Shown: positions 1 to 64,000, numbered from the stretch's first letter. The stretch is 64,000 nucleotides of DNA from an uncultured Rhodocyclaceae bacterium (GCA_964469455.1 CAYXZX010000002.1:4377-68376); one strand, 5' to 3'. Notes: generated by a model from the letters alone, not told the origin. Numbers and translations: made by a program.

Positions 1-836
1 TGAAGAACGCGCTCGATTTCAACGGCAAGGTCGTGCTGGTCACCGGCGGCGGAGGCGGCATCGGTCGCGGTATTGCCGAAGCATTCGACCGGTGTGGCGC
101 GCAAGTGGTGGTGGCCGAGATCGATCCAGCCCGCGCCGATGACACGCGTGCCGCGCTTGGCAAGACGTCCAAGGTCTCGGTTACCGACGTGCGCGACAGT
201 GCCGCCGTTGACGCATTGCTCCAGGACGTGGCCGCTCGCTACGGCCGCCTGGACGTGCTGGTTAACAATGTGGGTGATTTCCTCGGCATCGTCAAGCCAC
301 TCGAGGATTACACCGACGCAGACTTCGACGCCCTGTTCGCCGTCAACCTGCGCCAGGTTTTCCAGGTGACGCGCGCGTCGTTGCCCCTGATGAAGAAGAC
401 CGGACCGGGCGGCAGCATCATCAGCGTGTCATCGATCGAGGCTTTTCGCGGGATCCCGATCAACATCGTTTACTCGGCGTTCAAGGCCGGCATCACGGGA
501 TTCACCAAGAGCCTGGCGCTGGAACTCGGCCGGTCCGGCATTCGGGTGAATGCCATCGCGCCCGAAACCACGGAATCCGAGCAGGTCAAGCCGTCGGCAT
601 GGATTCCCGAGCAATACCAAGAGCATATCGCGCGCTGGATTCCGCTCGGCCGCTTTGGCACGCCCGCCGATGCCGCGGGTTGTGCCCTGTTCCTGGCCAG
701 CGAATTGGCCGGCTGGGTCACGGGTACCACCATACACCTCGATGGTGGTGCACTGGCCGCCGGCGGCTGGTATCGGACGCCACAAGGGGGTTGGACCAAC
801 GTGCCGGTCATCAGCGGCAACGGCATGGTCTTCTGA
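1..836 (+). CDS. short-chain dehydrogenase/reductase (SDR); start codon probably straddles the 5' window edge
   Basis: Frame 3 is open from nt 3 (KNALDFNGKVVLVTGGGGGIGRGIA). It has the Rossmann TGxxxGIG motif, NNVG and YSAFKAG (YxxxK). Nt 1-2 are 'tg', so an NTG start may lie across the edge. Stop at 834-836. Confidence 0.9.
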   Translation, partial: KNALDFNGKVVLVTGGGGGIGRGIAEAFDRCGAQVVVAEIDPARADDTRAALGKTSKVSVTDVRDSAAVDALLQDVAARYGRLDVLVNNVGDFLGIVKPLEDYTDADFDALFAVNLRQVFQVTRASLPLMKKTGPGGSIISVSSIEAFRGIPINIVYSAFKAGITGFTKSLALELGRSGIRVNAIAPETTESEQVKPSAWIPEQYQEHIARWIPLGRFGTPADAAGCALFLASELAGWVTGTTIHLDGGALAAGGWYRTPQGGWTNVPVISGNGMVF

Positions 837-851
837 TATGACAGAAGAGGA

Positions 852-1691
852 ATGGCAATGAGAAAGGTAGCAATCGTCACCGGGGCAACGCGTGGCATAG
901 GCAAGGCTGCCGCACTCAGTCTGGCCCGAGCGGGTTTTGATGTCACGGTCACCGGCCGTACGCTCAAGGAAGGTCAGGGTACGGCCACGATGCCGTATGC
1001 CGCAGACGGCCAGCAGGTTGCGGTTCCCGGCAGCCTCGAGACAACGGTCGAGCAAGTCCAAGCCCTCGGGGCCGAGGCACTGCCGGTGGTGATGGATGTG
1101 CTGGATCGCTCGACCATGGATGCCGTGGTGGAGCAAACCCTGGCGAAGTGGGGACGCATCGACCTGCTGCTCAACAACGCGCTCTACCAGGGACCGGGTC
1201 TCATGTTTTCCTTCGCCGAATTCACCTTCGAGCAACTGGAAAAGAGTGTCATGGGCAATATGGTGAACCAGGCATACCTGGCGCGCCTGGCGCTTCCGGC
1301 GATGATCCGGCAGGGCGGCGGCACCTATATCAGCCTGAGCTCGAATGCCGCCGTGTCACCGCCACCGGCGCCACCCGGCAAGGGCGGCTGGGGTTTCGTC
1401 TATGGCGCGCCGAAATCCGGTTTCCATCGTATCGCTGAGTTCATACATGTCGAGCATGCCAAGGATGGCATTCTGGCGTTCAACGTCGAACCGGGCTTCA
1501 CGGTGACCGAGGCCACCGTGGCAATGTTTGGAGCGAATTCGGCGGCGGAGTTCAATCGCCATGCGACGCGACCGGAAACCACGGGTGATGTGATTGCCTG
1601 GCTGGCGACTCGGCCCGAAGCCCGATCGTTGTCGGGCACGCTGATCAGCTCCCCGGATTTCTTCAAGAGCCGAGGCATCGTTTTTCCGTAG
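852..1691 (+). CDS. SDR family oxidoreductase (279 aa)
   Basis: N-terminal VAIVTGATRGIGKA Rossmann motif, NNA, YGAPKSG (YxxxK). AGAGGA-like RBS upstream of the ATG. Confidence 0.9.
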   Translation: MAMRKVAIVTGATRGIGKAAALSLARAGFDVTVTGRTLKEGQGTATMPYAADGQQVAVPGSLETTVEQVQALGAEALPVVMDVLDRSTMDAVVEQTLAKWGRIDLLLNNALYQGPGLMFSFAEFTFEQLEKSVMGNMVNQAYLARLALPAMIRQGGGTYISLSSNAAVSPPPAPPGKGGWGFVYGAPKSGFHRIAEFIHVEHAKDGILAFNVEPGFTVTEATVAMFGANSAAEFNRHATRPETTGDVIAWLATRPEARSLSGTLISSPDFFKSRGIVFP

Positions 1692-1711
1692 GATAGAGGC
1701 AGGAGCACCCA

Positions 1712-2512
1712 ATGAACTCGTCAGTATTGCTGCTGGAAAAGCAGGGTGCGGTTGCCACCTTGACGCTCAATCGCCCCGACGCGATGAACGCGTTCTCGGC
1801 GGAACTCCGCCTTGCGCTCGGGCAGGCGTTTCGTGAACTTCGTGCGGATCCGGAGATTCGGGTTGCCATCGTGACAGGTGCCGGGCGGGCATTTTGCGCC
1901 GGGATGGATTTGAAGGAGTTGAGCAGCGGTGGCGATGGCGCCTCGGGTTTCGACAAGAGCGTCGTTGGACAGGACATGGCCGAGGCCATCGCCGAGTTCG
2001 AAGGTCCCGTCATTGCCGCGGTCAACGGTCATGCCGTGACTGCCGGTTTTGAACTGGCCTTGGCATGCGATCTGATCATCGCGTCAACCGAGGCCAAGTT
2101 CGCCGACACGCATGCGCGGGTCGGCATACTGCCGGGATGGGGACTGGGTGTGCGGTTGCCTCGCCTCATTGGCATCAATCGGGCCAAGGAGCTGAGTTTC
2201 ACCGGCAACACGCTGAGCGCGGCGCAAGCATACGAGTGGGGCCTGGTCAATCGCGTCGTGGCTCCGGAGGAATTGCTTCCCACCTGTCGCAACCTCGCCA
2301 ACCAGATGGCGAGTTGTGTCCCCCAGGTGCTGCGGGAATATAAGCAGTTGATTGATACAGCCTATGGCATGCACTTGCCGGACGCCCTGCGCCATGAGAA
2401 GGCCGCTGGAATCGAATCGGCAAAACGGGTTAGCGCCGCCATCATCGCGACACGTCGCGAAGGCGTTCTTGACCGCGGACGGAAGCAGACAGAGGAATCC
2501 GGAAAAGGGTGA
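1712..2512 (+). CDS. enoyl-CoA hydratase/isomerase (crotonase) family
   Basis: LTLNRPDAMNAF, GAGRAFCAGMDLKE and NGHAVTAGFELALACD crotonase signatures. AGGAG RBS 7 nt upstream. Confidence 0.92.
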   Translation: MNSSVLLLEKQGAVATLTLNRPDAMNAFSAELRLALGQAFRELRADPEIRVAIVTGAGRAFCAGMDLKELSSGGDGASGFDKSVVGQDMAEAIAEFEGPVIAAVNGHAVTAGFELALACDLIIASTEAKFADTHARVGILPGWGLGVRLPRLIGINRAKELSFTGNTLSAAQAYEWGLVNRVVAPEELLPTCRNLANQMASCVPQVLREYKQLIDTAYGMHLPDALRHEKAAGIESAKRVSAAIIATRREGVLDRGRKQTEESGKG

Positions 2513-3333
2513 GATTCATGAAGCCGCTTGAGGGGAAAGCAGTCATCATTACTGGCGCCGGCGGCGGCATCGGACGGCCGGCAGCCCGGATGCTGGCCGA
2601 TGCCGGAGCCCGGGTGATCGTCAGCGATATTCGCGAGGATGCGACCAACATCACTCGGGACCAGATCATCCAGAGCGGTGGCGAGGCCATCGCCGTGCCG
2701 GCCGACATCACCAAGGAGCCGGATGTTCGCGCACTCGTGGAGGCCGCGAGGATATTTGGCGGGGTTGACGTGCTCGTGAATAACGGTGGCGGCAGCCTGG
2801 CGCGGGACCTGGACATCATCTCCATGGACGTCGACGTCTGGGATGCAACCATGGCTCTCAACGCCAAGGGGCCGATGCTATGCTGCAAGCATGCCATTCC
2901 GGACATGCTCAAGCGTGGCGGAGGCTCGATTGTCAATATCTCATCTGGCGCTGCATTGAGCGGGCAGTTGGGAATTCCGGCATACAGCGCCGCCAAGGCC
3001 GCCGTGATCGCGCTCACCCGTTCGGTCGCCACCCTCTATGGTCAGAAGGGCATACGCTGTAACGCCATTGCGCCGGGACTGATATTGCACGAACGACTGG
3101 CAGAGATCTTCCCCATCGAGCAGATCAGGATTGATGCGGAGAACATTCTCACGCCTCGGGCAGGAACTCCCGAGGACATTGCCGCCACGGTGATATTCCT
3201 TGCTTCCGATCAGGCACGATTCATCAACGCGCAGGTATTGCCGGTCGACGGCGGGCTGTTGGCGCATACGCCGACCTATGCGCAAACGCGGGCGATGGGA
3301 TCGAAACGGCTCGAGGTAAAGGAACGGAGCTGA
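2509..3333 (+). CDS. SDR family oxidoreductase (alternative ATG start at 2518)
   Basis: GKAVIITGAGGGIGR, NNGG and YSAAKAAV motifs. The GTG at 2509 overlaps the stop of the upstream crotonase by 4 nt. Confidence 0.9.
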   Translation: MRFMKPLEGKAVIITGAGGGIGRPAARMLADAGARVIVSDIREDATNITRDQIIQSGGEAIAVPADITKEPDVRALVEAARIFGGVDVLVNNGGGSLARDLDIISMDVDVWDATMALNAKGPMLCCKHAIPDMLKRGGGSIVNISSGAALSGQLGIPAYSAAKAAVIALTRSVATLYGQKGIRCNAIAPGLILHERLAEIFPIEQIRIDAENILTPRAGTPEDIAATVIFLASDQARFINAQVLPVDGGLLAHTPTYAQTRAMGSKRLEVKERS

Positions 3334-3350
3334 ACTCATAACTTGGGTGC

Positions 3351-4385
3351 GTGATCATGGAAATCTTTGCGGTAGCTCCCGAAAATCTTGGTCTCGGTGC
3401 CATTGGTGCCTTTGCCCAGCGTGTCGAGGCGATGGGCTACGACGGCCTGTTCGTTCCGGATGCAGTTCACGATGGCCTGCTACTGGCCGGGCGGGCACTG
3501 GCCAGCACCAGTCGCCTTCGAGTCGGGATTTCGGTCCTGGTGGCCTTCCCCCGTAGCCCCATGAATGTGGCATTGGCCGCGTGGGACCTGCAAAGCATGT
3601 CGGGCGGACGCTTCGAACTGGGACTGGGGACCCAGATCAAACAGAATGTCGAGGATCGCTACTCGGCCAGATGGCTGCCGCCAGCAGCCGGGATGCGTGA
3701 GTATTTGGGAGCCCTTCGGGCGATTTTTCGCAGCTTCCGCACGCGGGAACCGCTGAATTTCGTTGGCGAGCATTACCGATTTACACGCCTGCAGCCGTTC
3801 TTCAATCCGGGACCCATCGATGCCCCCGACGTGCCCGTCATGCTGGGTGCCGTGGGCCCCAAGATGCTGAATCTCGTCGGAGAGGCTGCCGATGGAATGC
3901 ATACGCATCCGACCAACACGTCGGCACGATACCTCCGGGAGGCGATCCTGCCGCAGGTTGCAGCGGGTACCGCCCGGCGCAATCCGTCGCTTCAGGCACC
4001 CTTGATCTGCGCGAATGAACTTGTCGCCAGCGGATCCGATGATGCGACCGTGAGGGCCGAAAGGGAGCGGTTTCGCGGCATGTTGGCATTCGTGTTTTCG
4101 ACGCCAGCCTATTGGCCCAGCCTCGAGATGTTCGGCTGGAAGGATGTCGGGGAACGATTGCTGCAAATGACGCGCGAAGGGCGCTGGAAGGAAATGCCTG
4201 GCCTGTTGTCCGACACGCTACTGGACGAGTTCCTCGTGAGCGGCCGATTCGAGGAACTTCCGGAAGCCTTGGCATCGCGTTTTGAGGGGCTGGTGCAGCG
4301 CGTTACCTTGACGGTTCCGTTGCGGCCGGAGGATGACCGGGCGAATGCGAAGGCTATCGAGGCAATTCGTCGTCGCTTGTCGTAG
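3351..4385 (+). CDS. luciferase-like monooxygenase (LLM) family, F420-type oxidoreductase class (alternative ATG start at 3357)
   Basis: TIM-barrel LLM pattern (GYDGLFVPDAVHD, AFPRSPM, SGGRFELGLGTQIK, HYRFTRLQPFFNPGP). Clear paralog of the CDS at 32877-33941. Confidence 0.8.
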   Translation: MIMEIFAVAPENLGLGAIGAFAQRVEAMGYDGLFVPDAVHDGLLLAGRALASTSRLRVGISVLVAFPRSPMNVALAAWDLQSMSGGRFELGLGTQIKQNVEDRYSARWLPPAAGMREYLGALRAIFRSFRTREPLNFVGEHYRFTRLQPFFNPGPIDAPDVPVMLGAVGPKMLNLVGEAADGMHTHPTNTSARYLREAILPQVAAGTARRNPSLQAPLICANELVASGSDDATVRAERERFRGMLAFVFSTPAYWPSLEMFGWKDVGERLLQMTREGRWKEMPGLLSDTLLDEFLVSGRFEELPEALASRFEGLVQRVTLTVPLRPEDDRANAKAIEAIRRRLS

Positions 4386-4553
4386 ACATGCAAGCGGCGG
4401 GGCAACTCGACCGCTGATGCTACAATTGATTATTTAGCAAACCGGGGAATCGCGTCGACAACAACGCTGTAGTTCGGCCGTCGTTCGGCGGGTACAGGGT
4501 TTATCGGGAATTCGCGATCGCGGCCGAATCCTTCAATTTGCACTGAGATCAAC

Positions 4554-5693
4554 ATGTCGATCCTGCTTCGGCTTATTGCGATGTGCGGGTTCCCGTCGCT
4601 CTTGGCGATGCTTGTTGCTGCCTGTAGCGGTGACAAGACGGGGGCCGGCCCGTCAGGTATGCCGCCACCCATTGCGGAAGTTCAGGTGGCCGTCGTTACG
4701 CCCGCAGCCGTTACAGTCACCCAGGACCTTCCGGGGCGGCTTGAGGCTGTTCGTACCGCGCAGGTGCGTGCTCGCGTCGAGGGGGTGGTAGAGCGGCGAT
4801 TGTTCGTCGAGGGCAGCGACGTCCAGGCGGGAAAGAGCCTCTATAGCATCGACGCACGCACCTACCGGGCGGCGCTAGCGGCGGCGGAGGCCGAGTTGGC
4901 GGTCGCCAATCTGACGGTCGAGCGGTACCGTTCGCTGCTCGAGGACAAGGCGGTGAGCCAGCAGGAATTTGATCAGGCGGCTGCGAGGGTCAAGCAGGCG
5001 GAGGCTGCACTGGTCAAGGCTAGACTTGACTTGGAAAACGCCAACGTGCCTGCGCCAATCTCCGGCCGTATCGGTCGCTCCATGATCACGGAGGGTGCCC
5101 TGGTAGGCAAGGGTGAGGCGACGCTGCTCGCGACCATAGAACAAACGGATCCGATCTACGCCAATTTCACCCAGTCAAGCACCGAAATCATGCGTCTGCG
5201 ACAAGCCTTCAACTCCGGTGGATCCAGGCCGAGGGAGGGCGGCCGGGTAGACCTGATGCTAGAGGACGGGAGCATTTACGCGCATCCGGGGCGCCTGTTG
5301 TTCACCGATTTGGCCGTGGATCCCGGTACCGGTTCGATTCAGATGCGAGCGATTTTTCCCAATGCGGGCCGGAGGCTGCTGCCAGGAACTTTCGTGCGTG
5401 TTCGTGTTCCGCAGGCTGTTGCGGCCGATACCCTGAAGGTTCCCCAAGTGGCGGTTCAATCGGGGGCGCAGGGCCAGTTCGTGATGATTGTCGCGCCAGA
5501 CGGCAAGGCGGCCGTCAGGCCGATCAAGACCGGCGCAATGGCCGGTACCGACTGGATAGTGACTGACGGTTTGAGCGCGGGTGAAAGAGTCATCCTGACC
5601 GGCTTGCAAAAAGTTCGCCCCGGGAACTCGGTGAAAGTGGTCGAGGCGGAAGAACTCCCCGCCAAGACGTCGACGTCGGCCGTCGGCAAGTAG
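4554..5693 (+). CDS. RND efflux periplasmic adaptor (MexA/AcrA-type membrane fusion lipoprotein)
   Basis: Signal peptide with lipobox LVAAC. Coiled-coil hairpin region (YRAALAAAEAELAVANL...KQAEAALVKARLDLENA), beta-barrel and membrane-proximal regions. Directly upstream of the RND pump gene. Confidence 0.93.
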   Translation: MSILLRLIAMCGFPSLLAMLVAACSGDKTGAGPSGMPPPIAEVQVAVVTPAAVTVTQDLPGRLEAVRTAQVRARVEGVVERRLFVEGSDVQAGKSLYSIDARTYRAALAAAEAELAVANLTVERYRSLLEDKAVSQQEFDQAAARVKQAEAALVKARLDLENANVPAPISGRIGRSMITEGALVGKGEATLLATIEQTDPIYANFTQSSTEIMRLRQAFNSGGSRPREGGRVDLMLEDGSIYAHPGRLLFTDLAVDPGTGSIQMRAIFPNAGRRLLPGTFVRVRVPQAVAADTLKVPQVAVQSGAQGQFVMIVAPDGKAAVRPIKTGAMAGTDWIVTDGLSAGERVILTGLQKVRPGNSVKVVEAEELPAKTSTSAVGK

Positions 5694-5706
5694 GGGGCGC
5701 GGCGAA

Positions 5707-8700
5707 GTGCTGGCCAAGTTCTTTATCGACCGGCCGATATTCGCCTGGGTGATCGCGATCGTCATCGTCCTGGCCGGCAGTTTGGCCTTGCGCAAGCTGC
5801 CGATTGCCGCCTACCCGTCGGTGGCCGCTCCCGCGGTTGCTTTCAATATCGTCTATCCCGGCGCTTCGGCGAAGGTGGTCGAAGAGACGGTGACCGCCTT
5901 GATCGAGCAGGAAATGAACGGCATCGAACACCTGCTCTATATGGAAGCGGCCTCGGAACTTGGCGGCGGCAGTCTCACCTTGACCTTTGAACCCGGCACC
6001 AATGTCGATATCGCCTCGGTCGAGGCGCAGAACCGGTACAAGCGTGCCGAGGCGCGTCTTCCGGAGGAGGTCCGCCGTCTCGGCGTGCCGGTGATCAAGC
6101 AGACTCGCAATATTCTGATGATCATCGCGGCCTACTCGCCCGACCGTAGTCTGGATAACGTTGCCATAGGCAGCTACGTTGCCGCCAATGTACTTAATCA
6201 CATACGTCGCGTGAAGGGCGTGGGTGAAGTGCAGTTGCTCGGCACCGAATACTCCATGCGTATCTGGCTGAAACCCGAACTCTTGCATGCCTTCAATCTT
6301 GCGCCCGGTGATGTCTTATCCGCCGTCCGTGCCCAGAATGTGCAACTGGCCATGGGGGAAATCGGACAGGCGCCCGCCGGCGAGGGGCAGCAATTCAATG
6401 CCGCCATCGTTAGCCCGGGGCGCTTGCAGACGCCCGAGGAGTTCGGCGAGATCATCGTCCGGGCGCGGCCGGATGGTGCCGTTGTCAAGGTCAAGGATGT
6501 AGCTCGAATCGAACTGGGGGCACAAGATTACGGGGTGTTCGCCCGCTTGGACCGACAACCGACGATTGGCATGGCGGTGCGCCTTACGCCAGACGGCAAT
6601 GCACTCGAAACGGCACGCAACATCAGGGCGAAGATGGCCGAACTTGAGAAGTATTTTCCCAAGGGCATGGCCTGGGACATTCCCTATGACTCGTCTCGCT
6701 TCGTCGATATCTCGATCAGGGAAGTCGTCATCACCCTGCTCGAGGCTATGCTGCTCGTGTTTCTGGTGATGTACTTGTTCCTGGAAAACCTTCGTGCCAC
6801 TCTCATCCCGGCGGTCGTGGTCCCCGTGGCGCTTGCGGGCTCCATGATCGGGCTCTACCTGTTCGGGTATTCGATCAATGTACTCACCCTGTTCGCCATG
6901 GTGTTGGCCATCGGTATCGTCGTCGATGATGCCATTGTCGTGGTCGAGAATGTCGAGCGCATCATGACCGAGGAAGACCTGGCGCCGCGCGAGGCCACAC
7001 GCAAGGCCATGGACCAGATTTTTTCCGCGGTGATCGGCATCACATTGGTGCTATGCGCTGTATTCCTGCCAATGGCATTTTTCGGGGGAGCCGTTGGCGC
7101 GATCTATCGCCAGTTCTCGGTCACGCTATTGCTCACGATGCTGTTCTCGGCCTTGATGGCGCTGACGCTGACTCCGGCTATGTGCGCCACCGTCCTCCGG
7201 CACGTGCCCGGCACTGCGGTGATGCCGACGCGCGGATTCTTCGGTTGGTTCAATCGCACTTTTGCGCGTGCGGTAAATGGTTACCAGTCGATCGTTGGCA
7301 GAATCCTGTCCCGCACGGTCCGCTTCTTGGCGATCTATCTGGCCATCATTATCGCGACCATCTGGGTGTTCATGCATTTGCCAGCGGGTTTCCTGCCGGA
7401 AGAAGATCAGGGCTACTTCGCCAATCTGGTTCAGCTCCCCGCCGGGGCGACCCAGGCCCGCACGCTGGACGTCATCAAGCAGATGGAGTCGTATTACCTC
7501 GACCAGCCCGAGGTACGGCATACGGTTGGCGTGGTGGGCTTTTCCTTTTTCGGCAGTGGCCAGAACGCAGGCATCATGTTCGTCCCGCTCAAGGACTGGG
7601 ATGATCGCGGCGCGCCAGGGAGCGATGCCACGACCTTGATCAGGCGCGCCAACGCAACCTTGTCGCGAATCAGGGAAGCGTTTGTCGTGGCGGTCAATGT
7701 CCCCGCCATACCAGACCTGGCCGCAACCGGTGGCTTCGACTTCCGGCTGCAGGATCGCGGAGGCCACGGCCGGGACAAGCTCCTAGAGGCGCGCAACATG
7801 GTTCTGGGTATGGCCTCGCAGAATCCGGTGCTCGCCGGTGTTCGACCCGAGGGACAGGAGCCAGGGCCGCAGTTGAGGCTGGATATCGATCGCGCCAAGG
7901 CCAGAGCCCTGTCGGTGGACCTTGCGCAGTTGAATGAAAGCCTTCAGTCGGTGCTTGGCGTTGCCTACGTCAACGACTTTGTCCGCCAGGGCCGCATTCT
8001 TCGGGTTCAGATGCAGTCGGAGCCCTCTGGGCTCGCGACGCCCGAGGCAATACTTCGACTGCCGATTCGCAATACCCGCGGTGAAATGATTCCGTTGGCG
8101 GAACTGGCGCAACCGCACTGGATTGTCGGGATACCCAAGCTTGACCGCTATAACGGTATGCCTTCGATGAAAATCTCGGGCATTCCCTCGCCCGGACACA
8201 GTACTGGCGAGGCCATGGCGGCAATGGAGAGGATTGCGGCGCAGCTTCCCGAGGGGTTCGGCTTCGAGTGGTCTGGAACATCATATGAGGAGCGCTTATC
8301 CGGTAGCCAGGCCCCACTATTGTTTGCGCTGTCTCTGCTGGTCGTATTCTTGGCCTTGGCGGCCCTGTATGAAAGCTGGTCAATTCCGCTTGCCGTGATT
8401 CTCGTCGTGCCGCTAGGCATTTTCGGCGCTGTTGTGGCGGTGGCGCTACGCGGAATGCCCAACGACGTGTTCTTCAAGGTCGGCTTGATCGCCACGATTG
8501 GGTTGTCGGCAAAGAACGCCATCCTGATCATCGAATTTGCGAAGAACCGTTACGAACAGGGCATGGACTTGGTCGGGGCTACGCTGGAAGCCTGTCGGCT
8601 TCGCTTTCGTCCGATCCTCATGACGTCGCTGGCCTTTGTTCTTGGCGTATTGCCGCTTGCGGTCTCTTCGGGCGCTGGCGCTCAGAGCCGCCATGCCATC

Positions 8701-8835
8701 GGAACAGGCGTGATGGGCGGAATGATTGGTGCCACCGCCTTGGCCGTGTTCCTCGTGCCAGTATTCTTCGTGGTCATCAAGCGCTTGTTGAAAGCCTCGG
8801 TCGTTCCGCGAGTGGAGGAATCAAAGCATGAATAA
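5707..8835 (+). CDS. RND multidrug/hydrophobe efflux permease (AcrB/MexB family, 1042 aa)
   Basis: Canonical N-terminus MLAKFFIDRPIFAWVIAIVI, VVENVER motif, two large periplasmic loops and a 12-TM layout. Confidence 0.96.
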   Translation: MLAKFFIDRPIFAWVIAIVIVLAGSLALRKLPIAAYPSVAAPAVAFNIVYPGASAKVVEETVTALIEQEMNGIEHLLYMEAASELGGGSLTLTFEPGTNVDIASVEAQNRYKRAEARLPEEVRRLGVPVIKQTRNILMIIAAYSPDRSLDNVAIGSYVAANVLNHIRRVKGVGEVQLLGTEYSMRIWLKPELLHAFNLAPGDVLSAVRAQNVQLAMGEIGQAPAGEGQQFNAAIVSPGRLQTPEEFGEIIVRARPDGAVVKVKDVARIELGAQDYGVFARLDRQPTIGMAVRLTPDGNALETARNIRAKMAELEKYFPKGMAWDIPYDSSRFVDISIREVVITLLEAMLLVFLVMYLFLENLRATLIPAVVVPVALAGSMIGLYLFGYSINVLTLFAMVLAIGIVVDDAIVVVENVERIMTEEDLAPREATRKAMDQIFSAVIGITLVLCAVFLPMAFFGGAVGAIYRQFSVTLLLTMLFSALMALTLTPAMCATVLRHVPGTAVMPTRGFFGWFNRTFARAVNGYQSIVGRILSRTVRFLAIYLAIIIATIWVFMHLPAGFLPEEDQGYFANLVQLPAGATQARTLDVIKQMESYYLDQPEVRHTVGVVGFSFFGSGQNAGIMFVPLKDWDDRGAPGSDATTLIRRANATLSRIREAFVVAVNVPAIPDLAATGGFDFRLQDRGGHGRDKLLEARNMVLGMASQNPVLAGVRPEGQEPGPQLRLDIDRAKARALSVDLAQLNESLQSVLGVAYVNDFVRQGRILRVQMQSEPSGLATPEAILRLPIRNTRGEMIPLAELAQPHWIVGIPKLDRYNGMPSMKISGIPSPGHSTGEAMAAMERIAAQLPEGFGFEWSGTSYEERLSGSQAPLLFALSLLVVFLALAALYESWSIPLAVILVVPLGIFGAVVAVALRGMPNDVFFKVGLIATIGLSAKNAILIIEFAKNRYEQGMDLVGATLEACRLRFRPILMTSLAFVLGVLPLAVSSGAGAQSRHAIGTGVMGGMIGATALAVFLVPVFFVVIKRLLKASVVPRVEESKHE

Positions 8836-10219
8836 AGTTAGCCGGCGAGCGGTCTGGCTTTTGTTGATGTCCACGGTCTCGGCCGGTTGTAGTCAGAAGC
8901 CGCCATACGTGCGTCCGGAGATTCCAGTGCCGAGTCAATGGCCACAGCAGAGCGTCGAGGCTGGACGCGACGTCAGGGATACGGATTGGAAAGCCTTCTA
9001 CCTGGATCCACGCTTGAAGGCGTTGATTTCGCTTGCCCTTGAAAACAACCGTGATCTGAGGGTGGCGACGGCCCGCATTGTCGAGGCACGGGCGTTGCAC
9101 GGCATTCAGGTTGCCGAAAGTGTGCCCGGGGTTAATCTCGGTGCGGTCGATACGGTGACGCGTTTCCCTGGTGATCTGTCCAGTTCGGGTAAACCATTGG
9201 TTTCCCGGCGGTACGATGTGAATCTTGGCATCACCGCTTTCGAACTCGATTTCTGGGGACGTGTCGCCAGTCTGCGTGACGCTGCGCTGGCGAGTTTCCT
9301 GGCAACTGAGCAGGCACGGCGTGCCTTTAGGCTGGCGCTAATTGCGGATGTTGCGGATCTCTATCTTGTTCAGCGCGAATTGGCGGAACGCCTGACGCTC
9401 GCTCGAGATACCCTCGATTCCAGAGAGGAAAGCCGAGCGCTGATCCTGAAGCGCAAGGAGGCCGGCCTGGCGGGCGAACTCGATTATCTTTCCGCAGACG
9501 GTGCCTGTCAGGCGATTCGAGGCGAGATCGCGGCACTCGAACGTCAGCGCGAGGCCGCCGACAATTCCATGCGGTTGCTTGCCGGAACTTTCCCGGATGA
9601 CCTGCCGGTAGGCTTCCCGCTTGGCGAGCAGGGACTCGATTCCAACTTGACCGTTGAACTACCTGCGAATGTGCTGCTTCGTCGGCCGGACGTGCGAGCC
9701 GCCGAGCAGGCATTGATTGCCGCCAACGCCAATATTGGCGCTGCTCGGGCTGCTTTCTTTCCACGCATAGCGCTCACGACCAGTTTGGGTACCGCAAGTA
9801 GTGCGTTGTCAGGGCTGTTTGGTTCGGGTTCCGAGGCTTGGACATTTCAGCCCAGCCTTAGCCTGCCGCTATTCGATGCGGGCCGAAACCAGGCCAATCT
9901 CGATCTCGCGGAGGCGCGCAAGGTTATTTCCGTGGCTCAATACGAGAAGTCGGTTCAGCAAGCATTTCGCGAAGTAGCCGATCTGTTGGCTGCGCGTACC
10001 CGGCTTCGGCAGCAACTCGACGCACAGGAATCCACGGAACGAACTCAGGCGCAGCGATTGACGATTGTCGAGGCTCGCTACAGAGGCGGAATCGCGAGCT
10101 ATCTGGAACTGCTTGATGCGCGCCGGGACGCCTTGGCGGCACAGCACGGCACGGTTGTACTGCGCCGGCAGTGGCTGTCAACTTCAAATCAGTTGTTCAA
10201 AACCCTGGGAGCCGGCTGA
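8828..10219 (+). CDS. outer-membrane efflux factor lipoprotein (OprM/NodT family)
   Basis: Lipobox VSAGC. Duplicated OMF repeats (ARIVEARA..., ANIGAARAAFFPRI). The ATG overlaps the stop of the pump gene by 8 nt. Confidence 0.93.
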   Translation: MNKVSRRAVWLLLMSTVSAGCSQKPPYVRPEIPVPSQWPQQSVEAGRDVRDTDWKAFYLDPRLKALISLALENNRDLRVATARIVEARALHGIQVAESVPGVNLGAVDTVTRFPGDLSSSGKPLVSRRYDVNLGITAFELDFWGRVASLRDAALASFLATEQARRAFRLALIADVADLYLVQRELAERLTLARDTLDSREESRALILKRKEAGLAGELDYLSADGACQAIRGEIAALERQREAADNSMRLLAGTFPDDLPVGFPLGEQGLDSNLTVELPANVLLRRPDVRAAEQALIAANANIGAARAAFFPRIALTTSLGTASSALSGLFGSGSEAWTFQPSLSLPLFDAGRNQANLDLAEARKVISVAQYEKSVQQAFREVADLLAARTRLRQQLDAQESTERTQAQRLTIVEARYRGGIASYLELLDARRDALAAQHGTVVLRRQWLSTSNQLFKTLGAG

Positions 10220-10228
10220 CGCCGTTCT

Positions 10229-10876
10229 TCAGTGCCGGCCACCGAGTTTCTTGAAGAGCCCGGCAATCTTGTTCCATAGCACGCTGAGAACCACCGCCAA
10301 GATGTTGATGGAGTCTTCCTTCTGGGGCTCCGGACGCGGCTTGGTTTGCGGCGAAGGCGAGGGTGCGGTACCCGGCTCGCTCGATTGGGTAGCTGCTGCC
10401 TCAACCGTGGCGCCTTGATCTGGAACTTCGAGCAGCGACCTGACGTTGGCGACGTACTTCTTGATAATTTGCGCCGAAACGCCCTCGATCATGCCTCGCC
10501 CCACCTGGACGATCTTTCCGGTGAGATCGACACTCGAACTACAACGAACCTCGGTGCCTGAACCATCCGGCAATGACAATAGTGTCGTATCGATGACGCC
10601 GCTGACCGTGCCACCGCCGCGTTCATTCCCCTCGGCGAGCATCTTGATCCGGTAGGACTCCTTATCAGCTTCAAGATAGGTGATGGTGCCCTGATACTGA
10701 GCGCTAACGGCGCCGATCTTCACCTTGACAGCCCCAACGAAGCTTTTCTCGTCTATGACCTCCTTCAATGAAGCACCGGGCATGCATGCGACAACATTCT
10801 CCGGGTTGTTCATGAAGTTCCAGACTGCTTCTACGGGTGCTGCAACAAAGAAGGTTTCCCTGATTTCGATGGCCAT
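10229..10876 (-). CDS. CoxG-like SRPBCC protein with Pro/Ser-rich linker and hydrophobic C-terminal tail
   Basis: MAIEIRETFFVAAPVEAVWNFMNNPENVVACMPGA and GKIVQVGRGMIEGVSAQIIKKY are typical of the carbon monoxide dehydrogenase subunit G family. The tail reads EPGTAPSPSPQTKPRPEPQ...INILAVVLSVLWNKIAGLF. Confidence 0.8.
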   Translation of the reverse strand: MAIEIRETFFVAAPVEAVWNFMNNPENVVACMPGASLKEVIDEKSFVGAVKVKIGAVSAQYQGTITYLEADKESYRIKMLAEGNERGGGTVSGVIDTTLLSLPDGSGTEVRCSSSVDLTGKIVQVGRGMIEGVSAQIIKKYVANVRSLLEVPDQGATVEAAATQSSEPGTAPSPSPQTKPRPEPQKEDSINILAVVLSVLWNKIAGLFKKLGGRH

Positions 10877-10906
10877 GTTTTATTCCGATTCTCGAGAGGT
10901 GCCAGC

Positions 10907-12100
10907 CTAGCCGCGCGACGGGCGCAATTCCCTGGGCATGCCGAGCGCTCGTTCGGCGATGATGTTCAACTGGATTTCATTGGTGCCTGCATAGATGGTA
11001 TCGGCACGAGAAAATAGAAAAAGTTGTTGCAGGCGCGTCCGAACCGGATCCTCGACGACAATGTCACCGTCAGCCTGCAATATGTCCATGGCGAGTTTGC
11101 CGAGATCGCGATGCCAGTTCGACCAGTAGTACTTGTAGATCATCGCCGGGCGCTGCAGTGAGCCATCCTGTGGGCCGGAGAGCATCCGCATGGCGTTGTA
11201 GCGCATCACCTTTAGACCCATCCAGGCATGGGCGAGACGGGCGCGGAGATGCGGATCCCGATTGGCGCCATTTTCCTTCGCAACCTGGCAGACGAGATCA
11301 AATTCACGATAAAAGTGCATTTGCTGACCGAGCGTGGAGACTCCGCGTTCGAATCCCAGCAGGGCCATGGCGATGGTCCAACCTTCGCCCGGTTGACCGA
11401 TGACATTGGCTGCGGCGGTTCGTGCGCCATCAAAAAACACCTCGTTGAATTCGGCCGTTCCGGTGAGTTGCCTGATTGGCCGGATCTCGACACCTGGCTG
11501 GTTGAGCGGTACCAGCAAGAAGACCAGGCCGCGATTCCCGACGGAATTGGGTTCGCATCGAGCCAGCACAAAGATCCATTCGGATTCGTGAGCAAGGGAA
11601 GTCCAGACCTTCTGGCCATTGATGATCCACTCGCCGGAGTCCGGGGCCTGATACGCCTTGGTCTGGACATTGGCCAAGTCGGATCCCGCATTGGGCTCCG
11701 AGTATCCCTGGCACCAGAATTCCGTCCCCTTGACTATTCCGGGAAGGAAACGGGACTTCTGTGCTTCGCTGCCAAGGGCAATGATGGTTGGTCCGATCAG
11801 TCCTTCGCCAATATGGCCCATCCTCCCGGGGCCGCCGGCCCTGGCGTACTCCTCGTGGAAGATGATTTGCTGTGCCAGCGAAAGGCCACGACCACCGTGT
11901 TCGGCCGGCCAGCCGACACATGTCCATCCCCCGGCTGCCAGCTCCTTCTCCCACGCTTTGCGTTCCACGGGGTAGGCATCCTCATCGCCTGGCCCGCCAC
12001 GGTGGCGGAGGCAAGCGAAGTTCCCTCGCAGATGCTCAGCCATCCAGCAAGCAACTTCGTTACGGAACGACTCGTCTTCGGCCGAAAAATCAAGTTGCAT
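10907..12100 (-). CDS. acyl-CoA dehydrogenase family protein (class with C-terminal AGTNEIQ motif)
   Basis: ACAD N/M/C domain pattern (WCQGYSEPNAGSD, ...IYAGTNEIQLNIIAERALGMP). Starts 15 nt downstream of the stop of the partner ACAD gene. Confidence 0.92.
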   Translation of the reverse strand: MQLDFSAEDESFRNEVACWMAEHLRGNFACLRHRGGPGDEDAYPVERKAWEKELAAGGWTCVGWPAEHGGRGLSLAQQIIFHEEYARAGGPGRMGHIGEGLIGPTIIALGSEAQKSRFLPGIVKGTEFWCQGYSEPNAGSDLANVQTKAYQAPDSGEWIINGQKVWTSLAHESEWIFVLARCEPNSVGNRGLVFLLVPLNQPGVEIRPIRQLTGTAEFNEVFFDGARTAAANVIGQPGEGWTIAMALLGFERGVSTLGQQMHFYREFDLVCQVAKENGANRDPHLRARLAHAWMGLKVMRYNAMRMLSGPQDGSLQRPAMIYKYYWSNWHRDLGKLAMDILQADGDIVVEDPVRTRLQQLFLFSRADTIYAGTNEIQLNIIAERALGMPRELRPSRG

Positions 12101-12115
12101 CGGGCTGCCTCGTGA

Positions 12116-13252
12116 TCAGTCGAGCAAGATAACTGCCGCTCTCTCGCGGAGAGCGTCACTGCTGCCGAGCCAATGACTGCTGGCCTGGGCGCGCTTGAAA
12201 TAGAGATGCGGATCGTACTCCCACGTGAATCCAACGCCTCCATGCAGTTGAATTGCCTCCGCCGCGCAGTGAAAGAAGCAGTCAGACGCGAGGGCCTTGG
12301 CGGTAGCGGATTCGAGGAGCAAGCTCCTCGTGGTCGGGGATGCGACCACAGAGCAGGCTGCCCCCAGCACTGCCGACCTGGCGGCTTCGATTCTCACCAT
12401 TGCTTCGGCACAGCGATGCTTTATCGCTTGAAAGGAGGCGATCGACCGGCCAAACTGTTTGCGCTCGGCAATATAGGCGAGGGTCATGTCCAGGCACTGC
12501 TGGGCTCCTCCTAGCTGCTCGGCTGCCAAAGCGATGGCGGCGAATGCCGACGTTCTGGCGAGACCATGGCCAATACTGCCTTCCATTGAAACAATGGCTT
12601 CGTCCCCAATCTGTACCCCGTCCAACCGGACTTCGGCTAGGCGCCGGGTTGCGTCAATCGTGACGTGAGGATGCTTATGGACGCCAGCAGAGTTTGCGGG
12701 CACGGCGAACAACAGGATGTCGTCTTTGCCAGCGACACGCCCCGTCACGAGCAGCAGTTGTGCACTTGTGCCATCCGGGACATGGCGAAAGCAGCCATCC
12801 AGGCAATAGCCGCCCACCGTGGGCTTTGCGATTGTGGTAACGGCGTTGGCATTCCAATCCAGGCCGTGCTCACCGAAAGCAAGTGTTGCCGTGAGCGCGC
12901 CCGAGGCTATTGCCGGCAAGTGACGCTGTTTGGCCTCAGGCGTACCGACCTCCAGAAGGGCGGTTGCCGCCAAGCATGCGGTGGCGAAGTAAGGAGAGCA
13001 GAAGAGCCTCTTCCCCATTTGTTCCATCAGAATGGCCTGTTCGATGATCGTCAGGCCCAGCCCGCCGAACTCTTCCGGAATTGCCGTGGCGCACCAACCC
13101 AGTTCTTCGCCTACTTGGCTCCAGGTATGTGCATCGAAGCCCTCGGCCGTCTGCATCGCCTGACGGACCGCTGCCGAGGGGCTGGCATCGGCAAGGAAGG
13201 CTTCCGCCGTTGCGCGGATCATCTCCTGATCTTGAGTAAGGGCAAAATCCAT
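12116..13252 (-). CDS. acyl-CoA dehydrogenase family protein (class with HGGVGFTWEYD motif and no EIQ motif); the ORF could extend to a TTG at 13285
   Basis: MDFALTQDQEMI is a typical ACAD N-terminus. LHGGVGFTWEYDPHLYFKRAQ lies near the C-terminus. Confidence 0.88.
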   Translation of the reverse strand: MDFALTQDQEMIRATAEAFLADASPSAAVRQAMQTAEGFDAHTWSQVGEELGWCATAIPEEFGGLGLTIIEQAILMEQMGKRLFCSPYFATACLAATALLEVGTPEAKQRHLPAIASGALTATLAFGEHGLDWNANAVTTIAKPTVGGYCLDGCFRHVPDGTSAQLLLVTGRVAGKDDILLFAVPANSAGVHKHPHVTIDATRRLAEVRLDGVQIGDEAIVSMEGSIGHGLARTSAFAAIALAAEQLGGAQQCLDMTLAYIAERKQFGRSIASFQAIKHRCAEAMVRIEAARSAVLGAACSVVASPTTRSLLLESATAKALASDCFFHCAAEAIQLHGGVGFTWEYDPHLYFKRAQASSHWLGSSDALRERAAVILLD

Positions 13253-13370
13253 TCGTCTATGAAGAACCCGAACAAGTCCAAACAAGCGGTCGAGACGCTC
13301 AGCGAGCCAAGATGGTGGCCACGTCTCGACAAGTCACGAAGGGATTGTTTCCGCACGGTGGTGGCTGGAC

Positions 13371-13393
13371 ATCGTCCGATTGGACGTCGACCA
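13371..13393 (+). promoter_or_regulatory. candidate operator, copy A of a shared motif (ATCGTCCGATTGGACGTCGACCA; core TCGTC-N6-GACGT)
   Basis: Lies in the divergent intergenic region between the ACAD gene (-) and the amidohydrolase gene (+). Matches the copy at 55022-55044 at 16 of 23 positions, with the same N6 spacing. Confidence 0.4.
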
Positions 13394-13555
13394 ACTGAAA
13401 ACCCGACCGGAGAATCCTTCCAGAATGCCGACAGTCCAGTGGGGCGACTTGGCAGTTTCCCGTCGATCCCGAATCCGTCGCCGGTGCACTTTCGGCGTGA
13501 TTATTGTGGAGAGATGGAATAGGGCATCAACGATAACACTAGAGGAGTTGAGGCG

Positions 13556-14542
13556 ATGAGCAAGAAGAGCAAGAGAGACTACTTTGTTGCGTTGACGGAA
13601 TTTCACTTCATGAACTTGCAGACCATGAGTGAGATTACCTATTACCCCGGCATGCATCACTTCCATGATAGCGTCAATGGCGTCTTGCGAGCCTGGGCGG
13701 GCCGCGACCTTGACAGCGAGTGGCCCCAACCTATCGCCAGCGAACTCATCAAGTACATGGACCAGTCTGGCACGGATGTCGCGTTCTGTCTGCGGGAGCC
13801 AATGCTGGACATCACTGGTGGCACCGTCTCAATGTCCACCAATGGTTTCATGCTGCAACAGATTGCGCCTTACCCCGGGCGGATGTACCTCGAGGCCAAT
13901 GTAGGCCCGGTGATCCGGCGTGGCATCAAGCACGCGAACTGGGAACTCGAGTACCTGGTCAAGGAGCAGGGTGCCAAGCTCTGCAAGGTATATTCGCCTG
14001 AGGACGACGGTCCGCTCAACGACCGCCGCATGTGGCCTTTCTACGAGAAGGCATGCGACTTGGGCGTACCTCTCACCGTGCACACGGGCATGAGCTACGT
14101 TTGCCCGCAGCCGAGCGCGCACTGCGAAGTGAAGCAACTGGATGACATCATGCTCGACTTTCCGGAGCTGAAGATCATCGCCTATCACGCGGGTTGGCCG
14201 CAGTCGGAAGAGCTGATCGGGCTGTGCGGCAAGCACAAGAATCTTTACATGAGCCTCTCCGGGATCATCGGCTGGTACCAGCGGGCGCCATATCGCGGCT
14301 ATCACGCGATCGGCACCGCCTTGCAGTGGATGCCGGCCGACAAGATCGTGCTTGGATTCGATCTGCCATTCGATGACTTGAACCGCATCCTCGATTACAT
14401 CCGTGATCTCGACATGCCTGAGGAACTGCAGGAAAAGTGGGGTTATCCGCAAGTCACGGAAGACGACAAGGCAAAGATCCTTGGCCTCAACCTCGCAAGG
14501 TTGACAGGAATCGAGCCCACCAAGCGGGTCAAGCGCGGTTGA
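13556..14542 (+). CDS. amidohydrolase-2 (metal-dependent hydrolase/decarboxylase, PF04909-like) family protein
   Basis: 328 aa. Motifs PFYEKACDLGVPLTVHTG and IAYHAGWP are typical of the amidohydrolase_2 TIM barrel. GAGGAG RBS upstream of the ATG. Confidence 0.75.
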   Translation: MSKKSKRDYFVALTEFHFMNLQTMSEITYYPGMHHFHDSVNGVLRAWAGRDLDSEWPQPIASELIKYMDQSGTDVAFCLREPMLDITGGTVSMSTNGFMLQQIAPYPGRMYLEANVGPVIRRGIKHANWELEYLVKEQGAKLCKVYSPEDDGPLNDRRMWPFYEKACDLGVPLTVHTGMSYVCPQPSAHCEVKQLDDIMLDFPELKIIAYHAGWPQSEELIGLCGKHKNLYMSLSGIIGWYQRAPYRGYHAIGTALQWMPADKIVLGFDLPFDDLNRILDYIRDLDMPEELQEKWGYPQVTEDDKAKILGLNLARLTGIEPTKRVKRG

Positions 14543-14567
14543 TGTGCTTGGCTTGCCGGGAGAGTTC

Positions 14568-15329
14568 ATGACCATGAAGCGATTATCTGGCAAGGTGGCA
14601 CTCGTGACGGGTGCCGGTCAGGGCGTTGGGCAGGGCATCGCCACGGCACTAGCTGTGGAGGGTGCCCGGGTTGCAGTGGCGGGTCGAACGCTGGCGAAGC
14701 TTGACTCGACCTGCCGGGACATCAATGCCCGTGGTGGTTACGCGGTTCCGGTGGAATGCGATGTCAAGCGTCTCGATTCGCTCGAAAGCTGTGTCGAGAC
14801 CGTGGTCGAGCGTTTGGGTGGACTGAATATCCTGGTCAACAACGCACAGGAAGTTCCGACTGGCAGGCTTGATCAGGTTTCAGAGGACCGGCTGGAAGCC
14901 GGTTGGCAATCGGGACCACTCGCGACCTTCCGGCTGATGAAACTCTGCTATCCGTACCTGAAGGGGGATGGCAGCATCATCAATATGGCTAGTGCCGCAG
15001 GCAAGCGCTGGGACGCCACCGGGTACGGCTGTTACGGCGCCGTCAAGGAGGCTATTCGTCAGCTGACGCGTGCGGCAGCGTGCGAATGGGGCAAGGACAA
15101 TATTCGCACCAATGTTCTCTTGCCCCTAGCCGAATCAGCCGGGCTCAAAGGATGGACAGCGGCTCGTCCAGAGGAGGCGGCCGCGTACTTTTCGACGATC
15201 CCCATGAGGCGTGTAGGCGACTGCGAACTGGATATAGGCCGGTTCGTGGTTGCGCTCTGCTCCGAAGAATGTCGATATGTCAATGGACAGAGCATCGGAC
15301 TCGATGGTGGGCAAGCGTATTTAGGGTAA
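14568..15329 (+). CDS. SDR family oxidoreductase (the ORF could extend to a GTG at 14544)
   Basis: GKVALVTGAGQGVGQGIA, NNAQ and YGAVKEA motifs. Confidence 0.88.
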   Translation: MTMKRLSGKVALVTGAGQGVGQGIATALAVEGARVAVAGRTLAKLDSTCRDINARGGYAVPVECDVKRLDSLESCVETVVERLGGLNILVNNAQEVPTGRLDQVSEDRLEAGWQSGPLATFRLMKLCYPYLKGDGSIINMASAAGKRWDATGYGCYGAVKEAIRQLTRAAACEWGKDNIRTNVLLPLAESAGLKGWTAARPEEAAAYFSTIPMRRVGDCELDIGRFVVALCSEECRYVNGQSIGLDGGQAYLG

Positions 15330-15517
15330 CCCGCACCGGGCCGAATCGTGTTTGGCCCGAAATGAAACTTAATGGATCCTTGCGGGTGTTGAGAGTGCAG
15401 CTTGGAAAATAGTAGGCTTGATCACGTTTGGCGGCATCGCTCGCATCCATGGCTGATCGGGGCTGAAACGTTCGCCGACACGTAGGACATCTAGCTAGGA
15501 ACGCTACAAGACAAGTT

Positions 15518-16750
15518 ATGGGCAACAGTAGACCACCGCTAGCCGGCTTGCGCATCATCGAGAGTTCCATTCTGGGACCTGCAGCCATCACAACCGCGCT
15601 TGCGGACCTCGGGGCCGAGGTCATCAAGGTTGAGACTCCTTCGGGCGACTACATCCGGGAAATGACTTGGCCGATCATCGAAGGCGTGTCGCTCATGCAC
15701 TATCACCTCAATCGGGGCAAGCGCGGCATTACCCTTGACCTAAAATTGGAGGCCGCGCGCGAGGTCTATCGTGATCTCGTCAAGGATGCCGAAGTAGTGA
15801 TTGAGGCATCAAAGCCTGGCGCCTTGGCCAAGTTTGGTCTGGGATATGGCGACCTGCGAAAGATCAACCCACGAATAGTCTTTTGCACTGTATCCGGTTA
15901 CGGCATGACAGGGCCATACAAGGACATGCCTTCTCATGGGATCGCCTACGATACTTGGGCAGGAGTCGTAATACCGGCCTATGATGATGAAGGCTTCTGC
16001 TATATACCCGAACATGTGGGTATCGGCATCAACGCCGCTCCCCTCTTCGGTGGTCTGGCTGTGCTGGCAGCGGTAATGCGGGCACGACAGACGGGTGAAG
16101 GGGCTTTCCTCGATCTTGCCCAGAGCGACGCCGCCGCGGCATTCGACTGGTACCGCAGCGAGAGCTATATGGCCTATGCTCGGCCGGAGAGCGTGGTCAC
16201 CGGCAATAAGTCGGATGGCTACAAGCGTCGCCCCGTCGCCACCGCCGGGATGCGCGAGGGCGTGCGTTATCAGCTCTACGAGTCAGCGGACGGTCATGTG
16301 CTTTTCATGGCGTCGGAGCAGGCTTTCTGGAAGAACTTCTGCGCGGGTATCGACCGCATGGATCTCTTTGAACGGTGGCCGGGATCGAAGTATGCCGATC
16401 ACGCACGTGGCAACCGCGAACTGCAGGCAATTTTGCGCGACATCTTCAAGACCAGGACTTCCGGCCAGTGGATCGAGTTCAGCAAGGAAGCCAACACTCC
16501 GATTGCTCCGGTGAATACGCCGAAGAATCTGGTTGACGACCCGCAGTTTCAGGCGCGATTCAAAATCACGTCGCACGAGTCTCACGGCGCCGATATGTTG
16601 GGTTTCCCTGTCAGGTTCGTTGCCGAGGAGTTGCCAACGACAAGCCGGGCGCCAACAGTTGGGGAGCACAACGAAGAGGTGTTGAGGGAGGTTCTTGGCT
16701 ATGGCCCAGACAGAATCGCATCTCTCCAGAGGGAAGGCGCCTTGGGTTGA
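15518..16750 (+). CDS. family III CoA-transferase (CaiB/BaiF family)
   Basis: LRIIESSILGPAAITTALADLGAEVIKVETPSGD N-terminal signature. The length (410 aa) is typical. Confidence 0.9.
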   Translation: MGNSRPPLAGLRIIESSILGPAAITTALADLGAEVIKVETPSGDYIREMTWPIIEGVSLMHYHLNRGKRGITLDLKLEAAREVYRDLVKDAEVVIEASKPGALAKFGLGYGDLRKINPRIVFCTVSGYGMTGPYKDMPSHGIAYDTWAGVVIPAYDDEGFCYIPEHVGIGINAAPLFGGLAVLAAVMRARQTGEGAFLDLAQSDAAAAFDWYRSESYMAYARPESVVTGNKSDGYKRRPVATAGMREGVRYQLYESADGHVLFMASEQAFWKNFCAGIDRMDLFERWPGSKYADHARGNRELQAILRDIFKTRTSGQWIEFSKEANTPIAPVNTPKNLVDDPQFQARFKITSHESHGADMLGFPVRFVAEELPTTSRAPTVGEHNEEVLREVLGYGPDRIASLQREGALG

Positions 16751-16792
16751 GGGCGTACCGAATCAGACTTAACGACAGGATGGAGCAAGTCA

Positions 16793-17974
16793 ATGGACTT
16801 TGAGTTCTCGGAAGAGGAAAACAGGTTTTTGCGCGAGGTCGATCAGTTCCTCAAGGATAACTACGACCCGAAGGTAATGGATGTCACGCGCGAGAACATG
16901 GCGCAGGTTTGTGACACGCCAGAGCGTCGGGCATTCATGAAGAAGCTGGCTGCACGCGGATGGCTGGGGATCACATGGCCCAAGGCGTGCGGCGGGCAAG
17001 ATGGCGAAGGCTTCTATGAGTACCTGCTTAACGAAAAATTGTCATCAGTGGGGGCTCCGCAAATCGGCAAGGGTGTCGGGATCATCGGCAAGACCTTGAT
17101 CAGGGTAGGTTCGGAAAAACTGAAGAAGGAATTCCTGCCTAAGATTCTTGACGCCAATATCGAGTTCGCGGTGGGCTATTCGGAGCCCAGCGCCGGGTCC
17201 GACTCGGCAGCAATGCGCCTGAAGGCAGAGCGCAAGGGCGATGGCTGGGTACTCAACGGCCAGAAGGTCTTCACAACTTCCGCCCACTTCGCGGACTGGT
17301 ACTGGGTGGGAGCCCGCACCGATCCGGACGCGCCCAAACATCATGGTATTTCCTTGTTCCTTATCCCCATGAACGACCCCGGGCTGACCATCCACCCCAT
17401 GTATACCATGGGTAACGAGCGCACCAACGCCGTATTTTTCGACAATGTGTTCGTCCATGACGACTACAGGGTCGGCGAACTGAACAAGGGCTTCCAGTAC
17501 ATCGCGGAAGCGCTGGACATTGAGCGCTTCACCATGTTTACGCTCTCGCCGATTCGTGGTCGGCTTGAACTGCTCTGCGACTATGTCAAGAACACGACGC
17601 GTGATGGCAAGCGCATGCGCGATGATCCCGTCATTCGCCAGCGGATTGCTCAATTGGCTACGGAATGCGAAGTGGCTCGTGTTCTCGGCGTGAAGTTCGT
17701 TGATGCGGCGCTGAACAGCTCAAAGACCCCGACGGCCGAAGCCTCCGAGTACAAGCTGTATGCCACGGAGTTGTCGCGCCGGATTGCCGATGCCACCATG
17801 GATATCGTTGGCCCGGGTGCGCAGCTGGCGCTTGGCACCGCCGATGGTCCGCTCAAGGGGCGGCCGGAGTCTTGCTACACTTACACTGTGATCGACACGA
17901 TCGGTGGCGGGTCCTCCGAGGTACAAAAAAACATCATAGCCACCAGAAAGCTCGGCTTGCCGAGGAACTTTTAG
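16793..17974 (+). CDS. acyl-CoA dehydrogenase family protein (class with GGGSSEVQ motif)
   Basis: MDFEFSEEENRFL, GYSEPSAGSD and IGGGSSEVQKNIIATRKLGLP. GGAG RBS upstream. Confidence 0.92.
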   Translation: MDFEFSEEENRFLREVDQFLKDNYDPKVMDVTRENMAQVCDTPERRAFMKKLAARGWLGITWPKACGGQDGEGFYEYLLNEKLSSVGAPQIGKGVGIIGKTLIRVGSEKLKKEFLPKILDANIEFAVGYSEPSAGSDSAAMRLKAERKGDGWVLNGQKVFTTSAHFADWYWVGARTDPDAPKHHGISLFLIPMNDPGLTIHPMYTMGNERTNAVFFDNVFVHDDYRVGELNKGFQYIAEALDIERFTMFTLSPIRGRLELLCDYVKNTTRDGKRMRDDPVIRQRIAQLATECEVARVLGVKFVDAALNSSKTPTAEASEYKLYATELSRRIADATMDIVGPGAQLALGTADGPLKGRPESCYTYTVIDTIGGGSSEVQKNIIATRKLGLPRNF

Positions 17975-17990
17975 GCCGGGACAACGCTAG

Positions 17991-19151
17991 ATGGGACTAC
18001 TCGATGGCTTCACCGTGCTCGACCTGGCGAGTGTCGGACCTGCCGCCCGTGCGTCGCGCATTCTGGCCGACTATGGGATGCGAGTGATCAAGGTTGCCCC
18101 GGTTGCGGCGAAGGGAGCGAAGCAGGTAGATCCCGTGTTCCACGCCTATGGTGCGGGACGGGGTACCGAAAGAATTCGCGTTGACCTCAAGTCCGATGCC
18201 GGCCGTGACAGCATCCAACGTCTGGCGTCGAAAGTCGACGTGGTTATCGAAAGCTATCGTCCTGGTGTCGCAGCGCGGCTTGGAGTTGGCTACGAGCAGG
18301 TGAAAGCGCGCAATCCTGGAATCGTCTATTGCTCGACGAGTGGCTATGGCCAGGACGGCCCGTATGCCCAGTGGGTCGGGCATGATATCAATTATCTGGC
18401 GGTCGGCGGCTTCCTGGCATGCAGTGGCCGAGACGAAAAGGGCCTTCCGGCCATTCCTGGTGCCACGGTGGCCGATAGCGCGGGTGGTGGCATGCATGCG
18501 GCGGTAGCGATCGTCGCGGCGCTGCTTCATCGCGCCAAGACGGGTGAAGGGGCCTATCTCGACGTATCGATTACCGACGGCGTTCTTAACCTGATGTCTC
18601 TCTATATCGATCAATATCTCGCTACTGGAGAGGAAACCAAACCGCGGTCCGGGGTTCTGACCGGGAAGTATGCTTGGTATGGCGTCTATGCTACGGCCGA
18701 TGGTAAGCACCTGGCGGTGGGTGCGATCGAGAATCATTTCTTCAGGAACCTCTGTCGATTGCTGGACCTGGAGCATTACAGCGACAGCCAGTACGATTCC
18801 GACCGTCAAGATGAAATGCGACAGGCTTTCGAGCGGCGCTTTCGATCGCGCAGCCGGGATGAGTGGATTGCGCTGTTGTCCAGCCAGGATACCTGTGTCG
18901 CGCCGGTTCTCGATGTCGCCGAGGTAAGCGTCGACCGACATCTGCGAGCACGTGGCGCCTTCATGCACGCCCGCCATCCCGAGCGGGGTGATTTCGAGCA
19001 GCTTTCACCAGTGTTGGCCGGCGGTGTGCGGGCGCAGCCACTTCACCTCGTCCGCACCAGTGGCGCTACCGATACCGATTCCGTTTTCCAGGCGGCGGGG
19101 TTCTCCGCCGATGAGATCGCGACACTGCGCGCTGGCGGCAGTGTTGAATGA
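17991..19151 (+). CDS. family III CoA-transferase fold, alpha-methylacyl-CoA racemase-like
   Basis: FTVLDLASVGPAARASRILADYGMRVIKV, YRPGV and a GHDINYLAVGG motif as in AMACR/Mcr-type racemases. Confidence 0.75.
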   Translation: MGLLDGFTVLDLASVGPAARASRILADYGMRVIKVAPVAAKGAKQVDPVFHAYGAGRGTERIRVDLKSDAGRDSIQRLASKVDVVIESYRPGVAARLGVGYEQVKARNPGIVYCSTSGYGQDGPYAQWVGHDINYLAVGGFLACSGRDEKGLPAIPGATVADSAGGGMHAAVAIVAALLHRAKTGEGAYLDVSITDGVLNLMSLYIDQYLATGEETKPRSGVLTGKYAWYGVYATADGKHLAVGAIENHFFRNLCRLLDLEHYSDSQYDSDRQDEMRQAFERRFRSRSRDEWIALLSSQDTCVAPVLDVAEVSVDRHLRARGAFMHARHPERGDFEQLSPVLAGGVRAQPLHLVRTSGATDTDSVFQAAGFSADEIATLRAGGSVE

Positions 19152-19164
19152 AGGATTGGATGCA

Positions 19165-19686
19165 ATGACCGCAGGCATTCCCCAGAGCGTGCAGGAACTG
19201 ATCGGAAAACCCCAGTACAAGGAACAGACCGAGTTTCCAATCGAGATGGGGTACGTCTACAACACCTGTGCCGCAGTGCAAAATGGCAATCCGATCTACT
19301 GGGATGCCGACGTTGCCGAGCAGATCGTCGGGGGACCAATTGCACCACCAACCATGCTGTCCGTCTGGTTTCGGCCCCATTACTGGTCGCCTGGCGCGGT
19401 CGGCGAGCGGACTGCGCTGCAGACCCACTTTGATCTCAAGCGCTTGCTGGATCTACCCGAGGCGATTGTTTCCGGCAACGAGGCAGCCTTCGGCGAACCG
19501 GTGCGCATGGGTGACAGGCTCACCACATGGCAGGTCATCCGGTCGGTCAGCGAGTTCAAGCAAACCAAACTTGGGCATGGTCGTTTCTGGACCATCGATG
19601 TTGAAACCTACAACCAGCATGGCGAGTGGGTCGGAACCGAGAGCTACACCTGCCTCGGCTATCGGCGTCAGGAGGCGTCTGCATGA
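19165..19686 (+). CDS. MaoC-like hotdog protein, N-terminal-type subunit of a heteromeric enoyl-CoA hydratase (ChsH1/ScdD-like)
   Basis: 173 aa from the ATG at 19165 (MTAGIPQSVQELIGKPQYKEQTEFPIEMGYVYN...). The longer ORF from 18952 overlaps the upstream gene. The stop overlaps the start of the next hotdog gene (ATGA). Confidence 0.75.
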   Translation: MTAGIPQSVQELIGKPQYKEQTEFPIEMGYVYNTCAAVQNGNPIYWDADVAEQIVGGPIAPPTMLSVWFRPHYWSPGAVGERTALQTHFDLKRLLDLPEAIVSGNEAAFGEPVRMGDRLTTWQVIRSVSEFKQTKLGHGRFWTIDVETYNQHGEWVGTESYTCLGYRRQEASA

Positions 19687-20165
19687 TACTGCCGACAAGT
19701 CTGACCGCCGCCGACGTCATGGAAGGACAGGAACTTCCAGCGCTTTCACATCCGGTGACCGCCACGACCGTAGTGCTTGGTGCATTGGCAAGCCGGGATT
19801 GGCGTCCGATGCACCACGACAAGGAATTCGCAATTCATCGTAACGGCGTCAAGGATATATTCATCAACACGCCGAACAATGCGGCTTGGTTCGAGCGTTA
19901 TATCAACGACTGGACCGGCCCGAAAGGACGACTGGGGCGCATGAAGTTCAAGATGAGGCGCCCTGTCTTTCCTGGCGACACGATGGTTTTTAGCGGCCGG
20001 GTTGTCAAGCTGTCCGAGGATGATAGTGGTTGCAATTGGGTTGAACTTGAGGTGACCGTTTCCGTGGATGGGCAGGTGAATACCGAATGTCAGGCACGGG
20101 TTGCGATTCCTCGTGACGAGCATGACAACCCCTGGAAGCGCAAGGCGGATCGCTGGCAACCTTGA
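19683..20165 (+). CDS. MaoC-like (R)-specific enoyl-CoA hydratase hotdog subunit
   Basis: 160 aa. It has the hydratase-2-like motif SRDWRPMHHDKEFA plus GDTMVFSGRVVKL. The ATGA overlap with the upstream hotdog gene suggests a heteromer. Confidence 0.8.
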   Translation: MILPTSLTAADVMEGQELPALSHPVTATTVVLGALASRDWRPMHHDKEFAIHRNGVKDIFINTPNNAAWFERYINDWTGPKGRLGRMKFKMRRPVFPGDTMVFSGRVVKLSEDDSGCNWVELEVTVSVDGQVNTECQARVAIPRDEHDNPWKRKADRWQP

Positions 20166-20212
20166 TCCAGCAGTACAAAGAAGACACTTTTTCAAGATTC
20201 GAGAGGCAAATA

Positions 20213-21376
20213 ATGGATCTGAAGTTCACTGAAGAACAGAACATGCTCCGCGACATGACCCGTGATCTTTGCCGCGACTATAGCGGCGCCGACGTGGTCA
20301 GGAAGATGGAGAATGATCCGCTTGGCGTACCTGCCGAGTTGTGGCAACAAATGCGAAAAACGGGTCTGCTTGGCATTTTGCTTCCAGAGGAGCAGGGCGG
20401 GCTTGGACTGAACATGCTCGACTGCGCAGTGATCTACGAGGAACTTGGACGCACGCTGACTCCGGGGCCGCACTTTCCGAGCAGCATCATGTGCGCGAAT
20501 GCCATCAAGAAGGCAGGCACCGACGAGCAGCGCCAGACACTGTTGCCGGCGATCGGCGCGGGTGATGTCATTGTCGTGCCGGCGTGGCTTGAGCCCGATA
20601 ACGGATTTGGCCGGGAAGGCGTGCAGTTGCGGGCAGAACTTGGTACCACGGGATATCGCCTGAATGGCACCAAGCGCCACGTCTTTCATGCAGCCGCCGC
20701 AGACAAGCTGCTGGTGCTGGTCAGAACGGGTGAAGCAGGCGATGCGGTGGACTTGTTGCTGGTGGATACCAAGGCTCCCGGTGTCGTGCTTGAGCAGCAG
20801 AAGTCGATGGCTTCCGATACGCAGTATCGCGTATCTTTTAATGACGTCGTGGTGCCCATCAAGGATCGCGTTGGTGGCGCGGGAAGCGGCTGGCAGACAT
20901 GGGCGGCCGCCATGTATGATGGCATCATTCTACTGGCGGCCTTCGCCGCGGGCGGCGCCGAGAGGGCACTGGAAATCACGGTTCAGTATTCCAAGGACCG
21001 ACAGCAGTTCGGCAAACCCATCGGCGCTTTCCAAGCGTTGGCACACTACATGGCGGATGCCACGGCCGTTGTCGATGGCGCGAAGATGCTGGTCTATGAA
21101 GCCGCCTGGGCGCATGCCAACGGCAAGAACGTCGTGCGTCTGGCGCCGATGGCGAAGCTCTTCGCTTGCAAGGCATTCCGCGACGTTACCGCGATGGCAC
21201 AGCAGGTGCACGGTGGCATCGGGTTTACGCTTGATTACGATATCCAGCTCTACTATCGACGCGCCAAGCAGCTACAGATGAACTGGTGGGATGGTCGCTA
21301 TCTTGAAAGTCTGATTGCGGCCGATATTCTCGACAGCGATCTGCCAAGGACGATTCCTGATCCATTTACGGTTTGA
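20213..21376 (+). CDS. acyl-CoA dehydrogenase family protein (class with HGGIGFTLDYD motif and no EIQ motif)
   Basis: MDLKFTEEQNMLRDM N-terminus and VHGGIGFTLDYDIQLYYRRAKQ near the C-terminus. Confidence 0.9.
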   Translation: MDLKFTEEQNMLRDMTRDLCRDYSGADVVRKMENDPLGVPAELWQQMRKTGLLGILLPEEQGGLGLNMLDCAVIYEELGRTLTPGPHFPSSIMCANAIKKAGTDEQRQTLLPAIGAGDVIVVPAWLEPDNGFGREGVQLRAELGTTGYRLNGTKRHVFHAAAADKLLVLVRTGEAGDAVDLLLVDTKAPGVVLEQQKSMASDTQYRVSFNDVVVPIKDRVGGAGSGWQTWAAAMYDGIILLAAFAAGGAERALEITVQYSKDRQQFGKPIGAFQALAHYMADATAVVDGAKMLVYEAAWAHANGKNVVRLAPMAKLFACKAFRDVTAMAQQVHGGIGFTLDYDIQLYYRRAKQLQMNWWDGRYLESLIAADILDSDLPRTIPDPFTV

Positions 21377-21410
21377 CAACAGGTTCCGCATAGGCCGCTT
21401 TGGTCCGCTC

Positions 21411-22190
21411 ATGGGTCTGCCAAATCCAGGCTATGGGGCAGGTATATTCCGGCGTCGCTTGCGTTGGCGGGCGATGGCGGGGTGGGTCGAGGTGGAACTG
21501 GAGGACAGTAATCACGGATTTCGCCTGCGCTTGCATCACGATGGTTGCCGGGTCACCGGCGTCGATGTTGATCCGGTTCGATATCCATTCACGACGTGTC
21601 CCGAGGCATCTCTCGCCGTGAAGCGCATTGTCGGTGCGTCACTGGTTGACGCAGCCAAGCTTCGTGAATCGCTACCGGGCGGGGAAAACTGCACCCACAT
21701 GGCCGACATGGCGCTGATTGCCGCCGCTCACGCAGTGGACGTCGGTATGGAGCGGCTCTATGACATTGCTGTTAACGACGAACGCGATGGTGTTACCACG
21801 GCCAGGCTCGAATGCGACGGTGAACTCCTCTACGAGTGGCGGGTGCGGGCAAATGCCATCGAGTCGCCGGCGGAACTGGCTGGTCGACCCTTGATGCGCG
21901 GCTTTTATGCCTGGGCGGCGCAAGTCTTTGGCGGCGGCACGGCACTGGAGGCCGCTCAGGCCTTGCAGCGTGGATTTTTTGTCGCGCAGGCTCGTCGATA
22001 CAGCTACGTGCCGGTGGAGCGCTACCCGGCCATTACCGACGGTATGCCGACGGGGAGTTGCTACTCCTATAACACGGGAGCCGTCGAGCATGCATTGCGC
22101 ATCCGGGGGTCGGTACGCGACTATTCAGAGAGTTCGGAATGCTTGTTGCACTTTGTCACCAACCCCGAGTCAGGTGCGGTGACGTCATGA
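21411..22190 (+). CDS. DUF2889-like protein of unknown function (259 aa)
   Basis: RRRLRW...VELEDSNHGFRLRL...PVRYPFTTCPEA...NCTHMADMAL resembles the DUF2889 domain and the C-terminal part of the CDS at 51579-52610. The stop overlaps the ATG of the next CoA-transferase (ATGA). Confidence 0.6.
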   Translation: MGLPNPGYGAGIFRRRLRWRAMAGWVEVELEDSNHGFRLRLHHDGCRVTGVDVDPVRYPFTTCPEASLAVKRIVGASLVDAAKLRESLPGGENCTHMADMALIAAAHAVDVGMERLYDIAVNDERDGVTTARLECDGELLYEWRVRANAIESPAELAGRPLMRGFYAWAAQVFGGGTALEAAQALQRGFFVAQARRYSYVPVERYPAITDGMPTGSCYSYNTGAVEHALRIRGSVRDYSESSECLLHFVTNPESGAVTS

Positions 22191-23422
22191 AGTGCGCGAA
22201 TTCTGATTCCTGCACCACAGGAGCGCTGTCGGGGATCAATGTGCTGGACTTCGGTCAGATGGTATCCGCTCCTTACTGCGCGAAGCTGTTCTCGGATTAC
22301 GGAGCCGACGTGATCAAGGTGGAACTTCCTTCTGGAGATGCCGCCCGCAGTGTTGGCCCGTTTCCCGGAGACGTTGCTAACCGCGAAAGAAGTGGCCTGT
22401 ACTTCATCAACAATACGAACAAGCGCGGCGTGACCTGTGATGTCACCTCGCCCGCGGGCCGCTCGCTTTTTCTGCGGTTGCTGGAATGGGCTGACGTTCT
22501 GATCGAGAACAACTTGCCCGGCCAGATGGCGGCCTGGCAACTCGACTATGCGAACATCAAGGCCATCAATCAGAAGTTGGTGATGATATCGATCACGCCG
22601 TTCGGTCAGTCGGGTCCCTACAGCGCCTGGAATGGCTACGACCTCAATGCCTATCATCTGACGGGAGCCAGTTCGCGCTATTGCGGGCGCCCCGGCGAGA
22701 TGCCGTTGGAACACGGGACGTTCTCGGCGGACTATTTTGGCGCCATCAGCGGGGCTACCTGGGGCATGGCTGCCGTTTATGGCCGCGACCTGGTCGGTGG
22801 TGGCCAGCATGTGGATGTGTCGTGTGCCGAGGCGATCGCCGCTGCATTCATCGGCGGACAGAATATTGGCGGTTATGCCCAGGATGGGCGTTTCGACAAG
22901 AGAACCGGCGTCGGCATGCCACAGGGCGCACCCGCTACTATCCTGCCGTGCAAGGACGGCCACGTCTGGATGCTGGCGCTTGAACCGGGCCAGTGGAATG
23001 GTTTGCGCAAGGTCATGGGCAACCCGGACTGGGCTGATCTGGACATCTTCCAGAACATGAAGACCCGCGCCGAGAACGCGGATGTCATCTACTCATTCAT
23101 CATCGAGTGGACAATGCAGCACACCAAGATGGAGATACAGGAAAAATGCCAGGCAGCCGGTTGTCCAATCACGGCTGTCTATACCGTGGCGGAGGCGGCC
23201 GAGCAGCCGCACTTGAAGGCACGCGAGTACTTCGTGGACATGGAACATCCGGAACTCGGCAGGATCAGGAATTTGGGTGGGCCTTTCAAGCTTCCTGCAA
23301 GCCCGGGAGGACCGGTTCGTCCGGCACCATTGCTCGGTCAACACAATGAACAGGTCTATGGAGAAGTGCTCGGCCTGAACGTGGGCGAGATCGAGTCCCT
23401 GAGCCGCCAGGGCGTGATCTGA
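22187..23422 (+). CDS. family III CoA-transferase (CaiB/BaiF family)
   Basis: INVLDFGQMVSAPYCAKLFSDYGADVIKVELPSGD signature. 411 aa. Confidence 0.9.
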   Translation: MKCANSDSCTTGALSGINVLDFGQMVSAPYCAKLFSDYGADVIKVELPSGDAARSVGPFPGDVANRERSGLYFINNTNKRGVTCDVTSPAGRSLFLRLLEWADVLIENNLPGQMAAWQLDYANIKAINQKLVMISITPFGQSGPYSAWNGYDLNAYHLTGASSRYCGRPGEMPLEHGTFSADYFGAISGATWGMAAVYGRDLVGGGQHVDVSCAEAIAAAFIGGQNIGGYAQDGRFDKRTGVGMPQGAPATILPCKDGHVWMLALEPGQWNGLRKVMGNPDWADLDIFQNMKTRAENADVIYSFIIEWTMQHTKMEIQEKCQAAGCPITAVYTVAEAAEQPHLKAREYFVDMEHPELGRIRNLGGPFKLPASPGGPVRPAPLLGQHNEQVYGEVLGLNVGEIESLSRQGVI

Positions 23423-23443
23423 TCGGGCGGCGGAGAGACACGG

Positions 23444-24664
23444 ATGAACAACACGTTGCCGCTCAAGGGTGTTCGCGTCGTCAATTTTGGCTGGGTTTGG
23501 GCGGGTCCGGTGGTGGGGCAGACACTGGGTTTTCTCGGGGCGGAAGTATTCAAGATCGAGTCGCGCGCGCGCGTCGACATGACGCGCAATCTGCCGCCGT
23601 TCGCCGAAGGCAAAGCCAGTCCCGATCGCAGCTTGTCGAATCATGCGTGTTGGGCAGGCAACGGCTCCGTGTCGCTGAACTTGAAAGAGCCCGAAGCGCT
23701 GCAACTGGCGAAAGATCTGATCGCCAAATCGGATATCGTCATCGAAAACTTCGGACCGGGCGTCATGGAAAGGCTCGGGCTCGGTTATGAGGAACTGCGC
23801 CAAGTAAGGGATGACATCATTCTCTTCTCGATGCCCGGCGCCGGCCTGTACGGCCCCATGAAGGACCTCCGCACCTACGGGCTCAGCCTGACGTCGACCA
23901 CGGGCCTCGATAGTCTGGTGGGCTACAAGGGCGGCGATCCGATTCCCGTGGAGAACGCTTTCTCCGACCCTTATGCGGGCATCTTGGGTGCTTTTGCCGT
24001 ATTGACGGCGCTCAATCATCGACGTAACACCGGCGTGGGCCAGCATATCGATTTCTCGCAGCAAGAGGCCGTGATGCAGATGGTCGGGCCGGCTTACATG
24101 GATTACCTGTTCAATGGCCGCAGCGGCGGGCCGAAAAGCAACGAGCATCCGCTTGCCGCCATGGCGCCGCATGGCGTCTTCCGGTGCAGGGGCGAAGATC
24201 GCTGGATCAGCATCGTCGTCGGTAGCGACGAGGAATGGCAAAACCTGCTGGCGGCGCTGAAGCATCCCGAATGGCTCAAGGTAAGCGAGTTCGCCACGCG
24301 CGAGCAGCGCCTGGCTCACGTTGACACGCTGCATGCCTTGATCGGCGAATGGACCGCGCAGTTCGATGACCGTGAATTGGCGGCGCTCCTGCAGAGCCAT
24401 GGCGTTGCCGCCACTCCGGTACTCAATGTCGGCGACCTGCTTGACGATCCGCATTACAGGGCGCGCAAGACCTTTATCGAGGTCGAGCATCCACTTGGAT
24501 TCAGGGAAACCATCTACGGTTCCTACGTGAAGCTGAGCCGTAGCGAGGTAGACGTGCGTCCTGGCCCGATCATCGGCCAGGACAACGATTATGTTTTTCG
24601 CAATTTGCTGGGCTTGTCCGAGGAACGTTATCGGCAGCTGATTGAACGGCAGGTCATCTTCTGA
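23444..24664 (+). CDS. family III CoA-transferase (CaiB/BaiF family)
   Basis: VRVVNFGWVWAGPVVGQTLGFLGAEVFKIES signature. 406 aa. GGAGAG RBS upstream. Confidence 0.88.
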   Translation: MNNTLPLKGVRVVNFGWVWAGPVVGQTLGFLGAEVFKIESRARVDMTRNLPPFAEGKASPDRSLSNHACWAGNGSVSLNLKEPEALQLAKDLIAKSDIVIENFGPGVMERLGLGYEELRQVRDDIILFSMPGAGLYGPMKDLRTYGLSLTSTTGLDSLVGYKGGDPIPVENAFSDPYAGILGAFAVLTALNHRRNTGVGQHIDFSQQEAVMQMVGPAYMDYLFNGRSGGPKSNEHPLAAMAPHGVFRCRGEDRWISIVVGSDEEWQNLLAALKHPEWLKVSEFATREQRLAHVDTLHALIGEWTAQFDDRELAALLQSHGVAATPVLNVGDLLDDPHYRARKTFIEVEHPLGFRETIYGSYVKLSRSEVDVRPGPIIGQDNDYVFRNLLGLSEERYRQLIERQVIF

Positions 24665-24692
24665 TCGACTTGTCTCGAAGGGGAGAATTGGC

Positions 24693-25613
24693 ATGAAATT
24701 CGCGCTGGCAGGACTTGGCCTGGACAACTATCCTCCGGTAGTTGCGCCTTGGGAGCGTACGTCTGGGGGGGCGGAGGTGCTGCGCTATGCCCGCAAGGCC
24801 GATAGCCTAAGCTGGGATTGGCTGACGATTCCCGAGCATGTCCTGATGCCCTGCGACATGGTCGAGCACATGGGCACGCGCTTCGTCGAGGCGATGGCGG
24901 CGTCGGCTGCGCTGATGGGCGCGACCACACGGATCCACATGCTCACTTACATCCTGCCCGTGGTCTATCGTCATCCGCTGTTGCTGGCCAAGCAGGTCGC
25001 TACCATGGAGTTTCTTGCCGGCGGCCGTTTTACCCTGGGAACCGCCGTCGGTCATCTCGAGAAGGAATTCGAGGCACTGAACGTGCCGTTCGAGAAGCGT
25101 GGCCAAATGACGGATGAATACATCCGGGTGCTCAAGGAGGCATGGACTTCCGACCGGCCCTCGTTCGACGGCGAATTCGTCAAGTTCCAGGATGTGGTCA
25201 TCGAGCCCAAGCCGGTACAGAAGCCGCACCCGCCGATCTTCATCGGTGGCAATTCAAAGCCGGCGATGCGACGCGCCGCCAAACTCGGCGATGGCTGGAT
25301 CCCGTGGTTGGTCACGGCCGAGACCTTGCCGGAGTGCATCGCCTACATGAAGGGACTGCCGGAATATCAGGAAAAGGCGGACCGTTTCGAGATACTGGTG
25401 ACCACCACGACATACGCTCAGGACGATCACCACCGGGCTTACGGCAAGACACACCTCTCGGCCGACCGTGACGGCGTGTTGCGGGAAATCGAGGGCCTGA
25501 AGAAGGCAGGTGCGACCTCGGTCCAGGTGCGGCCGCCGAACACGGATACGCTCGAGCAATGCCTGGAATGGCTCGAGTGGTACGACCAGGAAATCATTCC
25601 CCAATTTCGCTGA
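24693..25613 (+). CDS. LLM class (F420-type, Rv2161c-like) oxidoreductase
   Basis: MKFALAGLG..., FLAGGRFTLGTAVG and HPPIFIGGNSKPAMRRAAKLGDGWIPW are typical of this LLM subgroup. Confidence 0.78.
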   Translation: MKFALAGLGLDNYPPVVAPWERTSGGAEVLRYARKADSLSWDWLTIPEHVLMPCDMVEHMGTRFVEAMAASAALMGATTRIHMLTYILPVVYRHPLLLAKQVATMEFLAGGRFTLGTAVGHLEKEFEALNVPFEKRGQMTDEYIRVLKEAWTSDRPSFDGEFVKFQDVVIEPKPVQKPHPPIFIGGNSKPAMRRAAKLGDGWIPWLVTAETLPECIAYMKGLPEYQEKADRFEILVTTTTYAQDDHHRAYGKTHLSADRDGVLREIEGLKKAGATSVQVRPPNTDTLEQCLEWLEWYDQEIIPQFR

Positions 25614-25633
25614 CGGAGAGCCGGAGACCCGCC

Positions 25634-26464
25634 ATGAACGAGCAATTCAAATACATCCAGTTCCGCGTCGAGGACAACGTCGGCGTCATTACCCTGAACC
25701 GCCCGGAGAAACTCAATGCGGTCAGTTGGGAAATGGCCGAGGAACTGTCGGGGCTTCTGCGGACCTTGCATTTTCGTGACGAGGTTCGGGCCATTGTCCT
25801 GACCGGCGCCGGGCGTGGTTTTTGCGCCGGCGGCGATCTGGAATGGATTTCCGGCGAAAGCGACCGCCCCATGCCCGGCACGTCGGACGCGTCGCGCCCC
25901 GTTCCCCGCTCCCAGCGCAAGACCCCGGGCGGACCGTTCTTCGAAGTCACTCGGCAACTAGTGGAAGTCGACAAACCGGTCATTGCCGCGATTCACGGTG
26001 TCTGCGTGGGTGCCGGGCTGGCCTATGCATCGGCATGTGATCGGCGCTTTGCCGACAGCACGACCAAGATGTCGGCGATCTTCACCAATGTAGGGGTGGC
26101 GCCCGACTGCGGCATCTCGTATTTCCTGCCACGCATCGCCGGCTTTTCCAACGCATTGATGATGGTCGAGACCGGCAAGATATTCAAGGCCGAGGAATGT
26201 AAGCAGTTGGGCATCGTCGACGAACTCGTACCCGAGGGACAGGACTTTGCCGCGGCAATGGAGTACGCCAAGATGATCGCCCAGCGGCCCAGCGTGGCGG
26301 TGGACATGGCGCGTCGCCTGATTCACATGTCGCAAAGAGCGACGCTGGACGAGATTCTCGACTACGAGGGACTTGCCGGCGTCTGTGTCGCGGCCAGCGC
26401 CGACGCCAAGGAGGGCACCATGGCCTTCATGGAAAAGCGCAAGCCGGTTTATCGGGGCGTCTGA
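25634..26464 (+). CDS. enoyl-CoA hydratase/isomerase family protein with an internal insertion
   Basis: VITLNRPEKLNA, GAGRGFCAGGDLEW and IHGVCVGAGLAYASACD. An insertion of about 35 aa rich in Pro/Ser/Arg follows the oxyanion motif. Confidence 0.88.
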   Translation: MNEQFKYIQFRVEDNVGVITLNRPEKLNAVSWEMAEELSGLLRTLHFRDEVRAIVLTGAGRGFCAGGDLEWISGESDRPMPGTSDASRPVPRSQRKTPGGPFFEVTRQLVEVDKPVIAAIHGVCVGAGLAYASACDRRFADSTTKMSAIFTNVGVAPDCGISYFLPRIAGFSNALMMVETGKIFKAEECKQLGIVDELVPEGQDFAAAMEYAKMIAQRPSVAVDMARRLIHMSQRATLDEILDYEGLAGVCVAASADAKEGTMAFMEKRKPVYRGV

Positions 26465-26577
26465 GCGGGAAACTTGCTGCCGTGGCGGCGCACCGTCACG
26501 GCTGACTTTCGAACAATGGGCGAACGGTGGGTCGACTTGGCGCGTGCCTCTTCGAACGCCGTTCTCGCACTCGGCCC

Positions 26578-27375
26578 CTACAGCGTCTTGTCCGCTCGCA
26601 ACCTGGCCAGCAACTGTTGCGCAACTTCGGCCGGCGAGCCGGTGAGAAACTCGCAATTACCCTGGACCGTTGGCACGAACTGCCGCGTCAGCACCACCTC
26701 CGCCGTGAGGGCGCTGCCATCAAGCCCCAGGGAGTCAATGGTCATTTCAACGGGCACCATCTTGCGTGCCGCCATCTTGGCCTTGGCACTGGGGAAGCGC
26801 GGAACGCCGATCTCGTTGCTGATGGTGACGACGGCCGGCAGCTGACCTTCGACCACTTCATCGCCGTCCGGCGTCACGCGAGTCACGGTGAGCGTGGTGC
26901 CGCTCACCGTGGCGGCACGCGCCAAGGGCGCCACAGGCATGCGGAGTTTTTCCGCAAGCAGGATGGGCACGACCCCCTGGTCATCGTCGGACGCCTGGCG
27001 GCCACAAAGGATGAGGTCCGCGCCGCCGCTGTTCTTCACATACGCCGCCAGAATGTTGGCGAGGCCGTTGCCATCCAGTTCGCCCGCGCCGGGCGCAATG
27101 GCGACGATCTCGTCGGCGCCGAGCGCCGCGCAGTGCTTGAGCACGTTCTTGGCATCCGTGCCGATGGAGACCGCGACGATGCGGCAGTCGACGCCCGCGT
27201 CCCTGATGCGCAGGGCCGCTTCCATGGCCTGCTCGTCGTAACCGTTGATCAAACGGGGTACGGCGGCGACCTCCGGGGTCCGGCCATCGGCACCGATCGT
27301 CAACTTGCCGGCCAGCGCGTAGTTATTGACGGCGTTCGGATCCAGCACTTCCTTTACACATACGACGATACGCAT
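26578..27375 (-). CDS. electron transfer flavoprotein beta-subunit (EtfB/FixA)-like protein; no alpha-subunit gene adjacent
   Basis: MRIVVCVKEVLDPN..., INGYDEQAMEAALRI, LILCGRQASDDDQGVVP and LPAVVTISNEIGVPRFPS match the ETF-beta architecture. AGGAGA RBS 8 nt upstream of the ATG at 27375. Confidence 0.8.
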   Translation of the reverse strand: MRIVVCVKEVLDPNAVNNYALAGKLTIGADGRTPEVAAVPRLINGYDEQAMEAALRIRDAGVDCRIVAVSIGTDAKNVLKHCAALGADEIVAIAPGAGELDGNGLANILAAYVKNSGGADLILCGRQASDDDQGVVPILLAEKLRMPVAPLARAATVSGTTLTVTRVTPDGDEVVEGQLPAVVTISNEIGVPRFPSAKAKMAARKMVPVEMTIDSLGLDGSALTAEVVLTRQFVPTVQGNCEFLTGSPAEVAQQLLARLRADKTL

Positions 27376-27395
27376 TCGATTGCTCTCCTGGCCGG

Positions 27396-27719
27396 TCACG
27401 GCACCAGTGGAATGGATAGCTTGTCCTCGTCGAGGATGGTGAGATTTCCGGAATCGCACCACACTGCCTCGAGGGAGTAGCCGTTGGGCTTTTTCGTCAA
27501 TTCTGTCATCAAATACCAGCGCCAAGGATAGGGTCCGAAGTCGCGGTAGTTGCCGGTGAGCTTGCCGGCGAAATCCTGGCGGCCCGCCAAGTGCGTGCCC
27601 GCGACGGGCGCGCCGCCATCGCACTCGGCGCGCACGCCGCTCAACCGCGGCTCGAAGCCGCTGAGAAACGGCGGCTCGTCGGGCTTGTCGTCAGGCGTTG
27701 GCGAAACGGTCGAAGACAT
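27396..27719 (-). CDS. hypothetical small protein (107 aa), unknown family
   Basis: GC3-rich ORF with an AAGAGG RBS 6 nt upstream of the ATG. It overlaps the NMO stop by 29 nt and ends 20 nt before the EtfB-like start. I recognise no motif. Confidence 0.5.
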   Translation of the reverse strand: MSSTVSPTPDDKPDEPPFLSGFEPRLSGVRAECDGGAPVAGTHLAGRQDFAGKLTGNYRDFGPYPWRWYLMTELTKKPNGYSLEAVWCDSGNLTILDEDKLSIPLVP

Positions 27720-28788
27720 CGAGCGCCTCTTCGACGATGTCCGACAGAATCTGTCGCGCCGGCTTCATCTCGGTGACGTAGTGAATGCCCTGACCGGCAG
27801 CCTCGGTCATCAAGTCCTTGCGCTGGTAGTCGAGGGAGCCCTGGATGTAGTTGGATGAAAGGATCATCTGCAGCGGCGGCTTCAGTACTTCCGGCGCCTC
27901 CGGGCTCGCCCATTCGTTGTGCCAGGGACTGCGCGTGGTGCGCATGGTGTAGCCGGAAATGCAGTCGGAGTAAACCGTGTCGTCGGTTTCAGCTTCGATC
28001 AGGCGTTCCTTGAGCGGCAGATTGACATCCGATTCGCGGGACGCCAGCCAGAGCGAGCCGGTCCACACGCCATCGGCGCCGAGTGCGAGGGCGGCTGCCA
28101 GGTGACGGCCGGTGGTGACTCCACCCGCGGCGATGATCGGCACACCCGTTCCCCGCGCGGCATCGACCACCTGCGGAACGATGGAAAACGTGCCGATGTT
28201 GCCGGTATGGCCGGCGGCATCGAAGCCCTGGGCGATGATGACGTCGGTGCCGGCGGTAAGTTGCTTTTTCGCCTGGCGAGGCTTGCCTACCAGCCCCCAG
28301 ACCTGCATGCCGAGTTCATGGGCGCGCTTGAGCAGGAAGGCGGGCGACCCGAGACCGGAGGCGAACACCGGCACGCGTTCGTCGAAAATCACTTCCAGCT
28401 GGTTGAGCGCCCGCTTCTGGTCAAGGCCTCCCCACACATGGATATCGGGCCGGATCTTGGGATCGGGTACGTTGTACTTTGCCTTGATCTTCTGCTCGAA
28501 GGCACGGTGCTCGGCCGGGATCATGGCAATCAGTTCCTCGACCGACTTTTCCTCGGGGACCGAGGAAGGGAGTACCAGGTCGATGCCAAAAGGCTTGCCG
28601 CCGATACGCTCGCGAATCCACTTGATGTCCGCGGCGATATGATCCGGGGTGTGCAGCGCTTCGCCGAGCACGGCAAAGCCACCGGAATTGATCACGGCAA
28701 CGGCGACGTCTTTGCAATGGGTGAAGGCGACGATCGGGTACTCGATGCCCAGTTTGTCGCACAAGGGGGTGTGCAGGGGACCGCTCAT
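27691..28788 (-). CDS. NMO / 2-nitropropane dioxygenase-like FMN oxidoreductase (enoyl-reductase-like, IpdC-type candidate)
   Basis: YPIVAFTHCKDVAVAVINSGGFAVLG, GGKPFGIDLVLP, IIAQGFDAAGHTG, IIAAGGVTTGRHLAAALALGADGVW. AAGGAG RBS upstream. Confidence 0.85.
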   Translation of the reverse strand: MSGPLHTPLCDKLGIEYPIVAFTHCKDVAVAVINSGGFAVLGEALHTPDHIAADIKWIRERIGGKPFGIDLVLPSSVPEEKSVEELIAMIPAEHRAFEQKIKAKYNVPDPKIRPDIHVWGGLDQKRALNQLEVIFDERVPVFASGLGSPAFLLKRAHELGMQVWGLVGKPRQAKKQLTAGTDVIIAQGFDAAGHTGNIGTFSIVPQVVDAARGTGVPIIAAGGVTTGRHLAAALALGADGVWTGSLWLASRESDVNLPLKERLIEAETDDTVYSDCISGYTMRTTRSPWHNEWASPEAPEVLKPPLQMILSSNYIQGSLDYQRKDLMTEAAGQGIHYVTEMKPARQILSDIVEEALDVFDRFANA

Positions 28789-28854
28789 GAAGGACTCCTT
28801 CTGGAAGGATGGTATTCCGCGAGAAGCAATTTAGTTTCTTGATCGATGCGAGTA

Positions 28855-28877
28855 ATCCCCCATTCGGACGAGGTCGG
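28855..28877 (+). promoter_or_regulatory. candidate operator, degenerate copy B of the shared motif (ATCCCCCATTCGGACGAGGTCGG)
   Basis: Lies in the divergent region between the NMO gene (-) and the Mo-hydroxylase operon (+). Matches the copy at 39454-39476 at 15 of 23 positions. The right arm GACGA and the CCATTC spacer are conserved, but the left arm is degenerate. Confidence 0.3.
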
Positions 28878-28991
28878 CGGGGCATCGCCGATAGTCCGTT
28901 TGGGGGTTGACTGCTCAGGTTCCCAATGTGACCATGGGCCGAGGCGTATGCACTGATGCAGCGGGACCAAGCGTAAAGAGGAATCCTCCCA

Positions 28992-29867
28992 ATGAAGCCG
29001 GCAAATTTTGACTACCATGCGCCCCAGACGCTTACCGAGGCGGTCGAACTGATGGCCCGCCTCGACGAGGAAGGGGTGGACGCCAAGATTATCGCCGGCG
29101 GCCAGAGCCTGATGCCGATGCTGGCGATGCGCGTCGCGCGTCCCGAAGTCCTGGTGGATCTCGCCAGGATCAAGTCGCTCGACTACGTGCGCGACGAGGG
29201 CGGCGCGATCGCCATCGGCGCGATGACCAGCAAGCGCGCGGCCGAGGAATCGGTGCTGATCGAACAGCGGCAGCCGCTTTTCCATGCCGCCACGAAGCTG
29301 GTGGGTCATCGGCAGATCCGCAACCGCGGCTCCGTTGGCGGTTCCTTCGCCCATGCCGATCCCGCCTCAGAATATCCTGCCGTGGCGCTCGTCCTTGACA
29401 TGGAATTCAAGGCGGTGGGTCCGGAGGGCGAGCGCACGATCCCGGCCGCCGATTTCTTCGTGACTTACATGACCACCAGCCTGGAATGCACCGAGGTATT
29501 GACCGAAGTCCGGCTGCCGGCATTGCCCGTCGGGATGGGTTGGTCGATCCAGGAGTTCGCGCGCCGCAACGGTGATCTGGCGCTGGCCGGCGTTGCCGTG
29601 ACGCTGAAGGTCACCGGTGGCGTGTGTGCCGAGGCTCGCCTCGCAGCGTTTGGCGTCAATGCCACGGCAGTGCGTTTGACGGCTGCGGAAGATTTTCTCG
29701 CGGGCAAGCGTTCAGGACGCTCCGTTTTCCAACAGGCGGCAGCGCTGGCTGCCGAGGGCATCGACGAACCGATGTCCTGCGTCCACGCCTCGGCGGATTA
29801 TCGGCGCCACTTGGTCCGGGTGCTGGCCGAGCGTTGCCTGAACGAGGCCGCTGGACGTGCGGCGTAG
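28992..29867 (+). CDS. xanthine dehydrogenase/CO dehydrogenase family FAD-binding medium subunit (CoxM-like)
   Basis: FDYHAPQTLTEAVELM, IIAGGQSLMPMLAMR and IRNRGSVGGSFAHADP motifs of the FAD-binding (PCMH-type) subunit. Confidence 0.92.
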   Translation: MKPANFDYHAPQTLTEAVELMARLDEEGVDAKIIAGGQSLMPMLAMRVARPEVLVDLARIKSLDYVRDEGGAIAIGAMTSKRAAEESVLIEQRQPLFHAATKLVGHRQIRNRGSVGGSFAHADPASEYPAVALVLDMEFKAVGPEGERTIPAADFFVTYMTTSLECTEVLTEVRLPALPVGMGWSIQEFARRNGDLALAGVAVTLKVTGGVCAEARLAAFGVNATAVRLTAAEDFLAGKRSGRSVFQQAAALAAEGIDEPMSCVHASADYRRHLVRVLAERCLNEAAGRAA

Positions 29868-29897
29868 GAAACTCGGGCCGACGTTGAATCTGGAGAA

Positions 29898-30401
29898 TTG
29901 ATTGCGATGATCACCAAGCAGCGCATTTGCGTCACGGTCAATGGCGTCTGCCATGAACGAGAAGTGGAGCCCCGTCTGACCCTGGCCGATTTTCTTCGGC
30001 ATGAACTGGCGCTCGGTGGCACGCACGTCGGCTGCGAGCATGGCGTCTGCGGCGTTTGCACGGTTCTGATCGACGGGCGTTCGGCCCGTTCCTGCCTGAC
30101 GCTGGCCGTGCAGGTCGATGGCGCCCAGGTCACCACGGTGGAGGGCTTGCGCAACCGCGAGACCGGTCACCTGCATCCCATTCAGCAGGCTTTTGTCGAA
30201 GCGCACGGCCTGCAATGCGGTTTCTGCACGCCGGGGTTCATGATGACGACCCTCGAGTTGCTCACGGAAAACACCGAGCCCAGCGACGACGAGATCAAGG
30301 AGGCGTTGGGTGGCAACCTGTGTCGCTGTACCGGCTACGAAAGCATCATCGCTTCGGTGCGGCTGGCGGCCAAGCGACTGCGCGAGCAAAAAAGCGCCTG
30401 A
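29898..30401 (+). CDS. (2Fe-2S)-binding small subunit of a molybdenum hydroxylase (CoxS-like); alternative ATG at 29907
   Basis: Two cluster motifs: [12 protein letters not shown]...SC and [11 protein letters not shown]...LCRCTGY. Confidence 0.93.
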
Positions 30402-30449
30402 GGCGCGATTCCAGCCCCATCCCAGCTCCCCCAGGCATAGGCGGACCCC

Positions 30450-32864
30450 ATGGCAATCAAGATTCCCACCCTTCCCGAGCATCTGCCGACAACCGCGCCC
30501 CGCTTCGTGGGCAAGGAAGTCAAGCGCATCGAGGATCCCGGCCTGGTGTCGGGGACGGCCGGATTCATCGACAACCTCTCCCTGCCCGGCATGCTTCACT
30601 GCGCAATCCTGCGCAGCCCCCATCCGCATGCTCGGGTGATCGGCGTGGACACGCGCGCCGCCGAGGCGCTTCCGGGCGTGATTGCCGTCCTGACCGGCGA
30701 GGATGCCCGGCGTTGGTCTAACCCGGCGTACACCGCGCCGGAGGGCTGGGGCGCCTACTGCATCGCGGTCGATAAGGTCCGTTTCGTCGGCGAGCCGGTT
30801 GCCGCCGTCGCGGCGGTGAGCCGTTACGTGGCCGAGGATGCACTCGAGCTGATCGAGGTTGAATACGACGTACTCAAACCGGTGCCGACGCCGGCCGTGG
30901 CGATGGCGCCCGACGCGCCGGTGCTTTTCGAGGAACGCGGCAGCAACGTGATCCAGAGCCGGCTGTACAACTGGGGCGAAGTGGACCGTGTATTCGCCAA
31001 GGCCGACCACGTCGTCCGGAACACCTTTCGCTGGAATCGGGTCGGCGCCAATCCGACCGAGACTTTCGGCTGCATCTGCCAATGGGATCTGAGCGACAAC
31101 AGCCTGACCTGCCACGGCTCCTACCAGACGCCGCGCTTCTGGGCCATGGCCCGCGCCCTGGCGCTCAACCTGCCGACCAACAAGGTGAAGGTGATCCCGC
31201 ATCCCCAAGGCGGGGGGTTCGGCGGCAAGGGCGGGCCCCGCGGCACGGACATCGCAGCCCTGCTGTCGCGCAAGTCGGGCGGGCGGCCGGTGAAGTACAT
31301 CGAGGACCGCATGGAGTATCTCCTGGCGGGCTTTGGCCAGTCATGGGATCGTTATTACGATGCGGCCCTGGCCGTAAAGGCCGACGGCACGGTGATGGGC
31401 CTGAAAGTGAAGCTGATCGACGATCAAGGCGCCGGCACGGAAGGATGGGGAACGATTTCCGTGGCGAAGCCCTTGGCGGCGTTTACCAGTTCCTACCGTA
31501 TCGAGGCGGCGCAGTACGATACCGTGCTGGTCGCCACCAACCGGGCACCGACGGGACCATACCGGGGCTATGGGCCACCGCCGCATTTTCTGGTGCTCGA
31601 ATCGCTGATGGACATGGCGGCGCGCAAGCTCGACCTCGATCCGGCCGAACTGCGCCGGCGCAACTACATTCGTCCGGAACAGTTCCCCTACACGATACCG
31701 AGCGGCAATGAATACGACAGCGGCAATTACGAGGCCGTGCTCGACAAGGTGCTGGCGATGTCCGACTACCGCGGCCTGCGCGAAAGTCAGGCACGGGGAC
31801 GCGCCGAGGGACGCCTGATCGGGATCGGGGTCGTCAGCACAGTCGAGCCGGGCGTGTTTGACTGGAATGCCTACGCCACCGTCGGCGTGCAGGGCATTGG
31901 CGTGCCCGAGGGCGCCAAGGTGTCGTTCGACATGCTGGGCAACCTGACGGTCGTCGTCGGTTTCAATCTTCAGGGTCAGGGGCAGTTCACGGTGGCCGCG
32001 CAAGTGGCAGCGGATTACTGGGGACTGGACCTGGGTGCCGTCAAGGTTACGTCGGCTCCCACGGACATTGCGCCACCGAGCTTCGGCCAGGGCGGCAGTC
32101 GCCTGGGGGTGGCGGTGACAGGGGCGGTTCTCGGTGCCTGCGAGAAGTTGAAGGCCATTTTCGGCCAGGTGGTGGCCCACCTGATGCAGACCACCCCGGA
32201 TCAGGTCGAACTGATGGACGGACGATTGCGGTTGAAGGCGAATCCGCAGGTCGGCATGACCTTGGCCGAGGTCGCCGGCACCATGCTCGGCCGGAGCGAC
32301 CTGCTGCCGCCCGGCATGGAACCCAGCCCGGAGGCGACGTTCGTGTGGACGGCCGAAGGGCGCACCATGCCCGATGATCAAGGCCGATGCCGGTCCTACC
32401 TGACGGCGGCCAATGCCACCCATGTGGTGATGGTCGAAGTCGACCGGGACACCGGCCGCACCGAGATCCTCAAGTATTTCATCGTGGACGACTGCGGCAC
32501 CCGCCTTAACCTCGCCAACGTCGAAGGGCAGTTGCAGGGGGCGCTTGCCCAGGGCGTGGGTGCCGCCCTGTACGAGGAATACGTCTACAACGAAGAAGCG
32601 CAACCGTTGGTGACGACCTTCGTCGATTACCTGATTCCGACGATCCACGAAGTGCCGATGGCGGCCAAGGATTTCGTGGTTACGCCATCGCCGGTGGCAC
32701 CGTTGGGCGCCAAGGGTTGCGGCGAAGGGGCCATTCATACCACGCCAGCTGCCATACTCTGCGCCATCAATGATGCACTGGCGCCGCTGGGGCTGGAAAT
32801 CACGGAGACTCCCGCTTCTCCCCATCGCGTCTGGAAGACGCTGCAACAGGCCGCCACGCGCTAG
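30450..32864 (+). CDS. molybdopterin-binding large subunit of a xanthine-oxidase-family hydroxylase (804 aa)
   Basis: N-terminal a/b-hammerhead pattern (GKEVKRIEDPGLVSGTAGFIDNL...HARV) and a C-terminal GAKGCGEGAIHT motif carrying the conserved Glu. I did not find the CODH active-site loop VAYRCSFR. Confidence 0.92.
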   Translation: MAIKIPTLPEHLPTTAPRFVGKEVKRIEDPGLVSGTAGFIDNLSLPGMLHCAILRSPHPHARVIGVDTRAAEALPGVIAVLTGEDARRWSNPAYTAPEGWGAYCIAVDKVRFVGEPVAAVAAVSRYVAEDALELIEVEYDVLKPVPTPAVAMAPDAPVLFEERGSNVIQSRLYNWGEVDRVFAKADHVVRNTFRWNRVGANPTETFGCICQWDLSDNSLTCHGSYQTPRFWAMARALALNLPTNKVKVIPHPQGGGFGGKGGPRGTDIAALLSRKSGGRPVKYIEDRMEYLLAGFGQSWDRYYDAALAVKADGTVMGLKVKLIDDQGAGTEGWGTISVAKPLAAFTSSYRIEAAQYDTVLVATNRAPTGPYRGYGPPPHFLVLESLMDMAARKLDLDPAELRRRNYIRPEQFPYTIPSGNEYDSGNYEAVLDKVLAMSDYRGLRESQARGRAEGRLIGIGVVSTVEPGVFDWNAYATVGVQGIGVPEGAKVSFDMLGNLTVVVGFNLQGQGQFTVAAQVAADYWGLDLGAVKVTSAPTDIAPPSFGQGGSRLGVAVTGAVLGACEKLKAIFGQVVAHLMQTTPDQVELMDGRLRLKANPQVGMTLAEVAGTMLGRSDLLPPGMEPSPEATFVWTAEGRTMPDDQGRCRSYLTAANATHVVMVEVDRDTGRTEILKYFIVDDCGTRLNLANVEGQLQGALAQGVGAALYEEYVYNEEAQPLVTTFVDYLIPTIHEVPMAAKDFVVTPSPVAPLGAKGCGEGAIHTTPAAILCAINDALAPLGLEITETPASPHRVWKTLQQAATR

Positions 32865-32876
32865 GAGCGAGCGTCC

Positions 32877-33941
32877 ATGCGCGTGGAAACCGCCCTGCTC
32901 GGGCCCGATACCGACCAATATGCCGGCACGGGACAGAGTCGGCCCACGCTGGCGAGCATTGCCGCCAGTGCCAGAGAGGCGGAAGAACTCGGTTTCGATG
33001 GTCTGACAAGTGCCGAAGCCGGGCATGACCCGTTCATCCCGCTGGCGGTTGCCGCCGAACACACACGGACCATCACGCTCGGCACCAACGTTGCCATTGC
33101 CTTTCCGCGCAGCCCCATGGCCACGGCGCAGGCGGCCTGGGACTTGCAGAACCTGTCCGGTGGGCGTTTCACGCTTGGCCTTGGCACGCAGGTGAAGGGT
33201 CACAACGAGCGGCGCTACAGCACGCCCTGGCCCAGTCCGCCCGGTCCGCGCATGCGCGAATATTTCCAGTGCCTGCGCGCCATTTTCAGCAGCTTTCAGA
33301 ATCCCGCCAAGCCGAGCTACTTTGAGGGCCAGCACTATCGCTTCACCATGCTGCCGCCTTTCTTCAACCCCGGGCCGATCGAGCATCCCCAGGTGCCGAT
33401 CTATGCCGCTGCCGCCAACCCGTTCATGGCTCGGCTCGCAGGCGAGATGTGCGCAGGCCTGCGCCTGCATCCGATCTCGACTTTCCGCTACACGCGCGAA
33501 GTCATCCTGCCCGCTGTTGCCGCTGGCGCCGAACGCGGCGGCCGAACATCGGCATCGTTCGATCTCATCGGCGCGCCCTTCATGGCCCTGGGCAGGGATG
33601 AGGCGCAGCTGGACGCGGCAAAAAACGCGTTGCGCAAGCAGATCGCCTTTTACGCATCGACGCGCTCCTACCATGGGGTGCTTGCCCATCACGGCTGGGG
33701 AGACATCGGGCTCGAACTGCATCGGCTTTCGGTGGCGGGACAATGGGCCGGAATGCCGGCGCTGATTACGGACGACATGCTCGAGGAATGGGCCGTCATC
33801 GCCACGTACGATCGTCTGGCGGAAACCATTCGGGCCCGATGTGCCGGCTTGTTCTCCACCGTGGTGCTGGTCTTGCTGGGCGAGGCCAGGCGCGACACCG
33901 ATCTGCTGCGCGAAACGGTTGGGCGCTTGCATCGGGATTGA
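32877..33941 (+). CDS. LLM family F420-type oxidoreductase, paralog of the CDS at 3351-4385
   Basis: AFPRSPMATAQAAWDLQNLSGGRFTLGLGTQVK and HYRFTMLPPFFNPGPIEHP are collinear with the CDS at 3351-4385. Confidence 0.8.
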   Translation: MRVETALLGPDTDQYAGTGQSRPTLASIAASAREAEELGFDGLTSAEAGHDPFIPLAVAAEHTRTITLGTNVAIAFPRSPMATAQAAWDLQNLSGGRFTLGLGTQVKGHNERRYSTPWPSPPGPRMREYFQCLRAIFSSFQNPAKPSYFEGQHYRFTMLPPFFNPGPIEHPQVPIYAAAANPFMARLAGEMCAGLRLHPISTFRYTREVILPAVAAGAERGGRTSASFDLIGAPFMALGRDEAQLDAAKNALRKQIAFYASTRSYHGVLAHHGWGDIGLELHRLSVAGQWAGMPALITDDMLEEWAVIATYDRLAETIRARCAGLFSTVVLVLLGEARRDTDLLRETVGRLHRD

Positions 33942-33958
33942 ACCCACTTTCACGGACC

Positions 33959-35239
33959 ATGCTTTCCATGAATACACATGATTTCTCAGGCGGCCCCCTT
34001 GCCGGATTGCGGGTACTGGACTTGTCGACCATGCTGGCCGGCCCTTATGGCGCCACTCTGCTGGGCGATCTTGGCGCCGACGTGATCAAGGTCGAATCCC
34101 ACTATGGAGACGAGAGTCGCCATCTGGGACCGAAGCGGGGCAGCGAGCGTGGTCCCTACCTGAGTCTCAACCGAAGCAAGCGTGATATCGTCCTCGACCT
34201 GCAGAATTCAGAAAGCCGGGAGATATTCTCGCGCCTGCTGCGCACAACCGATATTCTCGTCACCAATATCCGAGAACCGGCATTGAGCAAGCTCGGCATC
34301 GACTACGACCAGGTCAAGGCGAGCAAGCCCGACATCATCTGGATCCGCGTTACGGCCTTCGGGCCGGATGGTCCCTATGCCGGGCGTCCCGGCATCGACT
34401 TTCTGGCACAAGGCTACACGGGCGTGCTCACACTCAATGGCGAGCCTTCGGGTGGGCCCGTGCGCACCGGTTTCCCCGCCGTCGACGTGATGACTTCACT
34501 GCTGGTCAGCAATTCGGCGCTGGCCGCGCTGCGGGTACGGGACAAGACCGGCGAAGGGCAGCGAATCGAGGTTTCGCTTCTGGATTCCCTGATGCATGCC
34601 CAAGCCAGTTCGATCGGAACCTATCTGGCAACCGGCGAGCGGCCGGTCAGGACCGGCAACCGCAGTCTCTATTTCGCGCCCTCCGGCGTTTACCCGACGA
34701 AGGATGGCAAGCATGTCGTCATTACCACGCCGGGCGAGAAATTCTTCGCCAAGGTTTGCCGTGGCCTGGGTACGGACTGGGACACCGATCCGCGCTTCCA
34801 CGATATCAATGCCCGCCTGGCCAATCAGGACGAACTCGATCGGGTCATGAGCGAACGGACCAGCCAGTTCACCCGCGAGGAACTCGTGGAGCGCCTGATC
34901 GCCGATGACGTGCTGACGGCGCCGATCAACGAGGTCGAAGATGTCATCCAGGACCCGCAGATACGGCACAACAAGATGATCGTTTCGACCGAGCATCCGG
35001 TACTCGGGCGGATCGAGGTGACGGGAATTCCGATCCGCTTCTACGGCACGCCCTGCGCCATCACCAAGCATCCGCCGATGCAGGGAGAGCATACTCGCGA
35101 CGTCCTCGCAGAGCTGGGCTATGCGTCGGAAGAGGTGGACAACCTGATTGCCAAGGGACTGGTGGCCGATCCAACGGAAATGCAACGCCTGCGCGACCAG
35201 CGCAGGGCCAGGCAGGGCACTCGCCGCACCGACGGCTGA
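33959..35239 (+). CDS. family III CoA-transferase (CaiB/BaiF family); alternative ATG at 33968
   Basis: LRVLDLSTMLAGPYGATLLGDLGADVIKVESHYGDE signature. The ORF-track N-terminal extension from 33743 overlaps the upstream LLM gene. Confidence 0.9.
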   Translation: MLSMNTHDFSGGPLAGLRVLDLSTMLAGPYGATLLGDLGADVIKVESHYGDESRHLGPKRGSERGPYLSLNRSKRDIVLDLQNSESREIFSRLLRTTDILVTNIREPALSKLGIDYDQVKASKPDIIWIRVTAFGPDGPYAGRPGIDFLAQGYTGVLTLNGEPSGGPVRTGFPAVDVMTSLLVSNSALAALRVRDKTGEGQRIEVSLLDSLMHAQASSIGTYLATGERPVRTGNRSLYFAPSGVYPTKDGKHVVITTPGEKFFAKVCRGLGTDWDTDPRFHDINARLANQDELDRVMSERTSQFTREELVERLIADDVLTAPINEVEDVIQDPQIRHNKMIVSTEHPVLGRIEVTGIPIRFYGTPCAITKHPPMQGEHTRDVLAELGYASEEVDNLIAKGLVADPTEMQRLRDQRRARQGTRRTDG

Positions 35240-35260
35240 CATCGTCTCGCGTCGGGACCG

Positions 35261-36559
35261 ATGGCGACACCGTCCTCGAATTCCACCGAGCCTGTTCCAG
35301 GAACGCGAGCGGCCGGGCCTTACGCCTGGTACGTCCTGGCGCTGCTGTCGCTGACCTATGTGCTGAATTTCATCGACCGGCAGATCCTGGCGATGCTGAT
35401 CGAGCCGATCAAGAAGGAGTTTGGTGTCTCCGATACCGCGATGGGATTCCTGTCCGGCTTTGCCTTCGTCTTCTTTTACACCATCGCGGGTATTCCCGTT
35501 GCCCGCTGGGCCGATCGTGGCTCCCGCAAGACGATCATCACGGCGGCGCTGGTCATCTGGAGCACGATGACGGCGGTTTGCGGATTTACTCGCAGTTTCG
35601 CCCAATTGGCTGTGGCCCGGGTCATGGTTGGCGTCGGCGAAGCAGGCGGCAGTCCGCCGGCCCATTCACTGATTTCAGACTACTTCCCACCGCGACAGCG
35701 TGCCACGGCGCTGGCGATCTATGCTTGGGGTGTCTACATTGGTGCCGCGCTGGCTTTCCTCGCCGGCGGTTATCTGATCCAGCGTTATGACTGGCGCAGC
35801 GCGTTCGTGATCGTCGGACTACCCGGGATTGCGCTGGCGACTTTGTTCGCACTGACGGTTCGGGAACCACCGAGAGGCTGGTCGGAGGGGCGAAGTGCCG
35901 CGCCGGCACCACCGCTCGTCGAGACGTTGCGGCATCTTGCCAATAGTCGTGCCTTTGTCCTCATCACGCTGGGTTCGTCGATACAGTCGCTGTCGGGCTA
36001 TGGCGTGCTCACTTGGGGGCCGACGTTCCTGTCGCGCGTCCATGCAATGAGTTGGAGCGACATCGGCATTGCGCTCGGCAGCATTATCGGCGTTGCCGGA
36101 TGCCTCGGAGCGTTCGTCGGCGGCCGCCTCGCGGACCGCTTTGGTGTCCGTGATGCGCGGTGGTACATGCGCCTCCCCGCCATCCAGTCCCTGCTGTGCG
36201 TCCCATTCGTTTCGGGATTCGTGCTGATGCCGACCCCGGAGGGCTCCCTGCTGAGCTTCATTCCGTTTTATGCCCTTGGCGCCATGTATCTGGGCCCGAT
36301 GTTCGCGGTGATCCAGGGCTTGGTACCTTTACGCATGCGTACCCTCGCTTCCGCGATCCTGCTGTTTGTCGTCAACATGGTGGGGCTGGGCCTGGGGCCT
36401 CTAGCCATTGGTGTTCTCAACGACCATGTTTTTCCCGCGCACGGGGCCGAGGCGATTCGATATTCGATGCTGGTGATGGGTGTTGCCGGGGGAGGGGCCG
36501 CTCTGCTGTTTTGGCTGTCGTCCAGAACGCTGGAGTCAGAATTGCGGCGAGCGGACTGA
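35261..36559 (+). CDS. MFS transporter (432 aa)
   Basis: Multi-TM hydrophobic profile. MFS motif-A-like ARWADRGSRK between TM2 and TM3. A second half repeats the pattern (GGRLADRFGVRD). Confidence 0.88.
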   Translation: MATPSSNSTEPVPGTRAAGPYAWYVLALLSLTYVLNFIDRQILAMLIEPIKKEFGVSDTAMGFLSGFAFVFFYTIAGIPVARWADRGSRKTIITAALVIWSTMTAVCGFTRSFAQLAVARVMVGVGEAGGSPPAHSLISDYFPPRQRATALAIYAWGVYIGAALAFLAGGYLIQRYDWRSAFVIVGLPGIALATLFALTVREPPRGWSEGRSAAPAPPLVETLRHLANSRAFVLITLGSSIQSLSGYGVLTWGPTFLSRVHAMSWSDIGIALGSIIGVAGCLGAFVGGRLADRFGVRDARWYMRLPAIQSLLCVPFVSGFVLMPTPEGSLLSFIPFYALGAMYLGPMFAVIQGLVPLRMRTLASAILLFVVNMVGLGLGPLAIGVLNDHVFPAHGAEAIRYSMLVMGVAGGGAALLFWLSSRTLESELRRAD

Positions 36560-36578
36560 TCTGCGCGCTGCTCAGATG

Positions 36579-37091
36579 TCAGGCAACCTGTTTCCGCTTC
36601 TGCCAGGCCGTTCCAGCCCAAACCAGCGCACCAAAAAAGATGATGCCGAGCACAAGCGCGAGGGCGGCGTCACCGAAGTCCACGTCGGCCTGGATCGCCG
36701 GTATCGTCGTGGCTGTCAGAAACAGCATGGTGACCATGTTGACAGCCGTTGTCGCCCAGCCCATCACCTGGAAGTAGACCAGCACCAGCACGGCGCCGAG
36801 GAAGACCAGACTCCCGGGTTCCCCAAGCCATAGCGGCAGCATCTTCAGCAGGAATCCCATCAAGAGTCCTAAGGCCGCACCGACCACACAGGGAAGCATC
36901 TTCTCGGAATTTGCATGCTCGATGCCCGCCCAGTAGAGCAGGAATAGAAACGCTGCCCAGACGTTCTGTATCCCGATTGCGTGATTGAGTGCCAGGAAGG
37001 CGCCAATCACGACGATGATGGCGAGCAGCACGAGCATACCCTTGCCCGGAGTCATCGGCTCGCCGGTTGTGGAAGGTTCATTCTGCATCAC
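36579..37091 (-). CDS. small integral membrane protein, unknown function (about 4-5 TM)
   Basis: 170 aa, strongly hydrophobic segments (MLVLLAIIVVIGAFLAL, AAFLFLLYWAG, LVFLGAVLVLVYF, LALVLGIIFFGALVWAG). The start overlaps the stop of the AraC gene by 14 nt. Confidence 0.65.
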   Translation of the reverse strand: MMQNEPSTTGEPMTPGKGMLVLLAIIVVIGAFLALNHAIGIQNVWAAFLFLLYWAGIEHANSEKMLPCVVGAALGLLMGFLLKMLPLWLGEPGSLVFLGAVLVLVYFQVMGWATTAVNMVTMLFLTATTIPAIQADVDFGDAALALVLGIIFFGALVWAGTAWQKRKQVA

Positions 37092-38070
37092 GTGACTCCC
37101 TTATATCCGAAAGCTTCTTCCCGGTCCACGACTTGAACGCGCGCCGGAAGTTGGAAACGCTGCTATAGCCCAATGAATAGCCGATTTCCTTGGGCGTCAG
37201 CGAGGTCTCCTGCAGATACTGGACAGCCAAGGTTTTCCGGATGTCATCGAGAATCTGCTGATAGGTGACGTTCTCGTTGACGAGGCGGCGACGCAGGGTT
37301 CGGGAGCCGAGGTTCAGGCGCCGGGCCATATCGTCCAGTGTCGGGAACTCGCCGGGATTGTTGAGGATGTGGTTGCGAATGCGGTCGCAAAGCAGGTTGG
37401 TGTGTCTGGAAACCAGCAATTGACACTGCTGGTCGCAAAGCTTGAACACTTCTTCATTCGCCAGGCTGATCGGATCCTTCAATCGGTTGATGTCGAACAC
37501 CACGATATTGCGGGGCTGGTTGAAATGCAACTCGCAATTGAATCGGCGCGCGTATGGCTCAATGTTCGCCGGGCGCGGATAGGTGACGTGGAGCTCGAGG
37601 ATCGGGAAAGGCCGGTTGGTCAGGGTCGAGGCAAGTTCAATCGTGCGGCTGACAAATTCTTCCACCGCGAAGCGTATCACCTCGCCCAGCATGAACGTAT
37701 CGCGAATCTCCGAGAACCATCGGCCGTCGCGGATGTAGTTGGTCGAAGCAAAGATATTCTCGTTGAGCGCACGGTACTTGTTAAAGAGCTCCCGTGATTG
37801 TTCGAGGGTGGCCGCGCTCAGGGCGGCGTAGCCGAGGATGCCGAGATTACTGATCTTGAACTCTGAGCCCAAGGCTATGCCGATGAAGGGGTCCTTGGTG
37901 AGGTCCATCATGTTGAGAATGACCTGGCGGTACTGCTCGGGGTGCACGCGCAGGTCATCGTCGTTGAGCTGCTCAAGCGATAGTTCCGTTCCGCGAAGCA
38001 CTTGGCGCGCCGGGATGGACCGGCTCGCCATGCGCTCTAGGTAGAAAGCAAGCTTGCTCGATTGCTTCAT
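37078..38070 (-). CDS. AraC family transcriptional regulator with an N-terminal effector-binding-like domain
   Basis: C-terminal double HTH (LDDMARRLNLGSRTLRRRL..., IGYSLGYSSVSNFRRAFKSWTG). Visibly lower GC than its neighbours. Confidence 0.9.
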   Translation of the reverse strand: MKQSSKLAFYLERMASRSIPARQVLRGTELSLEQLNDDDLRVHPEQYRQVILNMMDLTKDPFIGIALGSEFKISNLGILGYAALSAATLEQSRELFNKYRALNENIFASTNYIRDGRWFSEIRDTFMLGEVIRFAVEEFVSRTIELASTLTNRPFPILELHVTYPRPANIEPYARRFNCELHFNQPRNIVVFDINRLKDPISLANEEVFKLCDQQCQLLVSRHTNLLCDRIRNHILNNPGEFPTLDDMARRLNLGSRTLRRRLVNENVTYQQILDDIRKTLAVQYLQETSLTPKEIGYSLGYSSVSNFRRAFKSWTGKKLSDIRESRDAE

Positions 38071-38090
38071 CCAGGCTGTTTGGCTTCGGT

Positions 38091-39281
38091 CTAGGCGACG
38101 CTGCTCAGCAGCAGTCTCACCAGCGTCGTCTGGCGGGTGACGCCGGTCTTCGTGAATATCGAACGAAGGTGCGCGCGGATGGTGTTCTTGCGGATATGCA
38201 ACTCGTCGGCGGCCTCATCGAGCGTGAGACCGTTGGCCAGGAGCAGGGCCAAGGTGGCCTCCGCCGGGGTGAAACCGAACAGCTGGCGCAGTAATTCGCT
38301 GGAGGCCTGGGACTTGCGCTCGGGGTCGCAAATGAACACCGCCACGGCGGGGCGATGTCGCCCCTCCGACCATTCGCCAAGCGGAATTGTGCGAACAACG
38401 ATGCCAAGCTTGGCGCGGCCGGACGGGCGTGTGATCGCGAGCGCCTCCGGCACGGTAGGCGACGACAGGTGCGCACTGGCCAGCGTCTGGCGCATGAGTT
38501 GCTGCAGGTCGTGGTCTTCCTTGCGGTAATCGGCATGAAGGGTATCGCGCGAGAGGTGGATGCCGTCCTTTTGCGCCAGGATTTCCTCGGCAACCTTGTT
38601 GCTCCGGATCACGGCACCGGTCTTGTCGAGAATTAGCGTGCCCACGAGCATGCGGTCGACCGCTGTGGCGTAGAGGCGGCGCTCGGACTCGATGACGCCG
38701 AAATGGGCGCGCAGGTTCACGGCACGCTTGATGTGCGGCAGCAACATCTGGCACAGGGCCTTGTCGCAGGCCGAAAAGTTGGTGGTTCCGGCCGGTCGGG
38801 TGACGCGCAGGCGGCATTCGGCGCCATCGTCGGCTCTCAGGTCGGAACCGAGGATATGTCTGATGTCATTGGGCGCGATGAACTGCCGGTAGAACTCACC
38901 CTTGACCCACTGCTGCGTGTCGATCATTTCGTCGAGCGTGACGACCTTGTCGGGGGGGAGCCCAACGAACGGATCCATCGAAAAAAAGTTGAATTGGTTG
39001 TATGCGGCGCCGTAGATCTCGGGGCCCTGGTCACCCGCCCGGATGAGCAATGCGGGCTGGTCGAGGGAAGCGGGCCGGAGTATCAGGGTTGCCCAATTCG
39101 CCTTCAGGTATTTCCTCAGGGCCTTGAGCAAACTCCCCCACTGCACCGGTTCCTTCAGCCCCTCATAGATCAGGCCGGTCAACTCGCTGAAATCCTCGAG
39201 CGACAAGTTCATTGCTTCCGATACGGAACGGCAGCTATTGTCCGGCGCGCGACCCTCGATCATGGGCGACCCATCTGGCAT
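38091..39281 (-). CDS. LuxR/GerE-family transcriptional regulator with a large N-terminal domain (alternative ATG at 39212)
   Basis: C-terminal HTH TPAEATLALLLANGLTLDEAADELHIRKNTIRAHLRSIFTKTGV. About 320 aa of N-terminal region with no motif I recognise. Confidence 0.85.
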   Translation of the reverse strand: MPDGSPMIEGRAPDNSCRSVSEAMNLSLEDFSELTGLIYEGLKEPVQWGSLLKALRKYLKANWATLILRPASLDQPALLIRAGDQGPEIYGAAYNQFNFFSMDPFVGLPPDKVVTLDEMIDTQQWVKGEFYRQFIAPNDIRHILGSDLRADDGAECRLRVTRPAGTTNFSACDKALCQMLLPHIKRAVNLRAHFGVIESERRLYATAVDRMLVGTLILDKTGAVIRSNKVAEEILAQKDGIHLSRDTLHADYRKEDHDLQQLMRQTLASAHLSSPTVPEALAITRPSGRAKLGIVVRTIPLGEWSEGRHRPAVAVFICDPERKSQASSELLRQLFGFTPAEATLALLLANGLTLDEAADELHIRKNTIRAHLRSIFTKTGVTRQTTLVRLLLSSVA

Positions 39282-39453
39282 GCTCCTCCATGGACTTGAC
39301 GACGGCTTCGGGCCTGCGTCCGAACGCCGGTCCGCTGCGCGCCCCTGCGATTAAGCCCGAATGACTTCGCAGGTGGTCGGGCACGGTCCTGTTTGCCGCA
39401 GTATAGACGAGGATGCGCGGTGCGCGGAAACCGGCACCGATACAGTATCTTCC

Positions 39454-39476
39454 ATCGTCCATTCAGACGACGAGCC
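39454..39476 (+). promoter_or_regulatory. candidate operator, copy C of the shared motif (ATCGTCCATTCAGACGACGAGCC; core TCGTC-N6-GACGA)
   Basis: Lies in the divergent region between the luxR-type gene (-) and the SDR/ACAD/ligase operon (+). 21 of 23 positions are identical to the copy at 55022-55044. The two 5-nt arms are perfect inverted repeats. Confidence 0.55.
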
Positions 39477-39524
39477 ACGAGATGCAGTTGCATAGACTCA
39501 CTCCAATCCAGGCCACGACGGAGC

Positions 39525-40322
39525 ATGCGTTTCATGACGGTTCATTTCGACTACTCTGGGCAGGTCGTGCTGGTCACGGGTGGCACGAAGGGCATCGGTC
39601 GGGGCATTGCCGAGTCCTTCCTTGCGGCCGGTGCTGACGTGGTCGTTTGTGGGCGTTCGGAGCCCGAGGCTCCGGTACGCGCGAACGGCCGGGAAGCCAA
39701 ATTCGTGGCCTGCGATGTCAAGGATATCGATTCGCTCAAGGCATTGTTCGCGTCAATCGCGGCGGAACATGGCAGGCTCGACGTGGTGGTAAACAATGCG
39801 GGCGGGGCGCCCTCGGCACCGGCTGCGACGGCTTCGCCACGTTTTCACGAAAGCATCATCCGCCTCAACCTGCTGGCCCCGCTCAACGTGGCTCAAATGG
39901 CCAATCAGGTCATGCAGAATCAGGCCGGCGGCGGTGTCGTGATTTTCATTGGCAGCATCGGCTCGCTGCGGCCGGCACCGGGTACCGCGGCATATTCCGC
40001 GGCGAAGGCCGGGATTGCGATGCTCGGCTGGGGACTGGCGCAGGAGTGGGCTCCCAAGGTACGTGTCATGACGGTCAGTCCAGGACTGGTTCACACCGAT
40101 CAGGCGGACGTTCACTATGGCGACACGGCAATTTCGGCTGCGGTCGCCAATACGATTCCGATGAAGCGGATGGCGACACCGCAGGACATCGGTAATGCGT
40201 GCCTGATGATGGCGGCGCCGGAACTGGCCTACGCCACGGGCAGCAATCTCTATGTCCACGGCGGTGGCGAGCCGCCGGTATTTCAGACCGTTGTCGATCA
40301 ACTGACCAAGCCCAGAGGTTAG
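39525..40322 (+). CDS. SDR family oxidoreductase (alternative ATG at 39534)
   Basis: GQVVLVTGGTKGIGRGIA, NNAGG and YSAAKAGI motifs. Confidence 0.88.
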   Translation: MRFMTVHFDYSGQVVLVTGGTKGIGRGIAESFLAAGADVVVCGRSEPEAPVRANGREAKFVACDVKDIDSLKALFASIAAEHGRLDVVVNNAGGAPSAPAATASPRFHESIIRLNLLAPLNVAQMANQVMQNQAGGGVVIFIGSIGSLRPAPGTAAYSAAKAGIAMLGWGLAQEWAPKVRVMTVSPGLVHTDQADVHYGDTAISAAVANTIPMKRMATPQDIGNACLMMAAPELAYATGSNLYVHGGGEPPVFQTVVDQLTKPRG

Positions 40323-40458
40323 CCGGATCGATGCATGGGCAGTTGACGATGGTGGAGTGTAACTTCGGGACGGGTCGGTCTGCGGGCGAGTGACAATTCG
40401 GAGTCTTCTTGGATCTAGAGGTTCCCGTTGATTCTTGCATTGGATTAAGGAAGCGGCA

Positions 40459-41595
40459 ATGGATTTCAGAATAAATGAGGATCAGGCCGCCATCGCCGAG
40501 ATGGCCAGCCGCCTGTTCTCGGAACAGTGCGACGATGCGCGCCTTTCGGCATTTGATCGGGGCGGCCAGCCTTACGATGCGGACTTGTGGCGCAAGGTGG
40601 TCGAGACCGGGCTGCACGCCCTGCTCGTCGACCTCGATGCCGGCGGCAGCGGCTTGGGCATGACGGAGTTGATGCTGGTGCTGCAGGCTCAGGGACGAGC
40701 TTTGGCCCCGGTGCCGCTCTGGCGCCATCAGCTTGCCACGGCGGCACTTGCCAGCTTTGGCGAAGGCGACGTCAACGCGAGCCTCGTCGCAGGAGCCGTC
40801 GCCGGCGAATTCTTGGCGACCTTGTCGGTCGAGGGTGCCTTGCAGGCTCGAGGATTGTCGCTGCATGCCAGAGCCAGCGGTGAAGAATGGCGCCTCGACG
40901 GCACCGCCCAGGCCGTGCCGCTGGCGGCCCAATCACGCTGGGCACTCCTGACCGCCAACGCGGGCAGCGAGGTGCGGCTCTTTGTCGTTGATCTGAGCAG
41001 TCCCGCCGTCAGTTTCGTCGAGGGGATCTTTACCCACGGCGAGCGCGTTGCCGATGTCGTCTGCACGGATTGTGTTGTACCCTCGGCGGCATCGCTCCCT
41101 GGCGCGGCTTTGCGGTGGGTCGAGCAGCGCGCATGTGCTGCCGTGGCCGCGCTTCAGCTTGGCGTGAGCGAGGACCAGTTGCGGCGCACGGCAGAATATG
41201 TCGGCGAACGCAGGCAGTTCGACCGCGTGATCGCAACGTTTCAGGCGGCTCAGATGCAGATGGCCGACGGCTATATTCATCGGGAGACAGTGCGCAGTTC
41301 CCTCATGCAATTGTGTTACCGGCTGGATGCGGGCCTAGATGCGGCGCCTCAGGCCCTGGCCACCAAGTTCCTCGCCAGCGAACTCGGGCATCGTGTCGGC
41401 CACATGGCACAGCACCTGCATGGCGGCATGGGCGTGGATACGACCTATCCGATACATCGCTACCAATTGTGGAGCCGTGCCCTGGGCCTCGCCATGGGCG
41501 GACCCGGCGGTGTCCTGTCCCGACTGGGCGACTGGCTCGCGGACAACGATAAGCTCGGGTGGAAGTACGACCTTAACGAACAGTCACAGGTCTGA
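40459..41595 (+). CDS. acyl-CoA dehydrogenase family protein (class with HGGMG motif and no EIQ motif)
   Basis: MDFRINEDQAAIAEM N-terminus and LHGGMGVDTTYPIHRY near the C-terminus. Confidence 0.85.
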   Translation: MDFRINEDQAAIAEMASRLFSEQCDDARLSAFDRGGQPYDADLWRKVVETGLHALLVDLDAGGSGLGMTELMLVLQAQGRALAPVPLWRHQLATAALASFGEGDVNASLVAGAVAGEFLATLSVEGALQARGLSLHARASGEEWRLDGTAQAVPLAAQSRWALLTANAGSEVRLFVVDLSSPAVSFVEGIFTHGERVADVVCTDCVVPSAASLPGAALRWVEQRACAAVAALQLGVSEDQLRRTAEYVGERRQFDRVIATFQAAQMQMADGYIHRETVRSSLMQLCYRLDAGLDAAPQALATKFLASELGHRVGHMAQHLHGGMGVDTTYPIHRYQLWSRALGLAMGGPGGVLSRLGDWLADNDKLGWKYDLNEQSQV

Positions 41596-41730
41596 ACGGA
41601 CGGTGGATTCCCCGAGGGGCATGGTAACGATGACGTTGTGTCCGGTGGCAGCTTGTCGAATTTCGGTTGCCCTGCTTCACCTGTTTTCTGATCCCGGGCG
41701 AACGCCGGGGCGATCAGCGAGGTTATAGAC

Positions 41731-42897
41731 ATGTTTGTAGATCTGACTCCCGAACAGCATGCCCTGCGCCGGTGCGTGCGCGACTACTTTAACGGCCTGA
41801 TGACGCCGGAACTCCGGCGCGAGTTGCGCGGCGCCGAAGGGGGTGAAGAATACCGCCGGCTGGCCCGCCAGATGGGCAAGGACGGCTGGCTGGCGGTGGG
41901 CTGGCCGAAGGAATATGGCGGGCAGGGCTACGCGGCCACCGAGCAGCTGATCTTCTTCGAGGAAGCCAACATTGCCGGCGCGGTCCTGCCTTTCGTAACC
42001 ATCAACACCGTGGGGCCGGCCTTGATGGCCCATGGCTCGGATGCGCAGAAGAAGCGCTTCCTGCCGGGCATTGCGGCTGGCGAGATCATTTTTTCCATCG
42101 GCTATACCGAACCGTCGGCCGGCAGTGACCTGGCGACGCTGAAGACTCGTGCTTCCTTCGAGGATGGCCACTTCGTCGTCAACGGCAACAAGATCTTCAC
42201 CTCCGGCATCGAAGGGGCGGATTACGTGTGGCTGGCGGTGCGCACCGATCCCGATCTGCCCCGGCACAAGGGAATTTCCATCCTCATCGTCGATACGCGC
42301 CTGCCGGGAGTCTCGCATACGCTGATCGATACCGTGTCGACGCGCACGGCGGCAAGTTATTACGACAATGTCATGGTGCCCGCCGACTGTCTCGTCGGAG
42401 AACTGCACGGCGGCTGGAAACTGATTACCGCACAGCTCAACCATGAGCGCCTGGGCTTGGGCGCGTTCTCCGACAAGGTCTTTGGCCCATTCCGGCGTGT
42501 CTTCCTTTGGGCGCGAACGCCCGACGAGAACGGCCGGCGCGCCATCGACGTTCCTTGGGTGCGGACGATGCTTGCCGAATGCTATGCGCGCATCGAGGCG
42601 ATGCGCATCCTCAACTTCCGTATTGCCGCCAGCCTCGATACGGGCGACATGGACGTTTCGCTGGCTTCCGCCGCGAAAGTCTATGGGTCGGAGACGGTCA
42701 TCGAAGTGGTGCGCCGCCTCATCGAGATTGTCGGTGGCAGCGGCTTGGTCAAGGCAGGGTCGGCCGCGGCGGCCCTGCTGGGAGACCTCGAATACGAGGC
42801 GCGACTGGCGCCGGTCAATACCTTTGGCGGTGGCACCAACGAGATTCAGCGTGAACTGATTGCCCAGTTCGGCTTTGGCATGCCGCGAACCCGCTGA
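41731..42897 (+). CDS. acyl-CoA dehydrogenase family protein (class with GGGTNEIQ motif)
   Basis: GYTEPSAGSD and FGGGTNEIQRELIAQFGFGMP. Confidence 0.92.
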   Translation: MFVDLTPEQHALRRCVRDYFNGLMTPELRRELRGAEGGEEYRRLARQMGKDGWLAVGWPKEYGGQGYAATEQLIFFEEANIAGAVLPFVTINTVGPALMAHGSDAQKKRFLPGIAAGEIIFSIGYTEPSAGSDLATLKTRASFEDGHFVVNGNKIFTSGIEGADYVWLAVRTDPDLPRHKGISILIVDTRLPGVSHTLIDTVSTRTAASYYDNVMVPADCLVGELHGGWKLITAQLNHERLGLGAFSDKVFGPFRRVFLWARTPDENGRRAIDVPWVRTMLAECYARIEAMRILNFRIAASLDTGDMDVSLASAAKVYGSETVIEVVRRLIEIVGGSGLVKAGSAAAALLGDLEYEARLAPVNTFGGGTNEIQRELIAQFGFGMPRTR

Positions 42898-42920
42898 CGG
42901 ACACGCGATCACGTTGCTGG

Positions 42921-44741
42921 ATGGTGGAGAGTCGAGTGGTAATCCCAAGGGAAGTCACCCAGGCCAAGCTTGATCTCAGGTCGGCCGCTGCCGCGCGATT
43001 CAAGCCCAAGGCCGAGTACACCATCGCCGATCGCCTTGAGGAAAAGAGCGCGGCACTGGGATCGCGCCCGTTCCTGATCATGGGCGACGTCGTGCTGAGC
43101 TATGCCGAGGTTAATGCCCGGGCCAATCAGGTGGCGCACGCGGCGGCCGCACTTGGCTTCAAGCGGGGCGATGTTTGCGCTCTGGCAATGGAAAATCGGC
43201 CGGAGTTCTTCATCGTCTGGTTCGGGCTCAACAAGATCGGCGTCACCGTCGCCCTGCTCAACACACACAACCGGGGCCGGCCCCTGCGGCACGCCATCGA
43301 CGAATCGGGGGCCAAGGCAGTGATTGTTGGCGAGGAATGTCTGTCGGCTTTCGAGGCCCCCGAGACGCGCGATCTCGACATGCTGTGGTTGTGGCCGGAT
43401 CCGCAGTTTCCGGCGGCTCCCTCGCTACGGGCGATGACAGCCATGGACTTTTCCGCACGCTGTGCCGGGGCAGACCGCGACAATCCGGATCGCACCTTGC
43501 GGCAGGGCGTGCTATCGGAGCATCCGGCCATTCTGGTGTTTACGTCCGGTACCACGGGTCTGCCGAAGGCCGCGATCTGTTCGCACATGCGCTGGATGAT
43601 GGCCGGGGATGTCTCGCAGGCGATCATGAATACCGGCGAGAACGATGTCTTCTATTGCTTCCTGCCGCTCTACCACGGTGCGGCGGCGACATCGCTCGGT
43701 TCCACCGCGCTATTGTCCGGCGGGACCATCGTCATCCGGCGGCGCTTCAGCGTCCGGGAGTTCTGGAACGACGTGCGACGCTACCGCGTGACCTTCTGCC
43801 AGTACGTCGGCGAGATCATCCGCTACCTGCTGAATCAGCCGCTGCGGCCGGATGACAGGCAGCACACACTGCGCATCATGGCGGGTACCGGCATGGGTGC
43901 GGAACTCTGGAACCGGTGGATCGAGCGCTTCGGCGATTGTTTCATCGTCGAGGGCTGGGGCTCCACCGAATCGAATGCCAATCTGGTGAATGTCGACAAT
44001 CACGTTGGATCCTGCGGCCGTGTGCCGTTCTGGGAAAAGACGAACCTGCGCCTCGTCCGCTATGACGTCGAGACGGGCGAGCACATGCGAGACGCCGAAG
44101 GGCATTACGTACTGTGTCAGCCGGGCGAAGTCGGGGAAGCCATAGGCTTCATCATCGATCATCCGGACATCGCCGGCGGGCGCTTCGAGGGCTACACGTC
44201 GAAGGAACAGACCGAGAAGAAGATCCTGCGCAACGTCTTTCAGCAGGGGGATGCATGGTGGAGTTCCGGCGACCTGCTGCGTTGCGACGAGGACGGCTAT
44301 GTCTGGTTCGTCGATCGCATCGGCGACACGTTCCGCTGGAAGAGCGAGAACGTCTCGACCACCGAGGTCACCGAGGCGCTCGGGACTTTCCCGGGGATGG
44401 AATCGATCAACATCTACGGCGTGCAGGTGCCCGGCATGGGGGGGCGCTGCGGCATGGCGGCCATCCTCATGCAGCCGGGACAGGCATTCGACGGCCGGTC
44501 GTTCTACGAGTTCGCGGTCGGGCAGGTGCCACGTTACGCCATGCCCCAGTTCGTGCGACTGTCCAGGCAGGCCGACCTGACGACGACATTCAAGCTGCGC
44601 AAGGTCGATCTGCAGCGGCAGGGCTACGATCCTCGCGCATTCGAGGATCCGCTTTACGTGATCGACGAGGGCGAGCAGCGTTACGTTCCCTATAGCGAGG
44701 AAACCCTGGCGAAGGCCGGATTTCCGCCCTTCGCACCATGA
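42921..44741 (+). CDS. FATP-type (very-long-chain) acyl-CoA synthetase
   Basis: AMP-binding motif FTSGTTGLPKAA and the FATP signature VDRIGDTFRWKSENVSTTEV. Confidence 0.9.
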   Translation: MVESRVVIPREVTQAKLDLRSAAAARFKPKAEYTIADRLEEKSAALGSRPFLIMGDVVLSYAEVNARANQVAHAAAALGFKRGDVCALAMENRPEFFIVWFGLNKIGVTVALLNTHNRGRPLRHAIDESGAKAVIVGEECLSAFEAPETRDLDMLWLWPDPQFPAAPSLRAMTAMDFSARCAGADRDNPDRTLRQGVLSEHPAILVFTSGTTGLPKAAICSHMRWMMAGDVSQAIMNTGENDVFYCFLPLYHGAAATSLGSTALLSGGTIVIRRRFSVREFWNDVRRYRVTFCQYVGEIIRYLLNQPLRPDDRQHTLRIMAGTGMGAELWNRWIERFGDCFIVEGWGSTESNANLVNVDNHVGSCGRVPFWEKTNLRLVRYDVETGEHMRDAEGHYVLCQPGEVGEAIGFIIDHPDIAGGRFEGYTSKEQTEKKILRNVFQQGDAWWSSGDLLRCDEDGYVWFVDRIGDTFRWKSENVSTTEVTEALGTFPGMESINIYGVQVPGMGGRCGMAAILMQPGQAFDGRSFYEFAVGQVPRYAMPQFVRLSRQADLTTTFKLRKVDLQRQGYDPRAFEDPLYVIDEGEQRYVPYSEETLAKAGFPPFAP

Positions 44742-44800
44742 CGGCCCGTGCCGCAGGCGCGGCGCGTCGCGACGACTGACTTTCAGGAAGGAGTTTCAGC

Positions 44801-45985
44801 TTGGACGATCTCGAAGCATTTCGGCAGGAAGTCCGGCAGTGGCTCGATGCCAACTGTCCGGCTTCCATGCGCATGCCCGGTCCCGAGGAGATGGTCATCG
44901 GCGGCAGCCAGGCGACTTTCGCGACCGCTGACCAGAAACTTTGGTTCGAGCGCATGCGCGACAAGGGCTGGTTCGCACCCGGCTGGCCGACACAGTATGG
45001 TGGCGGGGGGCTGGACACGCATCGCGTGCGCGTTCTCGAGGATGAGATGCGGCGCATGAAATGCCGAGTGCCGCAGGTCAATATCGGCATCTGGATGCTT
45101 GGCCCCGTGCTGCTGGAGTTCGGCACCGCGGCCCAGAAGACGCGTTTTCTGCCCGCCATGACGCGTGGCGAAGAGGGCTGGTGCCAGGGTTTCTCCGAGC
45201 CGAACGCCGGTTCGGACCTGGCCAGCCTCAAGACCGCGGCGCGCGCCGATGGCGACCATTACGTCGTCAGCGGTGCCAAGATCTGGACGTCCGGTGCCGA
45301 CAAGGCGGACTGGATGTACGCGCTGGTGCGCACCGATCCGGCCGCGCCGAAGCATCTCGGGATCAGCCTGCTGATGATCGACATGAAGTCGCCCGGCATC
45401 ACCGTGCGGCCGATCGAACTGATCAGCGGCGCCTCCAAGTTCTGCCAGGTGTTCTTCGACGATGTCCGGGTCCCCAGGGAGCATCTCGTCGGCCCCGTAA
45501 ACGGCGGCTGGACGGTGGCGAAGCGCCTGCTGCAACATGAGCGGGAAGCTATGTCGAAAATGGGCGATCTCAACCTGCCGACCCAGTGCGAACTGGTGCC
45601 GACCGTGCGTCGTTTTCTTGCCGATGGTGCCGCGCCGGGCGATCGGGCGATCCGTCAGCGCGCGGTGACCTGCGCCATGGACGAGCACGCCTATCATCTG
45701 ACCGTGGCCCGCATGGCCCAGCAGGCCAAGGCGCGCATGGATGTCACGGGACTGATGTCCATCGTCAAGTTGGTGCACACCGAGCAGGACAAGCGCAAGT
45801 CGGCGGTGCTGATCGACGCCATGGGGAATCGTGGCCTCGGGTGGGAAGGCGACGAATTCACCGACGACGAACTCACGACCGCTCGCCAGTGGCTGCTCAG
45901 CTACACGCTGACCATCGCCGGCGGCTCGTCGGAGGTACAACTCAATATCGTCGCCAAGCGCGTCCTGGGTCTTCCCGGCAGCTGA
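44801..45985 (+). CDS. acyl-CoA dehydrogenase family protein (class with AGGSSEVQ motif); TTG start
   Basis: AGGAAGGAG RBS 7 nt upstream of the TTG. WCQGFSEPNAGSD and IAGGSSEVQLNIVAKRVLGLP. Confidence 0.9.
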   Translation: MDDLEAFRQEVRQWLDANCPASMRMPGPEEMVIGGSQATFATADQKLWFERMRDKGWFAPGWPTQYGGGGLDTHRVRVLEDEMRRMKCRVPQVNIGIWMLGPVLLEFGTAAQKTRFLPAMTRGEEGWCQGFSEPNAGSDLASLKTAARADGDHYVVSGAKIWTSGADKADWMYALVRTDPAAPKHLGISLLMIDMKSPGITVRPIELISGASKFCQVFFDDVRVPREHLVGPVNGGWTVAKRLLQHEREAMSKMGDLNLPTQCELVPTVRRFLADGAAPGDRAIRQRAVTCAMDEHAYHLTVARMAQQAKARMDVTGLMSIVKLVHTEQDKRKSAVLIDAMGNRGLGWEGDEFTDDELTTARQWLLSYTLTIAGGSSEVQLNIVAKRVLGLPGS

Positions 45986-46008
45986 CCGACAAGCGGAGTC
46001 GAACGGAC

Positions 46009-47163
46009 ATGAACATGGTTTTCAGCGAAGAGCAGCGGTTGCTGGCGGACACGGCCAGGGATTTTCTCGACGCCCATTGCCCGGTCACGGCCTTGCGGCG
46101 CTTGCGTGACGGCAAGGATGCACTTGGTTACGACCCGGAAGCCTGGCGGAAGATGGTCGAGTTGGGCTGGACCGCGATTCCCTTCACGGAAGCGTTGGGT
46201 GGTCTCGATTTCGGTTATCTGGGCATGGGCGCGGTATTCGAGCAGATGGGCCGGACGCTCGCCGCCAGCCCGCTGTTCGCCACGGTGGTGCTGGGCGGCT
46301 CGGCGCTTTCCCTGGGCGGTTCGCCAGAGCAACAGGCGACACATGTGCCGGCCATCATCGCGGGCGACAGGCGCTTGGCGCTGGCGTTGGATGAAGGCCG
46401 CCGCCACGACCCGGCCGCGATTGCGCTCGCGGCGCGCCGCGTCGATGACGGCTATATGCTCGATGGCGAGAAAGTCTTCGTGCTCGACGGCCATGTCGCC
46501 GACTGGCTGGTCGTGGCGGCCCGCACGTCGGGTCGGGCGGGCGAGCGGACCGGTCTCAGCTTGTTCCTTGTGGACGCGAATGCGCCCGGTGTCGAGCGGC
46601 AACGCAACATGATGCTCGATTCACGCAACGCGGCGAGGGTGCGGTTCAATGGCGTCCGGGTGAGCGCCGGCGCGTTGCTGGGGAAGGCCGATGAAGGATG
46701 GGAACTGCTCGATGAAATCCTCGATCGCGGACGCGCCTGCCTTGCCGCCGAGATGCTGGGCATTGGCCAATGGCTGTTCGACACCACCGTCAAGTACCTG
46801 AAGGAGCGAATCCAGTTCGACGTGCCGATCGGTTCGTTCCAGGCGCTGCAACATCGGGCAGCATGGCTCTACGCGGAACTGGAACTGGCGCGCAGTGCCG
46901 TCATGGCCGGCCTGTCGGCCGTGAATGGCTTGCCCGACGAGCGTCGCCAGCTGGTCAGTCTCGCCAAGGCCAAGATGGGCACGGTACTGGAACGCATCAG
47001 CGGTGAGGCCGTGCAGATGCACGGCGGCATCGGCGTCACCGACGAACTGGATGTCGGCCTCTACCTGAAACGGGGGCGGGTGGCTCGCCATGCATTCGGC
47101 GACAACGATTTTCATGCCCAGCGATATGGTGAAGGCATCGGCTTGCTGGCGGCGGGAGCTTGA
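46009..47163 (+). CDS. acyl-CoA dehydrogenase family protein (class with HGGIGVTDELD motif and no EIQ motif)
   Basis: MNMVFSEEQRLLADTARDF N-terminus and MHGGIGVTDELDVGLYLKRGR. The ORF-track extension from 45586 overlaps the upstream ACAD. Confidence 0.9.
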   Translation: MNMVFSEEQRLLADTARDFLDAHCPVTALRRLRDGKDALGYDPEAWRKMVELGWTAIPFTEALGGLDFGYLGMGAVFEQMGRTLAASPLFATVVLGGSALSLGGSPEQQATHVPAIIAGDRRLALALDEGRRHDPAAIALAARRVDDGYMLDGEKVFVLDGHVADWLVVAARTSGRAGERTGLSLFLVDANAPGVERQRNMMLDSRNAARVRFNGVRVSAGALLGKADEGWELLDEILDRGRACLAAEMLGIGQWLFDTTVKYLKERIQFDVPIGSFQALQHRAAWLYAELELARSAVMAGLSAVNGLPDERRQLVSLAKAKMGTVLERISGEAVQMHGGIGVTDELDVGLYLKRGRVARHAFGDNDFHAQRYGEGIGLLAAGA

Positions 47164-48878
47164 GCATGGATCAGGATCTGATGGCCCAGATCGGGGTGGC
47201 GCAGCAACAGCTTTGCGCCCCGGGCGCGCCCTACGAAGTCGTGGAAACCACCGTGGCCGGCCGCACGGCGCGGGTGTTCCGCAAGGCTCCGATCAACGTC
47301 CCGGAAGCAATGGCGCCGGCGCGAGCCTTTGGCGACCGGGAGTTCCTCGTCTATCTCGATCAGCGCTGGTCCTACCGTAAGTTTTTCGAGCACGTCGATG
47401 CGCTCGCGTCGATGCTGTCGAGCCGCTACGGCGTCGGCCGGGGCGATCGTGTGGCGATCGCAATGCGCAATCGTCCCGAGTGGCTGGCGGCGTTTCTCGC
47501 TGCCATGTCGGCGGGCGCCACCGTCGTGCCGCTGAACAGTTGGGGCCAGCGGGAGGAATTGCTGTACGGATTGACCGACAGCACGCCGAAAATCTGCTTC
47601 TGCGATGAACAGCGCCTGGCGCATGTCGCCAACGATCTTGCACCGCTCGGCATTGTCGCCATCGTGACGGGTGCATCGGCAGCCTCGGATGGCGACCGGG
47701 TCGTGCGTTACGACGATCTGGTGGCCGCTGGCGCCGGCGCGCCGGTACCGGCGGTGTCACTGGCGCCGGATGACGACGCGATTATCCTGTACACCTCGGG
47801 CACCACCAGCCAGGCGAAAGGCGTGGTCTCCAGTCAACGCGCCATTTGCCAGGCCCTGACCAGCTTCGAGTACGGCGGTGCCTTGGCGGGCATGACGTCG
47901 CCGGAGAGCGTCAAGCTCATCATGTCGCTCGGCTTTGCGCCAACGGTGCTGACCGCCGTGCCGTTGTTTCACGTCAGCGGCCTGCTCGCGCACTTCCTGT
48001 ATTCGCTGCGCACTGGGCGGCGCATGGTGATGATGTACAAGTGGGACGTCGAGGAGGCCCTGCGTCTGATCGAGCGGGAGAAGATTACGGCCGTCGCCGC
48101 GTCGACGGCGATGATTGCCCAGTTGCTCGGTTCGCCCGCATTTGACACCACCGCTACGCGCAGCCTGACGGCGATTGGCCTGGGCGGTTCCGGCGTGACT
48201 CGCCGCGTCGTCGATCTCATCGAGGAAACCCGGCCGAACGCCATGCCGGGCATCGGCTACGGACTCACGGAGAGCAACGGGGTCGGCACGATATCGGCCG
48301 GCGCCATTTTCCGCCACAAACCCACCAGTTCCGGCGTGCGCGTGCCGATCATGGAGATTTGCACCATCGATGCGGAGGGCCGGCCACTGCCGCAAGGCGC
48401 GACTGGCGAGATTTGCCTCAAGGGCGCGGTCGTGATGTCCGGCTACTGGCGCGATGCGGAGGCGACGGCACGAGTGCTCCGTGACGGCTGGTTCGCCACT
48501 GGCGACGTAGGCTACGTGGACGAAGAAGGCTTCCTGTTCGTGGTCGATCGCATCAAGGACATCGTCAATCGCGGCGGCGAAAAGATCTCGACCGCCGAAG
48601 TCGAATCCTGCGTCTCCCGGCTGCCGGCGGTGGCCGAAGTGGCGGGCTTTGCGCTCCCCGATGACGACCTGGGCGAGGTGCTGGCCTTGGCCGTCAGGCT
48701 GCACCCCGGAGCTTCGCTGGACGAGGATGCCTTACGCGCCCACGTGGCCGAGCACCTGGCCTCGTTCAAGGTTCCGGCCCGCGTCATTTTCTTCGACACG
48801 GATCTGCCGCGCAATCCGTCGGGCAAGCTGCTGCGCCGGGCGCTGCGCGAGCAGGTCGAGCACGGGGGGGATGCTTGA
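47160..48878 (+). CDS. AMP-dependent acyl-CoA synthetase/ligase (FadD-type); alternative ATG at 47166
   Basis: YTSGTTSQAKGV, GYGLTE, VDRIKDIVNRGGEKIS and PRNPSGKLLRR motifs. The start overlaps the upstream ACAD stop. Confidence 0.92.
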   Translation: MSMDQDLMAQIGVAQQQLCAPGAPYEVVETTVAGRTARVFRKAPINVPEAMAPARAFGDREFLVYLDQRWSYRKFFEHVDALASMLSSRYGVGRGDRVAIAMRNRPEWLAAFLAAMSAGATVVPLNSWGQREELLYGLTDSTPKICFCDEQRLAHVANDLAPLGIVAIVTGASAASDGDRVVRYDDLVAAGAGAPVPAVSLAPDDDAIILYTSGTTSQAKGVVSSQRAICQALTSFEYGGALAGMTSPESVKLIMSLGFAPTVLTAVPLFHVSGLLAHFLYSLRTGRRMVMMYKWDVEEALRLIEREKITAVAASTAMIAQLLGSPAFDTTATRSLTAIGLGGSGVTRRVVDLIEETRPNAMPGIGYGLTESNGVGTISAGAIFRHKPTSSGVRVPIMEICTIDAEGRPLPQGATGEICLKGAVVMSGYWRDAEATARVLRDGWFATGDVGYVDEEGFLFVVDRIKDIVNRGGEKISTAEVESCVSRLPAVAEVAGFALPDDDLGEVLALAVRLHPGASLDEDALRAHVAEHLASFKVPARVIFFDTDLPRNPSGKLLRRALREQVEHGGDA

Positions 48879-49014
48879 TCGTCATGTCATCGAACAGGGC
48901 GGACAGCATGTCGCCGTCCCGCCATGGCTGACTTTGCCGATGGACAATCAGCCTTGCTTCCCGGAATCGCTTCTTGGCATATTCGTTTTGTCACATCTTT
49001 AGACTGAAGGAGGA

Positions 49015-51498
49015 ATGGAAATGAGCACACTTACCCGTTGCCGATTCGCGAGCCGCGTCATCCCGACGCTGGTCGCCAGCGCCTTTGGCGCGAGCGTGGC
49101 ACCGGCGTTCGCGCAGGGAACGCCGGCGCTGGAGGAAATCATCATCACCGCGCAGAAGCGGTCGGAGAACCTCCAGGACGTGCCGATTTCCGTAATGTCC
49201 TTCGACGCCAAGGCCCTCGAGAAGAAGGGCGTCGTTACGCTCTCCGACATCAACGATGGTTCGGTACCGGGCCTCAGCCTGGCGCCGTACCCCGGCAGCA
49301 GCGATTTCTTCTTCCCCAGCTTCCGCGGCATCACGACCAACACGGCGTTCATCAGCGGCCCCAGCCCGATCGCCGTTCATATCAATGGCGTCTACCAGTC
49401 GCAACTGGTCGGGCTCAACAATCCGGCGGCTGACCTCGAGCGCATCGAAGTGCTGAAGGGCCCGCAGGGAGTGCTGTCCGGACGCAATGCCACGGGCGGC
49501 GCCATCAACATCTACACGGCCAAGCCGGAACTCGGCACTTTCGGCTTCAAGCAGCAATTCACCGTGGCCGAGCGCGACCAGTTCCTGTCCAAGACCACCG
49601 TCAATCTGCCGGTGGGCGAGACCTTTGCCGCCAAAGTCGCCTACGTGACCAACTCGCGCGACAATGAAGGGGTCAAGAACTCGGTGCCTGGCGGCTATCA
49701 GTTCGGCGAGCGCAAGTCCGATGCCGTGCGACTCGACATGCGCTGGCAGCCGTCGTCAAGCGTCACTGTTGATTACGGCTACGACTACTCGCTGGCCAGG
49801 GGCCACGACACGCCGCCACAGTGCCTCTATCCGGGCAATAACGCCTATGCCAACTGGATCGGTGCGTTCGGCATGTCGCTGTCCAGCTTCTTGGCGGATC
49901 CGCGTGTCAAGCAGTTCGTAGACGGCTGTTCGCCAAGGAAACTGAGCCATCTTTACGCGCCGTTCGACTGGCAGAAGAACCGGAACAAGTCTGAAGGCCA
50001 CACGCTGAATGTCGACTGGAAGGTCAGTTCGACGCTGACGGTCCGCTCCATCACCGGCTATCGGGAGATCGATACCCGCAACAATTACATCTACGCGGCC
50101 TATGGCGGCGGCGCCGTGCTGCGCTCCGACAGCGGTCCATTCACCCTCACCAACGTGCCGGGCGTCGGCACGCTGCAACTCGGCCATCCGGTGAAGCTGT
50201 ACAACGAGTCGTTCTCGCAGGAGTTCCAGTTCCTCGGCGACCTGGCCAAGAACCTGAGATATACCGCGGGAATCTACTACTCGACGGAAAAAGGCCATCA
50301 GGATTCAGGGCCGAACATCGGCCAGTATCTGGCCGACTTGGGCTTCTTCGGTGCCTATGGCATTCCACCGGTATCGGGGACCGATGCCATGCTGGTTGAC
50401 CAGAAGGGCCTGCACTCGGCGAAGAGCGACTCCTGGGCAGTGTTCGGGCAGGTCAGCTGGGCACCGGAGATGTTTGGCGGCAAGGTCGAGGTGGTGCCAG
50501 GCCTGCGCTTCACTCGCGACCACCGCTGGGTGAATGGCTACAACACCGGCTGGACCAATACCTACATCGTCAATCCGACCGGCGCGACTTCTGGCACCGT
50601 GGTCTCGACCATTCCGGGCGCTCCCGGCTTCGGCTTTGCCAGCGCCTCGGGTGATCGCCGCGATTCGAAGACCACGCCATCGCTGTCCTTGAACTACCAC
50701 TGGGACAAGGACTTGATGACGTACGTGAAGTACTCGAAGGGCTATACGGGCGGCGGCTTCGACCCCGTTTCCGGTCCTGCTTCCGCCGCGAGCTTCAGCA
50801 AGGGCTATAGCCCGGAGACGATCAAGTCGATCGAACTGGGCTTGAAGAGTGAGTTGCTCGACAAGCGCTTGCGCACCAACATCGCGGTGTTCCAGAGCAA
50901 GTTCGACAACGAGCAGAAGAGCACGGCCCAACTCGGCGGCGGCTGGGCGGTCGAGAACGTTGGCGGTTCGACGTACAAGGGCTTGGAACTCGACTTGACG
51001 GCGGCCGTGACCGAAAGCCTGCGGGTGACGGCGAGCTATGCCACCCTGAGCCACGATTACGACAAGTGGATGGACAACAACCCGATGTCGCCCACCTTCG
51101 GTCAGGACGTGGCCAAGAACCGCAAGCTGATCGTGCCGAAGAACGACTACTCGATCACCGTCGACTACCGCTTCCCGAATTTCGGCCTGCCCGGCAGGCT
51201 GGATGGGACGGTGACGTATTCGCATCGCGATGACTTCTCGACACCGCTCAACCTCGCCATTCCGAACGTGAAGACCTACAGCACGACGCCGGCATTCCAT
51301 GTAGTCAATGCCCGGCTGGCACTCTCGCGCATCAAGGTCGCGCCTGAAGGCAAGGGGTCGCTCACCGTGGCGCTCTGGGGCAAGAACCTGACCAACGAGA
51401 AGTACCTGACGCTGGCCAACGGCGCGTGGGTGAACGATGGCTCCGGCACCTGGGGCGAGCCGCGCACGGTCGGCATGGACCTTATCTATCAGTATTGA
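49015..51498 (+). CDS. TonB-dependent outer-membrane receptor (827 aa)
   Basis: Signal peptide ending AFAQG, plug domain (EEIIITAQKRSENLQDVPISV) and a long beta-barrel ending in aromatic ...DLIYQY. GAAGGAGG RBS upstream. Confidence 0.95.
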   Translation: MEMSTLTRCRFASRVIPTLVASAFGASVAPAFAQGTPALEEIIITAQKRSENLQDVPISVMSFDAKALEKKGVVTLSDINDGSVPGLSLAPYPGSSDFFFPSFRGITTNTAFISGPSPIAVHINGVYQSQLVGLNNPAADLERIEVLKGPQGVLSGRNATGGAINIYTAKPELGTFGFKQQFTVAERDQFLSKTTVNLPVGETFAAKVAYVTNSRDNEGVKNSVPGGYQFGERKSDAVRLDMRWQPSSSVTVDYGYDYSLARGHDTPPQCLYPGNNAYANWIGAFGMSLSSFLADPRVKQFVDGCSPRKLSHLYAPFDWQKNRNKSEGHTLNVDWKVSSTLTVRSITGYREIDTRNNYIYAAYGGGAVLRSDSGPFTLTNVPGVGTLQLGHPVKLYNESFSQEFQFLGDLAKNLRYTAGIYYSTEKGHQDSGPNIGQYLADLGFFGAYGIPPVSGTDAMLVDQKGLHSAKSDSWAVFGQVSWAPEMFGGKVEVVPGLRFTRDHRWVNGYNTGWTNTYIVNPTGATSGTVVSTIPGAPGFGFASASGDRRDSKTTPSLSLNYHWDKDLMTYVKYSKGYTGGGFDPVSGPASAASFSKGYSPETIKSIELGLKSELLDKRLRTNIAVFQSKFDNEQKSTAQLGGGWAVENVGGSTYKGLELDLTAAVTESLRVTASYATLSHDYDKWMDNNPMSPTFGQDVAKNRKLIVPKNDYSITVDYRFPNFGLPGRLDGTVTYSHRDDFSTPLNLAIPNVKTYSTTPAFHVVNARLALSRIKVAPEGKGSLTVALWGKNLTNEKYLTLANGAWVNDGSGTWGEPRTVGMDLIYQY

Positions 51499-51516
51499 TC
51501 CGGCTTGATGGCGATC

Positions 51517-51552
51517 GGGCGGCCCGCTTTTCTCGGGGCCGCCCCTTTTTTT
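51517..51552 (+). terminator. rho-independent terminator after the TonB-dependent receptor gene
   Basis: Perfect 9-bp GC stem GGGCGGCCC (51517-51525) / GGGCCGCCC (51536-51544), followed by C and a T7 run (51546-52). It lies 19 nt after the stop. Confidence 0.8.
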
Positions 51553-51578
51553 CAAGCGATCATGGGCTGGGAGTCGCA

Positions 51579-52610
51579 ATGAGCGCGGGTGAAGTAGGGC
51601 ATCGACGGCCCCAGCCTCCGGCAAATCCGGCTGGGCACGCGCCCTTGCGTCGCCCCTGCTCGGTTCGGCGGACGTCGTCGATCGATGTCGTCTGGCCGGA
51701 AGGTTATGGCGGACGCATGCAGTTCGACGGCCGCTGCCGCGACATCATGACGCCTGCGGCGGGCGGCGAACCGTTGCCACTGGCCGAGGATGCTGTTCGG
51801 GCCGTGATGGCCTTCGATCGAACCGTGGAAGCTATCGAGAGTTTTCCGGCACGACCGAATATCGGCGTCCTGGTGGGCATCGACGGCGGTCGGTTGCGCC
51901 ACCATCTCGGCGATGCCATTCGGGAGGACCGGGCTGCCGGCAGGCCCTTGTATCAATTGCTCGATGACCTGGTAGGTGCCAGTCTGGTGGCGCCCTGGGC
52001 CTGGTCTCGTTGGACGCCGGAATGGCGCAGGCGCTACTTCCCCGCTGACGAGGAACAGGCGCGCCTCCTGCGCAAGAAGCGGATGGAAGGCGTCTGCACG
52101 GGATTCCGGCCGGGATCGAGCGCATTCGATGATGTCTGGGGACGTGACCAGAGCTGCCGTCCAGTGGGCGAACTGAGCCACCCGGACGATCAGGCCGGCT
52201 GGCATGCGCTACCCACTCCGGCGCCGCAGGCATCGCTGCGCCGGGCGCGGCGGATGGACGCCTGGCTGGATGGCAGCTTGCGCTTGGAGGCGCATTTTCA
52301 GGACAGCGCCTTGACGCCCGACGGCACCCGGGTCGCCGTGCATGAATACACACTGCACGCCGATGCCGATCCGGAGACTCTGGAACTACTCGATGTCCAT
52401 GCCGACCCGCGCATACTGCCGAATCCGGAATGCCCGGAAGCCGTCGATAACATCGCACGGCTGGTCGGCTCGCCGCTACCGAGATTGCGGGCCTTGGCGT
52501 TGACAGAGTTGCGTGGCGTGCTCGGTTGCACGCATCTCAACGATGCCTTGCGTGCCCTCGCCGACATGCCCAAGGTGGCCAGGGCATTGTCGGCGTCCCG
52601 CCGAGACTGA
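51579..52610 (+). CDS. DUF2889-like protein of unknown function (343 aa; domain at the C-terminus)
   Basis: The C-terminal RRMDAWLDGSLRLEAHFQDS...PNPECPEAVDNIARLVG...GCTHLNDALRAL parallels the N-terminal part of the CDS at 21411-22190. Confidence 0.6.
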   Translation: MSAGEVGHRRPQPPANPAGHAPLRRPCSVRRTSSIDVVWPEGYGGRMQFDGRCRDIMTPAAGGEPLPLAEDAVRAVMAFDRTVEAIESFPARPNIGVLVGIDGGRLRHHLGDAIREDRAAGRPLYQLLDDLVGASLVAPWAWSRWTPEWRRRYFPADEEQARLLRKKRMEGVCTGFRPGSSAFDDVWGRDQSCRPVGELSHPDDQAGWHALPTPAPQASLRRARRMDAWLDGSLRLEAHFQDSALTPDGTRVAVHEYTLHADADPETLELLDVHADPRILPNPECPEAVDNIARLVGSPLPRLRALALTELRGVLGCTHLNDALRALADMPKVARALSASRRD

Positions 52611-52614
52611 CTTT

Positions 52615-52631
52615 CGCCCGACGGTCGGGCG
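52615..52631. terminator. short hairpin between convergent genes (possible bidirectional terminator; no T-run)
   Basis: CGCCCGA-CGG-TCGGGCG, a perfect 7-bp stem with a 3-nt loop. It sits in the 35-nt gap between the stops at 52610 (+) and 52646 (-). Confidence 0.3.
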
Positions 52632-52645
52632 GACGCTGATCAGGC

Positions 52646-53551
52646 TTACTGCGGAGGCAGCGCGTAGCCGTCTACCACCGGCTTGTGCGAGTCGTTGAAG
52701 TACTGGGACAGCGTCGTGTGCAGATCGGCCAGTTCCCACTTGCCGCCCTTGGGATTGTCGTAGAAAACGTCCAGGCGGGGGCGCTGCACGATGTTGACCC
52801 GGCCGCCCCAGACGACGAACAGTTCGCCGGAAATGTGCCCGGCTTCTGGCGAGGCAAGATACCCGACCAGCGGCGCGACGTTGGCGGGATCGAAGACGTC
52901 GAAACCGTCCTTCGGCGCCGCGAACAGGTGCGCATGCGGCATGTTTTCTGTCATGGCGGTACGCCCGCGCGGCAGGATGACGTTGCAGGTGACGCCAAGC
53001 TTGATCATCAGGGCGGCGACGCCGATGCTTAGGGCGGCGATGCCCGCCTTGGCCGGCGCATAGTTGGGCTGCCCCGGAGCAGCGAACAACATGGCCTCTG
53101 ACGCGGTGCTGATCAGGCGGCCATAGACGGGACCGGCCTTGGCTTTCTCTCGCCAGTACTGCGCGGCGTTGCGCATGTTCACGAAATGACCGCGCAGATG
53201 CACGCGCACCACGGAATCGAATTCGTCGTCGGTCATGCCGTAGATGGTCTTGTCGCGGGTGAAGCCGGCATTGTTGACCATGATGTTGACATCACCGAAG
53301 GCGTCCAGCGCCGCCTTGAAGGTCCTGCCCGCCGATTCGGTGTCGGCGCAGTCGCCGAGTGCGGCGATGGCTTCGCCACCGAAAGCCTTGATGTCGGCGA
53401 CCGTCTGGTGAGCCTTTTCGGCCGACGCCGGGAAATCGATGTCGTTGATGACCACACGCGCTCCCTGGCGCGCGAGCTGCATTGCTTCCTCGCGGCCAAG
53501 TCCCTGGCCCGCTCCCGTGACGATGGCCACCTTGCCTGTCAAGTCACCCAT
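52646..53551 (-). CDS. MFE-2/Hsd4A-type SDR, probable (3R)-hydroxyacyl-CoA dehydrogenase (301 aa)
   Basis: GKVAIVTGAGQGLGR, NNAGFTRDKTIYGMTDDEFDSVVRVHLRGHF (very like the multifunctional enzyme type 2 dehydrogenase domain) and YAPAKAGI. The long ORF-track extension to 54487 is antisense to the thiolase. Confidence 0.85.
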   Translation of the reverse strand: MGDLTGKVAIVTGAGQGLGREEAMQLARQGARVVINDIDFPASAEKAHQTVADIKAFGGEAIAALGDCADTESAGRTFKAALDAFGDVNIMVNNAGFTRDKTIYGMTDDEFDSVVRVHLRGHFVNMRNAAQYWREKAKAGPVYGRLISTASEAMLFAAPGQPNYAPAKAGIAALSIGVAALMIKLGVTCNVILPRGRTAMTENMPHAHLFAAPKDGFDVFDPANVAPLVGYLASPEAGHISGELFVVWGGRVNIVQRPRLDVFYDNPKGGKWELADLHTTLSQYFNDSHKPVVDGYALPPQ

Positions 53552-53583
53552 GTTGGATCCTTTCCTCGCCTTGAAGTGTTTTG

Positions 53584-54933
<1,350 letters not shown>

Positions 54934-55021
54934 TCATTTGGGTGGTGTGTCGCACAGGGCGACTCGATACTCGGCGCAGTCGAGCGCGGCCGGCGAGGCC
55001 GTGATTCCTGCGCCAAGAGGT

Positions 55022-55044
55022 ATCGTCCGTTCAGACGAAGAGCC
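55022..55044 (+). promoter_or_regulatory. candidate operator, copy D of the shared motif (ATCGTCCGTTCAGACGAAGAGCC; core TCGTC-N6-GACGA)
   Basis: Lies in the 385-nt divergent region between the thiolase (-) and the SDR/OYE/ipdAB operon (+). 21 of 23 positions are identical to the copy at 39454-39476. Confidence 0.55.
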
Positions 55045-55143
55045 GGGGATGGCCATTCGTTAGTCTGCAAGAGGAAAAACGGGGTTTGCAACGAGGCCCC
55101 GCCTTGATAACTGAATCGACTGATCTTGTGGGGGAGCGTGACG

Positions 55144-55971
55144 ATGAGATTCTCTGGGAAAGTGGTTGTGGTAACCGGCGCCGGCCAGGGCATTGGCCGG
55201 GCGACGGCGCAACTGTTCGCTCGCGAGGGAGCGAAAGTGGTTGCGGTGGATATCAACGAGGCTGCGGCGAAGGAGACCTTGTCCCAGGTGGGCAGCTCGG
55301 ATACCGGCATGGCCGCTTCGTGCAACATCGCCGACAGCGGCGCCGTCAAGGCGCTGTTCGCGGCCGTTGAAGCTAAGCTCGGCGGCGTCAATGTGCTCGT
55401 CAACAATGCTGGCATCGGCTCGGCCAAGAACGATGGCTTCGACAAGTTGCTCGCCCGCATGGGCGAACGCGGCGCTCAGATGGCGCGCGGCGAGAAGCCG
55501 ACAGTGTTTCCCGACATCATCATCGACATGGAGGACGAGGGCTGGCAGGGCGTCATGAACGTCAACCTCAACGGCACCTTCTACTGCACGCGTGAAGCCG
55601 TGCGCTCCATGGTCAAGCACGGCATCAAGGGCGCGATCGTCAGCATCTCGAGCACGGCCGCCATGTCCGGCGAAGGCGCGCTGCACTATGCAGCCTCCAA
55701 GTCCGCCCTGATCGGCATGACCCGGAGTCTGGCGCGTGAAGTCGCGCCTCGCGGTATCCGTGTCAACAACGTCATGCCGGGGCCGGTCAATACGCCCATC
55801 ATGAGCGGTGTCAGCCAGGCGTGGATCGATTCCATGGTGGCGGGCATTCCGCTCGGCCGCATGGCCGAGCCGGAAGACATCGCCCGCACTGTTGCCTTCG
55901 TGGCTTCCGACGACGCGGCGATGATCACCGGTGCGGATATCGTCGCCAACGGCGGTTCGTATTTCAAGTAG
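55144..55971 (+). CDS. SDR family oxidoreductase with an internal insertion
   Basis: GKVVVVTGAGQGIGRATA, NNAGIG and YAASKSALIG. Confidence 0.88.
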   Translation: MRFSGKVVVVTGAGQGIGRATAQLFAREGAKVVAVDINEAAAKETLSQVGSSDTGMAASCNIADSGAVKALFAAVEAKLGGVNVLVNNAGIGSAKNDGFDKLLARMGERGAQMARGEKPTVFPDIIIDMEDEGWQGVMNVNLNGTFYCTREAVRSMVKHGIKGAIVSISSTAAMSGEGALHYAASKSALIGMTRSLAREVAPRGIRVNNVMPGPVNTPIMSGVSQAWIDSMVAGIPLGRMAEPEDIARTVAFVASDDAAMITGADIVANGGSYFK

Positions 55972-55983
55972 GAGGAGAGGAAC

Positions 55984-56757
55984 ATGGCGGGAAGAGTGCA
56001 GGGCAAGGTCGCCTTCGTGACTGGCGGCGGGACCGGTATTGGCGAGGCGACCGCCCACCGTTTGGCCGAGGAGGGTGCGACCGTTGTAGTCTGCGGCCGG
56101 CGCAAGGAGCCTTTGGAGGCAGTCGTTGCCGCCATCAAGGCAAAGGGCGGCAAGGCGGACTTCGCGGTGGCGGATGTCAGCAACGAGGCCCAGATCGTGG
56201 GCGCCATCGAGGCAGCGGCGCAGCGTCACGGCCGGCTGGACATTCTGGTCAACAATGCCATGGCGTTTACCTGGGGTGGTGTCGATACCATGTCCACAGC
56301 CGATTGGCATGCCAACTTCGCCACCACCGTGGACGGCACCTTCTGGGGCACCCGCACGGCGGTAAAAATCATGAAGACCCAGGGGGGGGGCAGCATCGTC
56401 AATATCGCCTCCATTTGCGGTCTGTTTGGCACGGCGTGGATGACCGGCTATAGCGCCGCGAAGGCGGCGATCATCAATTTCTCGCGCGCAGTGTCGTCGG
56501 AGGGCGCAGCCGGCAACATTCGGTGCAACGTGGTGATTCCCGGTGTCGTGGCGACTCCGGCCACCGCCGACATGCTCAGCAACGAAGCTTCGCGCAAGAA
56601 CACCGAAAAGCTGATTCCGATGAGGCGCATCGGCGAGCCGGTGGAACTGGCCAACGCGGTTCTCTTCCTTGCTTCGGACGAGGCTTCGTACATCACTGGC
56701 GCCACCCTGTCCGTCGACGGCGGGCGCGCTGCCGACCTGATCACGGCAATCGAGTAA
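55984..56757 (+). CDS. SDR family oxidoreductase
   Basis: GKVAFVTGGGTGIGEA, NNAM and YSAAKAAI. GGAGGAGAGG RBS upstream. Confidence 0.9.
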   Translation: MAGRVQGKVAFVTGGGTGIGEATAHRLAEEGATVVVCGRRKEPLEAVVAAIKAKGGKADFAVADVSNEAQIVGAIEAAAQRHGRLDILVNNAMAFTWGGVDTMSTADWHANFATTVDGTFWGTRTAVKIMKTQGGGSIVNIASICGLFGTAWMTGYSAAKAAIINFSRAVSSEGAAGNIRCNVVIPGVVATPATADMLSNEASRKNTEKLIPMRRIGEPVELANAVLFLASDEASYITGATLSVDGGRAADLITAIE

Positions 56758-56761
56758 GGCC

Positions 56762-57391
56762 GTGACCAATGCCACGCTCGAGGCACGCATCGATCGACTG
56801 GAGTCGATCGATGCCATTCGTCAACTGGCCGGACGCTATTCGCTGTCGCTGGACATGCGCGATCTCAATGCCCATGTCAACCTGTTCGCGCACGACATTC
56901 GCGTCGGCAAGGGGCTGGTGGGGCGGGCGCATCTGAAGGCTTGGGTAGACGACACCCTGCGCAACCAGTTCACCGGCACCTCGCATCATCTCGGGCAGCA
57001 CATCATCGAGTTCAAGGATGCCGACCATGCGCTCGGCGTGGTCTACTCCAAGAACGAGCACGAATGCGGCGCCGAGTGGGTGATCATGCAGATGCTGTAC
57101 TGGGACGATTACGAACGCATCGATGGTGCGTGGTATTTCCGGCGGCGGCTGCCTTGCTATTGGTACGCGACCGATCTCAACAAGCCGCCCATCGGTGACA
57201 TGAAGATGCGCTGGCCGGGACGCGAGCCCTACTGGGGAAGTTTCCACGAGTTGTTCCCGTCGTGGAAGGAGTTCTGGGCCAATCGACCCGAACGTGACAA
57301 GCTTCCCGAGGTGGCGGCTCCAGCGCCGGTCGATCGCTTCCTGGAAACCATGAGGCGGGGCACGCCTGCTCCGAAAATGAGGATACGCTGA
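56762..57391 (+). CDS. SnoaL-like / NTF2-fold protein (209 aa); GTG start
   Basis: LEARIDRLESIDAIRQLAGRYSLSLDMRD... and WYFRRR are typical of the SnoaL_4 (NTF2-like) family. Confidence 0.7.
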   Translation: MTNATLEARIDRLESIDAIRQLAGRYSLSLDMRDLNAHVNLFAHDIRVGKGLVGRAHLKAWVDDTLRNQFTGTSHHLGQHIIEFKDADHALGVVYSKNEHECGAEWVIMQMLYWDDYERIDGAWYFRRRLPCYWYATDLNKPPIGDMKMRWPGREPYWGSFHELFPSWKEFWANRPERDKLPEVAAPAPVDRFLETMRRGTPAPKMRIR

Positions 57392-57394
57392 ACC

Positions 57395-58933
57395 ATGAGT
57401 CGCCTGTTCGAGCCCATGCAGATGGGCAGCCTGTCGCTGGCCAATCGCATCGTCATGGCACCCATGACCCGCAGCCGCGCCGATGCCGGCGCCATGCCCA
57501 ACGACATGATGGTCGAGTATTACCGTCAGCGCGCCAGTGCCGGTCTGATCGTCACGGAAGGCACTGCACCTTCGCCTGATGGCATAGGGTACTGCCGGAC
57601 ACCCGGAATTTATGACGAGTCTCAAGTCGCCGCCTGGCGTCGCGTGACCGATGCCGTGCACGCCGAGGGCGGTCGCATCGTGCTTCAGGTCATGCACTGC
57701 GGACGGATCGGTGCCGTTCAAAACAGGCCGACGGGAGCGCGCGCAGTGGCACCGTCGGCGGTTCGTGCCGCCGGCAAGATTTACACCGACGCAGCCGGCA
57801 TGCAGCAACACGACATGCCGTGCGCACTCGAGACGTCGGAGATTGCCGGCGTCATCAACGAGTATCGTCAGGCCACGGCCAATGCCGTGGCTGCTGGCTT
57901 CGACGGCGTGGAACTCCACTGCACCAGTGGATATCTGCCGATGCAGTTCCTGGCGGGAAACACCAATCTGCGTACCGATGCCTATGGCGGGTCCGCGGAA
58001 AACCGCGTCCGTTTTGTCATCGAAGCGCTTGAAGCCATGGCCGCTGTCATTGGCGCGGATCGATTGGGCATCAGGATCTGTCCCGGCAATCCGTTCAACG
58101 ACGTGGCCGACAGCAATCCGGCCGAAACCTATGGCGCTCTCCTGAAGGGGCTGGCGCACCTTGGGCTGGCCTACCTGCACGTGATTCGGTCGCCGCTCGT
58201 GTATTTCGATGCCTTTGCCTTTGCACGGGCCAACTTCGACGGTGCCATGATCCTCAACGACGGCTTCGACGGCGATTCGGCCCGGCGCGCAGTCATGGCG
58301 GAGGCGCGCAATGCAGTATCGTTCGGGCGCCATTTCATAGGCAATCCCGACCTGGTGGCAAGGCTGCGAGAGAGGCGACCTCTGGCGGAATTCGATTTGA
58401 AGGCGCTGTATACGCCCGGAACCGCCGGCTACTCGGACTATCCGCCGGCTGCGTTGGCAAAGATCGAGAAGCGGCAGGTGCGAGCCGATGACTTGGAAGC
58501 CATGAAGTCATTGGTCAGCGACAAATTCTGCGGCTGGAGCAACGAAGTGCTCGTGGATCAGGATTTGATCAACCGGTTTGCCGACCTTTCCGGGGACGAC
58601 TACTGGATACATACGGACCCCGAGCGAGCTGCCAGGCAAAGTCCCTTCAAGACCACCATTGCGCACGGCGCGCTGGTGCAGATACTGCAGTCGCGCTTTC
58701 AGATGCCCATGGAATTCGAGGTCGTGGGTTTCAACAACATGCTCAATTACGGCTCGGATCGGCTGCGCTTCCCGTCGCCCGTGACTGTCGGCAGCCGAAT
58801 CCACGGCCGCGCGCGGGTCAAGGCCGTGGAAAAGGTCAAGAGCGGTACGCAACTCATTCTGGAAATGAATATTCACGTCGTTGGCAACGATCGTCCGTCG
58901 GTCATCAACGACCTGGTAATCCTGTACATGTAG
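57395..58933 (+). CDS. fusion protein: Old Yellow Enzyme-type NADH:flavin oxidoreductase (about 355 aa N-terminal) plus a C-terminal MaoC-like hotdog dehydratase domain
   Basis: OYE: LANRIVMAPMTRSRA, LIVTEGT, VMHCGR, DGVELHCTSGYL. MaoC: FADLSGDDYWIHTDPERAA...TIAHGAL...GSRIHGRARV. It is one uninterrupted 512-aa ORF. Confidence 0.85.
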   Translation: MSRLFEPMQMGSLSLANRIVMAPMTRSRADAGAMPNDMMVEYYRQRASAGLIVTEGTAPSPDGIGYCRTPGIYDESQVAAWRRVTDAVHAEGGRIVLQVMHCGRIGAVQNRPTGARAVAPSAVRAAGKIYTDAAGMQQHDMPCALETSEIAGVINEYRQATANAVAAGFDGVELHCTSGYLPMQFLAGNTNLRTDAYGGSAENRVRFVIEALEAMAAVIGADRLGIRICPGNPFNDVADSNPAETYGALLKGLAHLGLAYLHVIRSPLVYFDAFAFARANFDGAMILNDGFDGDSARRAVMAEARNAVSFGRHFIGNPDLVARLRERRPLAEFDLKALYTPGTAGYSDYPPAALAKIEKRQVRADDLEAMKSLVSDKFCGWSNEVLVDQDLINRFADLSGDDYWIHTDPERAARQSPFKTTIAHGALVQILQSRFQMPMEFEVVGFNNMLNYGSDRLRFPSPVTVGSRIHGRARVKAVEKVKSGTQLILEMNIHVVGNDRPSVINDLVILYM

Positions 58934-59105
58934 GGCGTCGTGGATTCGTTGGGCAATCAGGCCATTGTTAGTCCCAACGGACGATGAATTCTGGCGGGGC
59001 GGTCGGGGAGAATCATGAGCATACCGATCGCTTTCGTCATGCTGATTGGAATGATTCGCCTAGCCAGTCACCGAGTTGGAGGCTTGGCAGGATCGGCGGT
59101 TGATA

Positions 59106-59993
59106 ATGGGGCTGACCATGGACAAAGAAACAACCGCAGCACGGGCGATTGCCGGGCTGCAGGATGGCATGACGATCGGTATTGGCGGCTGGGGACCGCG
59201 ACGCAAGCCGATGGCATTGGTTCGCGAGTTGCTTCGTTCGAACCTGAAGGATCTGACCATCGTGGCATATGGCGGTGCCGACGTCGGCATGCTGTGCGCC
59301 GCCGGCAAAGTCAGGAGGGTGATATTCGCCTTCGTCTCGCTCGACTTCATTCCGCTCGAGCCGTACTTCCGGAGCGCTCGACAGAATGGCGCCATCGAAG
59401 TCATGGAAATCGACGAGGGCATGTTCCTTCTGGGGCTCAAGGCTGCGGCGATGCGCATTCCCTTCATTCCAACGCGCATTGGACTTGGCACAGATGTGCT
59501 CAAGTACAGTTCGCAGATCAAGGTCATCGATTCGCCATATGATGACAAGGCCTGGGTGGCCATGCCGGCGTTGCCGCTCGATGCGGCCTTGCTGCACGTA
59601 GATCGGGCGGATGCCCGGGGTGTCTGCCAGATATGCGGCCCGGATCACTACATGGATGACTTGTTCGCCCGGGCGGCCGGCAAGGTGTTCGTCAGCTGCG
59701 ACGAACTGGTCGATACGGAGTTCTTCGCCGATCCGGCGCAGGCTCGACAGGTCTATTGGGAGCGTTCCCAGACCACCGGCGTGATTCACCAGCCGGGGGG
59801 GGCGCATCCCAGTTCCTGCGCACCGCTCTACGGCTTTGACGTCAAGCATTTCAAGGAATACGCGGCCAGTTCCAAGGAAGCCGGTGGCTGGACCCAGTAT
59901 TTCGAGCGCTACGTCGCCTGTGGCGAAGAGGAATACCTCAACCGGGTCGGCGGCATGGCGGCGATTCGCCAACTGCCCTTGCCGGTGTTCTAG
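59106..59993 (+). CDS. ipdA: IpdA/ScdL1-like CoA-transferase-fold subunit A (steroid C/D-ring hydrolase-type); alternative starts at 59076 and 59118
   Basis: GMTIGIGGWGPRRKPMALVRELLRS, DLTIVAYGGADVGMLCAAGKV, MEIDEGMFLLGLKAAAMRIPFIP and AMPALPLDAALLHVDRAD closely follow the IpdA (Rv3551) pattern as I recall it. Confidence 0.75.
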   Translation: MGLTMDKETTAARAIAGLQDGMTIGIGGWGPRRKPMALVRELLRSNLKDLTIVAYGGADVGMLCAAGKVRRVIFAFVSLDFIPLEPYFRSARQNGAIEVMEIDEGMFLLGLKAAAMRIPFIPTRIGLGTDVLKYSSQIKVIDSPYDDKAWVAMPALPLDAALLHVDRADARGVCQICGPDHYMDDLFARAAGKVFVSCDELVDTEFFADPAQARQVYWERSQTTGVIHQPGGAHPSSCAPLYGFDVKHFKEYAASSKEAGGWTQYFERYVACGEEEYLNRVGGMAAIRQLPLPVF

Positions 59994-59996
59994 AGA

Positions 59997-60782
59997 TTGA
60001 TCCGGGAGCGTTCCGTGAGCGACTACAAACTGGTTGACCTGATCATCTGCGCGGCTGCCGAGGCATGGCGCAACGACGGGGAGGTTCTGGCGACGGGCAT
60101 TGGTGTGGTGCCGCGACTCGCGGCCTCGCTATGCATGAAGACGATCAATTCCGACCTGATGATGACGGATTCGGAAGCATGGCTGGTGAGCGAACCGGTG
60201 CCGATCGGACCCCGCGGAGCCTACAAGCCTCGCCTGGAAACCTGGATGGGTTTTTCCAGGATATTCGATAACGTGTGGGGCGGGCGGCGTCATGCCATGG
60301 TCGGTCCAACGCAGATCGACCGTTTCGGACAGGCCAATATTTCCTGCATAGGTGCGGATTACCGACGTCCCAAGGCCCAGATGCTTGGCGTGCGGGGCTT
60401 CCCCGGCAACTCGATCAATCACGCCAACTCGTTCTTCGTGCCCAGCCACAACAGCAAGGTCTTCGTTGCCGGCGAGGTCGACATGGTGGCTTCGATAGGC
60501 TACAACCCGGCGCGTATGCCCAAGGGCTACACCTTCGCCGATATCGATATTCGTCGGATCATCACCAACCTCTGCATCCTCGATTTCGGTGGGCCGGATC
60601 GCCAGATCCGCATTCACTCGCTTCATCCGGGCGTTTCGGTGGATGATGTCGTGAGCAATACCGGCTTCCCGCTATGCGTGCCGAATGGAATTCCCGTGAC
60701 GCCCGAGCCGACCCAGGCTCAACTGGCATTGCTCGCCGAACTCGATCCGCATGACTTGCGGTCGACGGCGTTAGGCGCTTGA
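59997..60782 (+). CDS. ipdB: IpdB/ScdL2-like CoA-transferase-fold subunit B; alternative GTG at 60015
   Basis: About 255 aa, immediately after the subunit A gene. GPTQIDRFGQANIS and GFPGNSINHANSFFVP are typical of the beta subunit of this two-subunit family. Confidence 0.7.
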   Translation: MIRERSVSDYKLVDLIICAAAEAWRNDGEVLATGIGVVPRLAASLCMKTINSDLMMTDSEAWLVSEPVPIGPRGAYKPRLETWMGFSRIFDNVWGGRRHAMVGPTQIDRFGQANISCIGADYRRPKAQMLGVRGFPGNSINHANSFFVPSHNSKVFVAGEVDMVASIGYNPARMPKGYTFADIDIRRIITNLCILDFGGPDRQIRIHSLHPGVSVDDVVSNTGFPLCVPNGIPVTPEPTQAQLALLAELDPHDLRSTALGA

Positions 60783-60792
60783 GGGGACCCGC

Positions 60793-61221
60793 GTGGGAGC
60801 CAAGACACAGATCGCCGCCCTGCCTGGCTGGTATTCGCTGGATCGCGAGCCGCATTTGATTGGTTCGCGGTGCGTCGCTTGCGGTACCTATTACTTTCCG
60901 CTTAGAACCACGGCTTGCCGAAATCCGGCCTGCGGCAACGATCAACTTCAAGAGGTTCCGCTGTCGCGAACCGGGAAACTCTGGTCGTTCACCGATGCCT
61001 GTTACCAGCCGCCGGAACCCTTTCCGGCACCAGACCCTTTCGTTCCTTTTGCCATTGCTGCAGTCGAACTCGACGATGAGCGCATGGTCGTGCTGGGCCA
61101 GGTGGTGAGCGGGGTCGATGTCGGGCAGCTTCGCCTGGGCATGTCGATGGAACTGGTGCTCGAGCCATTGTTTGCCGACGACACGACCGAGAGCCTCGTC
61201 TGGAAATGGAGGCCAGCCTGA
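60793..61221 (+). CDS. DUF35 (Zn-ribbon + OB-fold) acyl-CoA-associated protein; GTG start
   Basis: Rubredoxin-like CVACGTYYFP...CRNPAC, followed by an OB-fold segment (GKLWSFT...AIAAVELDD...VVLGQV). Confidence 0.85.
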   Translation: MGAKTQIAALPGWYSLDREPHLIGSRCVACGTYYFPLRTTACRNPACGNDQLQEVPLSRTGKLWSFTDACYQPPEPFPAPDPFVPFAIAAVELDDERMVVLGQVVSGVDVGQLRLGMSMELVLEPLFADDTTESLVWKWRPA

Positions 61222-61225
61222 GATC

Positions 61226-62407
61226 ATGACTAGAGAGATCGCTGTTCTCGGTGTCGGGATGCACCCATGGGGCAAGTGGGGCAGGAACTTTGTCGAGTAC
61301 GGGCTGGTGGCGGCTCGGGCGGCTTTGGCCGATGCCGGAGTCGATTGGCGCAAGATTCAGTTCGTTTCAGGCGCGGCCACCATTCGTTGCGGTTATCCCG
61401 GATACGTGTCGGGTGCCACGTTCGCACAGGCGCTTGGCTGGCAAGGCGCACAGGTGAATACGTCCTATGCAGCGTGCGCTTCGGGCTCGCAAGCCCTCGC
61501 GGCGGCGCGTTCCAAGATTCTCGCGGGCGAATGCGATGTCGCTTTGGTCATTGGTGCCGATACGACGCCTAAGGGCTTTCTTGCTCCGCAAAAGGGAGAG
61601 CGTCCGGATGACCCTGACTGGGTCCGCTTCCGCCTCGGTATCACCAATCCAACGTATTTTGGTATCTACGCTCGTCGGCGCATGGGGCTCTACGGTGACA
61701 CGCAGGAGGATTTTGCGAGAGTCAAGGTCAAGAATGCCGATCACGGTTTTGGCAATCCGAACGCCCGCTACCGCAAGCGGTTCACCATGGAGGACGTGGC
61801 TGCATCGGCGATGGTGGCCAATCCGCTGAGATTGATGGATATCTGCGCAACGTCGGATGGTGCGGCAGCACTGATCGTGTCGAGCCTTGATTTCGCGCGT
61901 CGTCACGGTCGGGGTGACGCCGTCCGCATCGCCGCCATTTCAACCGTTACTCCCACGTTCGCCTCGGAAGTCCTGGAAATGCCCGACTTGGCCACTGACT
62001 CGGCAGTGGCGGCAGATGCCTGTCGTTTCCGCGCGGCGCTGCCCCGCAAGGCTTACGAGGAAGCCGGAATCGGACCCGAGGATGTGAGCGTCGCCGAAGT
62101 CTACGATCTGTCGACGGCGCTGGAACTGGATTGGTACGAAGACTTGCAGTTCTGTCCGCGTGGCGACGCGGCCCGTCTGGTTCGCGAAGGCGTGACGCGT
62201 CTGGGGGGGCGTCTGCCGGTCAATCCATCGGGTGGGTTGGCGTGTTTCGGCGAAGCGGTGCCGGCACAGGCGCTGGCACAGGTATGCGAACTCACGTGGC
62301 AATTGAGGGGCACGGCAGATGGTCGCCAGGTCGACGGCGCCAGGGTCGGCATCACCGCCAATCAGGGGTTGTTCGGACACGGATCTTCCGTGATTGTCAA
62401 GAAATAG
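61226..62407 (+). CDS. thiolase-like protein, SCP-x / lipid-transfer (Ltp) type
   Basis: REIAVLGVGMHPWGKW, the nucleophile context AACASGSQAL, and NPSGGLACFGEAVPAQ...GLFGHGSSVIV. Starts 5 nt after the DUF35 stop. Confidence 0.88.
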   Translation: MTREIAVLGVGMHPWGKWGRNFVEYGLVAARAALADAGVDWRKIQFVSGAATIRCGYPGYVSGATFAQALGWQGAQVNTSYAACASGSQALAAARSKILAGECDVALVIGADTTPKGFLAPQKGERPDDPDWVRFRLGITNPTYFGIYARRRMGLYGDTQEDFARVKVKNADHGFGNPNARYRKRFTMEDVAASAMVANPLRLMDICATSDGAAALIVSSLDFARRHGRGDAVRIAAISTVTPTFASEVLEMPDLATDSAVAADACRFRAALPRKAYEEAGIGPEDVSVAEVYDLSTALELDWYEDLQFCPRGDAARLVREGVTRLGGRLPVNPSGGLACFGEAVPAQALAQVCELTWQLRGTADGRQVDGARVGITANQGLFGHGSSVIVKK

Positions 62408-62423
62408 GGATACGGGAAACACC

Positions 62424-63521
62424 ATGCACGCAGGTGCCTTGCTTCGCACGCCCATGACCGAGGCGCTCGGTTGCCGCTACCCGATCATGCAAACCGCCAT
62501 GGGATGGGTGGCAGATGCCGGACTGGTGATCGCAACGACGCGCGCAGGCGGTTTTGGTTTCCTCGCCGGAGCGACAATCGCACCCGCCGATCTCGAGAAC
62601 CAGATCGTCAAGGTGAGAGATGCGACCGGGGGCAGCAATTTTGGTCTGAACTTTCACATGTTCCAGGAAAACGCCCAGCAGTGTTTCGATCTCGCGATCA
62701 AGCACAAACTGCGGGCGGTCAGCTACGGGCGTGGCCCCGACAAGAAGACGATACAACGCTTCAAGGAAGCTGGAATTCTCTGCATCCCCACCGTGGGTGC
62801 TGCAAAACACGCAGTCAAGGCAGTTCAACTCGGCGCCGACATGATCACGATCCAGGGAGGAGAGGGAGGTGGCCACACCGGCAGCGTTCCGACGTCCATC
62901 CTGTTGCCGCAGGTTCTCGATTCGGTCAAGGTACCCGTGATTGCCGCCGGCGGCATTTCGACCGGCAGAGGACTGGCTTCCGCTCTCGCGGCGGGTGCAG
63001 CCGGCATCGCCATGGGTACGCGGTTCCTGATGACCACCGACGTGCCGACGCCGGCAAGCACCCTTGCCAAGTACGTCGAAGTGGACGACGTATCGAACAT
63101 CCGGGTCACCACCGCAGTCGATGGAATGCGTCATCGGATGATCGACAACCCGTTCATACGCCGCCTAGAGTCGGCAGGCCCCGTGGGGCGTTTGTTGATT
63201 GCCTTGCGTAGCGCCTGGCAATGGAAAGCCCAGACGGGTATGAGCGTCAGTCACATGATCGAAGTTCTCGTCAGGGCGATCAAGGAGGACCCATCGGCTG
63301 TATCTCAGGTGGTGATGTCGGCAAATCAGCCGGTGCTCCTCCAGCATTCGATGGTCCAAGGGCGCCCAGATGAGGGAATTCTCCCGAGTGGCCAGGTTGC
63401 CGCCGCGATCGGAGAGCTGAAGAGCTGCAAGGACGTCATCGAAGGCATCGCGGTGGAGGCCGAGGCCTGCCTGCGCGCTTTATGTGAACGCGCTGAAGGA
63501 GGCAAGGAGACCACATCATGA
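62424..63521 (+). CDS. NMO / 2-nitropropane dioxygenase family FMN oxidoreductase
   Basis: YPIMQTAMGWVADAGL, ITIQGGEGGGHTG and VIAAGGISTGRGLASALAAGAAGIAMGTRF. Confidence 0.88.
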   Translation: MHAGALLRTPMTEALGCRYPIMQTAMGWVADAGLVIATTRAGGFGFLAGATIAPADLENQIVKVRDATGGSNFGLNFHMFQENAQQCFDLAIKHKLRAVSYGRGPDKKTIQRFKEAGILCIPTVGAAKHAVKAVQLGADMITIQGGEGGGHTGSVPTSILLPQVLDSVKVPVIAAGGISTGRGLASALAAGAAGIAMGTRFLMTTDVPTPASTLAKYVEVDDVSNIRVTTAVDGMRHRMIDNPFIRRLESAGPVGRLLIALRSAWQWKAQTGMSVSHMIEVLVRAIKEDPSAVSQVVMSANQPVLLQHSMVQGRPDEGILPSGQVAAAIGELKSCKDVIEGIAVEAEACLRALCERAEGGKETTS

Positions 63522-64000
63522 GCCAACAGTTTCGTTTTTCGACCGATGCCGAAGGCATCGCGGAGATTGTCATCGACAAACCTCCGGTCAATGCGCTGGA
63601 CAGTGAGGGCTGGCTGTCGCTCGCGGCCTGCTTTCGTGCACTGGGAACCGATCCGAAGACCCGGGTGATCGTTATTCGGGCGGACGGGCACGGTTTCTGC
63701 GCCGGTGTGGATATCAAGGAACTCGATGGGCATCCGGAGTTGATTGTCAAGGTCAATGCCGGCAATTACGCAACTTTCGAGGCGGTGCATCGCAATCCGG
63801 TGCCGGTCATCGTGGCCGTGCATGGCTTCGTGCTTGGCGGCGGCATCGGTATCACCGGTGCGGCGGACGTCGTAGTGGCCTCGGAATGCGCCACCTTTGC
63901 TCTGCCTGAAGTCGACCGTGGTGCCATGGGTGGCGCGGCGCATCTTCAGCGTCTCTTCCCGGTGCAGAAAGTACGCCACATGTTTTTCACTGGCGAAAAG
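63518..64000 (+). CDS. enoyl-CoA hydratase family protein, EchA20-like; 3'-truncated by the window end
   Basis: My own translation is MSQQFRFSTDAEGIAEIVIDKPPVNALD...GHGFCAGVDIKE...HGFVLGGGIGITGAADVVVASECATFALPEVDRGAMGGAAHLQRLFP. The ATG overlaps the NMO stop (ATGA). The frame is open to nt 64000. Confidence 0.88.
   Translation, partial: MSQQFRFSTDAEGIAEIVIDKPPVNALDSEGWLSLAACFRALGTDPKTRVIVIRADGHGFCAGVDIKELDGHPELIVKVNAGNYATFEAVHRNPVPVIVAVHGFVLGGGIGITGAADVVVASECATFALPEVDRGAMGGAAHLQRLFPVQKVRHMFFTGEK

What the first reader, a model, noticed from the sequence alone, without database searches (positions are those of the whole stretch)
28992..36559. Xanthine-oxidase-family Mo hydroxylase co-operonic with an LLM, a CoA-transferase and an MFS transporter: candidate anaerobic hydroxylase of the pathway
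Seen: the FAD subunit has AGGQSLMP. The 2x[2Fe-2S] subunit has [12 protein letters not shown] and CGFCTPG...CRCTGY. The 804-aa Moco subunit carries the conserved C-terminal GAKGCGEG Glu. These three are followed on the same strand by an LLM oxidoreductase, a family-III CoA-transferase and an MFS transporter. I did not find the CODH loops (VAYRCSFR or AYRGAGR), so this is not a CO dehydrogenase.

Established: XO-family enzymes hydroxylate with water-derived oxygen. The heterotrimeric AtcABC 1-testosterone hydratase/dehydrogenase of the anaerobic 2,3-seco androgen pathway in Steroidobacter and Sterolibacterium belongs to this family.

Inference: inside an island with steroid-type beta-oxidation and HIP genes and no oxygenases, this enzyme could be Atc-like. 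Alternatively it could be a new hydroxylase acting on a CoA ester or alicyclic ring. The gene order M-S-L and the attached LLM/transferase/MFS genes may define a new operon type.
Basis: partly seen in the sequence, partly recalled or inferred. Interest (0 to 1): 0.7.

Follow-up and report, generated by a model that had tools for sequence, protein, structure and literature searches.

The report
AtcABC anaerobic steroid ring-A enzyme operon
This is the already-known molybdenum enzyme AtcABC (1-testosterone hydratase/dehydrogenase) that prepares steroid ring A for oxygen-free cleavage, found with its usual neighbouring genes in an uncultured sewage-sludge bacterium; it is a correct call but an ordinary one.

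Summary
Six tightly packed + strand genes at 28992-36559 encode an FAD subunit, a 2x[2Fe-2S] subunit, an 804-aa Moco subunit, an LLM oxidoreductase, a family-III CoA-transferase and an MFS transporter. All quoted motifs are present and the CODH loops are absent.

The Moco subunit is 78% identical, with no gaps, to AtcA of Sterolibacterium denitrificans (SMB21166.1). It is 80% identical to Denitratisoma sp. DHT3 AtcA and 76% to Thauera terpenica AtcA. It nests inside that clade with 100/100 bootstrap. Everything outside the AtcA family is at most about 43% identical. The published atcA reverse primer matches exactly. A homologue of the ring-A hydrolase SRAH lies 15 kb upstream.

The "new operon type" idea is not supported. 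S. denitrificans Chol-1S has the same order: ETF and NMO divergent, then FAD-FeS-Mo-LLM-CoA-transferase-MFS, at 67-88% identity. FAD-FeS-Mo order holds in nearly all of the 80 genome loci examined.

Verdict: an AtcABC operon of the 2,3-seco pathway in an uncultured Rhodocyclaceae bacterium, a new member of a known kind. The roles of the conserved LLM and CoA-transferase remain open.

The parts
28992..29867 (+). FAD-binding medium subunit of the AtcABC-type enzyme (291 aa; AGGQSLMP). I did not establish whether it is AtcB or AtcC.
   Evidence: Pfam FAD_binding_5 3.7e-45 and CO_deh_flav_C 2.2e-21. 71% identical to the gene at the same position in S. denitrificans. Found 1.4 kb upstream of the Mo subunit in nearly all 80 loci.
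29907..30401 (+). Small subunit with two [2Fe-2S] clusters (164 aa)
   Evidence: Pfam Fer2_2 4.4e-33 and Fer2. Both Cys motifs are in the translation. 75% identical to the S. denitrificans counterpart.
30450..32864 (+). AtcA, the molybdopterin-binding catalytic subunit of 1-testosterone hydratase/dehydrogenase (1-TDH), 804 aa
   Evidence: 78% identical with 0 gaps to S. denitrificans AtcA SMB21166.1. 80% to DHT3 QDX80120.1 and 76% to T. terpenica WP_021248954.1. Clade bootstrap 100/100. The atcA reverse primer matches exactly at 31698-31724. All 30 clade-signature residues are present.
32877..33941 (+). LLM-class oxidoreductase (354 aa) of the TIGR03617 'F420-dependent LLM' subfamily; role in the pathway unknown
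   Evidence: NCBIfam TIGR03617 scores 384 bits against a cut-off of 278. Closest solved structures are F420-dependent Mer and FGD. 75% identical and at the same position in S. denitrificans. It recurs near atcA in several lineages.
33968..35239 (+). [quoted passage not shown]
   Evidence: Pfam CoA_transf_3 2.5e-118. Orthologues at 78-83% lie directly downstream of atcA in Thauera, Aromatoleum, Azoarcus, Rubrivivax and Sterolibacterium, and at 58-63% nearby in Myxococcota and Binatia MAGs.
35261..36559 (+). MFS transporter (432 aa), last gene of the operon
   Evidence: Pfam MFS_1 3e-51. 67% identical and at the same position in S. denitrificans. Found only in the Sterolibacterium/Rhodocyclaceae subgroup.
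27691..28788 (-). NMO/FabK-like FMN protein (365 aa), divergently transcribed from the atc operon
   Evidence: Pfam NMO. FabK model 161 bits, below its cut-off. 88-90% identical in Sterolibacterium and Steroidobacteraceae loci, so more conserved than AtcA itself.
26578..27375 (-). ETF beta-like subunit (265 aa), followed by a 107-aa ORF with no family match (27396-27719)
   Evidence: Pfam ETF and NCBIfam EtfB-like 119 bits. Same position in S. denitrificans at 77% identity.
22139..26464 (+). Conserved upstream module: two family-III CoA-transferases, a second LLM (TIGR03619 type) and an enoyl-CoA hydratase
   Evidence: Pfam and NCBIfam. The same four genes, at 69-77% identity, sit directly upstream of atc in T. 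terpenica 58Eu, A. toluclasticum, Azoarcus Aa7 and Rubrivivax MAGs.
13556..14542 (+). Amidohydrolase-2 protein (328 aa), probable steroid ring-A hydrolase (SRAH), the next enzyme of the pathway
   Evidence: Pfam Amidohydro_2. 83-87% identical to the amidohydrolase genes next to atc in T. terpenica, T. butanivorans and Azoarcus, and 79% to a Sterolibacterium MAG protein. SRAH is described as an Amidohydro_2 enzyme clustered with 1-TDH genes in PMC11780191.
37078..39281 (-). AraC-family (330 aa) and LuxR-family (396 aa) regulators downstream on the opposite strand; possible regulators of the cluster
   Evidence: Pfam HTH_18/Arabinose_bd and GerE. The AraC orthologue (66-70%) is near atc in several Rhodocyclaceae and gammaproteobacterial loci.

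Best explanation
Genes 28992-32864 encode an orthologue of AtcABC (also called 1-TDH), the heterotrimeric xanthine-oxidase-family molybdoenzyme of the anaerobic 2,3-seco steroid pathway.

Established for the family: the enzyme converts the 1-en-3-one of 1-testosterone or androst-1-ene-3,17-dione into the 1,3-diketone, using water as the oxygen source (literature cited).

Inferred from general XO-family enzymology: the Mo-bound hydroxyl, with the conserved E759 as base, attacks the electrophilic C-1. The two electrons then pass from Mo through the two [2Fe-2S] clusters of the small subunit to the FAD of the medium subunit, and on to an acceptor that is unknown in vivo.

The 1,3-diketone is then cut hydrolytically by the amidohydrolase-2 enzyme SRAH, probably encoded at 13556-14542. 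This gives the 2,3-seco acid.

The co-operonic genes are the standard accessories of this locus in the Sterolibacterium lineage. I infer that the family-III CoA-transferase (33968-35239) activates the seco acid to its CoA ester, and that the MFS protein moves a steroid or steroid acid. The reaction of the F420-type LLM is not known.

The host is an uncultured activated-sludge Rhodocyclaceae bacterium.
For: - Architecture and motifs of an XO-family heterotrimer.
- The large subunit is 78% identical over 801 aa, with no gaps, to S. denitrificans AtcA. That protein is P0473 = SMB21166.1, an accession listed as AtcA in PMC7264893.
- It is 80% identical to DHT3 QDX80120.1 and 76% to T. terpenica WP_021248954.1, both listed as AtcA. 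B9N43_01910-01920 is named the 1-testosterone hydratase/dehydrogenase cluster in 10.1101/710707.
- It is 78% identical to the Aromatoleum evansii homologue. A. evansii KB740 was shown to grow on testosterone plus nitrate.
- In an NJ tree the window sits in the core clade with these proteins, bootstrap 100/100. The whole family is monophyletic against its 42 nearest outgroups, 100/100.
- Among 1.84 billion 50%-identity representatives, only one full-length protein is close (64%, 1169 bits). The next scores 595 bits at 41%.
- All 30 clade-specific residues are present.
- The atcA-specific reverse primer matches with 0 mismatches. The forward primer has 4 mismatches with a perfect 12-nt 3' end. 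The predicted amplicon is 1173 bp, against about 1.1-1.2 kb expected.
- The locus is collinear with the S. denitrificans Chol-1S atc locus over nine genes, eight of them scored at 67-88% identity.
- An SRAH-like gene and ipdAB/ipdC-like HIP genes are in the same window.
Against: - No activity, expression or cofactor data exist for this protein. Function is transferred by orthology.
- I could not retrieve the sequence of the enzyme actually purified, Steroidobacter denitrificans AtcA WP_066918684.1. Identity to it is untested. The nearest proxies are Steroidobacteraceae MAG proteins at 76-79%.
- Paralogues exist in the family. Denitratisoma oestradiolicum TWO81844.1 (71%) is not the accession listed as its AtcA. 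Some 63% homologues lack adjacent FAD and FeS genes. Substrate range could therefore differ between subclades.
- The roles assigned to the CoA-transferase, LLM and MFS genes rest on conserved gene neighbourhood only.
Confidence: 0.9

Rival explanations
1. The enzyme is an AtcA-family paralogue with a different natural substrate. It could act on another 3-oxo-1-ene steroid (a bile-acid or sterol intermediate that still carries a side chain) or on a monocyclic or alicyclic enone, as MhyADH of Alicycliphilus denitrificans does. The chemistry would be the same Michael-type hydroxylation and oxidation, on a different molecule.
For: Paralogues exist within the family. MhyADH is used as the outgroup for atcA trees, so it is a related enzyme with the same chemistry. 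The window holds many acyl-CoA dehydrogenases and CoA-transferases that could also serve alicyclic acids.
Against: The window protein lies in the same 100%-bootstrap core clade as the S. denitrificans, DHT3 and T. terpenica AtcA proteins, not on a separate branch. The locus is collinear with the S. denitrificans atc locus. The linked SRAH family is reported to show virtually no conversion of cyclohexane-1,3-dione. Steroid C/D-ring (ipdAB-like) genes are in the same window.
Confidence: 0.07
2. It is a generic XO-family hydroxylase unrelated to steroids: an N-heterocycle, aldehyde, 4-hydroxybenzoyl-CoA or form-II CoxL-like enzyme. Its place in a beta-oxidation island would then be coincidental.
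For: The best NCBIfam and PDB matches by name are CoxL, quinoline 2-oxidoreductase, glyceraldehyde dehydrogenase and 4-HBCR. Public annotations call the homologues 'caffeine dehydrogenase' or 'CO dehydrogenase'.
Against: All those matches are far below the curated cut-offs: 469 vs 991, 454 vs 790 and 412 vs 995. Outgroups outside the AtcA family are at most about 43% identical, against 76-80% to AtcA. The CODH loops are absent. The FAD subunit scores 101 against a cut-off of 404 for the 4-HBCR beta-subunit model.
Confidence: 0.02

Closest known systems
AtcABC / 1-TDH (1-testosterone hydratase/dehydrogenase) of Sterolibacterium denitrificans Chol-1S (AtcA = SMB21166.1), with its locus in LT837803.1
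   Same: It has the same three subunits in the same order. The nine-gene neighbourhood is the same: ETF-beta-like, a small ORF and NMO divergent, then FAD, FeS, Mo, LLM, CoA-transferase and MFS. Identities are 78% (Mo), 71% (FAD), 75% (FeS), 75% (LLM), 78% (CoA-transferase), 67% (MFS), 88% (NMO) and 77% (ETF).
   Different: S. denitrificans has a toxin-antitoxin pair inserted between the LLM and the CoA-transferase. In the window the locus is also joined to the Thauera-type upstream module (CoA-transferase, CoA-transferase, LLM, ECH) and to an SRAH-like gene. Neither lies within 10 kb of atc in S. denitrificans.
atcABC clusters of Thauera terpenica 58Eu (AtcA WP_021248954.1), Thauera butanivorans, Aromatoleum toluclasticum, A. 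evansii and Denitratisoma sp. DHT3 (QDX80120.1)
   Same: AtcA is 75-80% identical. The upstream DUF2889, CoA-transferase x2, LLM, ECH module is the same. The same CoA-transferase orthologue (80-83%) lies directly downstream of atcA, and SRAH-like genes (83-87%) lie within 5-11 kb.
   Different: The Thauera/Aromatoleum type lacks the downstream LLM and MFS genes and the divergent NMO/ETF pair. The window combines features of both cluster types.
AtcABC purified from Steroidobacter denitrificans DSM 18526 (AtcA WP_066918684.1; Yang et al. 2016, as cited)
   Same: This is the founding, biochemically characterised member: an XO-family heterotrimer with Moco, FAD and Fe-S clusters. Steroidobacteraceae MAG homologues are 76-79% identical to the window protein and fall in the same core clade.
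   Different: Its sequence was not retrievable here, so the direct identity is unknown. Steroidobacteraceae loci lack the CoA-transferase and MFS genes, and mostly the LLM, next to atcA.
MhyADH (3-hydroxycyclohexanone dehydrogenase / Michael hydratase) of Alicycliphilus denitrificans
   Same: It is an XO-family enzyme that does the same hydration-plus-oxidation of a cyclic enone to a 1,3-dione. It is used as the outgroup for atcA trees.
   Different: Its substrate is monocyclic. No Alicycliphilus locus was among the 80 best genome loci, whose identities run down to about 61%.
Solved XO-family structures: mycobacterial CoxL (8uem), quinoline 2-oxidoreductase (1t3q), Afipia (Oligotropha) carboxidovorans CODH (1n5w), 4-hydroxybenzoyl-CoA reductase (1rm6)
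   Same: The overall fold and domain order are the same. Conserved residues are shared, including G254, G255, K260, R372 and the catalytic E759.
   Different: They score only 299-424 bits. The CODH active-site loop is absent. None of the AtcA signature residues is found in more than 10% of the outgroup sequences; examples are W175, W299, P376, H379, D471-W472-N473, Q512, R638, R685 and H763.

Membership tests
AtcABC / 1-TDH (XO-family 1-testosterone hydratase/dehydrogenase) | Three separate subunits: FAD-binding, 2x[2Fe-2S] and Moco-binding | tested here: met
   Pfam domains on three adjacent genes; cofactor motifs in the translations.
AtcABC / 1-TDH (XO-family 1-testosterone hydratase/dehydrogenase) | Large subunit orthologous to the AtcA proteins named in the literature (S. 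denitrificans SMB21166.1, DHT3 QDX80120.1, T. terpenica WP_021248954.1) | tested here: met
   78%, 80% and 76% identity over the full length. Core clade and family monophyly both 100/100. The next non-family relative is at most 43% identical.
AtcABC / 1-TDH (XO-family 1-testosterone hydratase/dehydrogenase) | Close similarity to the purified Steroidobacter denitrificans enzyme (WP_066918684.1) | not tested
   The sequence did not appear in three protein searches or three cluster look-ups, and Yang et al. 2016 is not held. Only Steroidobacteraceae MAG proxies at 76-79% are available.
AtcABC / 1-TDH (XO-family 1-testosterone hydratase/dehydrogenase) | Matches the atcA-specific degenerate PCR primers used as an environmental marker | tested here: met
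   Reverse primer: 0 mismatches at 31698-31724. Forward primer: 4 mismatches at 30552 with the last 12 nt exact. Amplicon 1173 bp against about 1.1-1.2 kb expected.
AtcABC / 1-TDH (XO-family 1-testosterone hydratase/dehydrogenase) | Genomic association with the ring-A hydrolase SRAH and other 2,3-seco or HIP genes | tested here: met
   Amidohydro_2 gene at 13556-14542, 83-87% identical to the atc-linked amidohydrolases of Thauera and Azoarcus. ipdAB/ipdC-like genes at 59076-63521. Direct identity to the characterised SRAH WP_154715975.1 was not obtained.
AtcABC / 1-TDH (XO-family 1-testosterone hydratase/dehydrogenase) | Catalyses 1-testosterone or 1-AD to the 1,3-dione; induced by androgens or sterols | not testable with these tools
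   Needs an enzyme assay or transcriptomics.
Aerobic CO dehydrogenase large subunit (CoxL forms I/II) | Active-site loop VAYRCSFR (form I) or AYRGAGR (form II); score above the curated family cut-off | tested here: not met
   The loop reads TGPYRGYGPPPHF. TIGR02416 scores 469 vs 991 and NF040766 scores 457 vs 950.
4-Hydroxybenzoyl-CoA reductase (HcrABC) | Equivalog-level match of all three subunits | tested here: not met
   Alpha 412 vs 995, beta 101 vs 405, gamma 164 vs 258.
MhyADH (cyclohexenone hydratase/dehydrogenase) | Orthology to the Alicycliphilus denitrificans MhyADH large subunit | not tested
MhyADH is treated as an outgroup to AtcA in PMC5554518.

The most novel reading that the evidence does not exclude
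[quoted passage not shown] The literature describes this step as catalysed by an unidentified CoA ligase or transferase. The Mer/FGD-like 'F420-type' LLM at 32877-33941, and perhaps the highly conserved NMO/ETF-beta pair, could carry out an unrecognised redox step, such as reduction of the delta-4 double bond, in a proteobacterium not known to make F420. Separately, atc-FAD/FeS/Mo-SRAH operons in Myxococcota, Binatia, Spirochaetaceae and Chloroflexota MAGs would extend the pathway beyond the beta- and gammaproteobacteria to which it is currently said to be restricted.
Probability: 0.35. Interest if true: 0.4.

Novelty: new member of a known kind. Interest (0 to 1): 0.2.

Why it matters
AtcA, and now SRAH, are used as marker genes for oxygen-independent removal of androgens and sterols in wastewater and sediments. 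This window shows a complete atc operon, an SRAH-like gene and HIP genes together in an uncultured activated-sludge Rhodocyclaceae bacterium. That is useful for attributing steroid removal in treatment plants to specific organisms. It adds no new biochemistry.

The only forward-looking value is the set of accessory genes (CoA-transferase, LLM, NMO/ETF-beta, MFS). They are consistently linked to atcA and have no assigned function. They are reasonable candidates for pathway steps the literature still lists as unidentified.

Tried and rejected
- I tried to obtain the Steroidobacter denitrificans AtcA sequence. The founding paper is not held. A profile search built from six Steroidobacteraceae MAG proteins and three cluster look-ups did not return it. 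They did return S. denitrificans AtcA (SMB21166.1).
- I tried to tie the window's amidohydrolase to the characterised SRAH accession WP_154715975.1. Only Sterolibacterium MAG relatives at 79% were found, and the paper's supplement is not held.
- Promoter and terminator scans across 26400-39500 were uninformative: 1 and 8 sites against 2.1 and 9.2 expected.
- NCBIfam has no model for AtcA, and none of the ten nearest 50%-cluster representatives reaches any equivalog cut-off, so the outgroups could not be named.
- P0079, whose longest contig is 4.03 Mb, was checked in case it was Thauera sp. GDN1. The places returned were MAG or metagenome contigs. They were useful for synteny only.
- CO dehydrogenase, 4-HBCR, xanthine, nicotinate and quinoline hydroxylases, and aldehyde oxidoreductases were considered and rejected on scores and motifs.

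Full report
**Observation**

Pfam assigns them as follows:
- 28992-29867: FAD_binding_5 and CO_deh_flav_C
- 29907-30401: Fer2 and Fer2_2
- 30450-32864: Ald_Xan_dh_C, MoCoBD_1 and MoCoBD_2
- 32877-33941: Bac_luciferase
- 33968-35239: CoA_transf_3
- 35261-36559: MFS_1

All quoted motifs are in the translations. The Glu of GAKGCGEG is E759, which is conserved across the family and its outgroups. The position of the CODH signature loop reads TGPYRGYGPPPHF, which matches neither CODH signature. Gaps between the genes are 12-48 nt, consistent with a single operon. Consensus promoter and terminator scans gave nothing above chance.

No NCBIfam equivalog cut-off is reached by any of the three subunits. 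The best scores are CoxL 469 vs 991, glyceraldehyde dehydrogenase 454 vs 790 and 4-HBCR 412 vs 995. The best solved structures are mycobacterial CoxL and quinoline 2-oxidoreductase, at about 420 bits.

**Source organism**

The exact protein occurs on activated-sludge metagenome contigs. The closest genome is a Rhodocyclaceae MAG, 92% identical for the Mo subunit (L009).

**Identity of the enzyme**

A search of 5.8 billion proteins returned full-length homologues at 70-94% identity. They include:
- Denitratisoma sp. DHT3 B9N43_01920: 80%
- Thauera terpenica 58Eu M622_02760: 76%
- Sterolibacterium and Steroidobacteraceae MAGs: 76-79%

The DHT3 genome paper names B9N43_01910-01920 as the cluster encoding 1-testosterone hydratase/dehydrogenase. 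A review from the discovering laboratory lists the AtcA accessions: SMB21166.1 (S. denitrificans), QDX80120.1 (DHT3), WP_021248954.1 (T. terpenica) and WP_066918684.1 (Sdo. denitrificans). Cluster look-ups showed that my hits P0008, P0043 and P0473 carry the DHT3, T. terpenica and S. denitrificans accessions respectively.

BLASTP of the window protein against S. denitrificans AtcA gives 78% identity over 801 residues with no gaps. Against the Aromatoleum evansii homologue it also gives 78%. A. evansii KB740 was shown experimentally to grow on testosterone and nitrate.

The atcA-specific degenerate reverse primer matches the window exactly at 31698-31724. The forward primer sits at 30552 with 4 mismatches and a perfect 12-nt 3' end. 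Together they predict a 1173-bp product, against about 1.1-1.2 kb expected.

**How isolated the family is**

An exhaustive HMMER scan covered 1.84 billion 50%-identity representatives. Only one full-length representative is close (64%, 1169 bits). The next scores 595 bits at 41% identity. None of those nearest outgroups is a named equivalog.

I built an NJ tree from 85 family members and 42 outgroups. The family is monophyletic in 100/100 bootstraps. The core clade holds the window, DHT3 AtcA, T. terpenica AtcA and the Sterolibacterium and Steroidobacteraceae sequences, and it is also recovered 100/100. Thirty positions are nearly invariant in the family and rare in the outgroups, and the window protein carries the family residue at every one.

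**Operon type**

I ran tblastn with the window's proteins against 80 genome loci.
- FAD (-1.4 kb), FeS (-0.5 kb), Mo order holds in nearly all loci.
- The downstream CoA-transferase has 78-83% orthologues directly after atcA in Thauera, Aromatoleum, Azoarcus and Rubrivivax.
- The LLM, CoA-transferase, MFS arrangement and the divergent NMO/ETF pair are shared with Sterolibacterium and Rhodocyclaceae MAGs.

The model organism S. denitrificans Chol-1S (LT837803.1) has the same nine-gene layout: ETF, a small ORF and NMO divergent, then FAD, FeS, AtcA, LLM, CoA-transferase and MFS. It differs only by a toxin-antitoxin insertion. Identities are 67-88%.

The 20 kb upstream of atc in the window also matches the Thauera-type cluster. 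That stretch runs CoA-transferase, MaoC pair, ACAD, DUF2889, two CoA-transferases, LLM, ECH. The proposed new operon type is therefore the standard atc neighbourhood.

**Pathway context**

Jacoby et al. 2025 identified the next enzyme, the ring-A hydrolase SRAH. It is an amidohydrolase-2 protein whose gene clusters with the 1-TDH genes. The window has such a gene at 13556-14542. It is 83-87% identical to the atc-linked amidohydrolases of Thauera and Azoarcus, and 79% identical to a Sterolibacterium MAG protein.

The 3' end of the window carries ipdA/ipdB-like CoA-transferase genes, an IpdC-like NMO and an OYE-MaoC fusion.

**Mechanism**

Established by the cited literature: AtcABC adds water-derived oxygen at C-1 of the 3-oxo-1-ene A ring and oxidises it to the 1,3-dione. 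This enables hydrolytic ring opening.

Inferred from XO-family enzymology and the conserved residues: the Mo-OH attacks C-1 with E759 as base. Electrons flow from Mo through the two [2Fe-2S] clusters to FAD and then to an unknown acceptor.

Inferred from gene neighbourhood only: the CoA-transferase activates the seco acid, a step the literature lists as unidentified. The MFS protein transports a steroid or steroid acid. The LLM has no assigned reaction. It belongs to the TIGR03617 'F420-dependent' subfamily, and its closest solved relatives are Mer and FGD.

**Limits**

I could not obtain the sequence of the purified Steroidobacter denitrificans enzyme or of MhyADH. Those two comparisons remain undone. 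Paralogues exist in the family. No experimental data exist for this protein.

**Verdict**

The new-operon claim and the alternative of a different hydroxylase are not supported. This is a new member, from an uncultured Rhodocyclaceae bacterium, of a known enzyme and gene cluster. Interest is low.

Noticed in passing
Loci L052-L088 (genome MAGs; the Mo subunit sits at about 10001-12400 in most): Homologues of AtcA at 62-66% identity keep the FAD-FeS-Mo order. In most, an SRAH-like amidohydrolase (59-77% identical) follows immediately, about 2.5 kb from the start of the Mo gene. By their record titles these MAGs are Myxococcota/Deltaproteobacteria, Candidatus Binatia, Spirochaetaceae, Chloroflexota and Thermodesulfobacteriota. 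PMC11780191 states that SRAH/1-TDH are restricted to beta- and gammaproteobacteria.
   Followed up: partly
window 32877-33941 and 24693-25613: Both LLM genes of the cluster pass the curated cut-offs of NCBIfam 'F420-dependent LLM class oxidoreductase' subfamilies: TIGR03617 at 384 vs 278 and TIGR03619 at 209 vs 167. The host is a Rhodocyclaceae bacterium, a group not known for F420. The cofactor and reaction are unexplained.
   Followed up: partly
window 26578-28788 (- strand): The NMO/FabK-like gene divergent from atc is the most conserved gene of the locus: 88-90% identical in Sterolibacterium and Steroidobacteraceae, against 76-78% for AtcA. It is paired with an ETF-beta-like gene, with no ETF-alpha seen nearby, and with a 107-aa ORF that has no family match and overlaps the NMO start. 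It is a possible enoyl or delta-4 reductase module; the function is unknown.
   Followed up: partly
window 10229-10876 (- strand): A 215-aa COXG/SRPBCC (Polyketide_cyc2) protein lies 2.7 kb upstream of the SRAH-like gene. CoxG-type proteins usually accompany XO-family enzymes, and the fold binds lipids, so this could be an AtcABC accessory or a steroid-binding protein.
   Followed up: no
window 57395-63521: Steroid C/D-ring (HIP) type genes: an OYE (Oxidored_FMN)-MaoC fusion (512 aa), an ipdA-like CoA_trans gene (59076-59993) followed by a probable ipdB-like gene with no Pfam hit (59997-60782), and an IpdC-like NMO (62394-63521).
   Followed up: partly
P0103 (Denitratisoma oestradiolicum TWO81844.1); L085, L056, L065: The family contains paralogues. 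The D. oestradiolicum protein found here (71% identical) is not the accession listed as its AtcA (TWO78727.1). One Rhodocyclaceae MAG carries both a 77% copy (L015) and a 63% copy (L085). L085, L056 and L065 lack adjacent FAD and FeS genes.
   Followed up: no
L091 13651-14164; L089/L090 15532-16160: Toxin-antitoxin pairs (Unstab_antitox/ParE-like) are inserted within or just after the atc operon in S. denitrificans and in a Thauera-type cluster. The window has none at these positions.
   Followed up: no
window 21315-22190, and a second copy just downstream of the TonB-dependent receptor gene (49015-51498): Two DUF2889 proteins (259 and 297 aa) lie inside the steroid island. One sits directly upstream of the paired CoA-transferases, a position conserved in Thauera-type clusters.
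   Followed up: no
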